DNA from: Oopsacas minuta
Lineage: Eukaryota > Animalia > Porifera
NCBI GenBank assembly: GCA_024704765.1
Contig: JAKMXF010000033.1
Coordinates: 620,001-684,000 of the forward strand
Direction: 5' to 3'
DNA length: 64,000 nt
In this document: one piece after another, positions 1 through 64,000 of the stretch
Layout: each line of letters starts with the position of its first letter
Position numbering within the stretch: the stretch's first letter is position 1
The notes under the pieces: generated by a model
The model's input: only the letters and a program-made list of their open reading frames with translations
Database searches by the model: none
What the model was told of the DNA's origin: nothing
Made by a program: the position numbers and the translations under genes

Positions 1-126
1 ACAGGTCAAGGGATGTTTCATTGCTCTTGTAAGAAGACATGTCTTCGTACTACGTGCAAGTGTTATCGTTCAAATCGACTATGTCACAGTAGGTGTCACA
101 ACAACCAAAGCTGCAGTAATAAGTAG
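1..126 (+). CDS. C-terminal Cys-rich tail of a transposase/integrase (ORF runs off the left edge)
   Basis: Frame +1 is open to TAG at 124-126; motif GQG..C.C...C....C.C.......CHSRCH....C.NK. Confidence 0.7.
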   Translation, partial: TGQGMFHCSCKKTCLRTTCKCYRSNRLCHSRCHNNQSCSNK

Positions 127-352
127 AGTTGTGAAAATAGAGACCTCATAGTACTATTAGCAAAGAAGAAATGTAAGCCAAGTAGCTGAGTATTTATAGA
201 AGAATAATTAGCCAAAACATATTGTTATATAAAAATTACTGATAACAAGATAAGAAAATTGTATATTGCGTATGGATAATTGTATTTCGTATATTGTCCA
301 ATGAGAGTAGCATTATGCATATTGTCCAATATGAGTAACATTATGCATATTA

Positions 353-554
353 CATTATGCATATTGACTAAAAAAGTAGCAATATGCATATTGCCTGGGC
401 ATTATGCATATTGACTAAAAAAGTAGCATTATGCATATTGCCTGGGCATTATGCATATTGACTAAAAAAGTAGCATTATGCATATTGCCTGGGCATTATG
501 CATATTGACTAAAAAAGTAGCATTATGCATATTGCCTGGGCATTATGCATAATG
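353..554. repeat. 47-bp tandem repeat x4 with degenerate copies from about 281
   Basis: Unit CATTATGCATATTGACTAAAAAAGTAGCATTATGCATATTGCCTGGG starts at 353, 400, 447 and 494; palindrome CATTATGCATAATG at 541-554. Confidence 0.95.
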
Positions 555-827
555 CCCAATTTCTCATATTGCCCATAACATATATACACGTATAGTAGGC
601 TGTGTAGACATCCCATAAAGGAATTACAATACATACATAATAACCGCCTTTGAATAGTAATGATATTTAATGGTCTCAAATTATGCAACAGAACCCATGA
701 CGAATCAGCTGATTTTCTATGATCAAATATCTGTCCCTGCTATTTGGTATAACTCATGTAAAATACGCAATATTCTCAAACCTATAATGTTAAAATTAAT
801 CAGAACATGCAGTATAAAACTGAGCTC

Positions 828-1781
828 TCATAGCAATGCACAAGAAGTGAAAGATTCTTGACTTAAATTATTAGATAGAAATAAGTTAGCACATTCCAGT
901 AGCTCTTTATATAACTTTACGAATTCAATTTCTGAATGAGAGAATCCCTCATCTCTGTTGTCCCATAAACGGTGTACATGTCTACTGCCTTGGTTAAAAT
1001 TAGCCACGAAATGTATTCTGGCGTTATTGAAATTTAGTTTAGAGAATGCAGTAAGTATAGCATCCTTCCTTCTATCTACCTCTTCATTGAAATCCCTACC
1101 ATTCTCTATAGCTTGTTTGTAGATAATATCCAAACAAGTGACAACTACTATAGGTTCGTATTGGTAGCCGAGACAATCTTGAAATACGTCAGTGAAGAAA
1201 CGGACAGTTTCACCACTAAAAAAAGGGTCCAGAGACCCATCGAATACAAACACGACACAGTGCGGCCTGGATCGTATGCTACGTGTCCAGAAGAACCGTT
1301 GAGACCACCACTCCTTGTTAAACACATGGAAATCCTCCAGGAGGGCTCCGTTCTTATAGAACCCCATTAACTCTCTTCTGTGTAGATCCTGTTCATGTGG
1401 AGAGTATGCTTGATCTCCTCTTGTATCCTGGAATACAACTGTACTAGCTTTATTAGATATATACTCACGCCATTGTAGTGTTTTATGTTGATCAGGATTA
1501 TGATCGGATAATTCACGCTGTATTGAACCTGGGAATGAATCGTAAGGTCCTACACTACGATATAGACTTCCTATTAAGCTACTTTTACCTGATCCTACAG
1601 GACCAAAGAACACGATATTAGCATGAGGTACCATACTCCTGTTATTGATAAGAGGCTCCCCTGTGAGAGGATCTTTGATACTGCTTTGATGTACATTACT
1701 CAATTCAGGGGTCGTATAACTGTTAATCTGTCTACGAAGCTCAGTTATTTCTAATCCGTTAGCAGGAATGTATACAGCCAT
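828..1781 (-). CDS. IFI44/IFI44L-like P-loop protein without TLDc domain, 317 aa, ending in CaaX (CALL)
   Basis: Motifs FFGPVGSGKSS, DTRG, PHCVVFVFDGS and VTCLD. First ATG at 1781; the ORF-track start at 1802 is TTG. Intronless. Confidence 0.75.
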   Translation of the reverse strand: MAVYIPANGLEITELRRQINSYTTPELSNVHQSSIKDPLTGEPLINNRSMVPHANIVFFGPVGSGKSSLIGSLYRSVGPYDSFPGSIQRELSDHNPDQHKTLQWREYISNKASTVVFQDTRGDQAYSPHEQDLHRRELMGFYKNGALLEDFHVFNKEWWSQRFFWTRSIRSRPHCVVFVFDGSLDPFFSGETVRFFTDVFQDCLGYQYEPIVVVTCLDIIYKQAIENGRDFNEEVDRRKDAILTAFSKLNFNNARIHFVANFNQGSRHVHRLWDNRDEGFSHSEIEFVKLYKELLECANLFLSNNLSQESFTSCALL

Positions 1782-1906
1782 ACTTTGATAAATGTGAAAC
1801 AACTAGCTTAATTTGTTTTACATTGACTTAAACAGCTGACAAGGGTCTAAACATCGAACAATCGATTCCAAAAGTTCCCAAATTGTGAGATACATGAGCT
1901 AGGGCG

Positions 1907-1975
1907 TAACTAGCATTAAGGCAGAGGAGGCAACTGCCTCCTCACTTTTTCAGGCGTTGCCTCGTCTCCCTATTA
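1907..1975. mobile_element. Short TIR-element (hAT-like) end fragment with hairpin
   Basis: TAGGGCGTAACTAG start and a 9-bp stem GAGGAGGCA-AC-TGCCTCCTC. Confidence 0.3.
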
Positions 1976-2255
1976 TACTCGCCAATCATATTGAGGCAAA
2001 TATTCATCCTTACCTCTTCACTCTGGAATCTCTAGTTCACCCGATATAAGCACTACATTCTTAAAAGGGGTATAACAAATGAATATGTTAAATGATAATT
2101 ATTGCACATAAATAGGCTGTACGTACATACAACTACTATCAAAGTTGTAATAGACAGTTGCAAGCATGATGCATTGTTTCATAAGAATAATAAAAGGTCA
2201 AATCCATCAAGAGAAAGATAGAAAAGAGAATGTTTAAGATGTTCCAATGCTGAGG

Positions 2256-5200
2256 TTAGATTCTCACGCGAAATGTCCTAAATAAACAACCGGTTAATGT
2301 GGATAGCTACGTATACATAATTTATACTGAATTACAGGTACGTACTTGAAAAAGTCAGGGGATTTAGATATGATGTGTGCAAAATCATCCAAACAAAGTT
2401 TTTCTTCATTTGACATCAAACTCTCTTCAAAGATCTAAGTTATAGTAATAAATTGAATTTTGTCCCGAACATCGTAAGACATTTCACTTCATAATAATCC
2501 TGTGTATCTACCGTTTAAATTACCTTGTCAATGATAACTCTCTTCTCTTCATCACTAAGTCTGTTAGCTTTAAGTCCATCACCTGGTTGAGCTTGTCTAC
2601 CCTCTCCTGAAGCAGTTATAGGAGGGGTCTCCTATTGGTTAAGCAGTGCATTAATGTGTGTTATATTAATAGTTGAGAACAAATAAATCAACTTACCACG
2701 TCTTGTATTTCTGTGACATCAACAACTTGTAGATCCTAAAGTATTATTCAATAGATCTTACGGATATGTATTAATTGTTTAGTTACTATAGTAAATGGAT
2801 TACTACGTATCACCAGAGGGATTACGACAAGATGGAAGAGCCCCTAATGATATTCGCAAGTTACGAGCTAGCTTAGGTGTATTGCCTGCAGCAAATGGAT
2901 CCGCTTATATCGAACAAGGAAACACCAAAGTATTGTGTTCAGTATATGGCCCTCACGAGCCGAGAGGACAGAGAGGCAATGTAGAGAAAGTGATAGTTAA
3001 TTGTCAGCTGAGTATAGCACCATTTGCTATGGCATCCAGGAGGAGAAGACCGCTAGGAATAGGCCGTACTCAGGATATGGCTACTTCAATTGGAGATGCT
3101 CTAGAGGCTGCTATGTTAACCTCTGTATACCCCAGGTAACGTTTAATAATGTTTAATTGTATAGCTGTGTGTAGGGTAATAGTAACCAATAGTTTTCAAT
3201 ACATTTGTAGATCACAGATTGACATATACATTCAGGTCCTGCAAGCAGACGGGGGCATACAATGTGTCAGTATGAATGCTGCTACACTAGCTACCATAGA
3301 TGCAGGTATTCCTCTATCTGACTATGTATGTGCATGTACAGCAACCTATCTTGAGGATAAACCTCTTGTGGATATGAATCATACAGAAGAATTGGGCAGA
3401 GGCCCGGACATGAGTTTAGGATTACTCCCCAATAGCGGGAGGCTATCTATGTTACTAATGACCTCTAAACTACATAGAGATAATCTAGAGAAGGTAGTGG
3501 ACTGTGCTATGAAGGGTTGTAGAGATGTATACACGCTAATTAATGGGATTGTTAAGCAGAGAGCAGCAATAGATTAATAGTATTATTATTATTTGTATGA
3601 GATAACTATGCTTACGGGTTGCTGTTCAAGATCTGAGTTATATCCACATAGTTTGTCTAACAACTTCTCTAGATCTCTTCTACCGATAAAGTCATCTCCA
3701 TCAAAATCTAATGTTAGCAAGTGTATAATAGTGTCTCAAATTTATATTTCAAATTCAACAAGATAACTTACCGTAAACTTTGAAAGCGCATAGGATCTTA
3801 TCATCCTTTCGTGCCTATCATATAAATGTATAAATATCTACAGGTGGAAGTTTATATAATCCCTAATCATTTTTTTACAAACACCTACAGTGCAACCTCT
3901 ATAAATGGGGTCTCTATAAGCTATAAGCGGCCAATTTTGTACATATTCGTTCATTTCCATAGAAACGAATCTCTATAAGTGGGGAATTTGTAATAAAGTT
4001 CATTGAAATATCTATTTTCGTTCAAATTTGGAAAATATTCATATAAGCAGCCCCTATAATCATTTGAAATAATTTGATTTCTAGGAATAAAATTTTCTCA
4101 AAATTATTATTTTCAACAAATAAAGATATTATACAAATCAAAGATCATTGAAGAAACAGCCATTGGAGGAAGTGGCTAGAAAATTGACTATCTAAACTCT
4201 AATTAAATTAAGGACATTTACCATTGAAATTATATGTGGGGAATGAAGGCATATCCGAAATTTCGCCGTCCCGAGCTCCCCCACTTATAGAGATTCTACT
4301 GTATATGGTCGGTACATGTAAAACGCAGTTATTAAGAACCTTGTTTCAGCTTCATCGCATGCTCAGATCTTGTATATAGCAGGCACAAGTTTACCATTAA
4401 CAGTGGCTTAATTAAACGTTCGTAAATAATAAACTTACATTGTGGCTGAGTACAGATACCATGTCTAGAAAATCCTCAAAACTGAGAGCCCCATTGGTCT
4501 CTGAGAAGTATTTGCATAGTTCTCCTTTGAATGGATTCTCCTAAACAAATTAATAGGGTAGTAGTACGCATTAATTCAGTGGGAGAGTCACTATATGAAT
4601 TGTCCATATGAAACCATGTACTTAACAACCCATAATATCCTATTATAATGAGCTATAGAAAGCTGATATACGAGTAACAGGGACAACTAAAATTAGTTAC
4701 AAAACTCGGTAAGAGTAGAGATATAATTCAGATAAGATAACAGCTGATTACCCAGGGAGATGGCGTCGTGGGACGATGACAATTATGATCTTGACGTAGG
4801 ATTCGTCAACAAGTTAGACAAAGACTCAAAAATAGCAGCTCCTGATTCTAGTAAAGAAACTCAAAAGGAAAGTAAAAAACAGAAACAAAAGAATGAAATA
4901 GAAAGGAAGAGAGAGTTAGCTGAGGTAGAAGATTTTATGGGAGTAGATGATACTCCCGATGACGTCATAAACAGTAAACCTGTTACACAGCCTGTACCAG
5001 CACCGATAAATGCTAGAGCTCAGCTCAAAGCTAGTTTACGGGAAGCAAGCACTATAGATGATATTATGAGAATTTCATCAGAGCTAGCAGACATTATAAA
5101 CAGTGCTAGAGAGTCAGACCATTATGTAAAGTTACTAATCGAGCTAATTCGTAAATGCGCTAAAGATCTCCCCCCTGATGATATACGGCAGCTAGCAGCT

Positions 5201-8200
5201 AACCTGAATTCTCTCCATAAGTCTCAAGACAAGAAGAAGAAAGGAAAACGTCCCAACTTGAAGCTTGCTCCTGGGAAGAAAGGAGACGATAGAGCTGTAT
5301 CAAATGCTTACGATGAATTTAATTTGGATGATAACAGACAGGATGTAGATTCAGGAGATGAACAATACTATAAGAAGCATAATGCTAGTGGTGATGAGGA
5401 TAAATGGAACTTTTAGGATAATTATTTAGTAACATACAACAGTCATTCCTTTTCTCATGTTTCTGTGATTATTAATATGGTTTGTGCTCGTTACTAACTG
5501 GATATAATAAGCTGCTGTTTTACTAGTGGAAACCTTTATAATGTTCATTGAGTGGATGCTCTGCTTAGGACAGTAGTTTTCAGTCTTTTTTCACGGAAAA
5601 AATCGAATTTTTGAATATCCAAAAGTGTAAAAATGTCGAAATTTTGTGGGAATTGGCTGTAGAATGTAGTGCCGAAAATTTATTGCTCCGATTCATTATG
5701 ATGGCTATGAATAGGCCGTAATCGGATAATTTTAAGCCTTTTGAAAACGTTGGCTCATTATTGTGTTGGTAAGTAAGCATTCGATATATACAATTATTCA
5801 AATCTATTGCATAGGGCACTTGGGAGTTGGAAATAGCATATGCCTTAGTTCTGCATATACTCAATTACTTTACCCAATTAATTCCTGAATAACTAACCTT
5901 CAATTCTGGGAAATGTTTAGTAAATGCTTCCAGAGGCAGGTGTACAGCTACAAGAGCAGTGTTAGTATCATCAACAATATCTACCTGGAATTCTGGATTA
6001 GCTTGTTTGTAAGATTTGTGTATGTTTTCAAATTTCCTCCAAGCTCTAACAAATATTTTACCGTCGATAAATACTGTTATGTGATTTATGAACGGTTTGG
6101 CTGTTGTACATTAGATGCCGGTTATAAGTTATAAGAACATTATTGCATTGCTAGTCCCAAGGGGGTTCTTATAACCGGCATCCACTGTAACACAAATTTA
6201 AACAAAGAAGAATGTATGTTTTGTGGGTACTGGTTAACCTATAGAATTATAAGGAAATAGTACGAACCACGTTTGAATTAATTAATTAAATTTATTAAAA
6301 GTGGTAAGGTCAGGCAATGTAAGCAAAGTAGTAGGCAAATAGTTTTTATATGTGATAAGCTATGGGCCATACCAGCCTCACCGCTGCCCACGTAGTACAA
6401 TAACAGTATAAACACTAGCAACTAGCAAATTACTGTATATTAGCCAAAACGTAGCATTGTGTAATAGTAACAAATCAAATGATGTGGCAAAAATTGAATA
6501 AAAGAATTGATAAAAAACCTCAAAATGAAATAACCTAATTAATTAACAGTTTGAAGTAATTATTGAAGAAAACGCTATGAAATCTGCAGTAATTATTGTT
6601 AAGATCCAATTTCATGTAGCATACTTCTTTACATATGTTGTATAGATAGGAGCTTCGTGGTCGAGTTAATAATTCTATCATCATATTGCAAATCTGTTGA
6701 GATGGAAACATTTATATTGTGCAAACCGATACTGTTAGTAATTGTGATAGGTAAAGATGGCAATTAATTTATCAATAGTTATATTAGCCCTGAGTGTATA
6801 TTCAATTCAAACTATTAATGTTAATTTTACTGGTTTTGAAGAAGGAAATGATTATATATACAAATTGAATGGATTGAATACACAAGCTGATTTGACTTGT
6901 GCGGCTACAGCACATAATAACGAGAGTATATTCTTCCAGACAACATGGCGAGAGAATGGTAGTGACTTTATATCTGAAAGAGAGACGCTACATTTCAATC
7001 TAGTAGCTGAATATACAGGGGGAGATAAGCTGAGGAGATTCTATTGTATTGCTACTACTACTACTAATATATCTGTTGTGAGCAGGGAAATTAGTGTGCA
7101 AGTTCTAGGTAGGCATCTGAATGATTCTTTTATTATATTTATTATTCGAAATTCGTTCTTGCCCACGATACAGTCAACACCCCTTTATATCGAAGCTCAA
7201 GGGACTGCGATAATTAGTTAGATATAGCAGATGTTACTTTGACGTTGGGACCATATTTGTACAATTTAAGATTTCTATATAAGCGGGAATTCGGTACATC
7301 CGTGTTCGATATAACGGGGAGTTACTGTACTTATTTCTTTCTACAGATTATTCTACTATCTGGCTAAATTATAACAGTACTAATGAAGTGAGGACTAATA
7401 ATATAAACCAGACCCTACCAGTTCTGGTACCAGTCCTAACTAGAAACGTTACTCTCACATGTAACGCACAAGGTGCAGGCTGGAGATACACAAATAAAAC
7501 AACAAATAAACAAGTGCATATTGATGGCAGTGAGTTAAACATAGATGTTATCTCTCTCGATTGGATGGTAAGAATAATAGACTGTACTAGAAAATCTGGA
7601 ACGAATCCAGCATTCACTGCAACTAGCATTGTATTAATACCAACAGGTAAGATCACGTGAAAGGTAATTAATACTTTAAGTTTATTAACTTTTATTAATC
7701 AATTGTTAGAGAGTGGATTAGGACTGGAGAATAATGGCTCATTAAAAGCTATTGGAAACAATGAGAGATTGGTAATAACAAGGTACACGACTGTACTATG
7801 TGCTACAAGTGATACAGAGAATATTAATTGGTATTATAGAGACCAGGATGAAAATGGAATAGATGGTGTTATATTAGGAAATAATAGTATAAATGTAGAT
7901 CAGTCAGAGCTAGATACGAGAGGATTTGTCAAGCTAAGTATTAATTATCCTATCCCAGCTGATAGAACTGGTTACTACAGCTGTGTTACATATGAGAAGA
8001 TCTCTCATTCTCGTTCTAGGATTGTTACTCACATTGTAGAAATAGTAAATGGTAAGTATGTACTCTGTTTAGTTTTAAATAAATAAAGCATCATTTGCTA
8101 ACTACATATTTCAATAGAACTATATCAGAATACTAGAACTACAACCTTGTTCAATACAACTCTATCTATACAAATACCTATAAACATCACTACACAACCA

Positions 8201-11200
8201 ATAGCTTCAACCACAAAGCCCATCGCTCCAAATATCACCACAACACAACCAACAACTCTAAACACTACCACACAGATAATCACCCCAAATACCACCACAC
8301 TAACCAACGCTCCAAATACCACCACACAAACAACAATTCTAAATATAACCACACAGACCATCACTAAAAATATCACGACACAACCAACAACCCCAAATAC
8401 CACCACACAGACTATTACTCTAAATACAACCACACAGACGATCACCCCAAATACCACGACACAGACCATCGCTCCAAATACCACAACAAAGATAACCACC
8501 CAAAATACCTCCACACAGACAATCACCCCAAATACCACTCAAACAATCACTCCAAATACCACCACACAAACGATTAGTTTAAATACCACAACACAACCAA
8601 TAACTCTAAATACTACCACACAAACAATCACCTCAAATACTACCACAGTTACCATTACCCCAATCACCACAACGAAGACAACCACCCAAAATACAACCAC
8701 ACAGACGATCATCCCAAATACGGCTCAAACAATCACTCCAAATACGACTCAAACAATCACTCCAAATACGACTCAAACAATCATCCCAAATATAACCACA
8801 CAGACGATCATCCCAAATACGACTCAAACAATCACTCCAAATACCACACAAACAACCATCCCAAATACAACCACACAGACGCTCACCCCAAATACGACTC
8901 AAACAATCACTCCAAATACGACTCAAACAATCATCCCAAATATAACCACACAGACGATCATCCCAAATACGACTCAAACAATCACTCCAAATACCACACA
9001 AACAACCATCCCAAATACAACCACACAGACGCTCACCCCAAATACGACTCAAACAATCACTCCAAATACGACTCAAACAATCACCCAAAATACAACCAAA
9101 CAGACTATCACCCCAAATACCACTACTCCAAAACAAACAACTTCTACAACACCTCCAAACACCACAACAACTCAAGGAACAACTTTCTATACTATGATTA
9201 CTCCAACAACGGAAACAACTGCACCAAGACTCCCTGCACTAACAATTTTACAGCAAGCAATCATTGGTATCGCTATAGGATTAATCCTAATCTCCCTGTT
9301 CCTGTGTATCATCATAACATGCTTGTGTTGTCTAATAAAGAGGAAATCAAAGCCAAAGCCTTGGAAAGATGATCTACCAATAAGTCCCAGTGATGGTAAC
9401 AAGGTAACAGCTAAATACACTCCATTAATAGATACGCAGACTCAGGCAGCACTACAATCTACATCTATACAGAATATTGATACACTGAATTCCTCACCTA
9501 TCAAGAGTATTCAAGGAAATTATATGAAGATACCCATTCAAGAATCAGATGACGTCACAACTGAATTACAAACTCCAACCTTCACAACGGGAAGTGTAGA
9601 CTCACTTCTCTCAGAGAGTACTGTCTCATCCGCTAGCACAGCTCGGTATCAAGATAATCCTAATGGCAAATTAATAGAATTACAACATTACAAACAGCAT
9701 TTAGACCAACTATTGTTAGAGAATAGAATGGAGAGAGAATTTGATAGTCTGGGTAGACACGAAATAAGATACAGTTGCAATCAAGCTTCTCTCAAACAGA
9801 ATTTCAATAAGAACAAATACAAATCAATATTTCCATATGACAAATCAAGAGTGATAATCGTGGATACAGCCTCTACTGGAAGTGACTACATAAATGCCTC
9901 ACACATACCAGGATTCTACATACCCCAGCAATTTATCGCAGCTCAAGCACCAAAATCTAACACAATAAGTTGTTTCTGGAATATGGTATGGGAACAAGGA
10001 TTGAGGATAATAGTCTCACTAACTAATCTTGTAGAACTAGGTAAGATTAAATGTACTCAATACTGGCCTGATAAAGTAGGAGATAGTGATCAACATGGTG
10101 AAGTACATGTCTGTCTACAGAAAGAAGAGAGATACCCTAACTACATAGTTAGAGAGCTGTTAGTAAGTGGAGTGAGTAATAGAAAATTGAGAACAAGACA
10201 GTATCACTATACAGCATGGTCAAATCAAAATATTCCTCGGTTATACAATAATGTACTTTCATTCATTCAAACAGTTAAGAATAGAGAAAGGAAGATCAGT
10301 AGCACTTCTATTCTCGTACACTGTAATACAGGCGTAGGAAGAACTGGCATATTCATAGCCTTGTATAATATACAAGATGCAGTTGGCCAGGGTGTTCCTA
10401 TTAGCGTGTACAGAGTAGTTAATGAGATGAGAGAACACAGACCACACATGGTACAAACATTCTCCCAATACAAGTACATATACCTTGCTATACTAGAGAT
10501 TATAATGGGTTGTACCTCAATTATTGGTGAGGATTATAGAGACACATACAGTATGTATTTACAAGCAGAACAGCCTGGCTACCTCTCTGTATTCAAGCTA
10601 CAGTTCAAAGAGCTCAGTTACCAAACCGAAAAATGTTTCAATAATGAATGTACAGCAGCTTATTACACAGAGAATGTGAATAAGAATGTTGTTGATACAG
10701 TAGTACCATACGACTCTAATAGAGTAATACTATCCTCTACTACCTCGGGTTGTGAGTACATTAATGCTAGCTATATCAGTGACTACAAGCTAATAACAAC
10801 TCCGCTACCTAGACTAAATACGATACGAGAATACCTACAGTTAATCTGCCAGCTAGATGACCCTATTCTAGTAGTAATGTTAAGGAAACTGGAATATGAA
10901 GCAATGAAGAAAGACAGCTGTGATATACCGTATTATTGGGGGGAGGAGAGAGGAAGCAAAGAATTTGGAGTATATAAAGTAGAAACAGAAAGTATAATCA
11001 AATCTCCATTCTTCATACAATATAGCATGAAAGTATACAATGCTTATGAGAGTCAAGAACATAGATTCTGTCAATACATTACCTACTGCTGGGATGATGC
11101 AGATAGCTGTACAGATGCAGGAGCAGTAGTTACACTACTGGATCATGTAGCTATTAGCTTAACAGATAAACCTGATAGGACAGCTGTATTTAGCTGTAAC

Positions 11201-11974
11201 GATAGTATAGGGAAGTCTGGTGTAATGCTAGCTGTTTATCTAGCTGTTATGGATATTAAACAATCTGGAAATGTAGACTTATTTCAAACTGTCAAGAAAT
11301 TGAGATGTTCTAGAAAGAATATGGTCCCCACAATTGTAAGTTAAACATTATTGTACAATCAACTCCTGTTATATCGAACACGGATATATCGAAGTCTGAA
11401 ATTGTACAAATATGTCGCAAACAGTCAATATTACATATATTTATCGGTTATATCGAACGCCTCTTATATAGAAGTAATTATCGCTGGCCTTGAGCTTCGA
11501 TATAATGAGAATTGACTGTATTAGTAGATAACATTGTGACCAGGTCAATTTATGTAATTTCTCCCTATAGGAAGACTACATCTCTTGTCACTCTATCATA
11601 GATGAATATTTCAGAATGAATATGACGTATACATAGCACATAATAGTTTGTATATATCTATATTCTGTATATTTGTATTCAGAATCTTTTAATGTCTTTT
11701 TATGTATAATAACTATATAATTATAACTCACTGTTTTATTTCGTATTGACTGAATACTGTAAGAGGCTAAATAAAAAGGAAATATATTATTAGAGTAACG
11801 TATATTGTATATACAGGCAACTCAGGGTTTAATTGGAACACGATGGTCCCAGGTAGTTTCTCTCCCATAACCGAAGTTAACTGTATAATAGATATATATA
11901 TATCTATATATATCCATGTTTACCTCGTATACTTCCAGAAGTTCTGTAGGAATCTTTGATTGTTTCTGTCCCAT
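2256..11974 (-). CDS. CIB: Calcium- and integrin-binding (CIB) family EF-hand protein, 10 exons, 242 aa; host of three nested genes
   Basis: Exons 11924-11974, 11732-11766, 5898-6045, 4439-4540, 3772-3814, 3616-3707, 2697-2735, 2524-2631, 2346-2434, 2256-2277. All are GT-AG and phase-compatible, 729 nt with no internal stop: MGQKQSKIPTELLEVYEPLTVFSQYEIKQAWRKF...PELKENPFK...LSFEDFLDMVSVLS...AFKVYDFDGDDFIGRRDL...SKSPDFFKTFRVRI*. The paralog cannot be resolved. Confidence 0.9.
2795..3577 (+). CDS. EXOSC4: Exosome complex component RRP41, 2 exons, nested in CIB intron 6
   Basis: RNase PH motifs GLRQDGR, GSAYIEQGNTKV and YPR|SQIDIYIQVLQADGG across intron 3136-3210 (GT..AG). Confidence 0.93.
3886..4303. 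mobile_element. Non-autonomous Tc1/pogo(Tigger)-type element, about 420 bp, in CIB intron 4
   Basis: Imperfect TIRs TACAGTGCAACCTCTATAA ... TTATAGAGATTCTACTGTA with TA flanks. Confidence 0.7.
4760..5416 (+). CDS. EIF3J: Translation initiation factor eIF3 subunit J-like, intronless, nested in CIB intron 3
   Basis: Acidic N-terminus MASWDDDNYD, helical core (YVKLLIELIRKCAKDLPPDDIRQLAANL) and basic KKKKGKRPNLKL tail. Confidence 0.7.
   Translation: MASWDDDNYDLDVGFVNKLDKDSKIAAPDSSKETQKESKKQKQKNEIERKRELAEVEDFMGVDDTPDDVINSKPVTQPVPAPINARAQLKASLREASTIDDIMRISSELADIINSARESDHYVKLLIELIRKCAKDLPPDDIRQLAANLNSLHKSQDKKKKGKRPNLKLAPGKKGDDRAVSNAYDEFNLDDNRQDVDSGDEQYYKKHNASGDEDKWNF
6107..6189. mobile_element. Tiny MITE
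   Basis: TACATTAGATGCCGGTTATAAG ... CTTATAACCGGCATCCACTGTA inverted ends. Confidence 0.7.
6757..11636 (+). CDS. Receptor-type protein tyrosine phosphatase-like (signal peptide, Ig-like domains, mucin stalk, TM, tandem PTP domains), 6 exons, nested in CIB intron 2
   Basis: Exons 6757-7108, 7347-7646, 7710-8051, 8118-11335 and 11571-11636 are phase-compatible GT-AG. Motifs KNKYKSIFPYD, DYINAS, KCTQYWP, VHCNTGVGRTG; second domain EYINAS and FSCNDSIGKSG. Confidence 0.88.
7169..7329. mobile_element. MITE family A (TACAGTCAACTCCCG-type TIR)
   Basis: TIRs plus the shared core CTCAAGGGAC.GCGATAATT; in PTP intron 1. Confidence 0.8.
8200..9130 (+). repeat. Coding minisatellite for the Thr-rich mucin stalk (PNTT/TQTI units) with a 150-bp internal duplication
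   Basis: 24/27-bp units; sequence at 8761 recurs near-perfectly at 8911 (offset 150). Confidence 0.9.
11354..11520. mobile_element. MITE family A
   Basis: TACAATCAACTCCTGTTATATCG ... CGATATAATGAGAATTGACTGTA; in the last PTP intron. Confidence 0.8.
11812..11885. mobile_element. Tiny TACAG...CTGTA MITE-like insert in CIB intron 1
   Basis: TA-flanked CAG/CTG ends, more GC-rich than its surroundings. Confidence 0.4.
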
Positions 11975-12763
11975 TTAATCTATAATAATCTATTATTAGT
12001 GAAGAATAGCAATAATTGAGTATTAATGAATTCTCTTAAATATCTCAGTGTTTTGTTCTAAATTAGTAAATTTGATATTTATCAAATCATTAGCTTAATT
12101 AATTGCCAAAAGAGTAGAGATGAAATAATTAAACCTTTTAGACACACAACACTGTATAAGAAGGCTTATCAATTAATAAAGTCAGTGGACATTATCCCGT
12201 ATAACTGTGCAATAAGTATGATATATAATCTAGTTGTTTACTAAACTGTCCTCACGTGTCCGTTCTACTTGCTATTGTCCAATGCGATGCACGACATATG
12301 GCGCGCCGCCACTTGAGAAGCCCTGCAGTTGAAAATGACTTTTATCCATGTTCACAAAATAGCTCAATAATCCAATTCTATCCCCAAAAAGATTGTCAGT
12401 TACACAGTCTCTGATTAATATTCTATATAATTTATCCAGTCCCCCTGTAGGACTTATATCCTGTGATTGCTTGATAAATACATTTACAGTACCACATGTA
12501 TTCCAAACTAAATATCTCATCTCACATAATGTAATATGTTAGTAACTAAATAACAGATTTATGATTCAATAATATACAAATTCCCTAACGAAAGAACAAA
12601 TAGAGACAGTGTTTCTAGTCCCAGGGGAGATATATCTAGTTAATGTACAACACATAGACAGAACATACAGTAAGTAAGAGAGTTAGCTCAGTAATTTGAC
12701 GTAGTATTAGATGTACAAGGACAGTGGGGAGTTGTAGCATATCAAGAGAGACGGTAAGTTTAA

Positions 12764-15700
12764 TTAAACAAGTTTTGCTATCTCAGTAGCAACACTCTGT
12801 GATAGAATCTGCTCTGAGGATTTTACGCTAACAGAAATCCCACTTTGTAAACTATCCTTCACTAGCAAACATACATGATGTTGTCCTATCGTAACACCAT
12901 ATAAGGAAGCACCGGTTCCTACACGCTCAATAACAGACACGTGTATACCTGTTGATATTAATGTTACTGCATTATTAAAATCTGTTGATCTTATGAAGGG
13001 TAGTTGTGAAGTCACAGCTTCGCTTAATTCTCCACTACCTAACACTTCCATGAACTCGTTTTTATTGAAGTTTGTAGTGTGAATAAACGCAGAAACAGGA
13101 AATGAGATACGTACATCTAGCTTCTCACTGGTACTACCTAATGCACTGTTTATCATGTAGGTTAGTGTGCCTTTCAATTTCTGTGGTACCAATACATTAT
13201 TAACATTGAAAGTTATTTGAGTCTCCTGGCTATTACCAGGAGTTAGTTGGAATGGGAGTAGTATTGCGTCACGAGCTCCTACCCCTGGTGGTCTGACAGC
13301 CTGTACATTTAGAGAATCCACTATATTGAATTCCAGTGTTGTTAATGTAGAAGGCGATTTACTACAGAATGTTAAGTGTAGGACTACCTGTTGGTTGTAC
13401 ATATGATTCTGTTTTAGTTCGAATAGAATACGTAGATTTGTATCTGCTACTAATTCCTCTTGTAGATTTTTCTTAGTATTCAGGAATCCTAGTTCTAGAA
13501 TATCATTAGTAGGATCTATTAATGGTACTGTAGTAGAGGCTACTGGAGGAGGTGATTCTATGACTTGCTCAGGTCGATGTTTCTCTCGTTTCTTATCTCT
13601 ATCTCTCCTATGTTTATGCTTTTTCTTGTGTGTAGAGTCTTCTTCCAGAGTAACAATTGGCTGGGTACCATTCTCTGAGGGAAGGAGAGAAGCTCCTATA
13701 GATGGTCCGTTAGTGTCTGGAGGAGGAGATGTACTCGCGTCAGGTGCTAGCCAGAAATCTAAGTCATCCTGTTGAATACTATCTACTACTTTACTTGGAG
13801 ATACATGAGTTGGTTCTTGCTTAACTTTAGATTGTTCAGTTTGATTCCTATCAACATCCTCTCCATCCCCTATTCCTATCAAATCAGGTCCATCTACTTC
13901 TTTCTTGTGATGTCTCCTCTTAGATTTCCTCTCTTCTCTCTCTGCAGCTGTCTCCTTCTTCCTCTCCCCTCTGTCCCTCTTCTTATCTTCCTTATCTTCA
14001 TCCGCTTCTTTATCTCTTCTGTGTCGTTTCTTATCCTTTTTCCTCTTTCTCTCTTCCTGATGATCAGCTGATACCTCAGCTGGTTTCTCTACTACACTAC
14101 CCACTTCTCTATGTCTTCTAACTGGTATCATCTCTTCATCCCTTAGAGGAGCATCTAGATTAATATTCAGTCTGTCGTGTGGGTTGTTAGTTGGTATAGA
14201 ACTTTTAGTGTCTCCATCAGATAAGTTAGCTCCCTCTGGCATCTCTCCTAAAGCTACATTCACTCTATGAACAGGCTGTACTTCCTCCTCAGAGCTCTCT
14301 CCTTGCTTCTTCTTATGTTTCCGACTTGATTTTCCTATAAACACACAATATTACTACAGTACTTAATGGACGTATGAGATACTCAAGTTGGATTAGTCAG
14401 TACATTGCAACCTAGATTACTTTAGGCATTTGCAGTGGAATCACTTGATATTGACGCTAATACCTAGTTATAAAACTGTGGTATTTATATCACTCACCCT
14501 TCTTAGTAGACTTCTTAACCTTCTCCACAGGAACAGCAGTACTATTATCCATGAGTATAGGAATACTCAAATTAATAGGTTTATTAACTAGATCAATAGT
14601 ACTAGTAGTCCCAATAGAATTAGCCTCTACATCAGGTCCTATAATACTACTTCCTGCCTTGAGATAATGCGGGTTGTGAGCTAATGACAGTTCTCTCTGT
14701 TGCTTCTTACTCATTATTTCCTCTTCAGTAGCTTGATAGGAGTCTGGAGATGCTGTATAGGTTGTATCAGTGTATGCTTTATCTGATCCAAATAGTATTT
14801 TATCCCATGGCATATCTTCTGGCTCTTTTTCAATTGTAGGTGGGTTAATCCAAGCATCGAGATCAAGTCCATCTGGAATTGGTACCTGTATGGGAATTCT
14901 ATTGAAATACAAATCGGGAAGTGGTTCCCAAACGAGAGTCCATAGAGCCCCAAGGAAGAAAATAGGGAATCCACAGGATGGCAGGTGGTTTAAAATTGGT
15001 ATAGGGGTATTTGGGTGAAATTTGTTAGGAATCACTGGTGTAGATATATAATTATGATAATAGCTATTCTGTGGGATCTTACCTTCTTCTGGGCAGTTGG
15101 AGCCACAGGGTTGAGTTCTCCTTCTATCAGGGCTTTCAGCTCTCGTAGAACAGATCCTCCCTTCCCCTCTACCTTTGCCATATACCGTACTATCTGTAGG
15201 ACTAAGCTAGCTCTCTCCTGAACCTCAAGCTCCCCACTCTGTAAACTGGATTCTAAGTTCTCAATTAAGAAAGTCTTAGAATCATTTCTTAATTCATCTC
15301 CAGCTGGTCCTGACGGAGCAACCTCTAGTACACGTACGTATAGTTTCAATGAGTTGTGTATCAGAGTAGCCTAGCAATATATTCATATAACACATACTGC
15401 TAGAAACAATGTAATGAATAGTGGATTCTTGTTAAGCGAACATAGATATCAGATAAGACATACAGTAGAACTCGGATAGGAAAAGATAAATATTAGTGCG
15501 TACTAATTGAAGTACGTCTTATCCGAATATTTCCTATACAAGTAATACAAGAATTGATAATCCGTTTTGGAGAAATTACGTATTAACTTCCCTATTGTAC
15601 TTACCTGTACATATGCAGGAGCAGCGTTGAGTCTAGGCTGTTTATAACAACACATTAACGTCTTACCAGGATCATCTAAGTATACAGCATACTCTCCACA

Positions 15701-18408
15701 TATATATGCTACACAGTAAAGCGCTTCAGACATCTCAGTGATCAATACTTCTGTATTCTCAAGTATAACAGACATCTGTTTAACCGAAAACGGTCTAACG
15801 TCAGGTACTCTAACTGTAACATCTAGAATCTGTTTAGCTATTGGACCCGTGTCCTTGACCCCTTCTACTCTAAGCAGCTCAACTAGTACTGTTAAATACC
15901 ATTCAAAATTAGTAACATTAGAATACCCATTCTCACTGCATATAGACACTATCTTATTTATAATATCATCTCTATATGCAGTACCCTCACAGTCTCCTAA
16001 ATGCTGACGTAATCTGTTAACTATCTCTGCAAGGTTCTTACGTGATACCATTCCCCCCAGCAGATTAAGAGCACGTCTCCTGATTGATTCGTCACGGTCC
16101 TCAAGACAATCAATTATCTACAGAAATATACAAATGAATCTCACACTACTCTTAGGCAACTGCCAATTAGAGACTTGTTTCAGCTCCACCGCCTGCATGG
16201 AGTTTACCTGTCGTATGTAATTGTCATTATTTCACCATTTTGATAAGTGAAATTCTAGCGGACGAATAGTAGTGATTTTTTACAGACTTCCTTTAACACT
16301 CATAATTTCCATATTTCGAAGTAAGTAAAGTCATTGAAATTTATTAATGAAATGGCCACTTTATATTATGATAATGCGATTAATGTCACAGAATGATATG
16401 ATAATGATAATGGTAATAATTTCCTTCTGCGCATGCTTAGATGGACATCATATGGAGCTTTAACAATCTTATCATTAAACTAAAATTTATTGTAGTCTAT
16501 GCAGAAGGTATTCCACATAATGTGTTAAAATGGGTAGAATAATTAGGAAAAGCTGATGTAATAGTAATTACCACTAACCATATCTCTAAGAGGCTGAATC
16601 AGCTTAGGATGTTCTCTAACAATCTCTCCTAACGCTAACAGCCCTAAATACTTCAGATTCTGATCTGCATCTTCCACGAATAACCGTAATTTAGTCACAC
16701 ACAGTTGCATAGAAGGACCATGTGTTGGCATACCTTTAATCATAGTCATAACACACTCGAATAGCAATGACATAGCTGAGGTAGTATTCACGAGGTTAGT
16801 CAAGGGATCCAGTAGTTTCTTCCCTATAGAGAAGTATTAATTAACCTGCTATATACATGAGTATATCCGTGCTAACCTAATCTCTGCTCCATGGGACAGA
16901 GAGAACCAAAGAGTTTTATAATCTTGATTAGCATCCAGTTATTCGTCGATGATGTCATGAGATTATAGAATAAAGGCGCCATACTGAGGTAGTTCTGAGG
17001 ATTGTGTCTAGCTAGCTCTGTGATTACATTTACAGCTGCACACTGTACCCCAGGGTCATCATCTTCTAGTTTCTCTTTTAGACGGGGAAATGCTGGTCTG
17101 AGGGCATCCGGGAACTTCATGAAGATACAGTACATAGCGAGGGTAGACTTCTTTCTATATAGAGTAATGTATTAGGATGTGGATGCATAATAATATCAGT
17201 TGTAAAAGTGATGTCACGATAATTGTTACAACTATTATTATGTACAAATCTCAAATTCTAAGATCCAATATTTGGGACTCTATGGTCCCAAACCGTCAAA
17301 GTAACATAAATTTCATAGATTATATCAAACTACGCTTAGTATGTACCTGATAATAGGTTTAGTACTGATCATGAGAGCCATTATGTCATTAGCAAGATCC
17401 ATAGCTAGATCTTGGGTAAGGAAGCAAGAGAGAGAGGATAGAGCTATACTAGACTCATGAGTTTGAATACTTAATGCATCTTTCTTTACTAGATTAGTCG
17501 CAAGCATTGCTACGTCTATTCCTTCATGGAAGCATTGTGAAGCAGCTAGGTAACCTAGAAATATAGATAGTGAATAATGAATGAAGCATCATGCCTCTTT
17601 ATCATTATTAATTAGAATATTTGGAGAAGTCAAGTAGTATTAGTTATATAAATGATTAGCATAAGAAGCGGGGTAGTTCATCTCGATTCCCAAATGTCAT
17701 AAGCATGAGTAAATTCGCAACATTTTAAATATGGCTTTACTATACCCCAAATAATGGTACTTTCTATATAAACTGCGAAAACTTTTCTTACAGTCTCAGA
17801 AACCACATTGAAACAAACAGGGAAACGAGGTACAGTGGAACCTGCATAAACTGTCGTCACCTGTTTAGACTTCTATAATCCGACAGTGTTTCTGATCTGA
17901 AATAGCTTCTGACAATAAAAATTCACTTGCATAATCCGACAATTTGCTAAACCGACACAATTTTCAGCACCCCTAGCACCCCATTTGTCGCGGTTACACT
18001 GTAGCATAATATCGCTGTTAAGGACCCGCGGTAATCGATAAGAAATGGCATAAATGTAAATATTTTTCTGTTAAATGTTATATGATAAATAATGAGATAA
18101 TGATTCCTTATTGACCCCCTTGGTAACTGAAAATAATGTATCATTATGAGGGCCTTATACTTACCTATCCGTTTAAACACAAATTTATTACTGGACATAA
18201 CTTCTATAATATTGAATGCTGCCCAACTCATATCATATCCCATCATGTGTAAGTAGGTTAGTTTAGCAACAGCATTAGCCTTATTAGTCATGTTATCTGT
18301 CTTTAACTCCTTCTTTATCTCGAGTATACACTCCCCAATGTACTCGGGCTCATTGTCTTTATGTGCTCGAATACCCCGTACTAAATCTGATAGAGTTTTC
18401 TCAAACAT
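12764..18408 (-). CDS. AP3D1: AP-3 complex subunit delta, multi-exon
   Basis: MFEKTLSDLVRGIRAHK, KANAVAKLTYL, KRIG|YLAASQCF, DADQNLKYLGLL, TNFEWY, ELNPVAPTAQKK|VPIPDGLDLDAWIN, a basic/acidic hinge and a C-terminal ear. Exons recovered from ORF fragments with GT-AG joins. Confidence 0.95.
17831..18003. mobile_element. MITE in AP3D1 intron 1
   Basis: TACAGTGGAACCTGCATAAA ... TTTGTCGCGGTTACACTGTA. Confidence 0.65.
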
Positions 18409-18925
18409 TTCACTGCATGTAGTCTCTAGCTATTAGCGAGTAAGAAGGAATGAATTATTATACAACTCCTCTACTAGCACTATTGTATAAGAATTCTTAT
18501 TAGAATAGGAGAATCAACACAAATAACATTTGTGTATGCCATAGGGAGATAGGAGTAATACACTAATTTAAGGATATTTTTGAATAGGACTGATCTCATA
18601 AGAGTAAAATTTGTTTATTTGGCTAATTTCGCATTTGACCCGATTAAGCTGTATTAAGTGGAGTTCCAATTCTCGAGTCGTGTTGAAGATGTTTCTTTAA
18701 CTTACATACCATGCTTAGTGTCCATGGTTCAATAAGTTGGACCCAGGTTTCATTTCGTTATAACCGGAGTAAAATCAATTACTTTCACGCTAGAATATAT
18801 CAAATATTACAAGCGGAATAATCACAAGCATGCAATCATACGTAAATAAACAATGTATTAAAATACTAACAAATCAATAGAGACGATTGGAATTAATAAA
18901 ACACTCGGTTATATAATATACAAGT

Positions 18926-19789
18926 TTACAAGTCTGTTTGTGCATCTTGAAATTCGTCATCAGAGTCGGTTACAGAATCGACTACTGCTATACGGTCTAT
19001 CTTAACAATGACGTCATCATTACCATTCATCGTCTTAGCATGTTGAGTAGTTTGGTTGATTAGCAATAGCTCTAACTCTCGTAACTCTCCGTATGTGATA
19101 TCAAACCATTCATCAAGCCACATGATTGAGTCTTTGTGTGTTTGGTATAAAACCTCTCTCAGTCCTTCCACGATCCCACACTCAGCTTTATTCTGTATAC
19201 CAATGATAGGAACTGAAGATTTGATAAGTTTGTAAGAACACATTACTTCATTCTGAGTATCAATCCAGTCCTTGTTTAGAGGTCCACGCTTCGCTTTTTC
19301 ACACTTAAACACTTCTGTGTTATACCTACCACCTTTATTGTCCTTCAAGCGATCGTTAATCACATCAAACACAACTACTTTACTCTGCTTCAATACAACT
19401 GGATCGAGTTTAAAAACATTATCAGTAGTTCCTTTATCGTTTAGATAACAGCTAAATATCTCAACTCTTAAATTAGGCAATATCTTACAAGTGAAGATAG
19501 AATAGCAATGATATGGATAATAATTCCAACTCTCTTCCAATACATAGAAGGAATGTGAAGGGATAAAAGACTGTACCCAGGAAGGTAAATAGGATGTAAG
19601 ATAGAATCTCTTAACTTGATGTACTCCATCACCATACAAATCATGCTGACAATGCTCTGATACAACCAGCATAATTCCTACTCCCTCTTCTACTGCCTCT
19701 CTCTCTGCTTTAGCTATTGTGTATCTCTGTCCTCTCTGGAACTCATCTACACTCAGTGGCATTACAATGCGGAACTCGCGAATTAACAT
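18926..19789 (-). CDS. Phosphatidylinositol transfer protein (START-like PITP) with C-terminal FFAT-like motif, 287 aa, intronless
   Basis: MLIREFRIVMPLSVDEFQRGQ, EESWNYYPY, MCSYKL and WLDEWFDIT motifs; tail DSDDEFQDAQTDL. The ATG at 19789 follows a TTAG acceptor-like site. Confidence 0.85.
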   Translation of the reverse strand: MLIREFRIVMPLSVDEFQRGQRYTIAKAEREAVEEGVGIMLVVSEHCQHDLYGDGVHQVKRFYLTSYLPSWVQSFIPSHSFYVLEESWNYYPYHCYSIFTCKILPNLRVEIFSCYLNDKGTTDNVFKLDPVVLKQSKVVVFDVINDRLKDNKGGRYNTEVFKCEKAKRGPLNKDWIDTQNEVMCSYKLIKSSVPIIGIQNKAECGIVEGLREVLYQTHKDSIMWLDEWFDITYGELRELELLLINQTTQHAKTMNGNDDVIVKIDRIAVVDSVTDSDDEFQDAQTDL

Positions 19790-20451
19790 AGCTAATAGTG
19801 AGCAGGAAATAATTATTAGAAAGAGAATAGGGAATATATAGCGGATTATCTGTAACACAAACTACAAGGGATTGGAATTTGTATTAAAGAAAGAACGAAG
19901 TGATTTTCATTGAAAAGTGAGATTCCGTAATTAATCCGCAGAATTTATGTAATACAGTTACGATAGAATACAGTGCATAATATCTATCAAAGCAGTATTT
20001 TCATAGAAAAGGCTTAATGGCGAATACTACAGTACGTATTAAAGACTCTTAAGTGAAATGAAATGTCAGCAATCATTTCAAAAATACGAGAGATATCATT
20101 AACCGGATAACATCTGCTCTCAAGAGAAACCACATTATACAGAGTATTCTATGATTGCTTGCTTACATGAGTTATATAAATAATGGATATTATATGGCCT
20201 AGTTCAGCTACCGAACAAACAACCAATTAATTTGGACAATATATGACATACAGTGACGACATAAGTACAGTGTTCTATTATATAAGATCCATATGAAATA
20301 TGTACTGTAATACCACTAATTATTGAACTAACAAGTGATTATAAAAATTCGACATACACAATTGTTGATAAATAGATAAATAAATTGAAAGAGTATATAA
20401 TGCTGTAAATAAACGAATAATATCAAACACGATAATAATCACCTTATCAGA

Positions 20452-22629
<2,178 letters not shown>

Positions 22630-23200
22630 GATAGTAAATCTTTGAATTTATCAATAAACGGAAACTGATAAATATATACTATCTGATTTTGAGGTAATAT
22701 GTATCAGAAATTCTTAGAATGCTAAGTAATAACTCTTGGAATGCCTTGGACTACCACACACTTATCGGGAATAATGCAAATAGCATAGATGCTTTCAAAT
22801 TTGTTGTTCGTCACCAAAAGATATTTCTCTGATGTGACAATTATTGAACAGATTATCCTCATCATGAATAAATAATAATTTGTCTCTTGAGCCTATATGT
22901 CTGTTGAGAGCAAGTCTCAAAGTATATTTTGAGAATTCAAATATTTGTTTACTGTATATTCATAAAAAAACAATAAATTTGAATATGAGAAACTTGAAAA
23001 TAGCAAATTCAGATTCAACGTAGCAGATTACACTATATGCCTTTTGAGAGCAATTCTCCAAATATATTTGGAGAATGCAACTATAAATTTACTCAATAAT
23101 TATAAACACAACAATAAACGTAGAATTGAGAACTTGAAAAGGCGAAAAAGATAGTTACTCCTTGGTAACCCTTTGGAGCAAGACTGTGCCTAGGCGACAA

Positions 23201-23729
23201 CTTCCAGCAGTTTCCAGCAATTTCCAGTAATTTAACGTAGTTTCGCACAGTTTCCCACAGTTTCCAGCAGTTTCGCACAGTTTCCCTCAGTTTCCAGCAG
23301 TTTCCCACAGTTTCGCACAGTTTCCCACAGTTTCGCACAGTTTCCCACAGTTTCGTACAGTTTCGCACAGTTTCCAGCAGTTTCGCACAGTTTCCCAGTT
23401 TCGCACCGTTTCCCACAGTTTCCAGCAGTTTCGCACAGTTTCGCACAGTTTTGCACAGCTTCGCACAGTTTCCCACAGTTTCGTACAGTTTCGCACAGTT
23501 TCCCACGGTTTCGCGCAGTCTCCAGTCGTTTCTAGCAGTTTTCTAGCGGTTTCTAGCAGTTTCTAGCGGTTTCCAGCAGTTTCCAGCGGTTTCTACCCGT
23601 TTCTAGCGGTTTCTAACAGTTTCTAGCGGTTTCTAGCGGTTTCCAGCTGTTTCTAGCGGTTTTTAGCAGTTTTTAGTGGTTTCCAGCGGTTTCTATCAGT
23701 TTCCTGCGTTTTCTAGCAATTTCCAGCTG
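23201..23729. repeat. About 50 copies of a 10-bp minisatellite (CAGTTTC+GCA/CCA/CAG; right half GCGGTTTCTA/GCAGTTTCTA)
   Basis: Direct reading; the variant changes at about 23520. Confidence 0.95.
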
Positions 23730-24835
23730 CTTTTGGCAACATATGGTGTATATCTTTTTATTCTAGATACATTATGTGAACAAATTTCACTATAGTAGCT
23801 GTAGCATTTTCCCCAACGTTATACTGGGGTAATTGAGTCTCCTGACTCCGATTATGTTACTGTGAACAACATATTGTGAATATCTTGTTTACTTTTTGAT
23901 GCATTAAGTAAACAAATTTATCAATTGTGCTAGGATCATACTTTCAATGCCTATAGAGGGGTAATCGAGTAAGTTCCAAACTTGAAGAACTGGTAAATAC
24001 TGACTACTTTCATAAAACCCTTTCATAAAGTAGAATATATTATTTATGTGGTGTATAGAACCTATATTTTGAGTCATTTTATTGGTTATGTACTAGATAT
24101 ACTATATCTATACAATGTATATTTTGAGCTGTTCAAACGTTACGTGATGCTACAAGGGGCCATCCCTTTCTTGGTGGTATGTGAAGTTGGACAGCCTCAT
24201 TCTTTTTGTATTATACAACGTTCCAAAGCGTGACACAGGGAGGTGTCAAAATTTATGGAATTTGCGTTATGTAACGTTTGAACGGCCCCATATATCAATA
24301 TGAATACAAGAGCACCCAGAGGGTGCTATCCGCGGATACAAAGTGTTCGCGAGCCGCGCAGCCCAAGAAAGCGAAGCTTGCTTGTACTAATAATCCGGCG
24401 AAAAAATTCCGCTATTCAAAGTTGGCAAGTATGCGTTTGCCTGTTATGGTTTATATCTACAACAAACCCTCGTTTTAACTAAGAGCTAGATACCCCGTTC
24501 ATTTAGTTTTAGCGGTACTTCTTTGCGAGCGGAGTGAATCAATTACTTTCAAGCTATAGAGGGCAAAGAATCGCTTCGTACTTACGGGAGATTCGTTATA
24601 TCCGACTTGGTTATATAAAGAGTTTACTATAGGGAATAGTGTTCGGCGAACGGGATTACCTCTGACACTGGGGCTAAACCGGGTCTGCTTTTGTATCAAC
24701 CGAGGCAATGTCCGACTGCCACACTATACTGACGTACTGAATTGATCACCGTTGAGCAATACTCCTAACGGTATACCCTTAAGTAACATTTTTAAGGCTC
24801 CTAGTATTATGCAGTATAGAGTAGTAATTCTGTAG

Positions 24836-25100
24836 TTATTGTGGGACAAATTACCAACGATGAAATTTATGTATCAGATTTTGGAAACAATCGCATACAA
24901 ATATACAACAATGAAGGGAAACATTATTCCCAATTATGTATACCATCGGCTATATGTCCACTTTGCATTTGTTTTGCTCTAGATGATATGTTTGTACTTG
25001 GTAAGTATTTTAGGCTCCGTTATCTGCCACCTCTTTCTGAAAGGTTTATTTAGAGTTTGGGATACGGAGAATTCATAGTTGTCAAGTCTCACGGATTTGA
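24836..25100 (+). CDS. Last two exons of an NHL-repeat (beta-propeller) gene; upstream exons not resolved, pseudogene possible
   Basis: Exon 24836-25000 (TAG|...|GTAAGT) encodes IVGQITNDEIYVSDFGNNRIQIY...DDMFVL. It joins in phase to 25054-25100, giving EFGIRRIHSCQVSRI*. Confidence 0.6.
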
Positions 25101-25530
25101 ACACAATCTTACTTTAATTTTAACTTCTCGCTTAAAATTTTCTAGGGAATTCGAAATTATTACAGTGATTCATAACGAAATACACGCGAAATTCAACTGT
25201 TCCTAAGGAAATCTCAAATTCTTGGGTTTATTCAGTGTAACAGTAACTAAATAAACCTCTCCGTCAATAGTTTATTATTAACTGATACTTAGGGTGAATA
25301 CACCTAGGACAAGTACCTGAATACAGAATACACATAATCACGAATCAGTAGTTACGTATTTTATATGCTGTGTATACTATTTGGAGGTGCAAATTCGAAG
25401 GATTTCTCTCTTGTTAAATGGATAACTAACTACCATTCATTTCAATTACATTATTATGATCACAAATGTTAACCTGGAGTATTGACAAAAGTTTACATGG
25501 AGTATTTACAAATTGTATACACACAAATAT

Positions 25531-28500
25531 TTATAATCTGGTCTCATGATACTCTGTATCAGTTTGTGATCCAGTATCAGCATTATCTACAGGTGTAGTG
25601 TTATTATTGGAAATGACAAGGGAAGATTTCGGAGTACGTTCTGATACCTTGAAATTCTCTAGACTTGATGAAGAAGGTACCACTGTTTCATTCCTATTAA
25701 TATTATTCACATCTTCAATCTTATTTTCATTTTTCACTTCAGAAACATATGTACTGTGCTCCGTGGGGGTACTTATATCCATAATATAATCCATTCTCTC
25801 TGTAACTGAGTTTTCCAGCATGGCTAGGCTTTTACAGTAAGGCTCGTTGTTTCCATTAACATGAATTTCGTTGCTGTCTTGAATTGAGCATTTGTTTATT
25901 TGTAATGACTGCACCCTCCTACGGTTAGCTTTTGGCATAGGCGCATTTGTCTGACTGACGGAGGCCTCAGTTTTTTTGCTAGATAGATAATTTGGTTCTT
26001 TGTTATGCTCTCTATATTTGAGTACTACAATTATTAGCAATACTATTCCTACGGGAGAGTTGAATATCAAGAATGACCAATTTAAAATCTTATCAATCAC
26101 CAAAGTAGAAAGTTCTTTCTCCCCCAGAAGATGTGTAACTACTTTACCACACGATATTACCCAAGGAATACCCAAAACAAATGTTAGAATGATTGCTGCG
26201 ATTAGCATACTTCTCAAAATACCATTTAATTTCTCTTGTCCCTGTCGTATTCTCTCTTTTTTCAAATGTATTAGTCTGAGGAAAGTGCAAATGAAGATGA
26301 TAATGTTTACAAAGATGACTAAGTAAACAGGGCCAAGAAATGTCCATATAAGCCAGTCATCAGTAGACATGAAGCAGCTCTCTGTGTTATCCTTGATATA
26401 GTGTGTACCTTTTGATGCTATTATCGACGCTAACACGAATGGCACCGGATATGACCAGCCGAATATCATTAAGGGAATCCAGATCCTTCTCTTCGACCAT
26501 TTATCTAGAAATATTTTGAAGATTTATATTACAGTGGAACTTCATTAACACAACTCCAACGGACGGTGAAAATTTGTTCGCCTTAACCTGGAAATACAAA
26601 TTGAATTTCCTCCTGTATAATATTCGTTCGTCTTGTCAGGAAATTCCAATTCACCTGTTAGTATTAACGAAGTTCTAGTATATTTGTGATTTATTTAGAT
26701 AAATTGGAATATATTTAACTCTCTTTCAGACACAAAACTTATATTAATTAATCCACCTGTACAGTAAATTTTATTTCAATAAGCTCACCTATAAATACTT
26801 TGAATAAGAGATATATGCCGATACACATACACCAGGCCATAACTGCTGTCCATAAGTATTGCAATAAAACTGCTACGATAGTACATACTAATTTATTAAT
26901 CTTAGCAGTACTCTCAATTCCAAATATGAAAACTGTTGTAGCGAATAATAGTGCTATTGTTTGATTGAGATAAAGTACATTTATCTCTGATTTGTCAGAA
27001 CTAATGAATTTTCTTCCGCCCTTTAAATATATCACAATTATAGCCAGCAGAGAAAGAAATGAGATGCTTAATAGTGTGTATGATGCAGTTGAAAGTAGAA
27101 TCTTTTCAAGGAGAGATACTTCTGGGTCTTTTGTCTGGATGAGAACAGAGAACGAACTTAGATGCATGGTACCGCATACTGCAGTACGTGTTGTGTAATT
27201 ATACTCTATTAACTTGACACCCTCTCCTGACCATTTCCCTAACCTTACATCAAAGAAGAGACACACTAACTCTGTTCCAGCTGGCGCTGGTTCAGATGGA
27301 AAAAATAATAGCACCTAGAGAAAAGAATAGAATTATATGATATTGCAAACTTTGATTAAATAATAACCAATTTCATATAGAACACTAGAAATATGTATAT
27401 TGTTTGCAGAACTTACTTCTTTTCGTAACTTATCCATCTGAGTGCTGGCGTTATAAGATCTCTGTGTAAATGATAGAGAAATTATTCCATTGCTTTTTGT
27501 ATTATTTTTACTCTTTATGATAGTAGTAGTCACCTAAATAATTCAAGAACATATGTTACGTATATCTCTGTAGTTTCATGTTGTATGCCTTAGGGACTTA
27601 TAATGCTGTCCAACTTACCAAGGTAGGTTCAAATTCCAATGTAGACTCATTCGTGAATACATCTGATGGAACCACAACATGCTCTTGGGTTATATTATAC
27701 TCTTTTAATTGGGGAAAGATAATATTCTCACTTATATTGGACACAATTTCCACAGCTTCTATAAAAGAATCACTATCTCCAGGAATAGTAAAGTTAGTTG
27801 TAGTGTTCCCTACTGCTGCTACTACTTTAGGCACCAGAGCTTCTAAAGCTTGTAATGTGTTAGCTATAGTTATCTCTGTATCATAGAAAGCTTCTCTATA
27901 GATACATCCCTCCTAAATATATATACATACGTATATATTACAGTGATAATCAATACTATTCAATGATTACAAATTGACAGATGAGAATTTATGTTTGAAT
28001 GCCAGAATCGGATAATTAATAGGCTGAGTTGGATAATTGAGTTAGAAATACTGTAGTCAAGGTGGAACTCAATTTATAAACAAGAAATTTCCTAAAATAA
28101 TTAATATATTTACCTCAGTTGGGTAGAATTGAGTAAGTGGATTCTGTTGATCTAGTGATACTTCTATTGCCTTAGCATTGACACTAAATATATCTCTAGA
28201 CGTAATATCGTTTAGAGAATCTTTTACTAGTTTGGTTGTAACTGGCGGTAGTATCCCAGTAGATAAAATTAAATTTGCGTTCTCTGTAGAGTTACTAGCA
28301 TTGACATCAGTTGGTAAAGTCTCAAGACTTACATCTACTAATCCAACTACATTAACTGCCTGCCCGCCATTGATTTCTTCCTGCTCTTCTACCAAATTTA
28401 AAGTACTATTGAGAACTTCTACACTTACAGAGCCATTAAGAATTGTTATGTAAATTTGTCTCGTAGTATTTCCCATACGATTAGAAGCATTACAAATGTA

Positions 28501-31500
28501 CTCATTAGCTTTTCCAACCAACAGATCTCCCACATAAATTGTAAGTATCGGTGAATGTGTTATGTAGTTGGGAATAGGGATACCATCTTTTCTATACCAG
28601 TTAACTAATGGAATAGGATTTCCTGATGCGGAACAATTGTAGTTATGAGCATATTCTGAAGCATTGGAACCTGCAAAGTACATATCTGTCTCAGGCTCGA
28701 GGATTTCTGGGATTGTCTCTACAAATTCAAATGAGCTATAAAACCGAATTACACAAGTTTATGCACATGCTCTTACCTTCTCTCAAATAGAAACTAGTAG
28801 ATACTTCAGGTCCATATCCTCTCCTATTATAGGGAATTACTGTAACAGTAAAGTTAACAGAGTGCCAGAGATACAGCAACAATATGAATTCCTGATCAGT
28901 TTGATTTCTCCATGTAAAGTTATCAATCAGTTGAGGAATACTTGTGTTAGCTGGATCAGTATAGTGAGTAGTTATGTTGTAGTGTAGTATTTCCCCGTTA
29001 CGATCACTGATAGGAACAGGCTGCCATGTAATGAGAACTGAATACTGACTAGCTTCAGCCCAGCTCAAATTCTTTACAGGAGCACTGGGAGCTAAAGTAA
29101 CATAATTTAAACAAGGATTCTACACAATTTCGAATTTAATATACACAGTAGAACCTCACTAACGGACGATCAAAAATTGTTCGCTTTATCCTGAGTTCGT
29201 ATTAACCAGGGTAATACCAATTTAATAACCATTGTAGAGACCTGATTTTGCAAACTTCGTCTTATTATTCGTTGTATTAATGAGGTTACGCAGTAGTATG
29301 AAGAGGCTTACCTGCATCTTCAGTGGATACGACAATATAATCAGGTTTACTCCTTATTCCAGATGCATTAAGAAATACTTGTATCGTGTAGTTAGTATCT
29401 TCTTCCAGGTTTTCTAGAGTAGCTTCTTGCATGAATGTATTATTTATATATTCAAAAGATAGTTCATGAATAGAAGTATCTAGTAGAGTACCCTGATAGG
29501 TCAGGATATAGTTTTTAGGTATACCGTCTATGTCCTCATCATATGGTGATTCCCACTTTACATGTATACTGGTAGCTGTGACATTGTTATAGCCCAGTTG
29601 AAGTGGTTGAAGAGATCCTTAATATAGTTTTATATTAATTATCGATTTAACCGAATACAGCGATTTAACTTGAATTTTGAAAGTCAAAGAAACAAATATA
29701 CATGCAGTCGAAACCGTTTTTTTCTTGCCATTTCTTTGCAGGACATTATTGTAAAAAAAACTGATGGATAATCTATGAAATTCCCACATTATTTGCAATC
29801 TTAGAATGGAATTGTAATACCTGAATGTAGAGTTTTGGCAGTAGTGTTAGCAAAGGGCCCTCTACCTGCTTCATTATTTACAGCTAATCTTATTTCGTAA
29901 TCAGGACCTCCGTTAGTCAATCCTTGTAATATAAAATAGAAGTTGTTATCTCCATCAGTTACTGGTATTGTCGTCTCGATGTTCTTTGGTCCATTATCCT
30001 TCTTGCTTGAATAGAAAAGAGTAAAATTTGTTAATTTTCCATTTATCTCTAGCTTGCCAGGTAGCTGCCATGTGATCAGTGAAATTGAAACAGAGAGAGC
30101 TGTGGCATTTAGAGATCGGGGAGTTCCAATTGGAGCTAAAATGATTAGATCGATATTATTAGTTTGATTTTACAAATATGTAAGTCTCAAGCAATAACAT
30201 TTTGTCAATTCTGAATCTAACTATACGAGTCTAATTTGCTTTTATAATATATGAAAGCGTAATGGTTTGCTTGTAGAACTATACATTAACAATCTACGTT
30301 GCTGAATGATGATTAGAAGAGCCAATTTTAAACTTATCGTAACAGTAAATAATAACAGCAGGTACCAGTTTGTAGAGTTGTAAATTCCTCTAAAGATTCT
30401 CCATTCTTCCCTTTCAGCTGAGTGTAAGAAGTAACATTAAGTGTATAAGTAATATACTCCTCTAGTCCATTAATTGTGTAGCTCATAGTGTTAGCATCAA
30501 GTGTAACGTTCTTTTCTGTATCTATATCTCTTGAAGAGTATATCAACAGGAAGTGAGTTATATTATCACCAGTGCTGGTGGAAGGTGCAGACCATGATAC
30601 ACTAAGAGATGTGCTATTTGCCGATGATATTATCAAATTTAGAGATTGTAGAATATCTGTAGAATAGTGTATGGTAGAAAATAGGAATCTTTTGCAAATA
30701 CAGTAGCAAGGTGAAAATTAACATTTAAACATTGAATGCTTACCCTGTTGCGGAGTTGTAAATGAATGAGTTATCGTAACAGGGTGTTCTAATGCACTAC
30801 TTGATACACTGATGGAGTAGTGGGTGTTAGGAGATAGCTTATCAGAGATGTAGTAAGCAGTTGTATATGTGACGTCACTAGCTATAACTACGCCCAAATT
30901 ATCAGTTACTATGACATTGTAGCTTGTAGAGAGCTGGTATATATCGGAGAAAGGTAGCCATGATATACATGCAGATTCCTGGCTAATGAATTGTGTTGAT
31001 ATTTCTACACAAATAATATAATATTAAAATCAAGTCCAATTATTGATATGTATTACCTTGAGCAATTTCTTTATCCAATCTTACAAGTAGAGTAGCTTGA
31101 GGACTGGTACTTACTTTCGTGTCAGCTGACAGAGAGAAGAAATACGAAACATTCATCTTCAATTCACTTATAACGGTGCTAAATGTATATGAATCCAATA
31201 CATTGACTACTGTAGGATCAGACCCCATTCTAGTTGTGTAAGATTCGATACTATAATAGTTCAGTGTATACTGCGTTATAGGACTATGTCTATATTGTAA
31301 GGGGATTTCTTTCCAGTTTACCTCAATGGTAGATGGCGCTATAACACTGTAGGAGAGTCCAGGCGGTTGTATAAGAGCAGCTATAAAGTGTATTATAATT
31401 GTGTGGGATATATCAAACGCCCGCTTATATGGAAGTCTGGAATTGTACAAATATGGTCACAAACTGTCAAAGTAACATAAATTTATCGGTTATATCGAAG

Positions 31501-33243
31501 TAATTATCGCGGGCCCTTGAGCTTCGATATAACGAGAGTTGACTGATAATCAATTGCTTATTAATTGCAAACTGTATAATCCTTACCTTCAACACTACAT
31601 ATATATTGAAGATATTCATTATTGCAATATCTATGTTCCCATTCTTTGTTATAAGCCATGGAAACACATTCCATAGTAGTCTGAGGCTCTTGTAACTGGT
31701 TAATAAATTCTACTTCACTCGCATCTTCCCATCGCCATCTCAGCTCTGTCATCCGAAAGACAAGTCCAATCCAAAAGTTACCAGTAGAGAAGTCCAAGAT
31801 ATTATGTAGTAGTTCAACTTCCCTCATGGATTTTATTGATGCAAGATAACTGTTTCTAGCTATACAGTCATTACTCGCTTCATGCTGGCGAACTGCACTG
31901 TTAAATACTTCAAACCGCCTTCCATCAATCATCAAGCTGTCTTGATCATACAAAACTATCAAAACAAAATAATTTGGTAATTAATAAATATTGTAAAATA
32001 TAGGTAGAGACTTGCTCTTAATGAATATAAAGTAAACAAATAGTTGAAAATTCTTACATTAATTTTCAAGGAAAATATATTACCTCTCTTGCTGCATACG
32101 AAAGGACGAGATTCTGTACAGGGAGACAACTCTAGTGATGTTCCTCCCTGAGTTTGGATATATCCGCACAATGTGTTACTACTGCTGGTTTTTGGTACCA
32201 GAGGTCCTAGTATACTCATGTCTGCCCATGTGAAGTCACCGCCAGATTTTAAATTGGTCAGAGATGTCCATGTCCATGCATCTGGGTCATCAAATAATAC
32301 TGATACAGTATTAAGTTCTTGTTGAGAAGATAATGATACTAGCTCACCACCCCAAGCTGTACAACTGGAGTTTGCATCGGTCCATTGTTCGTGTCGGCTG
32401 AAGAATTGATAACAAACATTCTTCCAAACAAGATTACAAGATCCGTAACATGAAAAGTCATCACAACTGTTGCAACCTGTTATGGAGTAAATGTTATGAC
32501 ATATTTGGTCTTGCTGCAAATTGGTTCAACAGTGTTCATGTTCAAATATTGCGAAATGATGAAATTGGTCTGAGCTTATGTATAAACTTATACGAATATA
32601 ATACTGATTAATATTACGTTCAAGTAGCAAAATTATTATTACAGTCAACATCCGCTAACTCGAAATCCCGTTAAGGTCCCAATTTCCCCTGCGACACTTT
32701 TTCAAATGATTAAGAGCTGAAAATGTAACTGCTTATTCAGTTTTTTGTGATCTCTTCAAAAATGCAATAAAACACATTCATATCAAAATTATTCAAAAGT
32801 ATATTGTTAGTTAATATGCTGTACAGTTAACCTGTAACTCGAAACCTAAAATCTGTTCGAAAAATCGAATGTTCGAGTTAAATGGGCGCGATAAGTACTA
32901 AAAGTACATCGAAGGGAAGTGAATATTCATTTAAGATAACGAATGTTCGAGTTAACCGGCATTCGAGATAGCGAACAGTTTTTATAAAAACCGAATAGTG
33001 AAAGGAAGAGAAACGAAATTTTCATTCGAATTAACGAAAGGTCGAATTAAGTAGAGTCCATCAGTTAACTCGAAGATTCCCTATCTCGACAGATTTTGAT
33101 TTTCCCTTACGTTCGAGTTACCAGATGTTGAATGTATTTGATTTAATAATGAAAAATAAATTACGTAATTAACCTAGCATACCTTGATAAGTTAAAAACA
33201 AAACAAATAAGTTAAAAAAGCAGACAATTTTTGTTGTCACCAT
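25531..33243 (-). CDS. Adhesion GPCR: signal peptide, 2 C-type lectin domains, about 6 FN3, Ig, GAIN/GPS, 7TM, PDZ-type tail (ETRL)
   Basis: Exon 1 33183-33243 MVTTKIVCFFNLFVLFLTYQ. CTL motifs CYQFFSRHEQWTDANSSC...WTWTSL and FWIGL...YIC. FN3 exons (SLSVSWSAP, SVLITWQP). Ig YNCSASGNPIPLVNW. GPS CLFFD...WSGEG...CGTMHLSSFSVL. 7TM motifs WTAVMAW and IFGWSYP...WLIWTFLGP. Confidence 0.88.
26530..26680. mobile_element. MITE in a GPCR intron
   Basis: TACAGTGGAACTTCATTAA ... TATTAACGAAGTTCTAGTA; related to 56526-56668. Confidence 0.6.
29145..29297. mobile_element. Degenerate MITE in a GPCR intron
   Basis: CACAGTAGAACCTCACTAA ... TTAATGAGGTTACGCAGTA. Confidence 0.45.
31404..31545. mobile_element. MITE family A, left-truncated
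   Basis: Shares the core and right TIR (GCTTCGATATAACGAGAGTTGACTG). Confidence 0.7.
32640..33136. mobile_element. About 500-bp non-autonomous Tc1/pogo-type element in GPCR intron 1
   Basis: TACAGTCAACATCCGCTAACTCGAA ... TTCGAGTTACCAGATGTTGAATGTA; internal AACTCGAA/TTCGAGTT repeats. Confidence 0.7.
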
Positions 33244-34290
33244 TACGATATCTGGATTTTTGTCCTTTTATTATCTCCCACAAATATCAACCCATATTTA
33301 TACGTTTCTCACATATACACAAATATGTTGTTAACCAATATTTCATTGGAAAAATATATTAATCAGAAATATGCGCCACACTCTCTTATTCTTCAAATGC
33401 AAAACAAATTTGTTGACCTTTTTGAGTTTACTGCTACTGGCCTAGCCAGAAGGTAAATTTAGTAAAAAGCTTATTCGTTAGCATTTGGTTAATTATTCTT
33501 AGAATATCCTGGAGCATTTGCAAATGCTTAGGAGCTGCTTAAATATTCAAGTTATGTGGGTGATTAACTTGCGGTTGTTTGTTAAAGGTTGAATAATTTA
33601 TTCAAAATATTTTAACCTATTGTTTTGCAAAGATGGGGATGGTGGGAGATAAGCCAGACAACATCCAGACACCACCTGTGCTGTTTGTTATTTAAAAACC
33701 GCATTCTACCTGGCATTAAACGGCATTAATCCCGGACGTAATATTTTCAATTTTTGTAAATATAGAAGATTTGGGAAACTAATTACCCTAATTTGTTGCT
33801 TGGTCTAATCTGGTGTAAATTAAACAAAATTTTCTTCTAGATACGTAGTTGCAATATTTTATTCGCCTTGGAGCTTGTCCCTAGTCCCATGCTTATTCAG
33901 GGAAATATCGAAACACATAATTAAATAATTTAGCCACATTTTCGGGCGGGCTCTCCCCTCTAAGCCAGGCCCCTGACTTCAAACTAGATGGCGACGGCAC
34001 TCCCATATGTAATTATTTATGCTCCTGTTGGACTATCCTTAGGTAGAGGTTTTGTGAGATTAGTCATATCACTCTCACAATTTCCATAGAGAAAGAGATA
34101 CAGTAAACTCCTATCATATCAAAATACCCACTTAATATCGAAGTTTTAGATTGTCAAATATGGCCCCAAACCGTCAAAGTAACATAAATTTTATCAATTA
34201 TATGATACATAACTGCAACAATACTAGCTATATAACTTTACGTACCAGAGGACATTCGTTCAATTGTACTTTTACATAGGTACTGATCAA

Positions 34291-34923
34291 ATGGCTGATC
34301 TGCTAGCTACTAATTGGAGTGACTCGACAAAACGTCATCTACTGAATCAGCATACAATACTAGAATACTTCTGTCAAAAGAGCAATCCATTCTACGACTC
34401 GACATGTAATAATGAAGTATGTAAGATGCAGAGACAAGATATGTCTTATACCAAGAATATGACAGGAGTAGAATACGATCTCCTCCATATGCAGGATCCC
34501 TATCTCTTTATTATACGTAAACAGTATAGGGAATCTCCTTCTAGCATAATTCCACTAAACTTCTACTCAATAGTAGATGGATTTGTATATCAATGTCCTG
34601 ATCTCCTGTCTATCATAAACTCGAGACTAACTCAATGCATAAACGAAGTAGAGCAAGCATACACAGCATTCAGCAAACAGACAGTGTATAGACCTCTTGA
34701 GGGTAATGTTTGGTCGTTTGAAGAGAAATTACAACGACAAACACAATTAGATGCTCATAATGATTCGTCACTATATCAGCGGCAGGCTGTAGATATTCTA
34801 TTGAAGGAGCTTGTAAAGAAGTTCCCTATAGAAGCTATGTATAAGCCACGGGAGGGACAGCTAGTGCAGAATGGAGCAGGTGATGGATCAGCTGCTCCTC
34901 CTACTAGCTCTCTTCCACAGTAG
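34291..34923 (+). CDS. MED6: Mediator subunit 6, intronless, 210 aa
   Basis: LEYFCQKSNPFYDSTCNNEVCKMQR, MTGVEY, LFIIRKQ, YQCPDLLSIINSRL. First ATG at 34291. Confidence 0.93.
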   Translation: MADLLATNWSDSTKRHLLNQHTILEYFCQKSNPFYDSTCNNEVCKMQRQDMSYTKNMTGVEYDLLHMQDPYLFIIRKQYRESPSSIIPLNFYSIVDGFVYQCPDLLSIINSRLTQCINEVEQAYTAFSKQTVYRPLEGNVWSFEEKLQRQTQLDAHNDSSLYQRQAVDILLKELVKKFPIEAMYKPREGQLVQNGAGDGSAAPPTSSLPQ

Positions 34924-35066
34924 GAAGTTAAATTTCATAAATAATTCAGTTAATAAATTGTTATGTGAATTATTTTATAATTATTCTGGTCTAATTAATA
35001 ATATCTGCCCTTGTCCTATGGCCAACTTATGGCTAACCACAATTTCTATTTTGTACTTACAAGACA

Positions 35067-35156
35067 CAGTCAACTCCCGTTATACTCGAATACGGATATA
35101 TCAATCAAGTAATTATCGCGGTCCCTTGAGCTTCGGTATTACGGGAGTTAACTGTA
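35067..35156. mobile_element. MITE family A, short variant
   Basis: CAGTCAACTCCCGTTATACTCG ... CGGTATTACGGGAGTTAACTGTA. Confidence 0.8.
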
Positions 35157-35233
35157 GTATATTATGGTGAATTATGACGTCACTGATACATATACAGTGT
35201 TGTACAGATTTAGCAGAAGTAAATTGTATTGAG

Positions 35234-37066
35234 ATGTCAGATCCACTTTTCCTTCAAGACCCAGAGCGTTACTTTGAGTTCCTTCCTCAACCATTTGCCT
35301 TTATACAAGATCTAGTGTACTCTCTATTGGATACTGCATACGATAGGCTGTTAGTTACAGAGAAGGAGCGAGCTATACAGTTAGGTATAAGGAAGTTAAC
35401 TAACGAGCCAATTAACGATGTATCTATCTCAAAAGATGTGAGTTTTGTTGATATCGCTAAAGTGAAAGTGCATTTAGAAGAAGATAGAATTGAGCATAAT
35501 TTCATGTTGATATTAGCTACCCGATTGCACTTACTATATTTCCCTGTATCTTGTTCTTATATGACACAGGATCCTGAATTTCAATTCAAACTACCTTGTG
35601 AATATCCTATACAAGATTTATATTTGTTATCCTCTTCAAATCGTTACGCACTATTACGCTGTAGAGACCTGAATAATCGTATTGAGTATCATGCTATAAC
35701 TAGTCAAAATAGCTATACTGTATTTTCTATTCCAGGGGAAGAGCATGTAGCTGTTTCCATAGCTGAGACAGATTCTCAAATAGTTCTAACTTGCTCTGAA
35801 AATGAAGATTTGTATCTTCTCATATTTTCCTATCCAATTTCTCAATGGAGAGATGTTATTCAGGTTATACTCAATTCTAGTCAGGAGGATCTAGAAACTA
35901 ATCCTGCTAAATTAATAAACTTCACAAAACCGGTCGTACTAGCAAGAATAAATAAACCACAACCTCTACATCCATCAACATTCTTACATCAATCTGATCT
36001 ACCACAATTTTCAGACACTAAACCCTATATGAATGGAATATCTCATTGCCTTACAGCTGAATTTTTTAAGAACCAAGCAGAACAATTTAACGCTAGAAGG
36101 CCTGGATTCACATCTACCCGCATAACTCCAACAGCTGTATTCAACCCGTTATATAATCCTCACTATAGCTCTGTGTTATCTGAGACTGTGGGTAAGAAAG
36201 ATCTAGCTGTATGGTGGGAAGGAGGTACTGACCTATACGTATACACTATTGCCAGTACAGCTCCCAAGGATATAATACTATATCCTCTCGCATATATGGA
36301 GCTAGCAGCTGATATATGTTCATCTGGTGTTAATGATATCGGTAACATATACTTACTGGGATACAAAGGCTGTATTTCTGTGTGGAGGTTCCCTCATAGA
36401 GAGTTGATTATTTTCTTAACATTCGATGAAGTAATTCATGAAGTCTCTGTAATAACATTTCTTCCTAACTTATCTTCTAATACTAACGCACTATTCATTT
36501 GTGTTGCAGAAAATAAGACTCATTTATTAGAAATAACTCCTAAGAAACAAACATTAAGTCCAATTGATCAGACAAGTGACCCTTCACTGCCTCCTGTACG
36601 AGCTATCAGTCAGTTAATTGTAACTCCTATTAATCATTATGTACTAATGCATCTAGTTAATGGTGAGAAAGTATTGAGAGATATAGCAGATACAGTGCCT
36701 GGTGTAATAGCACTGTTACCTACTGTTCCTACTCATGATACAGTATTTTGTTGGTATCTCCATCCTACTGCTAGACAATTATACTCTATAGTATGTGATA
36801 CAGAATCTGGATCTAGGAGATTAATACAATACGACTTATCGTCCGTAGTAAATAGAGCAATTATTCCTGAAATTGAAGATAAGCCAAAACCTATACCAGA
36901 ATCTCTTCACTCAACCAAGAGGGGTATATTCATACCGGGGACAAACTCTATACAGAAACATGCTATGGAGAGAGTAATGGCTATATACAATAATAGGGAA
37001 GCTACTAGGAAGAAAGCAAAGGAGATATGGGATAATCTTGAGAATGATCTTCCTCCTACTCCTTGA
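35234..37066 (+). CDS. WDR93: WDR93-like beta-propeller protein, intronless
   Basis: N-terminal DPERYFEFLPQPFAFIQDLV resembles the remembered WDR93 LPQPY motif; beta-strand-rich body. The start may instead be 35174. Confidence 0.6.
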   Translation: MSDPLFLQDPERYFEFLPQPFAFIQDLVYSLLDTAYDRLLVTEKERAIQLGIRKLTNEPINDVSISKDVSFVDIAKVKVHLEEDRIEHNFMLILATRLHLLYFPVSCSYMTQDPEFQFKLPCEYPIQDLYLLSSSNRYALLRCRDLNNRIEYHAITSQNSYTVFSIPGEEHVAVSIAETDSQIVLTCSENEDLYLLIFSYPISQWRDVIQVILNSSQEDLETNPAKLINFTKPVVLARINKPQPLHPSTFLHQSDLPQFSDTKPYMNGISHCLTAEFFKNQAEQFNARRPGFTSTRITPTAVFNPLYNPHYSSVLSETVGKKDLAVWWEGGTDLYVYTIASTAPKDIILYPLAYMELAADICSSGVNDIGNIYLLGYKGCISVWRFPHRELIIFLTFDEVIHEVSVITFLPNLSSNTNALFICVAENKTHLLEITPKKQTLSPIDQTSDPSLPPVRAISQLIVTPINHYVLMHLVNGEKVLRDIADTVPGVIALLPTVPTHDTVFCWYLHPTARQLYSIVCDTESGSRRLIQYDLSSVVNRAIIPEIEDKPKPIPESLHSTKRGIFIPGTNSIQKHAMERVMAIYNNREATRKKAKEIWDNLENDLPPTP

Positions 37067-37135
37067 TTGTTAAACTACATCTTGTATGTGATTATCTTAT
37101 TATACGTTTATATATACATACGAATACACATTATT

Positions 37136-37275
37136 CCAACGGTTCACAACCTGAGGTCCGGTCCCTGGAATTTCCAATTTTGTATTGCAAATTTTCTGAA
37201 GTGTTTATGGTGGTTCACAACATGTGTTATAAATGATTTTGGGGACTCCGCAGGTGAAAAATTGGGAATCACTTA
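37136..37275. mobile_element. hAT (Charlie/MER-like) MITE
   Basis: CAACGGTTCACAACCTGAGGTCC ... GGGGACTCCGCAGGTGAAAAATTGGGAATCACT. Confidence 0.6.
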
Positions 37276-37597
37276 TCCAAACTCTCGTGCATATTTATCC
37301 GAATGTTTGCCAAATAAGGCTACCACGACGTCATAACTCGAAAAGCGGGACAGATTGCAAGGATGCATTTAATTTGTATTTCAATTATTCAATAAGCGCA
37401 GTTGCTAATATTATTATTTACGTTATTGTGAAGAATATATCAGTCAGAATGTAATCTCTATAAATTCCTTTACCAACAGGAATACATCTAGAGATGCACT
37501 GTATATACTAAACTCTTATAACAATATAACACTATATGTATGTATTGTTCTACAAACCTATAAATTCATTTTATGTTATAGACACTATACCACCAAT

Positions 37598-39484
37598 ATG
37601 GATGAAGTTGATCGTATAATAATATCTACCTTGGGTGAACTAGGTTGTCCAGTAGATGACGTCACATCTCTATCAGATTTTACTGTAGCACTCGTAATAG
37701 AAGGTACAGTAAGATGTCTTACTGCTATTATTCCAGATTTTAACTGTTCTATGGTTCTACCCAATCAGCTGGCAAAGCAATTCCGTGTAGGGCAGCAGCT
37801 AGCAAACTCATGTGTTTCACTAGGTTATCGAGGGGAGATTGGATATCAGACATTTCTATACGCTAACCTCATAGAATGGAGAAGAGTGTTTGTGTTTTTG
37901 ATTGAATCTCTACCAAAAGCAGCGTACAGGGCTGGGGGAGATTCGTCTGCGTCTGAACAAGCTCTCCTGCAGAGACGGATAATGAAAGCACTGCAGGCAT
38001 CTGTACAAGAGTTTGATTGTCCACCGGTTAATTATTTACCCGTGTTTAGTGATAGTAAAATGAAGTTCCATAGAAGTACAGGCGCTCATAGGACTATTCC
38101 TCTCACTTTACCCAATCCTGATTCAGATAGTTATTTTCATAAAGTTCTACTACCACCTTTATGTCTTCAGCAATACAACCCAGGAGCTCTATACTGGAAT
38201 CCATGGTGTGCTAGTTGTCTAGAATACCTCAGTTCTCAGAAGGCAGCTCAACTAGAACAAGAATATTTACAGTTACATAATACTAGTAAACATGGTTATG
38301 ATACACAAACACGTAGAAAGGAGATGTTTACACAGAAACTAGCGGAAGGACTGAGACACGGAATGATGGCTACTAAACACGAGAATCAAAATAATGATAT
38401 TTCTAATTCACTCTCAGATATTCTGACTTCTTTCCAGTCAGATGGCGCTCCTCTCAGAGGCAATGAATCTATCTTCCAGGCAACTGAGAAATTCCATTTC
38501 TCTCAGACCAAGCCGTTAGCACCCTCTGTACCACAACTAGGTGCAAGTAAACCGGTGGAAGATTCTAGGAAGCAACGTGAACAGTTACGCGAAGAACTGA
38601 CAGAGAAACTAGCTCTTATCTCACAGAAGATCGCTAGCTTGGAGTTAGAAATAAGTCGTGTTAAAATGAGTATAGGACCTACCCGGGAACAGCTGATGCT
38701 GCAATTACAGAAGAATGCAGAAAACAAGGAGCTTATACGTAGCAAGAAACGAGTGTTAGAGCTGGTTGCAGGGTCTCATGAGGAGGGATTGGAGAATGCA
38801 GCCAAGCTAGAAGAAGTTGTACGAACTATGTTAGCACGTATACAGCTTGATTCTGAAAAATGGGAAGTACAACGACTTGAATTGTACGAAGAAATTCGTG
38901 GTTTAAGAGACACTATGAATACCAGTAAAGATGAGCTGGAGAGAGAAACTAGACAATTACACGAGTTGAAGGAGAAAATGCGAGATTGTGCTGAAGAGAA
39001 TCAAGTGAAAGATGCTACCCTCGTACAGTTAAGAGAGGAATATGAAAATGTTAATAAAGACACACAAAGATCCTCCTATACAAACCGGATAATGGAGATT
39101 CTAGCTAATATACGTAAACAGAAAAAAGAAATTGAAAAAGTATTGTCTGATATGAGACAACTTCAAAAAGAGATTAATCAATTAGAAGGGAAGGTGGGTA
39201 GAATTTACTCACTAGCTGATGAGAAGATTTTCAAAGCAGCGAGAAAAGATGAATCTTTGAGAGATTTATACAAGAATTTAGTTACTCTTCACAGTACATT
39301 TGGTAATATCACAAATACTATTGAACAAACGGGGTCTACTGAAAGGTATATAAAGGATCTGGAAGATCAAATTGATGACGAGAAGGCGAAAGAGGTCAGT
39401 ACTAATCTGAAAAGTATGCAGAAAGATTACCAACTTCTTGTTCAAGAAAATGAAGAAATGCAAAAAAAGGTTGCTGCGAAATAG
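37598..39484 (+). CDS. CCDC22: Coiled-coil domain-containing 22 (CCC/Commander), intronless, 628 aa
   Basis: MDEVDRIIISTL, LGYRGEIGYQTFLY, RSSYTNRIMEILANIRKQKKEIEKVL. Confidence 0.95.
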   Translation: MDEVDRIIISTLGELGCPVDDVTSLSDFTVALVIEGTVRCLTAIIPDFNCSMVLPNQLAKQFRVGQQLANSCVSLGYRGEIGYQTFLYANLIEWRRVFVFLIESLPKAAYRAGGDSSASEQALLQRRIMKALQASVQEFDCPPVNYLPVFSDSKMKFHRSTGAHRTIPLTLPNPDSDSYFHKVLLPPLCLQQYNPGALYWNPWCASCLEYLSSQKAAQLEQEYLQLHNTSKHGYDTQTRRKEMFTQKLAEGLRHGMMATKHENQNNDISNSLSDILTSFQSDGAPLRGNESIFQATEKFHFSQTKPLAPSVPQLGASKPVEDSRKQREQLREELTEKLALISQKIASLELEISRVKMSIGPTREQLMLQLQKNAENKELIRSKKRVLELVAGSHEEGLENAAKLEEVVRTMLARIQLDSEKWEVQRLELYEEIRGLRDTMNTSKDELERETRQLHELKEKMRDCAEENQVKDATLVQLREEYENVNKDTQRSSYTNRIMEILANIRKQKKEIEKVLSDMRQLQKEINQLEGKVGRIYSLADEKIFKAARKDESLRDLYKNLVTLHSTFGNITNTIEQTGSTERYIKDLEDQIDDEKAKEVSTNLKSMQKDYQLLVQENEEMQKKVAAK

Positions 39485-39585
39485 CTAAATAATCGCATGT
39501 ACTATTTATGAATATACGTTGTAAAATATATTTGTCTCTAGCATTGTTAGAATGAGAGTTTAGTTCTTTCTGAAATTAATATTGT

Positions 39586-39700
39586 CTATACATAGGAGAT
39601 ATGCTATACATAGGAGATATGCTATACATAGGAGATATGCTATACATAGGAGATATGCTATACATAGGAGATATGCTATACATAGGAGATATGCTATACA
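39586..39700. repeat. 18-bp perfect tandem repeat x6.4 (CTATACATAGGAGATATG)
   Basis: Units at 39586, 39604, 39622, 39640, 39658 and 39676, plus a partial copy. Confidence 0.95.
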
Positions 39701-39978
39701 TTACTTTCCTATAATTAATTTATTCAAAGATTACTGTAAGTTTAATTAACGAAAGTCATTATTCGATAGTCTAATACGATCATACTCAATCACGATACTG
39801 TCACAAGCAAATAATTGAAATGAAACTTTGTAAGAGTAAGAGCCCAAAATATTGCCTCTCATAATATATGAAAATAGGCTATGACGTGCCTCGTCTTCAG
39901 GTTTAGTTTTCGGTGAGTATAAATAGGAATTCTTAGACCAAAAATCAAAGATTGTTATTATTGAATATATATTCGGCT

Positions 39979-42900
39979 ATGTCTATCCTCTTTCTACACG
40001 AATTCGTAAAAATATCTTTTAGTATACTTTATTCTCTGTGAGTAATGGCAATTATAGCATTTTGACAATTATTATTATTCTTTATTGTTTTATTATATTA
40101 ATGTACAGCCCATGTCAAGATTATACCGGTTCATAAGCCTGCTTCCCAGGCCTTCCCAACAGTTGTCCCTTCGCCTGCCTACGTCACGCGCCTTCTCTGG
40201 CATCATTCCTAAGGTAGCTGGAATCAACAAGAGTAAACAGGTGGTGGAGGATTATGACAAATATGTAGCACAAAACTATACTCCTCTGAAAGACGTAGTG
40301 ATAGCTAGAGGAGAAGGTGTGTATGTATATGATATAGAGGGAAGACGTTATTATGATTTTTTGACTGGATACAGTGCTATGAACCAAGGACATCGACATC
40401 CTAAGATCCTAGCTGCTCTCAAAGAACAGGCTGATAGACTCACACTAACAGGTCGGTGTTATTACAATGACATGTTGGGGAAATATGCTAAATACGCTAC
40501 AGAGCTGCTAGGCTATGACAGACTACTCCCTATGAATGGAGGAGTGGAGGCTTCAGAGAGCTCTATCAAGATGTCTAGAAGATGGGGCTATGAGGTAAGC
40601 AATCTTATAATGCTTATACATATTTTGGGAAATGTCACACTACAGTATTTCACACCTTATTATCCGAGTCAATCGATCAACAGAATACACGAATCGGATA
40701 ATTGATTGGCTGAGTTGGATGATTGAATGAGAAATACACTGTAGACTGTGCAATCTTGTATCCAATGAAAGATTATAATACAGTTCAGTAGCTGGGTTCG
40801 ATAAATCAGACTCAATGGACCGCGATAATTACTCCGATATAATGATAAAATTTCTGTTGCTTTGAAGGTTTGGGACCATATTTGTACAATTACAGACTTC
40901 GATATAACTTTGTTCTATATAATGGGAGTTGACCGTATGTATCTAGTATAAATACTACACAACTAGCTAAATAAGTTTTATTTTTCTCTCCTCTCAGGTG
41001 AAAGGAGTACCAGACAATGAAGCTAAAGTTATTCTCTGTCGCGGCAACTTCTGGGGAAGGAGCATTGCTGCTGCTAGCTCTAGTACTGACCCTTCCTGTT
41101 TCATGGGGTATGGCCCATTCGTTCCCGGATTTGAACTTATACCATTTAACGATATTCCAGCCCTAGAGCATGCTCTCAAGGACCAGCATGTTGTAGCATT
41201 CATGGTAGAGCCGATACAAGGAGAAGCTGGTATTATTGTACCGGACAAGGGATATCTGAGTAAAGCTAGAGAGCTGTGTACTAAGAATAATGTACTGCTT
41301 ATCTGTGATGAAATACAGTGTGGATTAGGAAGGTAAGATTGTATTACTTATACAAGGGAATGGTAAAAATTTTAGATCATTTGGGAAATCATTTCTAATT
41401 CTGTAATAAATCTGGATATTTTGGGTAGATTCATAGGGTGATGAGTGTACACGAGAGGAGCCTCTCTATCTCTATTTATGTATGTCTGTTAATCCTATAG
41501 ATCTGGTAAGATGCTAGCTAGCGAGTATGAATCAGTACGTCCAGACATATTAGTGCTAGGTAAAGCTCTATCTGGTGGATTTATGCCTATATCAGCAGTA
41601 CTAGCAGATGACCAGTATATGTCTATGATGAAGTCTGGCACACACGGTTCTACATTCGGAGGTAACCCTCTTGCATCAGCACTAGCCATCGCTTCTCTTA
41701 GAGCTATCGTAGAAGGAGGTATGTGTGAAAACGCGTACAAGATGGGTGAGATATTCCGCAAAGAAGCAGCTACGTTTAGGCGCGATATAATCAGAGATGT
41801 AAGAGGAATGGGACTATTCAATGCTATTGAATTAAACCCCAATTGTGGAGTAAGTGCTAGTACAGTTAATGAGAAGCTACGTGATCATGGTATACTATCT
41901 AAATCTACTCATGAGTATACGTTCAGGATGGCACCAGCTCTTACGATTAACGAGGAACAGCTGATGGATGCTCTATCTCTCATGAAGAAAGCATTAGAAG
42001 AATGTTAAGCTAGTTTAATACAGACTAATGATTCCCATTACTACTCGCTACAGATTATCAGATTATTTCTACTCTTTATTATTCCGTCCTTATTCTAATT
42101 ATTTCATATATTTGTATTGAAATACATTAATCTCTGTTTATTGTCAATAGTATTCCGAATCTAGTCTAGTCTCTATTTAGCAGATACTCAATTTGGACGG
42201 TTACGCCAGAGAGCGAGATTTTTTAAGAGGTGGGAATGTCAAGTCCAACGGCTCCCAACCTGAGGTCTAGGGACCATTGGTGGTCCACGGTAGACAGCAA
42301 GGGGTCAAGAGGATCTGAAAATTTATATTGCTGTATGGAATGGCTCAACAGATTGTGTTATAATTGGTATATGAGACCCATGAGCCAACAAAGTTGGGAA
42401 AGCTGTGTCACCCCAGTCAATAAACATTTATGGTAAAATTAACTGCACCGAATTGAGTGGTTCCTGAAAATACAACATACACCTATAAAGAATGTTACTA
42501 TTTATAGTAACTTCATTTAATTTAAAATCCATTATTAATATTTCATCATTACTAAAACAGTTAGCTAATGTTTCATTTAACAAGATTACAGAACTCTCCA
42601 CGCTGGGAACCTAATCTTAAATCTCTTACTGCTTTAACAGCTGATAATATATTCTACATCAGCTCTGTAACAGGAGCTACAGACTATCTAGCTGTATCTC
42701 TCAGTACTCACTCAAAGTAAGATCTCAAACATGGTTTCCCTATACCAGCGCTTTCTAACCTTTATCACTCGTGGATCATGGATCCCCTATATTAATTTTA
42801 ACACATTCTGTGGCTCCCTCCCATAGACAAATTTTGAGATCCTGTTGACCCCTCTGTCGTCAGTGGACCACCAAGAGGTCCATGGACCCTAGGCTGGGAA

Positions 42901-45900
42901 CCACTGGCTTATTCTAATCCAATTAAGAGACTACTAATTTGGTTAAGATACACATAACTAGACATTCGTGAAAAAGAACCGCTAATTATTTAGTGTCATT
43001 AGCTAATCTTGATTTAATCCCTATCTTCTCCAGTTCTGTTACCAATTCATCTTCCTGATGCATTTTGAATAATATATCCATACCTCCAAGTAACTCTCCA
43101 TTGAAGAATATTTGAGGTATTGTAGGCCAGCTGGTGTATTCCTTAACTCCCTGTCTTAACGAGTTATCTTCTAGCACATTGATGCTAGAGAACTGTACAC
43201 CGTGTATTTGTAATATCTGTACTACAGCCTTACTGAATCCGCACATAGGACGCTCGGGTGTGCCTTTCATGAATACAACAACTTTATCACTGTTTATTAG
43301 TGTACGAATTTGTGTATTTACTTCACTATCTTCCTCCGTTGTATCTGAGTATAATCTCCTCTGAGGTATAGCCATAGGGAGGGTGTAAGGTATTGAGTAA
43401 TATAGTGATGTAGATATATAGCGTGTTGTTATGACAGGATGTAGTGTAGATATTGTGATTAACTTCCGTAGGTTTAGTACTTTCTTATAAGCCATTTCTA
43501 TTGAAATTATAATATCTATAAATTGCTACAGTTATCTCCCGTTATATCGAACACGGATATATAGACATTCCCGGTTATTTCGAAGTCTGAATTTATATAC
43601 ATATGATCCCAAACCATATTTATACCATTTAAGAGTACCATAAACTTCTTTGGTTATATCGAACTCCGCTTATAATTATCGCGGTCCCTTGAGCTTCTAT
43701 ATAACGGAAGTTGACTGTATAAGAAAGTATTTTAGTTATACGTATATGTTGTTTGTAGAGTCAAGTGTCGAGTAGTAATTCTGAGTATATCACATCCAGA
43801 GACGAGTTTAGAAGATGCTACTCTCCTACTCTACACTTCATCTCCTATCATATTTAGCTCTACACGTAACTCTACTGGATTACTGGTCAGTTTATTGTAT
43901 ATTATTAATATTAGATAATCATACAATCTCTCATAATTATCACACTATAACCCAAAATATTAACATTTTCAGGAAACGAAATAATATAAAAAGCCAAAGA
44001 CAAACTATTTACAATCTAAAATTCTAAAAATAATTAATCCTACTTGCTCTTAGCAACCAAGTTATTCCATAATATGTATGCAAGATTATTTGTTTTTGTA
44101 GAATTCTTCCTTGACCTGTATTAACACACCATCCGTGAACACTACATCAATAGCAGTATGAGCCATAGCTATGCCAGCTATAAGAGTAATTTCATGTGAT
44201 TCTATGGTATTAGACGCTAGATTGAATTCAGTAGTGTGGTTAACTGAGGTTGTATTGAGAGCATATGTTGGGTGTATGCTAGGAACCTCGTAGGAGACAT
44301 TACCCATGTCTGTTGAGAAACTAGACTGTGCCTTATCGGTCTCTATGTCAGGATACGTCATGCCCAACTCCATAGAATTGTTACGATAGATCTCAGCTAA
44401 TATTGAATTTGTTCTCATATCGAAATATGGGATATCACTCTTATTAATAACTACTGTACAACCAGTAGCTGTAGCTCCTGCCTATACAATTAATATGTAA
44501 ATATAACACTGAATTTCTCATATTGCTGATAAACTAATCTTACATTAAAACATCCCTCTAGTTTATCCATCAGCTGTTCCAGTTCAGCGTTATTAGGTGC
44601 TCTAATCATATAACTGAGCACTGCTCTATCAGGTATAACATTAGGTTTTAATCCTCCGTCCGTGAATACTCCATGAGCTCTCCATGTAGGTTTAAATTGC
44701 TGTCGCATCATAGAGACAGCAGAGTATGCATTAACTGCAGCATCCAATGCATTAACTCCCTCCCATGGATATGCTGCTGCATGTGCTGGCTTACCCGTGT
44801 ATGTAATTTCCATACCGTTTAAGCTTAATACATTTGGGTATATTGCGTTAAAATTAGCAGGATGTACCATAATAGCAAAATCTATACCCTTGAATGCTTC
44901 TTTACTTAACATCTTTATCTTACCGCCACCTCCTTCCTCCCCCGGGGTACCTATAACAAAATATTTATATCACTATTTATGCTATAATCAATCGGTTTAC
45001 ATCTCCGAAACGATAAATTTTATCGTTTCGTTCGATATTTCTAAAGATAGGAAAAAATACCGGGAAAATCTCGCGAAAATACCGAAAAATATCTAAATAT
45101 CTAAATAAAAAAATGTAATATATTATCGATATTTTTCATGTCTCACCCATAACAGTTAGCTTAAGTTTAACATCTGGGAATATTTCAATCACTGCTTTAA
45201 TCCCAATAGCAGCTGCTAATCCTGCTTCAGCTATGAGATTATGTCCACATCCATGCTCTACTCCAGGTAGTGCATCATATTCACATATTACGCAGGCGTT
45301 AACATCTGGTTCATCACTCTGAGTATAGTATATAGCTTTGAATGCTGTCGGAAGGATGTATGACCTTTCAACTTTGAACCCTTCTGCCTGTAAGAAATCT
45401 GTGAGTATAGCATGAGCCTTTACTTCCTCCATCATAAGTTCTGGGTGTTTCCATATCTGTTGACTAGCCTCTCTCAACTTATCTCTAGCTCTCTCTCTAT
45501 AGCTCCTGTTATTATAGATTTGGCATCTGTTATCTTCGCTTCATTGCTTTTCGGCTTTTCATTTTCTGGTATCTTTTGGCTCATATCTGCTTCTTGAATA
45601 ACTGATGTACAAAATACTTATTAACATAGTAACGAACGGTTTAATTCAATTGTAGTACGCTTGGCTTGCTAAGACGTTTCCCGACGTAAACAAGTACCCA
45701 ATATTCGGCATTTCGTGCCTCGAGTAGTGAAATAGTAGGACGTGGGTTCCAACCTGGAGTCCACGGGTGAATAAGGTTGGGAACAGCTGTTACGGAATAT
45801 AGTAATATATGTTATACGATTAGTCATCCATTCTAGAATTTATACAACATAGTATAGTAAGTAACACAGTATATTTTACGAATCTTTGTCCAGTCCCGAG

Positions 45901-48900
45901 GAGGCAGGAGACTCGTCTTGTACATCTCCTATCTTCTTACCATCCATCTTCTGTTCCAATAGAGAATGCATTAGTCGCTCATTCGTCAGCGGAGAATGTA
46001 CTGGAGAAGCCGATTCAGGCTCTATGTCTGTGAGAATCTCAGGTTGATCAAAACTAGGAGCATCAGATAGGAATTTATTCAAATCATCATCTCTTGCTAC
46101 ATCTCCCTCTATCTCCACCTCTCCCAGCTGTTTGTCATACTCAGAGGATCCTTGGAACTTCCTATCCACCATCCCTGGTCTTAATGTGCCATACTCTTTG
46201 TATTGTAACATCTGTTGTTGGAACGATTCCGCTAAAAATCTCTGTTTCTGAGCTAAACTCTCCATACGCTGGCGCTCACTGGTTTCTCGTTGTACGTCTC
46301 TCACAACTTTCAGTTTCACGTCCATTTGCTTTAGTTCTTCTTGTCTTGTCTGTTTGTAGACAGAGAACCGACGAAACTCTTCCATTTTAGCTCGCGACAT
46401 CTGTACCTGTGCATTCAAGAGGTCTAGCTCTATCAGACGGAAATTTATCGAACTAATCTCATCAGAGATAGTTGATAAATCTGTTCTTATCTTATCTACC
46501 ATCTGTACTGTTTCAAGTATAGCTTGTAATTCCTTGTGAAACCCATTGTATACTTTCCAACTTTTCTTCGCTTGTTTGTTTACCCTAGCTATCACACGAC
46601 CTAGTCGGTCACCCTCTCCAGCTGATTTCACTGCTCTCTTCCTTATTTCTGCTAAGTTTGCTGCATTCCAAGCCACCAATTCGTAACCAACTCTTGGCGT
46701 GTATATTGCTGCAACTTCTGATGTATCTTCTTGCCCTGGAGCTTCAGCTGTTCTCTTCTTCACGAAGTTAGTAGCGAATTTACGCATCGTGCTCACCTCC
46801 CTGCTGAGCTCCTCTTGAAGAGAGTGAGAAGCATTTGAGAGAGTTTGCCAGGGACGAGGCCAAGAGCCAGACATTCTCTACTATAAACGAATAAACCAGC
46901 GAATATATGAATGTATTTTTATTATAAAGATCACAAAAACCACTTACTTACATAATTGTTCTCAATTATATTATGTAAGATAGCGTGTTTATAATTATGG
47001 CAAATGGATATATGTGCCTCATTATCCTATCCATTTCTATTGGCAATTACTATACTACTTGTTTAGACAGTTGGTGATAAAGTGAATGATTTTAGGGACT
47101 ATCTTGTGTGAATTATTTCATCCATTGTCACTCTACTCGTATTTTAACTCAATGAATCCATGTACTATACTTTCAGGTTAATACATGATTTTGTGATCAC
47201 CGTATGTATTCTTAATTCACGTAACCGTACGTGACCTTACGTATAAGCTCCGCCCCTTTTATTTCTGTAAGAATTTAGAGATAAATAACAAATTTATCTA
47301 GAATACCAGGGCCATAGGAAGCGGTGCAGTCACTTTGGATTCACTACACCGGGCCTGACTACAGTCATGGAACATAATCAACATGGGATTTTCTAACCAG
47401 CAACCCGTGATCCGCTTCACCAAATAAGGTTACTGCATGGTGTAATATTTCAATATAGCAACCTACTCAATTCATCATCAATTATTGCAACCATCCAATA
47501 TACTTATTATACATTTATTGAATAACTATTTGTGGTAACATTCAGCAACTTATGAGTACAATTTATTATGTGAATCCTATAATTAATTGTTCTTCCATCA
47601 GAAACAATACCACTATAATGAATTATGTACAAGATGGTTTCTTATGGTGCAACCATCATATCCTATGATTAGATCTTGACAGCTTAGATACCACATTAGT
47701 ATGTAGTAACAAGGCTTTGCTATTATCCCAAGGTTTCACGTGCACATAGCTATCTATCTTTCAGCTACCGACTCAAGATAACACATTATGATTATTGCAC
47801 GCTGAATGGGAGATGTCTTATAACAACACTGCTATGATCTCTGCTGAATTCTTTCGGTAGTTATGGTATCGTGATTAGGATCAGACACTAATTCGAATTA
47901 TATTTATTGAACTGAAATTCAAAATTTGACGTTTGAAATGGAGAAAACTATTATTCGTGAAGGTTATGTAAAAGTTGGTAAAATAGTTGGCAGAAACATG
48001 AAACGTAAATATTTACGTTTGAAATGTGCATCAACAAACACAATACTAGCTCATATTGAGTATTATGATGATGAAAAGCAATCCAAAAAGAAGAATACTC
48101 CGAATAAAGTTATTCCTATGCGTTCTATCGCAGGGGTACACAAGATAGAAACCAATTCCCCGTTAAAATCCCCCTCAATGGTTCCTTATCATATCAAACT
48201 AGAACTTGTTAAAGACAAGGATAAACTGCACGATATTTATTTCGAAATTGATCCAAAGGATAATTTTGACGATTGGGTGAGTGACCTAGAATTCCTAGTA
48301 CGTCTCCCTGAGCTAAAGATTCCGATTAGTCATATCCCCTTATATGACTGCAGGAGTCCATTTGATCTGAGTATTGTAGAACGAGAAGGGTTTGAAGATG
48401 CATGTCCAGTTTATATCATCAAGAAGGAGTTGGGAGGAAGTTCTTACTTCGAACAGCCGAATGTAATTCTAGCTCTCAAGAAGAATGTTATTCTATTCCT
48501 TGACATGCAGACAGGTTCTCAGCTGTTAGCATTTGATATACAATTCCTACGGAGATGTGGTAACTGGCAACAGCTAATATTCGTAGAAGCAGGTCGTAAG
48601 TCTGTCACTGGGGAAGGATATCTATGGATGTACGTGGAATGTGTAACACTCGCTAAATACTTATACTCCAGTATGTCTAGTATAATGGGTAGTGCTGGTA
48701 ACAAACGGATGGAGCGTAATCTAACATGGAAACAGTACTGTAGCGAATTGTATATGAAATCTAATAACATCAAATCCTCAAATAACTCTCTACCCAATTC
48801 GTTGCCAAGCTGTCAAGAACCTTTCTATATGAACAATGACGTCAGAAGACATCACTCGCTTGTTGACGCGAACAAGCAAGCAGGTTCTAGACTGAGTGAA

Positions 48901-50027
48901 GAGGGGGTATTCTTCTCTGAGACAGGGGTGTTGGATGTTCGTAGCTCCGCATTCACAGACAGAACCTCATACGCATCCTGGTCCTCGGTAATGACACAGG
49001 AGTCCAATTTATCTGTCAGTAGTGATATGTCTAATCCAGATACTAGATATAAATCTGCTACGTTAGATAGGAAGGGGTTTAGGTTCGGAAAGAGACAGTC
49101 CCGTAGCTCTAAGGAGAGCAAATATTTCAGAGTAGGTAACTCTAAGTTCTATAACGGAAACTCATTAACTGATGCTATTCTAGATGCTCCCCTCCCAGTT
49201 TCTACTCCTATCTACCAGGCCCCGTCTAACCTCCCTATTCCCCCTCCCCTTTATCAGACACTCCCTTCTAATCGTGCTAGAGCTACTCTATTCTCAGACA
49301 AACAGTATAACTTATACAAACTAGTTTCTAACAACAAAAAAGTAGATTTCTCTCAGTCTCAAGAAACACCTCGTCCTTCTGACATTTATGACCACTTAGA
49401 TTCAAACCAAGACTCTACACCAGTAGCTCATAGCTCTAGACTACGTGCTAACACATGGCCAGATGCACAGTACATTGATTCTAGCCAGGAAGACTCTTAC
49501 ATGAAGATGGCCACCCCTGATATCCCTGTACCCATCTCTAACCCCTTCTCCTATCTCAATGGAATGTCAGCTAAATCTGAGCTACTAAAAATGTCCTCAC
49601 AAGCCTCTCCTAGGGTAAGAGACTTCCTTACAGAGCTACAGGCTAATCAGATTTCAGAGTCAACAGATGAATTATATGAAGTTATGTCTCATCCAGGTTC
49701 TATAGGTGATGACGTCATGAGTTTGAATAGTATGGACTCTAAGCGTAGCAGTTTAAATTCAATACAATCTCAGCCTGTGTTCAATAGTCCAGATTATATG
49801 AATCAGGAATTTGTTATTCAAGCTAATCAAGCTGCTGCATACCTGCAATCTCTTAGTATCAAAGAAAAGGAAGATACACTCAAGAAGAATAAATTAAATT
49901 ATATAACGCTAAAACACGGTTGTGTACCCGTTCAATCTACGAATAATACTAACGAAATGAAGACAGAGTATGACCTGATAGACCATAAGGCTTCTAAAGT
50001 AATGTTTGAAACAGTTATCCACCACAG

Positions 50028-50069
<42 letters not shown>

Positions 50070-53000
50070 TAATAAGGAAGTTAAGAATTAATATATCGAT
50101 ATTATTGTGTGTATATTTCTTATATATTCTTCAGTAAGGATGATTAATTCTGTGTGATGTACATTTCATTATCTTTATACATTTGGAAAATATTATTTGT
50201 TATTGTTTGTAAAGATATACGTGTTTGTTGAAAGTGCATACTTTCAAGTCACGACCTTTTCACTTCCAGGTTCATTATTGCATAGTTGTCAAGTTTCATG
50301 GATTCAAAGTGAAACTCATGTATTGAATCCAATCTCACTTTCATTTTTACTTTCTCACTCAAATTTACAATTTACAATGAATACAGTATTCATAACGAAA
50401 TGAACACTATTAAGCCATTTTGGTGGGTAGATATCCTATTAGCTAAATTCAACTGCTCTTAAACAAATCTCACAGATAGATTTTACAAAGGTTGCCAACT
50501 TTGTTGTTGTACAGTGTAACCTCTACAAACGGGTTGCCAAGGACGCAGAAAAATGTTACCCTGTAACCCCGTTCGTGGAGGTTCATTTATACGGGACTAA
50601 TAATTTGCTTTATTTATTAAGTTCCAGTTTCCACAGGCCTCGTTTTCGGAGGTTTCACTCTATCTCATTTTTACAAAAATTCAAACTTTTTTGCAGGAAT
50701 ATGTTACTTTTTAATAATTCAAGGATCGCGTTATTTCTAGATTATATTCAATAATTAGCTCTATTCATGTCCTACATAGAAGAAGATCAACCTCCAGACA
50801 GTAAAAAATATATTTGTAGCGGACTTAGACATGACCTTCTTGCTTGTATCAAATCATCACCCTGCTATAAAATGGGGATGTCTCCTAAGGAGTGTCTCAA
50901 AACTGCAGGGGACAATCTAGATCCCAAATGTCCACCACTATATTACGCCTTTTTTGAATGTAAGAGATCTTCATTCGATAATCGATCTCGTTTCAGAGGG
51001 AAAAAAGGCTATTAAACTTTGATTTGAAATTTATTATCAGATATACTTACAATATACAATATACATTCATGGCTCTGTGCAGTATTTAATATATTAATAA
51101 TTGTACCAGAAATTACATGAATGTGTTTACCATCAAGGAACTTGTATAATCTCAATGTGTATTGTATGATATCTAGCAATTGTATGAACTAATTTATATG
51201 ATATTTCTCTAGGTTCAAGAGGATGGTAGTTTAGTCTTGTTCGAAGTTAAAGAAGGATTGCCTCAACTTATAACTTACATCAACATCTTATCCAATCCCG
51301 ACAACATAGTTACCAACTTGTGTGTTAGTTATGCTTCTGATTACTTAATTTGGACAGAAGATAGACAGAAGGAATGTCGTTATAACTCTGTGTTATATAG
51401 CTTGAGTATATTAGCTATAGAAGAAGGACAGCCGGGGGGTGGAAGAGATGTAGTTTGTAGCTGCCTTCCTAAGGTAGAGCTATCTGTCAGTGATACAATT
51501 GTCTTAATGATACCAAAGTAAGTATATTATACATTCATATTTTGTTGTAAGGAATTTATTACGATTCAATATTTGTTTTCTATCCTGAAACCTTTGACAG
51601 AGCAAAATTCTTCTGTGGACTTATCTTCCTATACTCTCTGAAAAGAAAACTATTCAAGGTATTATTTCGAAATACATTGTTCATTGAATGATAATCTGTA
51701 TTCAATGAGTGGATAATCTTATTATTCTTACAGATAGTTAATTTGTGTGAAATCGCGAGTTCTAATCTTCAACCCTGGAAAATTGTTCTTTCTGTAAAAT
51801 ATTTCATGTCACAACAATATTCTCTTGAAACAAAGGTAGTATATATTCTCTATGAACCTAGACGCAGAACCGTTTTCTTTCTCTTAACCAATAGAATGAA
51901 GATGCTGCTCTGATGGTATCAACCTCAACTGGTAGTTTGAATACCTCCTTCTATATATTGGATATGAATAGAGTGTTATGGAGATTGATTATTGATGAAA
52001 GAGAGCTTCTCTTCATAGATATAGTGTGTTCAATTGATTTGGCACCATTTGTATCTGATGAAGTGTTACAGATGACATCATTCCAACAGCTGATTTTCAT
52101 TCTAAAAGGGAACAATTTAAGGTAATAACTGACTCTCTACTTTATTTGAATGTTCATATTATTTCATTTACTAATATTTTGCTGCAATATTAACGATCCA
52201 TTTTATCATATAATGCTCATTTACTTGATGTTTTAGTACTCGTACATATTCTACAGGGTCCACGAACTAACCCAAGGAGTATGTGTTCAATCAGATATAC
52301 GTCCAGATGGAGAGTTCTACATCTATACATATCTATTCCACAAATACAAGAAATTAGCTATCAGTACCAAGACCAATGTATACTTAATAGAGGTAGGAGT
52401 TCAACAGTTTATACATACGTGTTCTTATAATAATATAGCGAAAATGTTCACCAATCGTACTAACCGTTTGGATGATAAACCTAGTATGCACCAATTTTTG
52501 AGACATTTGCATTATATCATAAGGTTACTAGAATAGTAGTATATGTAGTCCTAACATGGATAATTATTTGCCCTCTTAATATAGCCCTTAAATTTACTTG
52601 AATTATTATAAATAATCGCTTCTATCAATTTCAATGTACGAAAGGAATCGTAACCCTAGCACTTATTAACCCGTCAAATGTCTGTTTCTCCTGAGTCTGA
52701 TCAAGCTAGTCACTCACTCCGTCTCAGAGAACGACTCATGGCAATCCAACAGAACAGACAGACAGGAAGGATAGCTACACAGTCTAACACAGATCCTGTA
52801 TCTGATGATAACCTGAAGCTACAAACATTCTCTGTGAAATCATGTAGTGAAGTTAATACTGCCATCAGTGAGAAGGAGCTTTGCTACTATCAAGATCAGG
52901 TAGCCAGACTTCAAACTGAAAACAGTCAGCTGAAAAAGGGAATAGGTGAGAAAGACCGCGATTTAAAGAAATCTCAGGAAGCTCTCCAGGCGATCGGAGC

Positions 53001-56000
53001 AGGAGGTGGAGGAGGGAATGTAGCAGCTAAGATTGTAGAGTTAAGTAAGAAAGTAAGAGAGCTACAGTCTGAATTATACACAGAGCAGAGTAGAAGTATG
53101 AAGTTAGAGAGGAATCAAATAGAACTACAAGAGCTAATTAGATTAGGAGAGGGAGAGTTAGATCAGCTGAGAGATCAGCTGGAGAATAAATCTCCCTCAC
53201 TAGAAGAGCTGTCTCCTTCTGATCAGAAGAAATTAGAGTTGATGAGAGAAGAGGTTACGGATTTGAAGGCTCGATTAATGGAAGGCAAGAACTTGAATCA
53301 ATCAATGAAACAAGAGCTTAGACTAACTCAGAAAGCTCTTACGCAAGAGCTAGGCCCTGACGCAGACAAATACACTCTATCTCAGCTTATTAACTCAGAA
53401 GCTGCTTGGAAGGGAAGAGCTCAACAAATTAAACTTTTGAAGAAGAAAGTGAGTGAGTTGAGAGCTCAGCTACAACAAGATACTGTCAGTACAAATTCAC
53501 AACTTGATACAGAGCGTGACGTCAGCTCTGCTGAGAGATTAGACACCTGTGACATGCGAGTAAGCACGAGGCTATACGGTAGTAGTGTATCTAGTCAGAG
53601 CGATAGACAGAGAGAATTGTTGAAGAAGATGGAGACTAGTCGTAAAGAAACAGCTGAGAAGACACAAAATGAACTTGATGAATTGAGGAAAATTCAAACA
53701 GATTATAAACACAAAAATACAGCACTACAAGCTAGGAACCAGACTCTATCACAGGAAGTTAAACAGCTGAGAAGAGATCTAGCAGACAGTAAGTCACGTG
53801 AGATATCTCTAGCTAAACAATCAGCTGATACTGCTACAACATCTGTTAACAAGAATCAAGCTAATATAGAAGGACTGAAGCAAGAATTACATAAGAAATG
53901 TGTACAAATAGAAAATCTCACTCAAGAGATAAGTAACAACAAAGATCATGTAACGCTACCATCTCTGGGAGAATCTATTAAGAGTTCAAAGGTTAGACAG
54001 GTTGTTAGCAAACCTGGTGTATCACTAAACAGAGGTCATCTGACAGATAACGAGCTCCTGGATATAGCTAGGATCAATGGCATGCTACTAAGTGTTAGTG
54101 TAGAGAGAGATAAATTAAGAGAGCTAGTTAGTCTCATGCAAGAGAGATTACAAGAAGCAGTAGAAATAGGGAGTACACAGGAAACTCTGTTAAGACAGAT
54201 GAAACACTCTAATGCTTTGTTAGAAAAAGAAGCATGTAGGGGCGGTAACAGGTCTGGAGCTGTTCTGACAAGTGACAATGATAGCCTCATGCAGAGGATA
54301 AATATATCAGAAGATGAAAATTCAGCTCTGCAACATAGACTCGCTTCCATCAATCAGTCTAGAAAAGAAGATACACGTATGTATAAAGAAATGCTGGATA
54401 CATCGAGGCAAATTTTCACTGATACATTAAATCAGTTAAGATCAGTAGTTGTTGATAGAGAATCTGTTTGATTACCAGACACACACACACTCACAAGTAT
54501 TAAGTATTCAATGTATATGTGTTAATTAGTTATACACTAATCTAATGATTCGTGAACATGCTCATTACTGAATTTACCCATTATTGCTTATGCTATGTAA
54601 TACCCAGCTCACTTCCGTGTGTATTAAATTTATCACTTGTTCCATGTTAAGTTATCCGAATACAGTGAACCTCCACGAATGCTGAACTTACTACCCCGTT
54701 ACCCCATTTGTGGAGGTTTCACTGTAGTTATCTTTTCAGAAAGGATAGAGTAGATAATTAATATACTACTGAAGTATTTATAGCATAAATATCACTATAA
54801 TGCAGTTTATTGATTGCTTCATCATATCTGTCTACATCTTGCTGTATGTATCTATAACCTCTGCAGACCAACGGTGTCCAGGAGTACCAGACGGAGGATT
54901 CTGTCCTTATGATCCCGCTCGTCTTGACGCTATCGTGTGTTGTGATCTAGGATTTGGACCTCATTGCTGTAATAGTACTGAGTTTGAACAAATCAATAAC
55001 GTAAAGTTCTACGTTCTATGGGGTTCAGTAGGATTAGGGCTATTAGCTGGGTTTGTGTTAGTACCTATCTGTGTTGTTTTAATGCATTTCGCTATACAGA
55101 AATGTCCAAATATTTGTGCAAGAGGCAGTAAGAATAGGAGAGCTCATAAATCAAGCGTTATGCCTCCACGACGTCCAGAGCCCTTAGAAGAGAGGTTATA
55201 CGGCCCAGCTGATGATGATGATCCAGTAGAAAGTAGTGAGTATAGTCAAGCTATTGCAAGCAAGACTTCTCCTTTCTACAGAAAATATTCTGAGCTAACT
55301 GATAAGATACATACAATAGAAACTGATCTTCCGTCTGCATCTACTGGTAACGATATAGCCCACTCTAATCTGTTCTATGATACCCAATTGGAAAAGGAAG
55401 AAGCCGATCTGTTGGATAAACAGAGAATGTTGTGGAGGAAGTCTAGTTTCTCTGAGGGGGGACCTTCTAAACTAGCACTCCCTCCTAAATAGATTGCAAC
55501 CCTATCTCTTATTTTAGACATTATTTATTGATTTTGGTACCTAAAACTACATATTTTCTTATTTTTATGATTAAAATTACACTTTTCTAATTCTTAGTAT
55601 GATTGAGTCATATTTTTTCGCAATTTATTTGCCCAATTTGCATACCTTTTATATCTGAATATTCGATTTATATTATTTGTGTGATTGACCCTGTTTCCTA
55701 TTAGAATCTACCATTGAAAGATCAAGTATCTCATTTGCATGCATCTATCCCAGAAGAGAGTAGACTAGCTACACTTGTTAGAACTCCAGACCTTATCAAG
55801 TCTTGGAATAATAACTCTATACAAATGAAGTCTATATTAGATGCTGCTTACTGGATAATTAAGCAGGTGAGATTATTATAAAGTTACATAAAGTCAACTT
55901 CCGTTAAATCGAAGCTCAAAGGACCGCGATAATTCCGTCGATATAACCCGAGTGAATATATGATACTTTGACGGTTTGGGCCCCCGATATAGCGGGAGTT

Positions 56001-59000
56001 AACAGTATATCGTAATTCATATATTTATATATCATTATTAGATGCCAAATGATTGTAATGAGAATACACATAAAGATGAACTCGAATCTCTCTTCACTCA
56101 ACTCAATCATGAAAGAATTGATAATCCTATTATTCTATTCAACTTATTCTCTAGGGTAATAATAGTTTCCGATTTCCTAATAACATTTGGAGTATTGTAT
56201 TAATTTTCAATTATGTAAATAGTTCCCGAAATTTCAAACAGACTTACACAGAGAGCTAAACTTATACGATAATTCTCTCAAAGACATGAAAGAACTCAGG
56301 GACAATATTATTCCTTTCTATTGTAAAGGAGACTTCTCTAAGAAAATATCTACTCTACCTTCACTGATAGCCGAGCAAGATAATATCATGACTAAAAGGA
56401 ATACAATACAAACTGCTAGCATAGCTGATAAAATACAAACACAAGTTGTTAACTACATAAATTCTGTAGTTAATGAATCTGTTACACATGGAATTTGTGC
56501 AGGTTACAAGAAATACAATGCCATATACAGTGGAACCTTGTTAATACGAATTTCAGGAAATTTATAGAAACTCAGGCCCCTACAATGGCTATTCAATTGG
56601 TATTACTCCGGTTAAAGCGAAAACATTTGGCCGTCCGTTAGTGTTCGTATTAACGAAGTTCCACTGTATTTTACAATAGTAAATCTCAAATTTTGATAGT
56701 TTGTATATGTTTATGTAGCTGTATTGTTTACACACACTTCCTGTCCCATGTTTGTAGGTTATTCGTATAAATTTGAGTATCTCTGTCTTGTAAATCCGGA
56801 GGAAGTATTACAATCTATAAAATATTACTTTTCGCAAGGTAACAAATTATCCAGTAGTTATAATTACAATAATTATGTCCTTATGTGTTTACTGTTAGAT
56901 CACAGACATAATCCTATTGAAAAGATTAATTGGAGGAAGTTATTCAATTCTGTAGAACCAGTCCCCTCAACTATTAAGGTACTATTGAGAGTATCTGCTA
57001 TAGCGTCCCTTTGGTTAATAATTTCACCTAGAATTCGAGTAATATTTTGCATTAATATTACGTACTTAATGAAAGTATATAACAACTTATACTCTAGGTG
57101 TCCGAATAAGCCGCCCCCTTCCTGTTTATTCAGACCCCTAGAGTAGTATATGACTGCACATTTCATAATACTTAATTAGCTATTGCTATATTTTAAAATG
57201 GATACTCTACCAGATAATTTACTGAGTCAACTAGTGACCTCACCATCAACAGGAGATAATCTACCCATTAACGATACCACCCCTCAATCTATCAATATAC
57301 TACCTACACCTGTATTCTGTTTGAAAACTAAGCTAAACAATACTAATGATAAGATATTCATAAACGTGTGTACTTCTGATCAGATGAAGAAGCCTCCTGA
57401 CGTCACAGATGAAGAGCTGATTAAAATAATACGTACACAGGATTGCTCTCAATACCGTGTACCTTTATCTCTAGGAGAACCTCGTACTGAGCTTGATCGA
57501 TCACACAATGCATGTGTGGTATATGATGTCATCGTACATAGCTGTCTCTACACCGAATCACAAAAACGACCTATTATGATGGAGTTCTTACTACTGCTAT
57601 TGGTGGAGGGACTAGAAGCTAAATACGATATAGAATTGAATAGAGAAATGAGACGTATGCAGAACATTAAATGCATGGGTACACCCACAGAACACAGGAT
57701 CAGGACGCAGAGCAAGCCTAGGATTGAGATGGAAGAGAATGATGATGTCATCGAATCTAATACTTATTCTCCATTAATAACTGAGGTTAATACTAACACA
57801 CAATCTGTATCATCTCCTATACCGGAGTATACACTGACTAAAGATCCTCCTGATACACATCCTGAATACATAGTGCTAGAGGCTAAACTCCCTCTATTAA
57901 AGAGCAGCAAACATGTAGAATTGAATATAGGAGAAGATAGGATTGTTCTAACTGCACATCCTGACAGGTACCATCTAGACCTGTGTCTACCTTATTACGT
58001 CATACCAGGACAAGTAGGAGCTCAGTTTGATAAGAAGACTAAGCTACTATCTATTACTATGAGTGTGCAGAAATTATAACTATCTCTTATTAAGTGTATC
58101 ATCATTCAATTAAAGTTATTAATCAAATTAGATAAATATACATTCCTCCATAAACGAGGCCTGTGGATTGTGGAAACCGAGCGAAAAATTAATAGACCAA
58201 ATTCCCAGTCTCATACAAATGAACCTCCACAAACAGGAAAATTGGCAGAAACGGGGTAACCGGGGTAGTAATCTTCGGCGTCCCTGTCACCACGTTTGTG
58301 GAGGTCAGACAGTGTAATATGTTATTTCCATTTAGAATAGTTTAATATTATATAATTCTATCCAAATAGGATGGTAGAGATATATTTCCGTCAATATTCG
58401 AGACGGTCTGCCGTTTGGTATTTCAATATGATCCTGAATACTTAGTGAGTTATAAGCAAATATTTATGTAACAACACTACTACTATATACCTTATGTTTA
58501 GATTCCGTTTATAAACAAATGTCAACACCTGTTAGATGTAGATTGCTCTAAAGAACCAGCATTTATGCGTAAGAGTAGTCACGCACAAACCTACCAACGA
58601 GCGCTAGAGAGTCTCCCCGATCTATCCTATCTGCTAAGTGGTAACCAGGAGCTGACAACTTCTAAAGCTATTACGTACTATAAAGTCCTAAATAACAGGT
58701 TATAGGAGGAGCATGAGTATATGTATATTCCATTAATTACGAGTTAATATTATTTGTAGTAAAACACTCAATTCTGGCATTAAATGTATACAAATACTAG
58801 CGGCTGTATCAGAATGGAAGACTGCACTAAATGTACTACAACAATACACACAAAATGTAACTGATTGGATATTTACAAGTTATATGCACAAGATTTACAA
58901 TGTCTCGCTTCTTTAGGACTATCTACATTTCTATCTATTTACCACTCTGTCATATCTGATGAACAAGGTGATAATATTGTATATTATTTATGACCCTCAA

Positions 59001-60350
59001 TAGGCAGCCTGATTCAGAAAGCGTATATATTTCCTTTTAATATTACTTAGGTTGGAGTACTGTCTGATTTCTCTGAAGAACTTTACTTAATGAAAACCAA
59101 TAATTACAGGTAAGCCCATACGTATATACAAGTATAATAAAGATGTAATCTACTTCTTAACCTTCGCGATTTCGAATGAGATCTTTTTTAACATATTATT
59201 TTACACATTTCAGTTTACCTATTCATAGCCATTCAGACCTAATTAGCACTCTCATACTTCTAAATTGTTTATTAGTCGAGAATAATGGCAGAACCCGATG
59301 ACTTGCCCCCTCTGGAAGATTTCTCTCCACTTTTCGAAAAGCTAAGCGCCTCAAATCAAACTAACAGTACCCAGCAGACTGATGCTATTAGTACTATCCC
59401 AAATGTACCATTGGAAAATATCAAGGAAGAAAAACCAAAGACAGATTCATTTGGTGGGTTACGTAAAGGATTTCTGAATCCTAAACCTAAGAAAGAAATT
59501 TCACAAGAAGTAACTATGTTAAAGAGTAATCCTTCAAAAGGTGGAGCTTCTGTTAAAATGGATGAGATGAAGAGAGCTGTTGATGACTCAATGAAAGAAC
59601 AGATATCATTACTACCAGAGAATTGGATGACAGATAGTCTGCTAGACAAGGTAGAGAGTAATCCTATGCTAGCTCAAGCCTTCAGACATCCAGAATTCTC
59701 AAATGTTATAACACGATTCACTCAGAATCCTACTCAAGCTATTCATGACTATGGAGATACACCAGCATTTCGTGAGTTCTTCAAAGAGATGTGTGCTTTA
59801 CTGAGTCAGCACTTCACTCAGCTTGCCGATGAGACAGAAGGTGATGTAGAAGAGGTTCAGATTGAAGATGAGGAGGATAAGAAAATGAGAGAAATATTAT
59901 GTAAAGAGGATGTACAGGAAGCTATGCAAGATCCAAGAATTCGACAGCTGGTCATGGATATGAAACAAAACCCAGAACGTGCACAAAATACCTTTATTAC
60001 TGCATCACCTCAGCTTAAGAGGAAAATATACGTACTCACTAATAATAATATAATTGGCTTACAGAGTAAATAGATACTACCTCTGTATATCACTTCTTTA
60101 TGCTATTGGAATGTACTATCAAAACTTAAGTATTAGTTTTAAAGTCAAAAGTATATTTTTCCGTTTTACAATAATTCGTGAGTTTACTGTATCTGTATAC
60201 TTACTGTGTATGTTATTGTGTAGCGTGGGAGAGCATCTACAGATGTTCAATCAGCTGTCTAACTACCATCCTGACAATCCTACTAATGAAGGTGACAACA
60301 ATGTAGCCCCATTCTTGAAGATACTACTCCGTGAGGATCTGATCCAGTAA
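39979..60350 (+). CDS. HPS6: HPS6-like (BLOC-2 subunit), 18-19 exons, about 790 aa; host of 9-10 nested genes
   Basis: Exons [39979-40037 tentative], 42585-42716, 43759-43885, 51213-51517, 51601-51658, 51734-51835, 51895-52121, 52257-52392, 55705-55866, 56155-56191, 56242-56502, 56758-56838, 56899-56978, 58370-58444, 58502-58698, 58760-58856, 58917-58967, 59051-59109, 60224-60350. All are GT-AG and phase-compatible; total 2373 nt. Colinear with remembered HPS6: GLL|VQEDG vs LVLVWESG; LIWTEDRQ vs LVWCEERQ; [30 protein letters not shown] vs [37 protein letters not shown] vs YRRALAVL; EWKTAL vs QWDRAL. Confidence 0.78.
40112..42008 (+). CDS. OAT: Ornithine aminotransferase, mitochondrial, 3 exons
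   Basis: Exons 40112-40594, 40998-41332, 41501-42008. Motifs [39 protein letters not shown]|[11 protein letters not shown] and [10 protein letters not shown]. Confidence 0.96.
40779..40937. mobile_element. MITE family A in OAT intron 1
   Basis: Core GGACCGCGATAATTAC and right end TAATGGGAGTTGACCGTA. Confidence 0.7.
42245..42407 (+). mobile_element. hAT-type MITE, copy 1
   Basis: CCAACGGCTCCCAACCTGAGGTC ... AAGTTGGGAAAGCTGTG. Confidence 0.7.
42745..42907 (-). mobile_element. hAT-type MITE, copy 2, inverted relative to copy 1
   Basis: Its reverse complement CCAGTGGTTCCCAGCCTAGGGTCCATGGACC...AGGGGTCAACAGGATCTCAAAATTT aligns with copy 1. Confidence 0.75.
42986..43495 (-). CDS. GLRX5: Monothiol glutaredoxin 5, mitochondrial, intronless, nested in an HPS6-like intron
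   Basis: [42 protein letters not shown]. Confidence 0.95.
   Translation of the reverse strand: MAYKKVLNLRKLITISTLHPVITTRYISTSLYYSIPYTLPMAIPQRRLYSDTTEEDSEVNTQIRTLINSDKVVVFMKGTPERPMCGFSKAVVQILQIHGVQFSSINVLEDNSLRQGVKEYTSWPTIPQIFFNGELLGGMDILFKMHQEDELVTELEKIGIKSRLANDTK
43527..43719. mobile_element. MITE family A
   Basis: TACAGTTATCTCCCGTTATATCG ... ATATAACGGAAGTTGACTGTA. Confidence 0.85.
44086..45584 (-). CDS. PM20D2: Peptidase M20 domain-containing 2 (Xaa-Arg dipeptidase-like), 3 exons, with an apparent 2-bp frameshift in exon 1
   Basis: [29 protein letters not shown]|[37 protein letters not shown]...PSIHP. The ATG at 45584 is out of frame with the rest because of a (GA)5 run at 45489-45498. 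Confidence 0.85.
45876..46874 (-). CDS. DTNBP1: Dysbindin (BLOC-1 subunit 8), intronless, nested in an HPS6-like intron
   Basis: [30 protein letters not shown] vs remembered [30 protein letters not shown]; [23 protein letters not shown] vs [23 protein letters not shown]; acidic tail. Confidence 0.8.
   Translation of the reverse strand: MSGSWPRPWQTLSNASHSLQEELSREVSTMRKFATNFVKKRTAEAPGQEDTSEVAAIYTPRVGYELVAWNAANLAEIRKRAVKSAGEGDRLGRVIARVNKQAKKSWKVYNGFHKELQAILETVQMVDKIRTDLSTISDEISSINFRLIELDLLNAQVQMSRAKMEEFRRFSVYKQTRQEELKQMDVKLKVVRDVQRETSERQRMESLAQKQRFLAESFQQQMLQYKEYGTLRPGMVDRKFQGSSEYDKQLGEVEIEGDVARDDDLNKFLSDAPSFDQPEILTDIEPESASPVHSPLTNERLMHSLLEQKMDGKKIGDVQDESPASSGLDKDS
47938..50091 (+). CDS. IRS/DOK-family PH-PTB docking protein, intronless, nested on the same strand
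   Basis: PH domain (IIREGYVKV...FDDWVSDL), IRS-type PTB ([29 protein letters not shown]), tail with YMKM, YEVM and YMN motifs, poly-Asn end. Confidence 0.85.
50029..50067. repeat. (AAT)13 coding microsatellite (poly-Asn)
   Basis: Direct reading at the end of the IRS-like ORF. Confidence 0.9.
50510..50660. mobile_element. MITE (AACCTCCAC/GTGGAGGTT family)
   Basis: TACAGTGTAACCTCTACAAACG ... CGGAGGTTTCACT; related to 54661-54726 and 58140-58316. Confidence 0.6.
50767..51015 (+). CDS. COA5: Cytochrome c oxidase assembly factor 5 (PET191), nested on the same strand
   Basis: Twin CX9C pattern and [23 protein letters not shown]. Confidence 0.93.
   Translation: MSYIEEDQPPDSKKYICSGLRHDLLACIKSSPCYKMGMSPKECLKTAGDNLDPKCPPLYYAFFECKRSSFDNRSRFRGKKGY
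52678..54471 (+). CDS. CCDC13: Coiled-coil domain-containing 13-like, intronless, nested on the same strand
   Basis: [18 protein letters not shown] and [16 protein letters not shown] match remembered CCDC13 motifs. Confidence 0.8.
   Translation: MSVSPESDQASHSLRLRERLMAIQQNRQTGRIATQSNTDPVSDDNLKLQTFSVKSCSEVNTAISEKELCYYQDQVARLQTENSQLKKGIGEKDRDLKKSQEALQAIGAGGGGGNVAAKIVELSKKVRELQSELYTEQSRSMKLERNQIELQELIRLGEGELDQLRDQLENKSPSLEELSPSDQKKLELMREEVTDLKARLMEGKNLNQSMKQELRLTQKALTQELGPDADKYTLSQLINSEAAWKGRAQQIKLLKKKVSELRAQLQQDTVSTNSQLDTERDVSSAERLDTCDMRVSTRLYGSSVSSQSDRQRELLKKMETSRKETAEKTQNELDELRKIQTDYKHKNTALQARNQTLSQEVKQLRRDLADSKSREISLAKQSADTATTSVNKNQANIEGLKQELHKKCVQIENLTQEISNNKDHVTLPSLGESIKSSKVRQVVSKPGVSLNRGHLTDNELLDIARINGMLLSVSVERDKLRELVSLMQERLQEAVEIGSTQETLLRQMKHSNALLEKEACRGGNRSGAVLTSDNDSLMQRINISEDENSALQHRLASINQSRKEDTRMYKEMLDTSRQIFTDTLNQLRSVVVDRESV
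54661..54726. mobile_element. 66-bp MITE
   Basis: TACAGTGAACCTCCACGAAT ... ATTTGTGGAGGTTTCACTGTA. Confidence 0.75.
54800..55492 (+). CDS. Type I membrane protein with a small Cys-rich ectodomain (Shisa/WBP1/VOPP1-like), nested on the same strand
   Basis: Signal peptide; [11 protein letters not shown]...[13 protein letters not shown]; [25 protein letters not shown]; low-complexity tail. Confidence 0.65.
   Translation: MQFIDCFIISVYILLYVSITSADQRCPGVPDGGFCPYDPARLDAIVCCDLGFGPHCCNSTEFEQINNVKFYVLWGSVGLGLLAGFVLVPICVVLMHFAIQKCPNICARGSKNRRAHKSSVMPPRRPEPLEERLYGPADDDDPVESSEYSQAIASKTSPFYRKYSELTDKIHTIETDLPSASTGNDIAHSNLFYDTQLEKEEADLLDKQRMLWRKSSFSEGGPSKLALPPK
55889..56007. mobile_element. MITE family A, internally deleted
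   Basis: AAGTCAACTTCCGTTAAATCGAAGCTCAAAGGACCGCGATAATT ... GATATAGCGGGAGTTAACAGTA. Confidence 0.7.
56526..56668. mobile_element. MITE in an HPS6-like intron
   Basis: TACAGTGGAACCTTGTTAATACGAA ... TTCGTATTAACGAAGTTCCACTGTA, near-perfect 25-bp TIR. Confidence 0.85.
57198..58079 (+). CDS. PIH1D1: PIH1 domain-containing protein 1 (R2TP), intronless, nested on the same strand
   Basis: [37 protein letters not shown]; C-terminal CS-like domain LDLCLPY...[14 protein letters not shown]. Confidence 0.85.
   Translation: MDTLPDNLLSQLVTSPSTGDNLPINDTTPQSINILPTPVFCLKTKLNNTNDKIFINVCTSDQMKKPPDVTDEELIKIIRTQDCSQYRVPLSLGEPRTELDRSHNACVVYDVIVHSCLYTESQKRPIMMEFLLLLLVEGLEAKYDIELNREMRRMQNIKCMGTPTEHRIRTQSKPRIEMEENDDVIESNTYSPLITEVNTNTQSVSSPIPEYTLTKDPPDTHPEYIVLEAKLPLLKSSKHVELNIGEDRIVLTAHPDRYHLDLCLPYYVIPGQVGAQFDKKTKLLSITMSVQKL
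58140..58316. mobile_element. MITE (AACCTCCAC family)
   Basis: CCTCCATAAACGAGGCCTGTGG ... CGTTTGTGGAGGTCAGACAGTGTA. Confidence 0.55.
59285..60073 (+). CDS. Uncharacterised protein with two STI1/DP-type motifs, intronless, nested on the same strand
   Basis: [71 protein letters not shown]. Confidence 0.7.
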   Translation: MAEPDDLPPLEDFSPLFEKLSASNQTNSTQQTDAISTIPNVPLENIKEEKPKTDSFGGLRKGFLNPKPKKEISQEVTMLKSNPSKGGASVKMDEMKRAVDDSMKEQISLLPENWMTDSLLDKVESNPMLAQAFRHPEFSNVITRFTQNPTQAIHDYGDTPAFREFFKEMCALLSQHFTQLADETEGDVEEVQIEDEEDKKMREILCKEDVQEAMQDPRIRQLVMDMKQNPERAQNTFITASPQLKRKIYVLTNNNIIGLQSK

Positions 60351-60765
60351 CAACGTTAGAGATAAAAATTTACATAGTTTTAAAATTTATAGTTAAGATA
60401 TTGATGTGTATGTAATTTGTGAATTGTGAATGTTTGTATATTTTCACGAATGTATAAAATATGTCGCCTGCTTCATAACCTGACTTCCGGAGTCAGAATC
60501 AAGCAAACCCAAATTCTGAATCCGTTCGATAAAAGTCCAATTTATGCATTTGCTCTACAACAAAGTTCGGGATTCGACTTAGAATAAATCTACACGAAAG
60601 CTCAAATTCAACTACCCAATCACTTAACAGTTATCTGTAACTCCCAAAACAATAGACATACAAAGGTTTATGCTTAACTTGTAAACATATGTACAAAGTG
60701 AATATTTATAATTAAAATAAAGCTGTAGAAAACACAATGAAATGATCAGAAAATATTAAAATATT

Positions 60766-63530
60766 TCATATAAGAAATCTTTTCAAACCAACAAGAGATC
60801 TTGGTGAATAGAGGAGATATTTAGCTAACTGGTCTGTCCATGCTGAAAAAGCTAATTCATTAAACGCTACAACAAACATTAATTCGAGTTGAGTTTCTAT
60901 TTTAAACAAAAAGTATTTCTGTCCTTTTATATCCCTGTCGCACCTCTCTCTCTCCTCTTTTGAAGTCTCAGTTGTAACTTCTTTAAGAGGAGAAGCTTTG
61001 AAATTATCACTAAAATAACTCTTCTTTCCTCTTCCCCAACATACCCTAGAGGTAGATATATCTAACCACATATAAACTCTATGTAGTGCTCCCTGCATGC
61101 CAAACTCATACACCCCCATATCACATCCATAGGCTAATACTTCCAGTTCTCTAATAGTTGTATAGACACGGGATTGAGGGGGCAGGAATCTTGATGATAC
61201 GGAGGATCGCGTGGTAGCTCTTGATAGTGCACTGGTAGCACGACGTGAATTGAATGATGCATATGATATAGATGTTGATAATGTACTGATGACGTCATCC
61301 TGTTGTAAAGACCGACTTAAATCAATCACAGAAGTTTCATGACATGTGAATAGAGCTACAGTATAGTTGTGTCCCTTCATAAGAGCGTAGTCAAGTGCAG
61401 TCTTCTCATTGTTATCAGTCTGTCCTGCATCTGCCCCTCTATCCAGCAGGTACTTGCATGCTTCTACCTGATCACTAACAGCAGCCCAGTGTAATGGAGT
61501 ACGGCCTAGTTTATCTACGTCACAAACAGCATCTCTCCTTAGAGATAACACAGCCTTCATAGCCGGGATAGACCCCATCTCTGCAGCTTCATGCAACACT
61601 GTCTTACCCTTATGATCCTTGAAGAATGTGGATTCTAACTTCAATAGTCTCCGTAGACATTTAGCATTATCTGTATGTACTGCCCAGTGATTAGCCGTCT
61701 TACCATCAACGTCTTTCTCTTCAACTTCAGCTCCTAATGACAGCAGTAGTGATACGCAGGCTATTTGGTTGTGATAAGCAGCCCACATGAGCGGAGTCAT
61801 GTTAGCGTCATCTGTAGCATTCAGTATGTGTGGATGTCTATTGACTATGTATTGTATGGATTTAGGGTTATACGGGTGTGTAGCCCAGTGTATTGGCAGT
61901 CTTCCCTCTCCGTCACTAATCCTAGCATCCGCCCCTTTAGCTAACAAGTACTCCACCAAGTTGTAGTGACCTAAATAGCAAGCCATGTGTAGTGTAGTAG
62001 CTCCATCAGTAACCTGTTGGTTCAGGAATGAACTGTCGTTAACTAGAGTCTGTACACAGTCCATATGGATCAGCTGTTCATTGAATGTTAGCATTAATGG
62101 TATTCTACCGTGTCTATCTACTGCATTGACGTCAGCACCTGTACTAATTAGCAGGTGTATCTGATGCAGCTGTCCTAGCTTTGCAGCTACATGCAGTGGA
62201 GTTAATCCATCTTCTAATACTTCTCTCATGAGCAGTTCGTCAGGTGAGAACACCTGCATCTGATACTGTACGGACTCTTCTACTTTGTAGTCTGGACATG
62301 GTACTGTGTATAACCGATGAGGGAATTGACTAGCGTATGGAGGTGCAGGTCTGTCTGGGAGAGATATCTGGTTTAATAGAGTTATGATATCAAACTTCTT
62401 TGCTATCTTCTGAGGTTGATAAGTCTGTTTGGTACGTAGATTAAGCAATCGGGTTTTTAGATCAGTGACTTCTTCAGTGGTAATAACACTAAGCTCGTCT
62501 GTATTCAGTTCTAATTTGGGTGTATTTTCATAAACTTCACAGTCTCCTAATCCACTGACGTCATCACTTTCAGGCAACTTCTCTTGTTCCCTTTCTATCC
62601 ACTCTATTGATTCTGTTTCCACACATTCTATAGATCCAATAGTTTCAGTATTCTTAGGGGAGATAGGGTGTACTTGTGTATTCTTGACTTTTCTCTTTTT
62701 GTTACGTTTCTCCTTGCCTTTTCGTTGTTCTTTATCCCAAGCTATTTGAGGGAGATGTGAAGGGATAGTCTTTTCCGTTGTGATGACGTCATTAGAAATA
62801 GTTCCCTCTGTAATTGTATTGTCCTGTCTATCTTGTAGCTCCGTAGAGCTTACAGACTCAACATTAGTAAGAATATGTGTTGGAATCAAGCTTCCGTCAT
62901 CATTTCTAGTAAGTGTCGTGTTAGATTCTGTGAGTGAAATCTCTTCAAGATCTGAGTCATCAAAATCTTGCAATATCTCAGCAGTGGATGCATTTATCTG
63001 AGAGAAGAGGTCTTCTCTCTCGAAGTCCCCCTCCCAAGCCTTTCTGTGTTTAGGTTTATAGCTCGTGCCTATATGAGGAGGATCAGGGTAACCGGATATA
63101 GTGGCATGTGTGGGTAGGTGAAATGGCAGTACTTTGTTCCGTTTCTTAGGATTGATTACCACTATGTTCTTGAGGCGTTTCTTCTTCCCAAAACTATCTT
63201 CATGGACAGGGAGAGTAATCACGGCATCAGGCTCTTTCATCCTTCCCTTAGAAACAAGAGAATAAATAATAATCTATAAATATTAAAACCTATATGAATC
63301 ACTAAATTAGTCAGCTCCCGTTATCTAGAGATACCAGCTTATTATACCCAAGTCTGAAATTGTAGAAATATGATCCCAAACCGTCAAAGTAACATTATTA
63401 TACCGGAGTTATCGCGGTCCCTTGAGCTACGGGAGTTGACTGTACACCTAAAGTAGTCCCTAACTCTAAGCAGCTCCATCTCACTTACCTGAGAGAGGAG
63501 CAAATATGACAAAGAATATGATTTGATCAT
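60766..63530 (-). CDS. Ankyrin-repeat protein (about 9-10 repeats) with disordered N-terminus and PH-like C-terminus
   Basis: GLTPLHVAAKLG, GATTLHMACYLG, MTPLMWAAY, GRTPLHWAA. Probable first exon 63489-63530 (MIKSYSLSYLLLSQ|GTAAGT) splices in phase 0 to GRMKEPD at 63246. Confidence 0.8.
63308..63444. mobile_element. MITE family A in the ankyrin-gene intron
   Basis: TAGTCAGCTCCCGTTATC ... TACGGGAGTTGACTGTA. Confidence 0.75.
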
Positions 63531-63650
63531 TTTATTAGAAAAATAGATTGTTCTAGAAATAACAACCTATATGTGTGCATTCGAAAATGATCACAATCTA
63601 CTGTTCTCAGTGCCAGTCTACTACAGTGTGACACCTGTCATCTGTCCCAC

Positions 63651-64000
63651 TCAGTAGTGATTACCGCTTGAATTCGATCCACGGCTCTGGCTGCTGTTAT
63701 TCCCTCCGTTCTTCTGGCGACTGAACACCATCCCCCCGTTGGATTGCCCAACCTCAGTTGGTATGGGGTAATACCCACTATACGTGAGTTGCTGTTGCCC
63801 CCCTGGTCCTTGACAGGGTGTCTGAGAAAAGTATGCACTGAGACTCCGTTGAGTTGCTTCCTGACTAAACCCATTATATTCTCCAGCCGAATAGTTATAT
63901 CCATAGGGGAAGGGATAGTACTGACCATAGTGCCCTCCATAGCCATATGCATAGTAATAGCAAGCAGCTGGATCTGTATAGCAAGGGTATGTACCCATAA
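63651..64000 (-). CDS. 3' end of a gene running off the right edge; Tyr/Gly/Gln/Ser-rich low-complexity tail
   Basis: Open frame YYYAYGYGGHYGQYYPFPYGYNY...GGNNSSQSRGSNSSGNHY*, more GC-rich than intergenic DNA. Confidence 0.6.
   Translation of the reverse strand, partial: MGTYPCYTDPAACYYYAYGYGGHYGQYYPFPYGYNYSAGEYNGFSQEATQRSLSAYFSQTPCQGPGGQQQLTYSGYYPIPTEVGQSNGGMVFSRQKNGGNNSSQSRGSNSSGNHY

Follow-up and report, generated by a model that had tools for sequence, protein, structure and literature searches.

Organization of the locus

A minus-strand gene of the CIB family in the glass sponge Oopsacas minuta is very probably spliced across three complete genes that lie on the opposite strand inside its introns, which makes the locus a dense but ordinary instance of nested genes in the compact genome of a glass sponge. 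The window (the whole stretch of DNA analysed here, 64,000 nucleotides of contig JAKMXF010000033.1) contains the coding span of the host, which measures 9.7 kb from ATG to stop on the minus strand. Three CIB introns (2, 3 and 6) each enclose, by their coordinates, one whole plus-strand guest CDS, at 6757-11636, 4760-5416 and 2795-3577, respectively. An earlier reading of the same DNA from sequence alone (the sequence-only reading) had proposed a CIB gene hosting three antisense genes, and this arrangement was recovered here. The guests combined take up about 65% of the CIB ATG-to-stop span (arithmetic from coordinates). What is gained is a corrected gene model, a ten-exon CIB gene plus three nested genes; it adds one further documented case of a phenomenon that is very common in glass sponges and brings no conceptual change.

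Host gene

The ten minus-strand exons (11974..2256) were joined by script on the window sequence and gave a single open frame of 729 nt (stop included) encoding 242 aa, with AG...GT at every internal exon border. The proposal that ten exons yield an uninterrupted CIB protein was thus borne out. The features of the host gene, all on the minus strand, are as follows.

2256..11974, minus strand: CIB-family EF-hand host gene, 10 coding exons (frame and splice sites; orthologous frames in relatives L001, L003, L004/L005 and L006)
11924-11974, minus strand: exon 1, 51 nt, encodes MGQKQSK..., an N-myristoylation-type start (Gly2 and Ser6; frame script)
11732-11766, minus strand: exon 2, 35 nt (frame; an RNA-like contig joint departs at 11732)
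6046-11731, minus strand: intron 2, 5,686 nt, encloses the gene of the receptor PTP (contig joint in run X4)
5898-6045, minus strand: exon 3, 148 nt (frame script)
5897-4541, minus strand: intron 3, holds eIF3j (frame)
4439-4540, minus strand: exon 4, 102 nt, more specific to the family than any other piece (frame; phmmer versus PDB)
3772-3814, minus strand: exon 5, 43 nt (frame; peptide unchanged in all relatives)
3616-3707, minus strand: exon 6, 92 nt, carries the EF-hand 3 loop DFDGDDFIGRRD (frame; relatives' loci)
3615-2736, minus strand: intron 6, 880 nt, holds EXOSC4/RRP41 (frame)
2697-2735, minus strand: exon 7, 39 nt, small and weakly conserved (frame and relatives; 39 nt in L001-L005, 42 nt in L006)
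2524-2631, minus strand: exon 8, 108 nt (frame; 93-102 nt in relatives, among which the 5' part varies)
2346-2434, minus strand: exon 9, 89 nt, EF-hand 4 region with degenerate loop (30 of 30 residues identical in all relatives)
2256-2277, minus strand: exon 10, 22 nt including the stop, ..TFRVRI* (frame; relatives)

Intact ten-exon CIB frames of 237-240 aa, with 80-89% identity to the CIB protein of the window, were found in four assemblies of related glass sponges (L001, L003, L004/L005, which are two contigs of one assembly, and L006). The exon sizes in these four assemblies are 51, 35, 148, 102, 43, 89-92, 39-42, 93-108, 89 and 22 nt. In L001, L003 and L004/L005 exon 1 ends at a GT donor and its peptide showed 100% identity; the peptide of exon 2 was unchanged in the same loci and in L006. 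Exon 3 peptides showed 80-84% identity across relatives, with AG/GT borders (GC in L003), and exon 4 occurs as a single copy in the genome. The C-terminus encoded by exon 10 is identical in L006, where it lies 955 nt from exon 9.

Family assignment of the host protein

When exon 4 was compared with PDB using phmmer, matches were obtained to CALM-1 (E 1.1e-6), CIB1 (1e-5), CIB2 (1.7e-5) and CIB3 (3e-4); the eight best chains were all CIB1/2/3 or C. elegans CALM-1, and the next family, calcineurin B, followed at E 0.1. Exon 9 aligned to CIB1 residues 156-183 (E 0.016), with CIB-family chains only among the matches listed. Exons 3, 6 and 8, searched singly against PDB, gave no matches, and the protein search with exon 3 returned only same-exon ORF fragments from relatives and repeat artefacts such as P0015. 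Exons 4 and 9 are colinear with residues 67-99 and 156-183 of CIB1 and with residues 81-113 and 166-193 of C. elegans CALM-1. By these two exons the predicted host protein is closest to the CIB family and not to other EF-hand families, an assignment at the level of the family and to no one subfamily.

The N-terminus MGQKQS of the sponge protein has Gly2, which is kept in relatives, and represents a predicted myristoylation start; a Gly2 start (N-terminal myristoylation) has been described for CIB1-3 (PMC11900603). The exon/intron structure of CIB genes is absent from that review of the CIB family (PMC11900603). The sponge protein is longer (242 aa) than the members of the CIB family (187-201 aa for CIB1-4 and CALM-1), and it has about 35-40 extra residues between EF3 and EF4, which exon 7 encodes together with the last part of exon 6 and the first part of exon 8.

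As read from the sequence, the EF-hand 3 loop of the sponge CIB retains acidic ligands, with Asp at position 12, as in CIB1. Aligned to SDIDRDGTINLS of CIB1, the EF-hand 4 loop SLMSNEEKLCLD has Leu and Ser in place of the ligands of loop positions 1 and 3 and is without the usual Gly at position 6. A CIB protein would be expected to have both C-terminal EF-hands, EF3 and EF4, in working order; the EF4 loop of the sponge CIB is without acidic ligands, and the protein appears to be a family member with one predicted metal site. The degenerate EF-hand 4 of the single glass-sponge CIB sits in a segment that is identical across all seven loci compared. The host protein would be a myristoylated Ca2+/Mg2+ sensor in which only EF-hand 3 is intact. 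TMC channels are known partners of CIB2/3 and CALM-1. Genes with TMC domains were found in the same genome, and the host CIB might possibly partner the channels that they encode.

Guest genes

The guests and their exons, all on the plus strand, are listed below.

6757-11636, plus strand: guest 1, receptor-type tyrosine phosphatase (PTP), 1,425 aa, 5 coding exons (RNA-like contig joints, frame, Pfam)
6757-7108, 7347-7646, 7710-8051, 8118-11335, 11571-11636, plus strand: coding exons of the receptor PTP (RNA contigs and frame)
4760-5416, plus strand: guest 2, eIF3j, single exon, 218 aa (PF08597)
2795-3577, plus strand: guest 3, EXOSC4/RRP41, 235 aa, two exons, 2795-3135 and 3211-3577 (Pfam, PDB, orthologues)

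The translation of the PTP gene reads as a hydrophobic N-terminus/signal peptide, an extracellular part from three exons, a mucin-like repeat region rich in Thr, a TM segment and the domains D1 and D2. D1 has the CX5R motif (HCNTGVGR), and in D2 a K replaces the R (SCNDSIGK). Pfam gave a tandem Y_phosphatase in 2 stretches (E 2e-99), and among solved structures D1-D2 constructs of PTPRA, PTPRS, PTPRE and LAR are the closest relatives. Guest 1 is thus by its predicted domains a receptor-type, tandem-domain PTP, with a predicted signal peptide and a predicted TM segment. Six exons had been proposed for it from the sequence; the RNA contigs and the frame instead give five coding exons. The exon borders are preserved in relatives, with 52-65% identity in the cytoplasmic part.

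Guest 2 matched the eIF3j profile PF08597 with 47.3 bits (cut-off 28.9), spanning profile positions 92-247 of 250, and showed 49-71% identity to six glass-sponge relatives. The eIF3j of Vazella pourtalesii (P0003) is the complete ORF of a Trinity transcript (EukProt), and that of another relative (P0007) is located on a 1-kb Logan contig (L007).

Guest 3 occupies 783 of the 880 nt (89%) of intron 6, its splice choice being set by frame and profile continuity. It has RNase_PH and RNase_PH_C domains (Pfam), gave RRP41 as the best match in PDB (E 7.5e-27; MTR3 4e-11) and showed 50-58% identity to named RRP41 orthologues; its second exon has 72-82% identity among glass sponges. Judged by these similarities, guest 3 is the predicted counterpart of RRP41, the closest to it among the exosome ring subunits.

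The guests are independent, live genes (EXOSC4 probably so), as indicated by the plus-strand splicing of PTP, the Trinity ORF of Vazella eIF3j and three open, conserved frames. No canonical AATAAA or ATTAAA was found after the EXOSC4 or the eIF3j stop inside the respective intron. One AATAAA is present at 11770 after PTP; the equivalent acceptor sequences in relatives are without AATAAA. A scan for bacterial-type promoters and terminators upstream of the CIB host gave fewer matches than shuffles and is irrelevant to an animal genome.

Evidence from sequencing runs

Four public runs (X1-X4) of one sample were used; X4 is RNA-like, its run type not being on record, and the contigs carry no strand information. 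The scope of the contig-joint analysis was 6,000 bases, skipping a repeat at 11884-11974. One X4 contig joins 6045 to 11732 and skips 5686 nt, with CT..AC on the plus strand (= GT..AG on the minus strand); its shorter side measures 21 letters, which is under the 31-letter bridge rule. The junction 11732>6045, which the sequence-only reading had named as a check on its model, is therefore seen exactly where expected, in this one contig. Four further X4 joints (7106>7345, 7644>7708, 8050>8117 and 11335>11571) lie in PTP, all GT..AG on the plus strand. Splicing of the host across its guests is thus indicated for intron 2 by one X4 contig joint, and it is predicted for introns 3 and 6 (junctions 5898>4540 and 3616>2735) from the open frame and from the conserved exons and splice sites of relatives; the junction of exons 1 and 2 is likewise predicted from frame and conservation.

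None of the X4 splice joints, of CIB intron 2 or of PTP, occurred in runs X1-X3, which behave as DNA. Contigs of X1-X3, which are DNA-like, cover the stretch between its repeats with no break at gene borders, none of them spanning it whole. Contig depths were not taken as expression levels; depth cannot rank genes.

Conservation of the nest

Synteny in related species had been suggested as a way to date the arrangement. The gene order is kept in six related glass-sponge assemblies, Vazella pourtalesii among them (L001-L006, L008-L010), with the layout shared by at least five, and the CIB exons of the relatives interleave with the guests as they do in the window. Introns were measured in five loci, and in four of them the guest-bearing ones, of 5.1-6.4 kb, 1.4-1.9 kb and 0.9-1.2 kb, were longer than every other. 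The sequence-only reading had likened the exon sizes 51, 35, 89 and 22 nt to those of vertebrate CIB1 and suggested ancestral introns that were filled with genes later; the present comparison establishes a narrower point, that the nest was in place before the sampled glass sponges diverged. Nesting of EXOSC4 was looked for in a sea anemone (cnidarian) and a starfish (echinoderm) and was absent in both.

Under the preferred explanation, the CIB gene would be transcribed over 9.7 kb of the minus strand and its ten small exons joined across the guest-bearing introns. Each guest would be transcribed independently from its own promoter within the host intron, and the arrangement has probably been retained as a side effect of the compaction of the genome, without a regulatory role.

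Alternative explanations

The nest might instead be a functional unit of obligatory host-guest sense-antisense pairs, in which UTRs or promoters of the guests overlap host exons and mutual tuning keeps the layout under selection; if true, CIB and its guests would be conserved pairs regulating one another. The spacing is tight enough to suggest this: in the window, 39 nt separate the EXOSC4 stop from host exon 6 (34-91 nt in relatives, by arithmetic from ORF and exon coordinates) and 60 nt separate its ATG from exon 7, and the distance of the PTP stop to exon 2 is 95 nt there and about 100 nt in L001. On such a reading the promoters or 3' ends of guests must overlap host exons, because in all glass sponges sampled EXOSC4 nearly fills intron 6 and the PTP stop is so close to exon 2 (about 100 nt); the missing AATAAA/ATTAAA after the EXOSC4 and eIF3j stops within their introns and the retention of the layout in every relative sampled point the same way. 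However, the three guests have unrelated functions, the overlap of mature RNAs is only inferred, and microsynteny in a compact genome yields conserved nests without any coupling, extensive microsynteny and many conserved nests having been reported (PMC10282587). Coupling of this kind is considered improbable.

Still less credence is given to the idea that exons 1 and 2 are foreign to the CIB gene, i.e., that the transcript has its start in between the guests, with the upstream pieces forming a chance frame or belonging to another gene. At 51 and 35 nt both exons are too short for searches of their own. The idea is contradicted by the contig joint exactly at 11732>6045 with its minus-strand GT..AG, and by the complete identity of both peptides in L001, L003 and L004/L005 (for exon 2 also in L006), where AG/GT is kept while the flanks diverge; in addition, the MGQKQSK start fits the Gly2 start of CIB1-3 (PMC11900603). 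The least probable alternative, to the point of being negligible, is that the interleaving arose as an artefact of assembly or that the guests are decaying relics. The same order was found in six other assemblies from different samples and the DNA-like contigs of X1-X3 are unbroken at gene borders, which speaks against an artefact; decay is at odds with guest frames that are open and conserved (49-71% for eIF3j, 72-82% for the second exon of EXOSC4, 52-65% for the cytoplasmic part of PTP) and with the PTP splicing present in RNA-like contigs. Ordinary nesting in a compact genome remains the preferred explanation.

Comparison with known nested genes

For the glass sponge Aphrocallistes vastus, 2,432 nested genes (12.4%) have been reported; many nests are common to A. 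vastus and O. minuta, and glassin is nested in both species (PMC10282587). The suggestion of the sequence-only reading that nesting is a layout principle here agrees with how very common such nests are in glass sponges (PMC10282587). Only 83 nested genes are attributed to the v1 annotation of O. minuta, and low counts are blamed by the authors on the annotation method (PMC10282587); because of this, the v1 annotation may show the CIB locus in fragments. The CIB nest comes from the same animal class as the nests of A. vastus and represents the same phenomenon, intronic genes in a small compact genome, but that paper contains no description of the CIB host with its three guests (PMC10282587). 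With nests already known as common in glass sponges, the locus documents one example well and introduces no new phenomenon.

Among vertebrates, a host with several guests is NF1, which carries OMG, EVI2A and EVI2B on the opposite strand. The two loci are alike in having several whole opposite-strand genes within the introns of a spliced host. Unlike NF1, the sponge locus has its guests in three different introns, and the sponge host measures only 9.7 kb, with 729 coding bases.

Structure of the host gene and its guests

The minus strand of positions 2200-12050 was read and candidate exons were joined by script. The ten exons of the CIB-family EF-hand gene total 729 nt with the stop codon and give an open frame of 242 residues, and every intron in the window starts with GT and ends with AG (script), which bears out the coordinates, junctions and exon sizes of the sequence-only reading.

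CIB host gene, exons
11974-11924, minus strand, exon 1, 51 nt
11766-11732, minus strand, exon 2, 35 nt
6045-5898, minus strand, exon 3, 148 nt
4540-4439, minus strand, exon 4, 102 nt
3814-3772, minus strand, exon 5, 43 nt
3707-3616, minus strand, exon 6, 92 nt
2735-2697, minus strand, exon 7, 39 nt
2631-2524, minus strand, exon 8, 108 nt
2434-2346, minus strand, exon 9, 89 nt
2277-2256, minus strand, exon 10, 22 nt

Introns 1-9 measure 157, 5686, 1357, 624, 64, 880, 65, 89 and 68 nt in the window. As had been proposed, introns 2, 3 and 6 hold a receptor-type tyrosine phosphatase (PTP), eIF3j and EXOSC4/RRP41, all on the opposite (plus) strand (Pfam, solved-structure matches and open frames). 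Intron 4 (3815-4438), 52-110 nt long in relatives versus 624 nt here, is mostly taken up by a dispersed repeat some 420 nt long (mainly about 3880-4306). A first look at the genome gave at least 145 candidates for this repeat, whose copies share 68-86% identity.

The guest in intron 3, eIF3j, is a single plus-strand exon of 218 aa (PF08597, 47 bits). EXOSC4/RRP41 (235 aa) has a coding span covering 783 of the 880 nt of intron 6. For PTP, GT..AG joints were found on contigs of the public sequencing run X4 at 7106>7345, 7644>7708, 8050>8117 and 11335>11571; with the cuts shifted to GT/AG, the exons join into one frame open for 1,425 aa. PTP thus has five coding exons instead of the six claimed previously.

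Guest genes with several exons
6757-7108, 7347-7646, 7710-8051, 8118-11335, 11571-11636, plus strand, PTP coding exons (intron 2)
2795-3135, 3211-3577, plus strand, EXOSC4/RRP41 exons (intron 6)

The N-terminus of PTP is hydrophobic; the protein further has three extracellular exons, a region of Thr-rich repeats, a TM segment and the domains D1 and D2, with two Y_phosphatase stretches (Pfam). D1 carries HCNTGVGR, and D2 has K where the catalytic-loop R is expected; among solved structures, D1-D2 pairs from PTPRA, PTPRS, PTPRE and LAR are closest. In the mucin-like repeat region of the ectodomain (about 8150-9290; TTQTITPNT-type units) the GC skew is -0.5, and long antisense ORFs occur that are spurious. 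Antisense ORFs at this position in relatives range from 197 aa (contig L001) to 1,696 aa (contig L002), a spread suggesting that the length of the region differs greatly between relatives. Inside PTP introns 1 and 4 (7168-7300 and 11355-11521) lies a dispersed repeat of roughly 170 nt. Further copies lie near 21633-21819, 31406-31545, 40811-40932, 43522-43723 and 63342-63431, and a first look at the genome gave at least 992 candidates. In the window these two introns are 238 nt (intron 1) and 235 nt (intron 4) long; in L001 and L005 the last PTP intron is about 56-59 nt. The repeat appears to be a small non-autonomous element that entered short introns already present.

Evidence for splicing

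Four public runs of one sample contain the stretch. Joints on read contigs were examined over 5975-11974, the repeat at 11884-11974 (exon 1>2 region) being left out. Over 5975-11974, runs X1-X3 were DNA-like, with no splice-type joints. In X4 a joint 6045->11732, which skips 5,686 nt and has minus-strand GT..AG ends (plus strand CT..AC), corresponds exactly to predicted CIB intron 2. The junction 11732>6045, named as a check in the sequence-only reading, is therefore present in X4, on one strandless contig with 21 letters on the shorter side, from a run whose type is not on record. A 1-kb Logan contig (L007) from the species of L006 is colinear with the genome and starts 28 nt inside CIB exon 4; this start, with two letters common to both paths, would be the k-1 overlap expected where spliced and unspliced paths branch.

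Features of the CIB protein

CIB identity was searched per exon against solved structures, the joined protein being used in local scripts only. The eight best solved chains for exon 4 (34 aa) were C. elegans CALM-1 (E 1.1e-6), CIB1, CIB2 and CIB3, and the next match was calcineurin B (E 0.1). Exon 9 (29 aa) aligned to CIB1 residues 156-183, with only CIB-family chains among the matches listed. Exons 3, 6 and 8, searched singly against solved structures, gave no match. The assignment to CIB stands on exons 4 and 9, which match this family foremost.

The protein begins MGQKQS, sharing the Gly2 N-terminus described for CIB1-3 (PMC11900603). Its EF3 loop DFDGDDFIGRRD keeps the acidic ligands, whereas the EF4 loop SLMSNEEKLCLD, aligned to SDIDRDGTINLS of CIB1, has lost them. 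Compared with CIB1, the sponge protein presumably has about 35-40 additional residues between EF3 and EF4; exon 7, together with the adjoining ends of exons 6 and 8, codes for this stretch. Despite the loss of metal ligands from the EF4 loop, all seven loci compared, the most distant included, have the same sequence in a 30-residue segment of exon 9 (2346-2434). Exon 7 and the start of exon 8, which adjoin the conserved exon 9 region, vary freely among loci.

CIB exon 4 occurs as one copy in the genome. TMC channels are known partners of CIB2/3 and CALM-1, and at least four TMC-domain loci were found; the sponge CIB might likewise be a TMC partner.

TMC-domain loci (PF07810, above cut-off) in the genome containing the window (G000)
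C33:753172-753528, locus L015, about 69 kb past the window end
C11:810242-810619, TMC-domain locus
C325:180453-180797, TMC-domain locus
C330:111896-112264, TMC-domain locus

Conservation in related glass sponges

The synteny comparison proposed in the sequence-only reading revealed the same order and interleaving in contigs of related glass sponges, among them Vazella pourtalesii (EukProt name). All relatives' contigs share the order 314-318 aa gene (minus), RNase_PH (plus), eIF3j (plus), PTP (plus) and AP3D1 (minus); Vazella contigs stop inside PTP, and L002 and L008-L010 stop before CIB exons 1-2. For the eIF3j ORF, six relatives were found (49-71% identity). Alignments of the window exons (local tblastn and nucleotide) put the CIB exons on the minus strand and show them alternating with the guests just as in the window; the relatives' CIB is 80-89% identical to that of the window. 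Intact joined frames measure 240 (L001), 237 (L003) and 239 aa (L004, L005 and L006 each), with exons of 51, 35, 148, 102, 43, 89-92, 39-42, 93-102, 89 and 22 nt. Relatives' CIB borders are AG/GT with one exception, a GC donor of intron 3 in L003 (about 11674); this GC-AG intron is GT-AG in all other relatives.

In four of five measured loci, the guest-bearing introns are longer than any other intron. The exception is L006, from the most distant relative, where intron 9 (6644-7598; 955 nt, versus 62-69 nt elsewhere) slightly exceeds guest-bearing intron 6 (938 nt). In assembly ERZ25072740 the whole locus is present in two near-identical copies on separate contigs (L004 and L005); either haplotypes or a recent duplication could explain them. 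Both flanks are conserved in all relatives: just past the CIB stop lies a minus-strand ORF at 828-1802 (314-324 aa, no Pfam family), and upstream of CIB is the last exon of AP3D1 (12764-14344, minus strand like CIB), which ends 790 nt before the CIB start codon.

Comparison with other animals and known nested genes

In Actinia tenebrosa and Asterias rubens the annotated EXOSC4 is not within another gene and has unrelated neighbours, and no CIB exons were found within 10 kb of it; this part of the nest is therefore not general to animals. The observation of a CIB nest with three guests is confirmed. Its earlier interpretation, in which a putative match of the 51, 35, 89 and 22 nt exons to vertebrate CIB1 would point to ancestral introns that received genes later, is partly supported. 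The genome paper of Aphrocallistes vastus reported 2,432 nested genes (12.4%), described such genes as abundant in glass-sponge genomes, with many of these conserved, and ascribed the 83 counted in O. minuta to annotation method (PMC10282587). The CIB nest is a new, well-supported instance of nesting already known in glass sponges.

Follow-up and report, generated by a model that had tools for sequence, protein, structure and literature searches.

A probable HPS6 gene with nine complete genes nested in its introns in the glass sponge Oopsacas minuta

In the genome of the glass sponge Oopsacas minuta, a series of small plus-strand exons is interspersed with complete genes in a 64,000-nucleotide stretch of DNA (contig JAKMXF010000033.1, positions 620,001 to 684,000; hereafter the window), raising the question of whether these exons form a single gene that carries the others in its introns, and which gene that would be. 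The NCBI annotation has no gene spanning 42-60 kb of the window. The original prediction, made from the sequence letters, proposed 19 exons encoding a 790-aa protein colinear with HPS6. HPS6, one of the BLOC-2 subunits, consists of a beta-propeller and an alpha-solenoid, assembles with HPS3 and HPS5, and acts in trafficking from endosomes to lysosome-related organelles; the human protein has ~775 aa and is encoded by an intronless gene. Our analysis points to one protein-coding host gene at window 42568-60350 on the plus strand, with 16 coding exons and nine complete guest genes, and with HPS6 as its most likely identity. We put the probability of this reading at roughly 75%.

In stop-to-stop frames and by a codon-usage score, the coding signal of the small plus-strand pieces was weak but positive. 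A crude chain search with splice-site and codon scores recovered 43885, 51213, 52392>55705 and 59109>60224, although it was run with the nested ORFs masked, which favors recovery of those boundaries. In the spliced model, the small exons on the plus strand from 42568 to 60350 join in phase into a single open frame, as had been proposed, with the exon count corrected to 16 coding exons and the product to 757 aa. The gene runs over 17.8 kb from an ATG at 42568 to a stop codon at 60348-60350, with a coding sequence of 2,274 nt. Every one of its 15 introns is GT..AG; ten are guest-free (57-255 nt) and five are guest-bearing (1.0-7.3 kb). The exons are as follows, where L003, L004 and L005 are contigs of related species and X4 is an RNA run, both described below.

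42568..42716, plus strand: predicted host exon 1, beginning at the ATG (MFHLT...); start peptide and donor kept in L004 and L005
43759..43885, plus strand: host exon 2; 74-76% aa identity to L004/L005, with equal length and phase; read-through of the donor unconserved
51213..51517, plus strand: host exon 3; kept in L003-L005; in-frame stop before it in all four taxa; beta-propeller-like features
51601..51658, plus strand: host exon 4; 58 nt, with the same GT/AG sites in L003-L005
51895..52121, plus strand: host exon 5; kept in L003-L005
52257..52392, plus strand: host exon 6; 136 nt in all taxa; last 28 nt joined to 55705 on an X4 RNA contig
55705..55866, plus strand: host exon 7; RNA joints 52392>55705 and 55866>56042
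56042..56155, plus strand: host exon 8; RNA joints on both sides
56223..56502, plus strand: host exon 9; RNA joints on both sides
56758..56838, plus strand: host exon 10; RNA joints on both sides
56899..56978, plus strand: host exon 11; RNA joints 56838>56899 and 56978>58370
58370..58444, plus strand: host exon 12; RNA joints on both sides; within the HPS6_C match
58502..58698, plus strand: host exon 13; RNA joints on both sides; 78-83% aa identity in relatives; within the HPS6_C match
58760..58856, plus strand: probable host exon 14; RNA joint 58698>58760; donor placed by conservation
59051..59109, plus strand: predicted host exon 15; 59 nt and GT/AG sites in four taxa; 68-74% aa identity
60224..60350, plus strand: predicted host exon 16, with the stop codon; 79-82% aa identity to L003-L005, where it lies 3' of their STI1 genes

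When 1.84 billion representative sequences were searched with exon 9 using phmmer, the sole relative was P0001, a glass-sponge fragment of 79 aa; a full-length orthologue was not found. This fragment is encoded on contig L003 (run SRR11455651), and a profile search with exon 3 found two further fragments, on the large ENA contigs L004 and L005. Among the three contigs, exons are ~90% identical and small introns ~80%. From this divergence (~10% in exons, ~20% in introns) and a dS of ~1.2 to O. minuta, we read them as other glass sponges. Using tblastn and splice-aware projection, the host exons were found in the same order in all three, with exons 3-16 on L003 and all 16 on L004 and L005, and every exon covered retains its phase and its GT/AG sites. 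L005 has an intact frame of 764 aa, with 12 of the 16 exon lengths the same as in O. minuta; the two host proteins are 65.8% identical, with dN 0.20 and dS 1.16 (dN/dS ~0.18 over 751 codons). Judged by dN/dS, phases and splice sites in four taxa, the host gene is under coding constraint over its whole length. In L004 alone, exon 9 is thrown out of frame by two extra nucleotides within a CT repeat (L004:14620-14640), which could reflect an error of long-read assembly or a genuine lesion.

Nine complete guest genes were found in five of the host introns, three of them antisense and six sense to the host:

42986..43495, minus strand: glutaredoxin, 169 aa, in intron 1; Pfam Glutaredoxin E 7.6e-21; same site in L004/L005
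44086..45435, minus strand: M20 peptidase, 363 aa, multi-exon, in intron 2; annotated, with Peptidase_M20 and M20_dimer; missing from L004/L005
45876..46874, minus strand: 332-aa protein (originally named DTNBP1), in intron 2; 73% aa identity to L004/L005
47938..50091, plus strand: IRS-type PTB protein, 717 aa, in intron 2; Pfam IRS E 3.4e-08; position conserved
50767..51015, plus strand: COA5/PET191, 82 aa, with its own stop, in intron 2; Pet191_N E 6.5e-20 over residues 17-78
52678..54471, plus strand: 597-aa protein (originally named CCDC13), in intron 6; annotated; orthologues of 587-603 aa in L003-L005
54800..55492, plus strand: 230-aa protein (originally named Shisa-like), in intron 6; annotated; high X4 RNA depth; orthologues of 221-226 aa
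57198..58079, plus strand: PIH1D1-like protein, 293 aa, in intron 11; PIH1 E 3.2e-36 and PIH1_CS E 3.8e-16; own RNA contig from 57178
59285..60073, plus strand: STI1/HOP DP-domain protein, 262 aa, in intron 15; STI1-HOP_DP E 7.7e-10; own RNA contigs; position conserved

The guests are complete genes and not host exons. Each has its own start and stop, gene calls in the three relatives treat them as genes of their own, and the PIH1, STI1 and 230-aa genes have separate X4 RNA contigs of differing depth. As stand-alone ORFs, five guests carry Pfam domains above cut-offs (glutaredoxin, IRS-PTB, PET191/COA5, PIH1 with PIH1_CS, and STI1-DP), in agreement with their initial assignment as GLRX5, IRS-like, COA5, PIH1D1 and STI1. 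The names DTNBP1, CCDC13 and Shisa do not find such backing in Pfam: the 332-, 597- and 230-aa proteins match no Pfam family, and the first of them has no Dysbindin match. The initial count was nine to ten nested genes, from which nine stand and the tenth, OAT, is dropped as not nested (see below). The intron of 7.3 kb that was said to hold four genes would correspond to 43886-51212 (7,327 nt), and four guests do lie in it.

Eight of the nine guests occupy the same introns in the relatives, between the same host exons: glutaredoxin and the 332-aa gene on the minus strand, IRS, COA5, PIH1 and STI1 on the plus strand, and the genes of ~590 aa and ~226 aa (both also on the plus strand). The full 82-aa COA5 ORF is kept in L004 and L005, and residues 21-82 are present at the contig edge in L003. 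The exception is the M20 peptidase, which is found in O. minuta only. In the matching intron of L005, a MULE transposase with RING fingers is located at L005:2283-3986, so the content of the large intron turns over.

For direct evidence of splicing, reads of several runs were aligned over 54400-60399. Runs X1 and X3 are genomic, while run X4 acts as RNA, with spliced contigs, exon-shaped depth and contig ends in adapter sequence. Its contigs cover nine of the 15 host GT..AG junctions, each on an exon boundary of the model. The joints, given after the aligner's stated cut shift, include 55866>56042, 56155>56223, 56502>56758, 56838>56899, 56978>58370, 58444>58502 and 58698>58760. Five of these, from 55866>56042 through 56978>58370, are borne by one 726-nt contig, so a single RNA contig spans exons 7-12 and skips the whole PIH1 ORF. 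In the X4 data, a 28-nt loose end before 55703 matches window 52363-52390 exactly, which places a junction at 52392>55705, over the 597-aa and 230-aa genes. These two long-range junctions, 56978>58370 and 52392>55705, are among the four that the original prediction had named. Host splicing over three guests (PIH1, 597-aa and 230-aa) is thereby shown by RNA, and the remaining three guest-bearing introns are supported by conservation. X4 depth is zero at 59000-59199 and 60200-60399, where exons 15 and 16 lie, and we infer the join 59109>60224 from exon, phase and GT/AG conservation in L003-L005. Junctions 42716>43759, 51517>51601, 51658>51895, 52121>52257 and 58856>59051 are likewise predicted, as the relatives share these exons with their phases and GT/AG sites.

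Two other features of the read alignments were observed. At 54701-54726, 55888-55921, 56580-56670 and 58187-58258, unrelated contigs from DNA runs pile up to 3-6 times the depth of the flanks with odd joints, and these stretches in the host introns look like dispersed repeats. Run X5, labelled as another organism, contains PIH1, STI1 and exon 11 at 95-99% identity and low depth (56866-60000), suggesting either a close relative of O. minuta or a divergent population of this species.

The deposited gene models divide the same exons differently. A 353-aa 'Pet191_N' model (50767-52536) consists of COA5 plus host exons, a 637-aa 'PIH1' model (55825-59113) consists of host exons, PIH1 and further host exons, and host exons 1, 2 and 16 are missing from the NCBI models. 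If these models were correct, COA5 and PIH1 would be genuine fusion proteins and there would be no nesting. Apart from their being the models on deposit, the evidence runs the other way: the RNA contig passing from 56978 to 58370 bypasses the whole PIH1 ORF, no X4 joint within 54400-60399 connects a host exon with that ORF, PIH1 RNA begins at 57178, the joint between exons 6 and 7 links the two supposed genes, and the relatives carry PIH1 and COA5 each as a complete, stand-alone ORF. The annotation pipeline also yields just 83 nested genes in O. minuta versus 2,432 in Aphrocallistes vastus, a gap ascribed to the annotation method, and a nested A. vastus gene has been found annotated in O. minuta as the starting exon of another gene (PMC10282587). 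We consider it extremely improbable that the two fusions are real. The original prediction that annotation splits the host is borne out, its exons having been absorbed into two chimeric models. Because the public annotation disallows nesting, it fused host exons to COA5 and PIH1 and left out exons 1, 2 and 16.

The 5′ end of the host gene was revised. O. minuta, L004 and L005 share the start peptide and the motif TAGCTAATG. Exon 1 was originally placed at 39979, which is unconserved in the relatives, and the start is now assigned to the conserved ATG at 42568. Since neither that exon nor the frame at 42227-42433 is conserved, OAT sits upstream of the conserved start codon and thus outside the host. 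The open frame at 42227-42433, tried as a host exon and rejected, is within an inverted duplication specific to O. minuta. The duplicated segments (~139 nt, 42250-42387 and 42772-42902, 74% identity) flank host exon 1 on both sides; the core consists of two near-perfect arms, and the duplication is missing from L004 and L005. The motif itself (window 42557-42570, L004:3785-3798, L005:748-761) has an acceptor-like AG three bases 5′ of the host ATG, which could mark a 5′-UTR intron, a trans-splice acceptor, or simply the context of the start codon.

We infer the join of exons 2 and 3, 43885>51213, from phase compatibility, conserved exons and GT/AG sites. Exons 1-2 might instead fall outside the host gene, with the true 5′ end elsewhere, for example in an unrecognized exon in the 7.3-kb interval, and the four-gene intron would then not exist as drawn. 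An in-frame stop directly precedes exon 3 in four taxa, so an upstream exon is required, and exon 3 starts in phase 0 immediately after it; the donor that closes exon 2 in phase 0 is kept in three taxa, while read-through past it is unconserved and meets early stops. The sole other plus-strand candidate, 50443-50562, came from the chain search and was rejected as unconserved in relatives, and COA5 is complete with its own stop. A different 5′ end is therefore very improbable, and we retain exons 1 and 2 in the host model.

Turning to the identity of the host protein, several human HPS6 motifs appeared to be colinear with it and served as a lead. When the 76-aa peptide of exons 12 and 13 was compared with 24,736 Pfam families, PF20468 HPS6_C came out best, with E 0.0098 and a score of 15.3 bits, below the cut-off of 27. 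The aligned part, profile positions 175-230 (56 of the 387), crosses the RNA-verified exon 12/13 junction and puts the domain at host residues ~408-757, C-terminal as expected. Because HPS6 had been named as the hypothesis beforehand, this sub-threshold match counts as real support, and we regard the host as a likely, if unproven, sponge orthologue of HPS6. Taken singly, none of 53 exon pieces from four taxa matched PF15702 or PF20468. For PF15702, the N-terminal family of HPS6, no N-terminal exon matched at E up to 10 in four taxa, with pieces of 42-101 aa that give the search low power.

Further searches with individual exons did not add to the assignment. ESM Atlas look-ups of exons 9 and 13 gave no lead, PDB profile searches with exons 3 and 13 returned chance matches only, and JGI metagenome scans with both exon alignments detected no relative. 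Searches for homologous proteins with exons 9 and 13 found none, using a length filter that drops full-length relatives of exon-sized queries. Seven ORF pieces looked up exactly are absent from the protein collection, the paper supplements do not mention HPS6, and AlphaFold2 on exon 3 alone with a 4-sequence alignment reached a pLDDT of 35, too low for a usable model. HPS6 has a WD40-like N-terminus followed by an alpha-solenoid and is undetected by BLAST outside vertebrates (PMC11513930). This invisibility across phyla would explain the weak host signals, and the beta-propeller-like features of exon 3 fit the WD40-like N-terminus (PMC11513930).

The nearest language-model neighbours of exon 3, at low recognition, are all beta-propellers (VPS11, VPS41, WD40) and not HPS6. 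Together with single exons that match nothing and one sub-threshold match as the sole Pfam support, they would also suit a real host gene that encodes something else, either another poorly conserved propeller/solenoid trafficking protein (RMC1/Bulli or HPS3/HPS5-like) or a lineage-specific protein; RMC1 has the same architecture as HPS6 (PMC11513930). Yet no host piece matched an RMC1, VPS or HPS3/5 Pfam family, while HPS6_C, a hypothesis set in advance, ranked first across all families, in colinear position and across a verified junction. We hold an identity other than HPS6 to be unlikely, though still worth weighing. The host is comparable to HPS6 in its length (757 aa, close to the 775 aa of the human protein), its propeller-like N-terminal exon and its best Pfam match at the colinear C-terminus; it differs in that this match is below the curated threshold, the N-terminal domain is undetected, and the gene has 15 introns against none in the human gene.

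If the model is right, the host would be transcribed through 17.8 kb, and ten short and five guest-bearing introns would be removed from its pre-mRNA, with the guests acting as separate transcription units. For STI1, COA5, PIH1 and the 230-aa gene, 150-290 nt separate the end of the guest from the host acceptor that follows. As separate units ending so shortly before these acceptors, the sense guests have 3′ ends that host polymerases would have to pass and presumably read through. Sense guests start 175-675 nt past the preceding host donor or gene (175-328 nt in four of them), except IRS at 1,063 nt. This short spacing, combined with positions kept across a dS of ~1.2, raises the possibility that guests are non-autonomous, and sense guests may need the host to be transcribed, serving as alternative terminal exons or being released from host pre-mRNA by operon-like processing. 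We consider such dependence improbable; if true, one promoter would drive a trafficking gene together with chaperone and mitochondrial assembly genes.

The original prediction noted that nesting may already be known in glass sponges, and this is indeed published (PMC10282587), making the O. minuta host a further example of a known phenomenon. Similar to the guests described here, the nested genes of A. vastus are complete, often single-exon genes in host introns of a very compact genome, many are conserved among hexactinellids, and such genes are fused or go missing in the annotation of O. minuta (PMC10282587). In comparison, the O. minuta host is a previously unreported case, in which five introns of a 17.8-kb gene harbour nine guests, six of them on the host strand, and RNA shows splicing across three of the guests. 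It is a well-documented example of one host with nine guests, eight of which keep their place in other glass sponges, and a useful test bed for transcription and termination of sense guests inside a host intron.

The practical value of the locus is in an unannotated gene, probably HPS6, and two chimeric database proteins. At least two deposited proteins, the 353-aa 'COA5' and the 637-aa 'PIH1', are chimeric and would lead analyses of orthology and gene loss astray. This matters for O. minuta in particular, as the headline claim of its genome is the loss of core metazoan genes, and the host adds to its gene set a gene that was missing from it, probably HPS6.

Follow-up and report, generated by a model that had tools for sequence, protein, structure and literature searches.

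Organization of the locus

The sequence examined, a 64-kb window of Oopsacas minuta contig JAKMXF010000033.1, contains a host gene of 17 exons and 828 codons that extends over 17.8 kb of the plus strand (42568-60350), and nine guest genes lie in five of its introns, six on the same strand as the host and three antisense. Four other ENA assemblies (L002-L005) were used for comparison, so that five genomes including the window were considered; from protein identities of 54-85 %, these four are most likely other glass sponges. The host exons are as follows.

42568-42716, plus strand: host exon 1, with the start codon, 49 codons and 2 nt
43759-43885, plus strand: host exon 2, 127 nt, containing an out-of-frame ATG at 43815
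51213-51517, 51601-51658, 51734-51835, 51895-52121 and 52257-52392, plus strand: host exons 3-7, with GT..AG joints in run X4 (see below) and conserved in L002-L005
55705-55866, 56042-56155, 56223 to about 56502, and 56758-56978, plus strand: host exons 8-11
58370-58444, 58502-58698, 58760-58856, 58917-58967 and 59051-59109, plus strand: host exons 12-16, with phases that chain without a stop
60224-60350, plus strand: host exon 17, the last, with the stop codon and an acceptor phase that fits exon 16

The reading phases agree across all 17 exons and leave the frame open for 828 codons; over 1230 nt one frame is open and the two others contain many stops. Exon 1 lies outside the span of the initial annotation, which had placed the start of the host too far downstream. 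Its ATG, open frame, phase 2 and GTAAG donor are all kept in L002 and L005, and this conservation suggests that it is the real first coding exon. Since this conserved ATG exon sits at 42568-42716, the glutaredoxin gene GLRX5 would also be nested in the host, and in the window as well as in L002 and L005 it is located between the first two host exons. The ATG at 43815 was considered as a start codon and rejected, as it does not share the frame set by the RNA junction and is missing in L003 and L004 (two of the four other genomes); its frame forms a 31-codon upstream ORF with a stop at 51232-51234. Exon 2 itself keeps its open frame and its AG/GT ends without indels in L002-L005. Exon boundaries after 56223 were set by phase, GT/AG dinucleotides and conservation.

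The tentative HPS6-like label of the host was examined by an exon-by-exon Pfam scan with E up to 10, in which no HPS6 or HPS6_C match was obtained and only two weak chance matches appeared, both on intron-containing ORF pieces. A protein atlas search gave beta-propeller-like leads only for exon 3 and returned nothing for exon 13, and a five-genome profile of exon 13, compared with 1.84 billion proteins, matched only a junk tandem-repeat ORF.

The guest genes are as follows.

42986-43495, minus strand: GLRX5-like glutaredoxin, host intron 1 (Pfam Glutaredoxin, E 7.7e-21)
44086-45477, minus strand: M20-type peptidase in three ORF pieces, host intron 2 (Pfam M20_dimer, E 7.4e-14)
45876-46874, minus strand: ORF for a coiled-coil protein of 332 aa, host intron 2
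47938-50091, plus strand: guest 1, IRS-type PTB adaptor, intronless, host intron 2 (Pfam IRS, E 3.5e-8)
50767-51015, plus strand: guest 2, COA5/PET191, intronless, host intron 2 (Pfam Pet191_N, E 6.5e-20)
52678-54471, plus strand: guest 3, CCDC13, intronless, host intron 7 (CCDC13-named proteins, E down to 1.7e-26)
54800-55492, plus strand: guest 4, intronless ORF for a Shisa-like single-pass membrane protein of 230 aa, host intron 7
57198-58079, plus strand: guest 5, PIH1D1, intronless, host intron 11 (Pfam PIH1, E 3.3e-36; PIH1_CS, E 3.9e-16)
59285-60073, plus strand: guest 6, STI1/HOP DP-domain protein, intronless, host intron 16 (Pfam STI1-HOP_DP, E 7.7e-10)

All six same-strand intronless ORFs initially described are present, each with relatives, and family-level matches were obtained for CCDC13, PIH1D1 and COA5 (PET191). 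Guest 4 has a Cys-rich N-terminal ectodomain, one hydrophobic segment and a Pro-rich tail, and its putative likeness to the Shisa family is one of layout only; at E up to 10 it matched no Pfam family, the Shisa model included. In public assemblies, no transcript contig was found for COA5, the Shisa-like gene was matched only by a genome contig, and the relatives of CCDC13 were all DNA contigs, with no transcripts among them. A search of the window with Rfam gave no RNA family.

Conservation of the nested arrangement

Guests and host exons follow each other in the same order in L002-L005, at CCDC13 identities down to 55 %. Orthologues occur at the same place for the IRS-PTB guest (65-82 % identical, four genomes), the Shisa-like guest (64-75 %), PIH1D1 (65-81 %) and the STI1-DP guest (54-71 %), and copies of the antisense coiled-coil gene, 61-73 % identical, likewise hold their place in L002-L005. 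Seven CCDC13 orthologues are 55-72 % identical. COA5 lies in host intron 2 only in the window, L004 and L005 (three of the five genomes), and the M20-type peptidase, which had no tblastn match in L002-L005, is found only in Oopsacas among the five.

The host exons are 30-94 % identical in the four other genomes. AG and GT occupy the orthologous ends of eight mapped exons in up to four of these genomes, with few exceptions, namely exon 11, whose counterparts in the other genomes are split, and the acceptor mapped for exon 12 in L002, which reads TT. In L002-L005 the counterparts of exons 12-16 are 63-94 % identical; apart from that acceptor, the ends of exons 12 and 16 carry AG/GT where they were mapped, exon 16 having no match in L002, and the acceptor AG of exon 17 is kept in all four genomes. 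An 80-100-nt palindromic hairpin repeat at three guest flanks was considered as a terminator or processing signal and rejected, as it is dispersed and absent from orthologous loci.

Splicing of the host across its guests

Contigs of four runs were compared over one 6-kb stretch, and X4, the only run with GT..AG joints, was classed as RNA from its behaviour alone, the other runs behaving as DNA. Eight GT..AG joints in X4 chain the host from exon 2 through exon 10 (43885|51213, 51517|51601, 51658|51734, 51835|51895, 52121|52257, 52392|55705, 55866|56042 and 56155|56223). At the first of these, an X4 contig has a loose end at 51212 of 27 nt that is identical to 43858-43884 in exon 2. This joint skips 7.3 kb in which IRS-PTB, COA5 and two antisense genes lie, and the joint 52392|55705 skips 3.3 kb with CCDC13 and the Shisa-like gene inside, so that in both introns 2 and 7 guests are found between host exons that are joined in X4. 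For introns 11 and 16, around PIH1D1 and STI1, the host introns are predicted from conservation and reading phase, and phase and conservation likewise suggest the nesting of GLRX5, PIH1D1 and STI1 between host exons. Host and guests are, moreover, separate and intact genes: the guests have Pfam or named relatives, and the host has an open frame of 828 codons and conserved exons. The eight RNA-type joints, the single open frame and the conserved splice sites together confirm the initial view that the host is real and spliced over its guests.

The public annotation does not contain the 17-exon host. Instead, it has COA5 fused to exons 3-7 (353 aa) and exons 8-11 fused to PIH1D1 (637 aa). The former fusion was rejected, as the joint from COA5 to exon 3 is absent from the X4 contigs. 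The gene models are therefore corrected from two annotated chimeras to one 17-exon host and separate guests.

Contig depth appeared far higher over the guests than over the host, and RNA of intron 7 about equal to the spliced junction; depth is unsuited to ranking, and neither observation was given weight.

Spacers and transcript ends of the guests

The ATG of CCDC13 lies 285 nt after the host donor GT at 52393, that of PIH1D1 219 nt after the GT at 56979, and that of STI1 175 nt after the GT at 59110, while the stop codons of COA5, the Shisa-like gene and STI1 precede the host exon starts at 51213, 55705 and 60224 by 197, 212 and 150 nt, respectively. All six measured distances agree with those first quoted. 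The accompanying claim that there is almost no room for promoters holds for CCDC13, the Shisa-like gene, PIH1D1 and STI1, but not for IRS-PTB and COA5, which have about 1060 and 675 nt. Compact signals nonetheless fit into spacers of about 100-400 nt, and promoters may extend into host sequence.

Candidate spliced-leader acceptors with the motif TAG|C were found before the start codons of the host and five guests.

42562-42565, plus strand: candidate acceptor, host
50756-50759, plus strand: candidate acceptor, COA5
52657-52660, plus strand: candidate acceptor, CCDC13, conserved before the ATG
54781-54784, plus strand: candidate acceptor, Shisa-like gene
57177-57180, plus strand: candidate acceptor, PIH1D1
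59244-59247, plus strand: candidate acceptor, STI1

TAGC occurs within 45 nt of 20 of the 30 start codons in the five genomes, as against about 15 % of random 48-nt windows, and TAG|C is retained within spacers that are otherwise unalignable. It lies 6-27 nt before the ATG of CCDC13 and PIH1D1 in all five genomes, of COA5 in all three that have it in this intron, and of the Shisa-like gene in four of five. IRS-PTB has no TAG|C, and the only one before STI1 is at -41 to -59. A position-weight test of the acceptors before guest ATGs has no power, because the acceptors of the host itself are weak and consist for the most part of no more than YAG in an AT-rich context.

At three of these guests the X4 contigs also break. 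Contigs arriving from upstream end at 50768, 52671 and 54802, and the next contigs, with a 30-nt overlap, start at 50739, 52642 and 54773, on or one base before an AG and 27-36 nt before the ATG; the DNA runs have no contig break at these three sites. All three breaks precede the TAG|C sites, by 11-20 nt. A common leader 3' end was sought from them and rejected, as CCDC13 would need ...AAG and the Shisa-like gene excludes A there.

A further RNA-only break at 54487, 16 nt after the CCDC13 stop codon, suggests that the CCDC13 mRNA ends about 16 nt past its stop. Two unspliced X4 contigs flank this gene: one extends from the donor of host exon 7 to the CCDC13 5' end (52363-52671), and the other (54458-54802) starts from the 3' end of CCDC13 and reaches the ATG of the Shisa-like gene. 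AATAAA and ATTAAA are absent or badly placed after several guests, and poly(A) sites are for this reason not assignable from sequence.

Proposed mechanism and alternatives

The host is spliced over two guest-bearing introns, its guests are intact, and the architecture is conserved. On balance, we favour the explanation that the locus is an ordinary but extreme case of gene nesting of the glass-sponge type, in which each same-strand guest is likely SL-trans-spliced. The host would be transcribed over the whole 17.8 kb, with GT..AG cis-splicing removing the five guest-bearing introns, and each same-strand guest would give rise to its own short-UTR mRNA. The 5' end of this mRNA would be generated when the leader is trans-spliced to an AG at or close to TAG|C, 6-40 nt ahead of the ATG, while its precursor could start anywhere upstream, inside host sequence; with the precursor free to do so, no promoter would be needed in the 120-290-nt spacer. 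Cleavage and polyadenylation very near the stop codon would create the 3' end, and host mRNA would arise from those transcripts in which the splice sites of the intron have paired by the time the guest poly(A) site could be used. Spliced-leader trans-splicing is the likeliest source of the guest 5' ends; we infer leader addition at these guests, as well as the source of their precursors and the competition between splicing and cleavage. Leader addition is favoured by the conserved TAG|C, by the RNA-only breaks on or next to an AG, and by the trans-spliced leader published for the glass sponge Aphrocallistes vastus (PMC10282587). The disagreement of the three breaks, the lack of TAG|C before IRS-PTB, its distant position before STI1 and the low share of leader-bearing long reads in A. 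vastus (4 %, PMC10282587) speak against it. Among the solutions initially suggested for the host, splicing that outcompetes cleavage fits the data, whereas the joining of host exons in trans finds no support, given ordinary GT..AG junctions and AG/GT ends kept in five genomes.

A somewhat unlikely alternative is that each guest has its own compact promoter and capped start, with a TTAGCT-like motif serving as initiator and no leader involved. The motif Y-T-A-G-C-T resembles the animal initiator consensus. Such a motif does stand at a fixed short distance from the ATG, a compact promoter would fit into the spacers of 117-396 nt, 675-1060 nt are available upstream of COA5 and IRS-PTB, and the trans-spliced leader of Aphrocallistes vastus, about 37 nt in length, is found on only 4 % of long reads (PMC10282587). 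Yet a transcription start makes no branch in an assembly graph, and X4 nevertheless breaks at an AG upstream of three ATGs; in addition, the unspliced contig from exon 7 reaches to within 7 nt of the CCDC13 ATG, and therefore RNA exists upstream of any such start. We consider it unlikely that the locus is instead an intron-embedded operon, in which a primary transcript from the host promoter would be shared and would meet one of two exclusive fates, either being cis-spliced into host mRNA or releasing the mRNAs of CCDC13, the Shisa-like gene, PIH1D1 and STI1-DP from its introns by leader trans-splicing and polyadenylation. In that case the output of the host would be tied to that of the guests, one being traded off against the other, which would explain why the layout has been kept in five genomes. 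That conservation, the common orientation, the short spacers and the acceptor-like sites before guest ATGs all speak for such an operon, and the two unspliced X4 contigs are compatible with it without being proof. However, no single molecule links host and guest, two of the five genomes lack COA5 in host intron 2, and the antisense guests must have their own promoters. The X4 contig at 50400-50768 is also far thinner than the contigs over COA5, which, depth being a rough guide, argues for a separate source of COA5 RNA.

A shared leader exon of the ChAT/VAChT type, with a host exon cis-spliced to a guest acceptor and the guests as alternative terminal exons, is very improbable. While acceptor-like AGs do precede guest ATGs where RNA contigs branch, among the X4 joints listed, none leads to 52645 or 54775 from 52392 or from other donors in the 6-kb stretch, even though short host junction contigs were found in X4; moreover, exon 2 ends in ...CTG, which would place the COA5 break one base later than observed. 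Least credible of all is that the host model is artefactual or its exons are trans-joined from separate transcripts. The 17-exon model is absent from the public annotation, which has chimeras in its place, and no one contig spans the whole mRNA, but the eight canonical joints from exon 2 to exon 10, the open frame of 828 codons, the splice sites and exon order conserved in five genomes, and the lack of a COA5-to-exon-3 joint in X4 all stand against this.

Relation to known nested genes

The A. vastus genome is compact, and about 12 % of its genes (2432) are hosted by the introns of others; many of these nested genes are single-exon and keep microsynteny with O. minuta, in whose annotation only 83 nested genes are listed (Francis et al. 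2023, PMC10282587). The present locus is one such case, although nine guests in one 17.8-kb host are far above the average, and that paper gives counts but neither mechanism nor strand (PMC10282587). Same-strand nesting had been described as generally the rarer kind; in mammals, however, nested pairs are roughly as often on the same strand as on opposite strands (PMC11694760). As here, the poly(A) site of a same-strand guest lies within a host intron in Drosophila (PMC3890989) and in mammalian pairs (PMC11694760), including H13/Mcts2 (PMC13309782). Drosophila poly(A) signals are disregarded as long as the intron around them is being spliced (Tikhonov et al. 2013, PMC3890989). The documented outcomes are that the intronic signal is ignored or that interference gives rise to alternative host 3' ends (PMC3890989, PMC11694760, PMC13309782). 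To present the nesting as a paradox overstates the case, as there is space for compact signals in short spacers and splicing is documented to silence intronic poly(A) sites. The Drosophila and mammalian guests differ in having their own promoters, no leader and kilobase spacers, as opposed to 100-400 nt and a probable leader in O. minuta.

Operons resolved by spliced leaders, as in C. elegans, Ciona and Oikopleura, share with this locus co-oriented genes, short spacers and an acceptor before the start codon. In classical operons, however, the cistrons do not sit in introns of a gene that is spliced around them, and the polycistronic precursor that such operons carry is only a proposal for O. 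minuta. In the ChAT locus, an intronless VAChT gene lies on the same strand in the first ChAT intron, an arrangement conserved across species. VAChT shares the ChAT promoter and first exon, whereas in the 6-kb stretch of O. minuta no host donor was seen joined in cis to the acceptor of a guest.

The locus is thus a striking example of known glass-sponge nesting, with no new mechanism. With five guest-bearing introns and six same-strand guests in 17.8 kb, conserved in five genomes, it offers a well-defined test locus, suited to asking how, in an animal of an early-branching lineage, one transcript is shared among cis-splicing, polyadenylation and leader trans-splicing. Should the guests be released from the host transcript, it would represent a new operon-like layout.

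Genes within the host introns

The window is 36% G+C, carries dense ORFs on both strands and belongs to the Oopsacas minuta whole-genome project JAKMXF (PMC10280926). Its Shisa-like ORF matches contig JAKMXF010000033.1 (assembly GCA_024704765.1) at every residue, and subtracting 620000 from a contig position gives the window position. The initial annotation had placed six plus-strand guest genes inside the introns of one host gene; all six are present in the ORF listing of the window, and the spacers claimed between host splice sites and guest starts or stops proved exact upon a boundary check.

Same-strand guest ORFs
47938-50091, plus strand: IRS-type PTB domain ORF (Pfam)
50767-51015, plus strand: PET191/COA5 ORF (Pfam)
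52678-54471, plus strand: CCDC13, a 597-aa coiled-coil ORF matching proteins named CCDC13 from many animals (E down to 1.7e-26)
54800-55492, plus strand: Shisa-like 230-aa ORF (layout only)
57198-58079, plus strand: PIH1D1 ORF (Pfam PIH1 and PIH1_CS)
59285-60073, plus strand: STI1/HOP DP domain ORF (Pfam)

The Pfam scan assigned no family to the 230-aa ORF, and its label is a description of layout only. With three antisense genes, encoding a glutaredoxin, an M20-type peptidase and a 332-aa coiled-coil protein, the host contains nine guests.

The host is spliced across its guests

Four sequencing runs from one study contain window DNA. Three of these (X1, X2 and X3) behave as DNA; GT..AG joints occur in X4 alone, which was therefore taken as the study's RNA-seq library. 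Comparison of the X4 contigs with one 6-kb stretch of the window gave joints, with boundaries checked, at 51517/51601, 51658/51734, 51835/51895, 52121/52257, 52392/55705, 55866/56042 and 56155/56223. Furthermore, a 27-nt loose end preceding 51213 in X4 equals window positions 43858-43884, and therefore marks a joint 43885/51213; the intron so removed is 7327 nt long and has canonical GT..AG ends. Together with 52392/55705, this joint shows that two guest-bearing introns are removed in RNA. The RNA-joined exons form a single open frame of 1230 nt, while each other frame contains 37-38 stops. The host gene is thus real, and the proposal that it is spliced across its guests is borne out; the alternative that its exons are joined in trans found no support.

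Exon 43759-43885 has no ATG in the open frame. The ATG at 43815 was considered as the host start and rejected, because it does not lie in the open frame and two of four genomes lack it. Upstream, past the antisense glutaredoxin gene, an ATG exon at 42568-42716 has a GTAAG donor and the required phase-2 end, both of which are kept in the orthologous loci L002 and L005, and the host is predicted to begin there. Choosing GT/AG sites that keep phase and include conserved cores yields a 17-exon, 828-codon model that extends to 60350; its splice junctions flanking PIH1D1 and STI1, and the one linking exon 1 to exon 2, are predictions.

The public annotation instead has two chimeric models at 51800-58492.

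Annotated chimeras
353 aa, Pet191_N domain: COA5 fused to host exons 3-7
637 aa, PIH1 domains: host exons 8-11 fused to PIH1D1

Among the X4 joints obtained for the 6-kb stretch, none connects COA5 to exon 3. The RNA joints and the conservation of the locus argue for one host with separate guests, rather than for these chimeras.

Exon-wise Pfam scans of the host found no HPS6-type family and only two weak chance matches. An atlas search with exon 3 turned up weak beta-propeller leads; with exon 13 it returned nothing, and a five-genome profile of exon 13 retrieved only a tandem-repeat junk ORF from 1.84 billion proteins. One lead is an apparent resemblance between exons 12-14 and the C-terminal portion of human HPS6.

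Conservation of the nested arrangement

Seven relatives of CCDC13 from other assemblies are 55-72% identical to it. Four loci (L002-L004 and L005) were compared with 10-kb flanks; a further contig, L006, encodes the same CCDC13 protein as L005, probably shares its source and was left out of counts. From 54-85% guest protein identity and shared gene order, the four sources are taken to be other glass sponges. In all four, host exons are interleaved identically with IRS-PTB, CCDC13, Shisa-like, PIH1D1 and STI1-DP. The orthologous ends that were mapped for exons 2, 3, 7, 8 and 16, as well as the acceptor of exon 17, have AG/GT borders, and three of the four genomes show them for exon 12 too. Exon 11 is split in the other genomes and has no mapping there. 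COA5 is at this locus in three of the five genomes. Spacers are short in all of them: a guest ATG follows the host donor by 117-396 nt, and the next host exon begins 100-393 nt after a guest stop.

Ends of the guest transcripts

X4 contigs from upstream stop at 50768, 52671 and 54802. Neighbouring contigs overlap by 30 nt, so that the next contigs begin at 50739, 52642 and 54773, on AG or one base before it, 27-36 nt 5' of the COA5, CCDC13 and Shisa-like ATGs. DNA contigs are continuous through these positions. A break in an assembly graph marks a branch rather than a simple start, so that sequence from elsewhere than the adjacent DNA was probably joined at the three sites.

A tetranucleotide, TAG/C, lies 6-27 nt before the ATG of CCDC13 (5/5 genomes), PIH1D1 (5/5), COA5 (3/3) and Shisa-like (4/5), and before that of the host as well, in spacers otherwise unalignable across the five genomes. 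TAGC precedes 20 of 30 start codons, compared with about 15% of random windows.

TAG/C sites in the window (same places in L002-L005)
42562-42565
50756-50759
52657-52660
54781-54784
57177-57180
59244-59247

The context is often TTAGCT or CCCTAGCAC, and even the most distant genome has the same 14-mer, AACCCTAGCACTTA, 5' of CCDC13. A trans-spliced leader has been published for A. vastus (PMC10282587). Leader trans-splicing probably defines the 5' ends of the guests, in which case no promoter is needed in the spacer. However, the contig breaks fall 11-20 nt upstream of the TAG/C sites, which counts against a tidy account; a single leader 3' end cannot fit all three breaks, and IRS-PTB has no TAG/C motif before its ATG. 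The conserved TTAGCT could instead be an initiator.

At the other end of CCDC13, an RNA-only break in X4 at 54487, inside an (AC)6 run, suggests that the mRNA ends about 16 nt past the stop (54472-54487). A canonical hexamer is absent from the usual distance; ATTAAA occurs no closer than 55-60 nt upstream. One unspliced X4 contig runs from host exon 7 to 52671, and a second bridges the CCDC13 3' end and the Shisa-like ATG, so RNA precursors cover the spacers.

We conclude that the host is cis-spliced around guests that mature independently, with leader trans-splicing the probable maker of the guest 5' ends. For the poly(A) sites within host introns, initially regarded as a puzzle, an answer is documented from flies: poly(A) signals in an intron are silent while it is spliced (PMC3890989). 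Nor is same-strand nesting, described as the rarer kind, rare in mammals (PMC11694760). In A. vastus there are 2432 nested genes, and nesting is a published hallmark of glass sponge genomes (PMC10282587); the O. minuta genome paper makes no mention of nested genes.

Antisense genes and repeats

Among the five genomes, only Oopsacas has the M20-type peptidase gene (44086-45477, minus strand, intron 2) at this locus; the matching place in L004 (1094-2797) holds a MULE transposase with a RING finger. The large host intron 2 is one that takes up and loses genes. In the same intron, the antisense 332-aa coiled-coil gene and IRS-PTB lie head to head, 1.06 kb apart, and the interval (46875-47937) looks like a bidirectional promoter region inside an intron. 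The minus-strand glutaredoxin start codon is 263 nt from the host exon 2 acceptor in Oopsacas (43496-43758) and about 43 nt in L005 (3695-3737). Host exon 2 or intron 1 must therefore share sequence with the glutaredoxin promoter, and this overlap may be the reason that exon 2 has been conserved with no indels at all.

Three near-perfect palindrome copies of 80-100 nt (50505-50600, 54660-54735 and 58212-58318), with arms GAACCTCCACAAACGGGGT.../...ACCCCGTTTGTGGAGGTTC and folding z-scores of -3.7 to -8.1, all lie in guest flanks within host introns. Their many alternative neighbours in the DNA runs identify a dispersed MITE-like foldback element, and its absence from L002-L005 indicates that it is recent. 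A short dispersed repeat in host intron 8 (55901-56003) has a summed depth of 450-630 in the DNA runs, versus 75-170 in adjacent bins (mostly 75-115 in X2 and X3, about 171 in X1), and many contigs depart from the locus on both sides of it.
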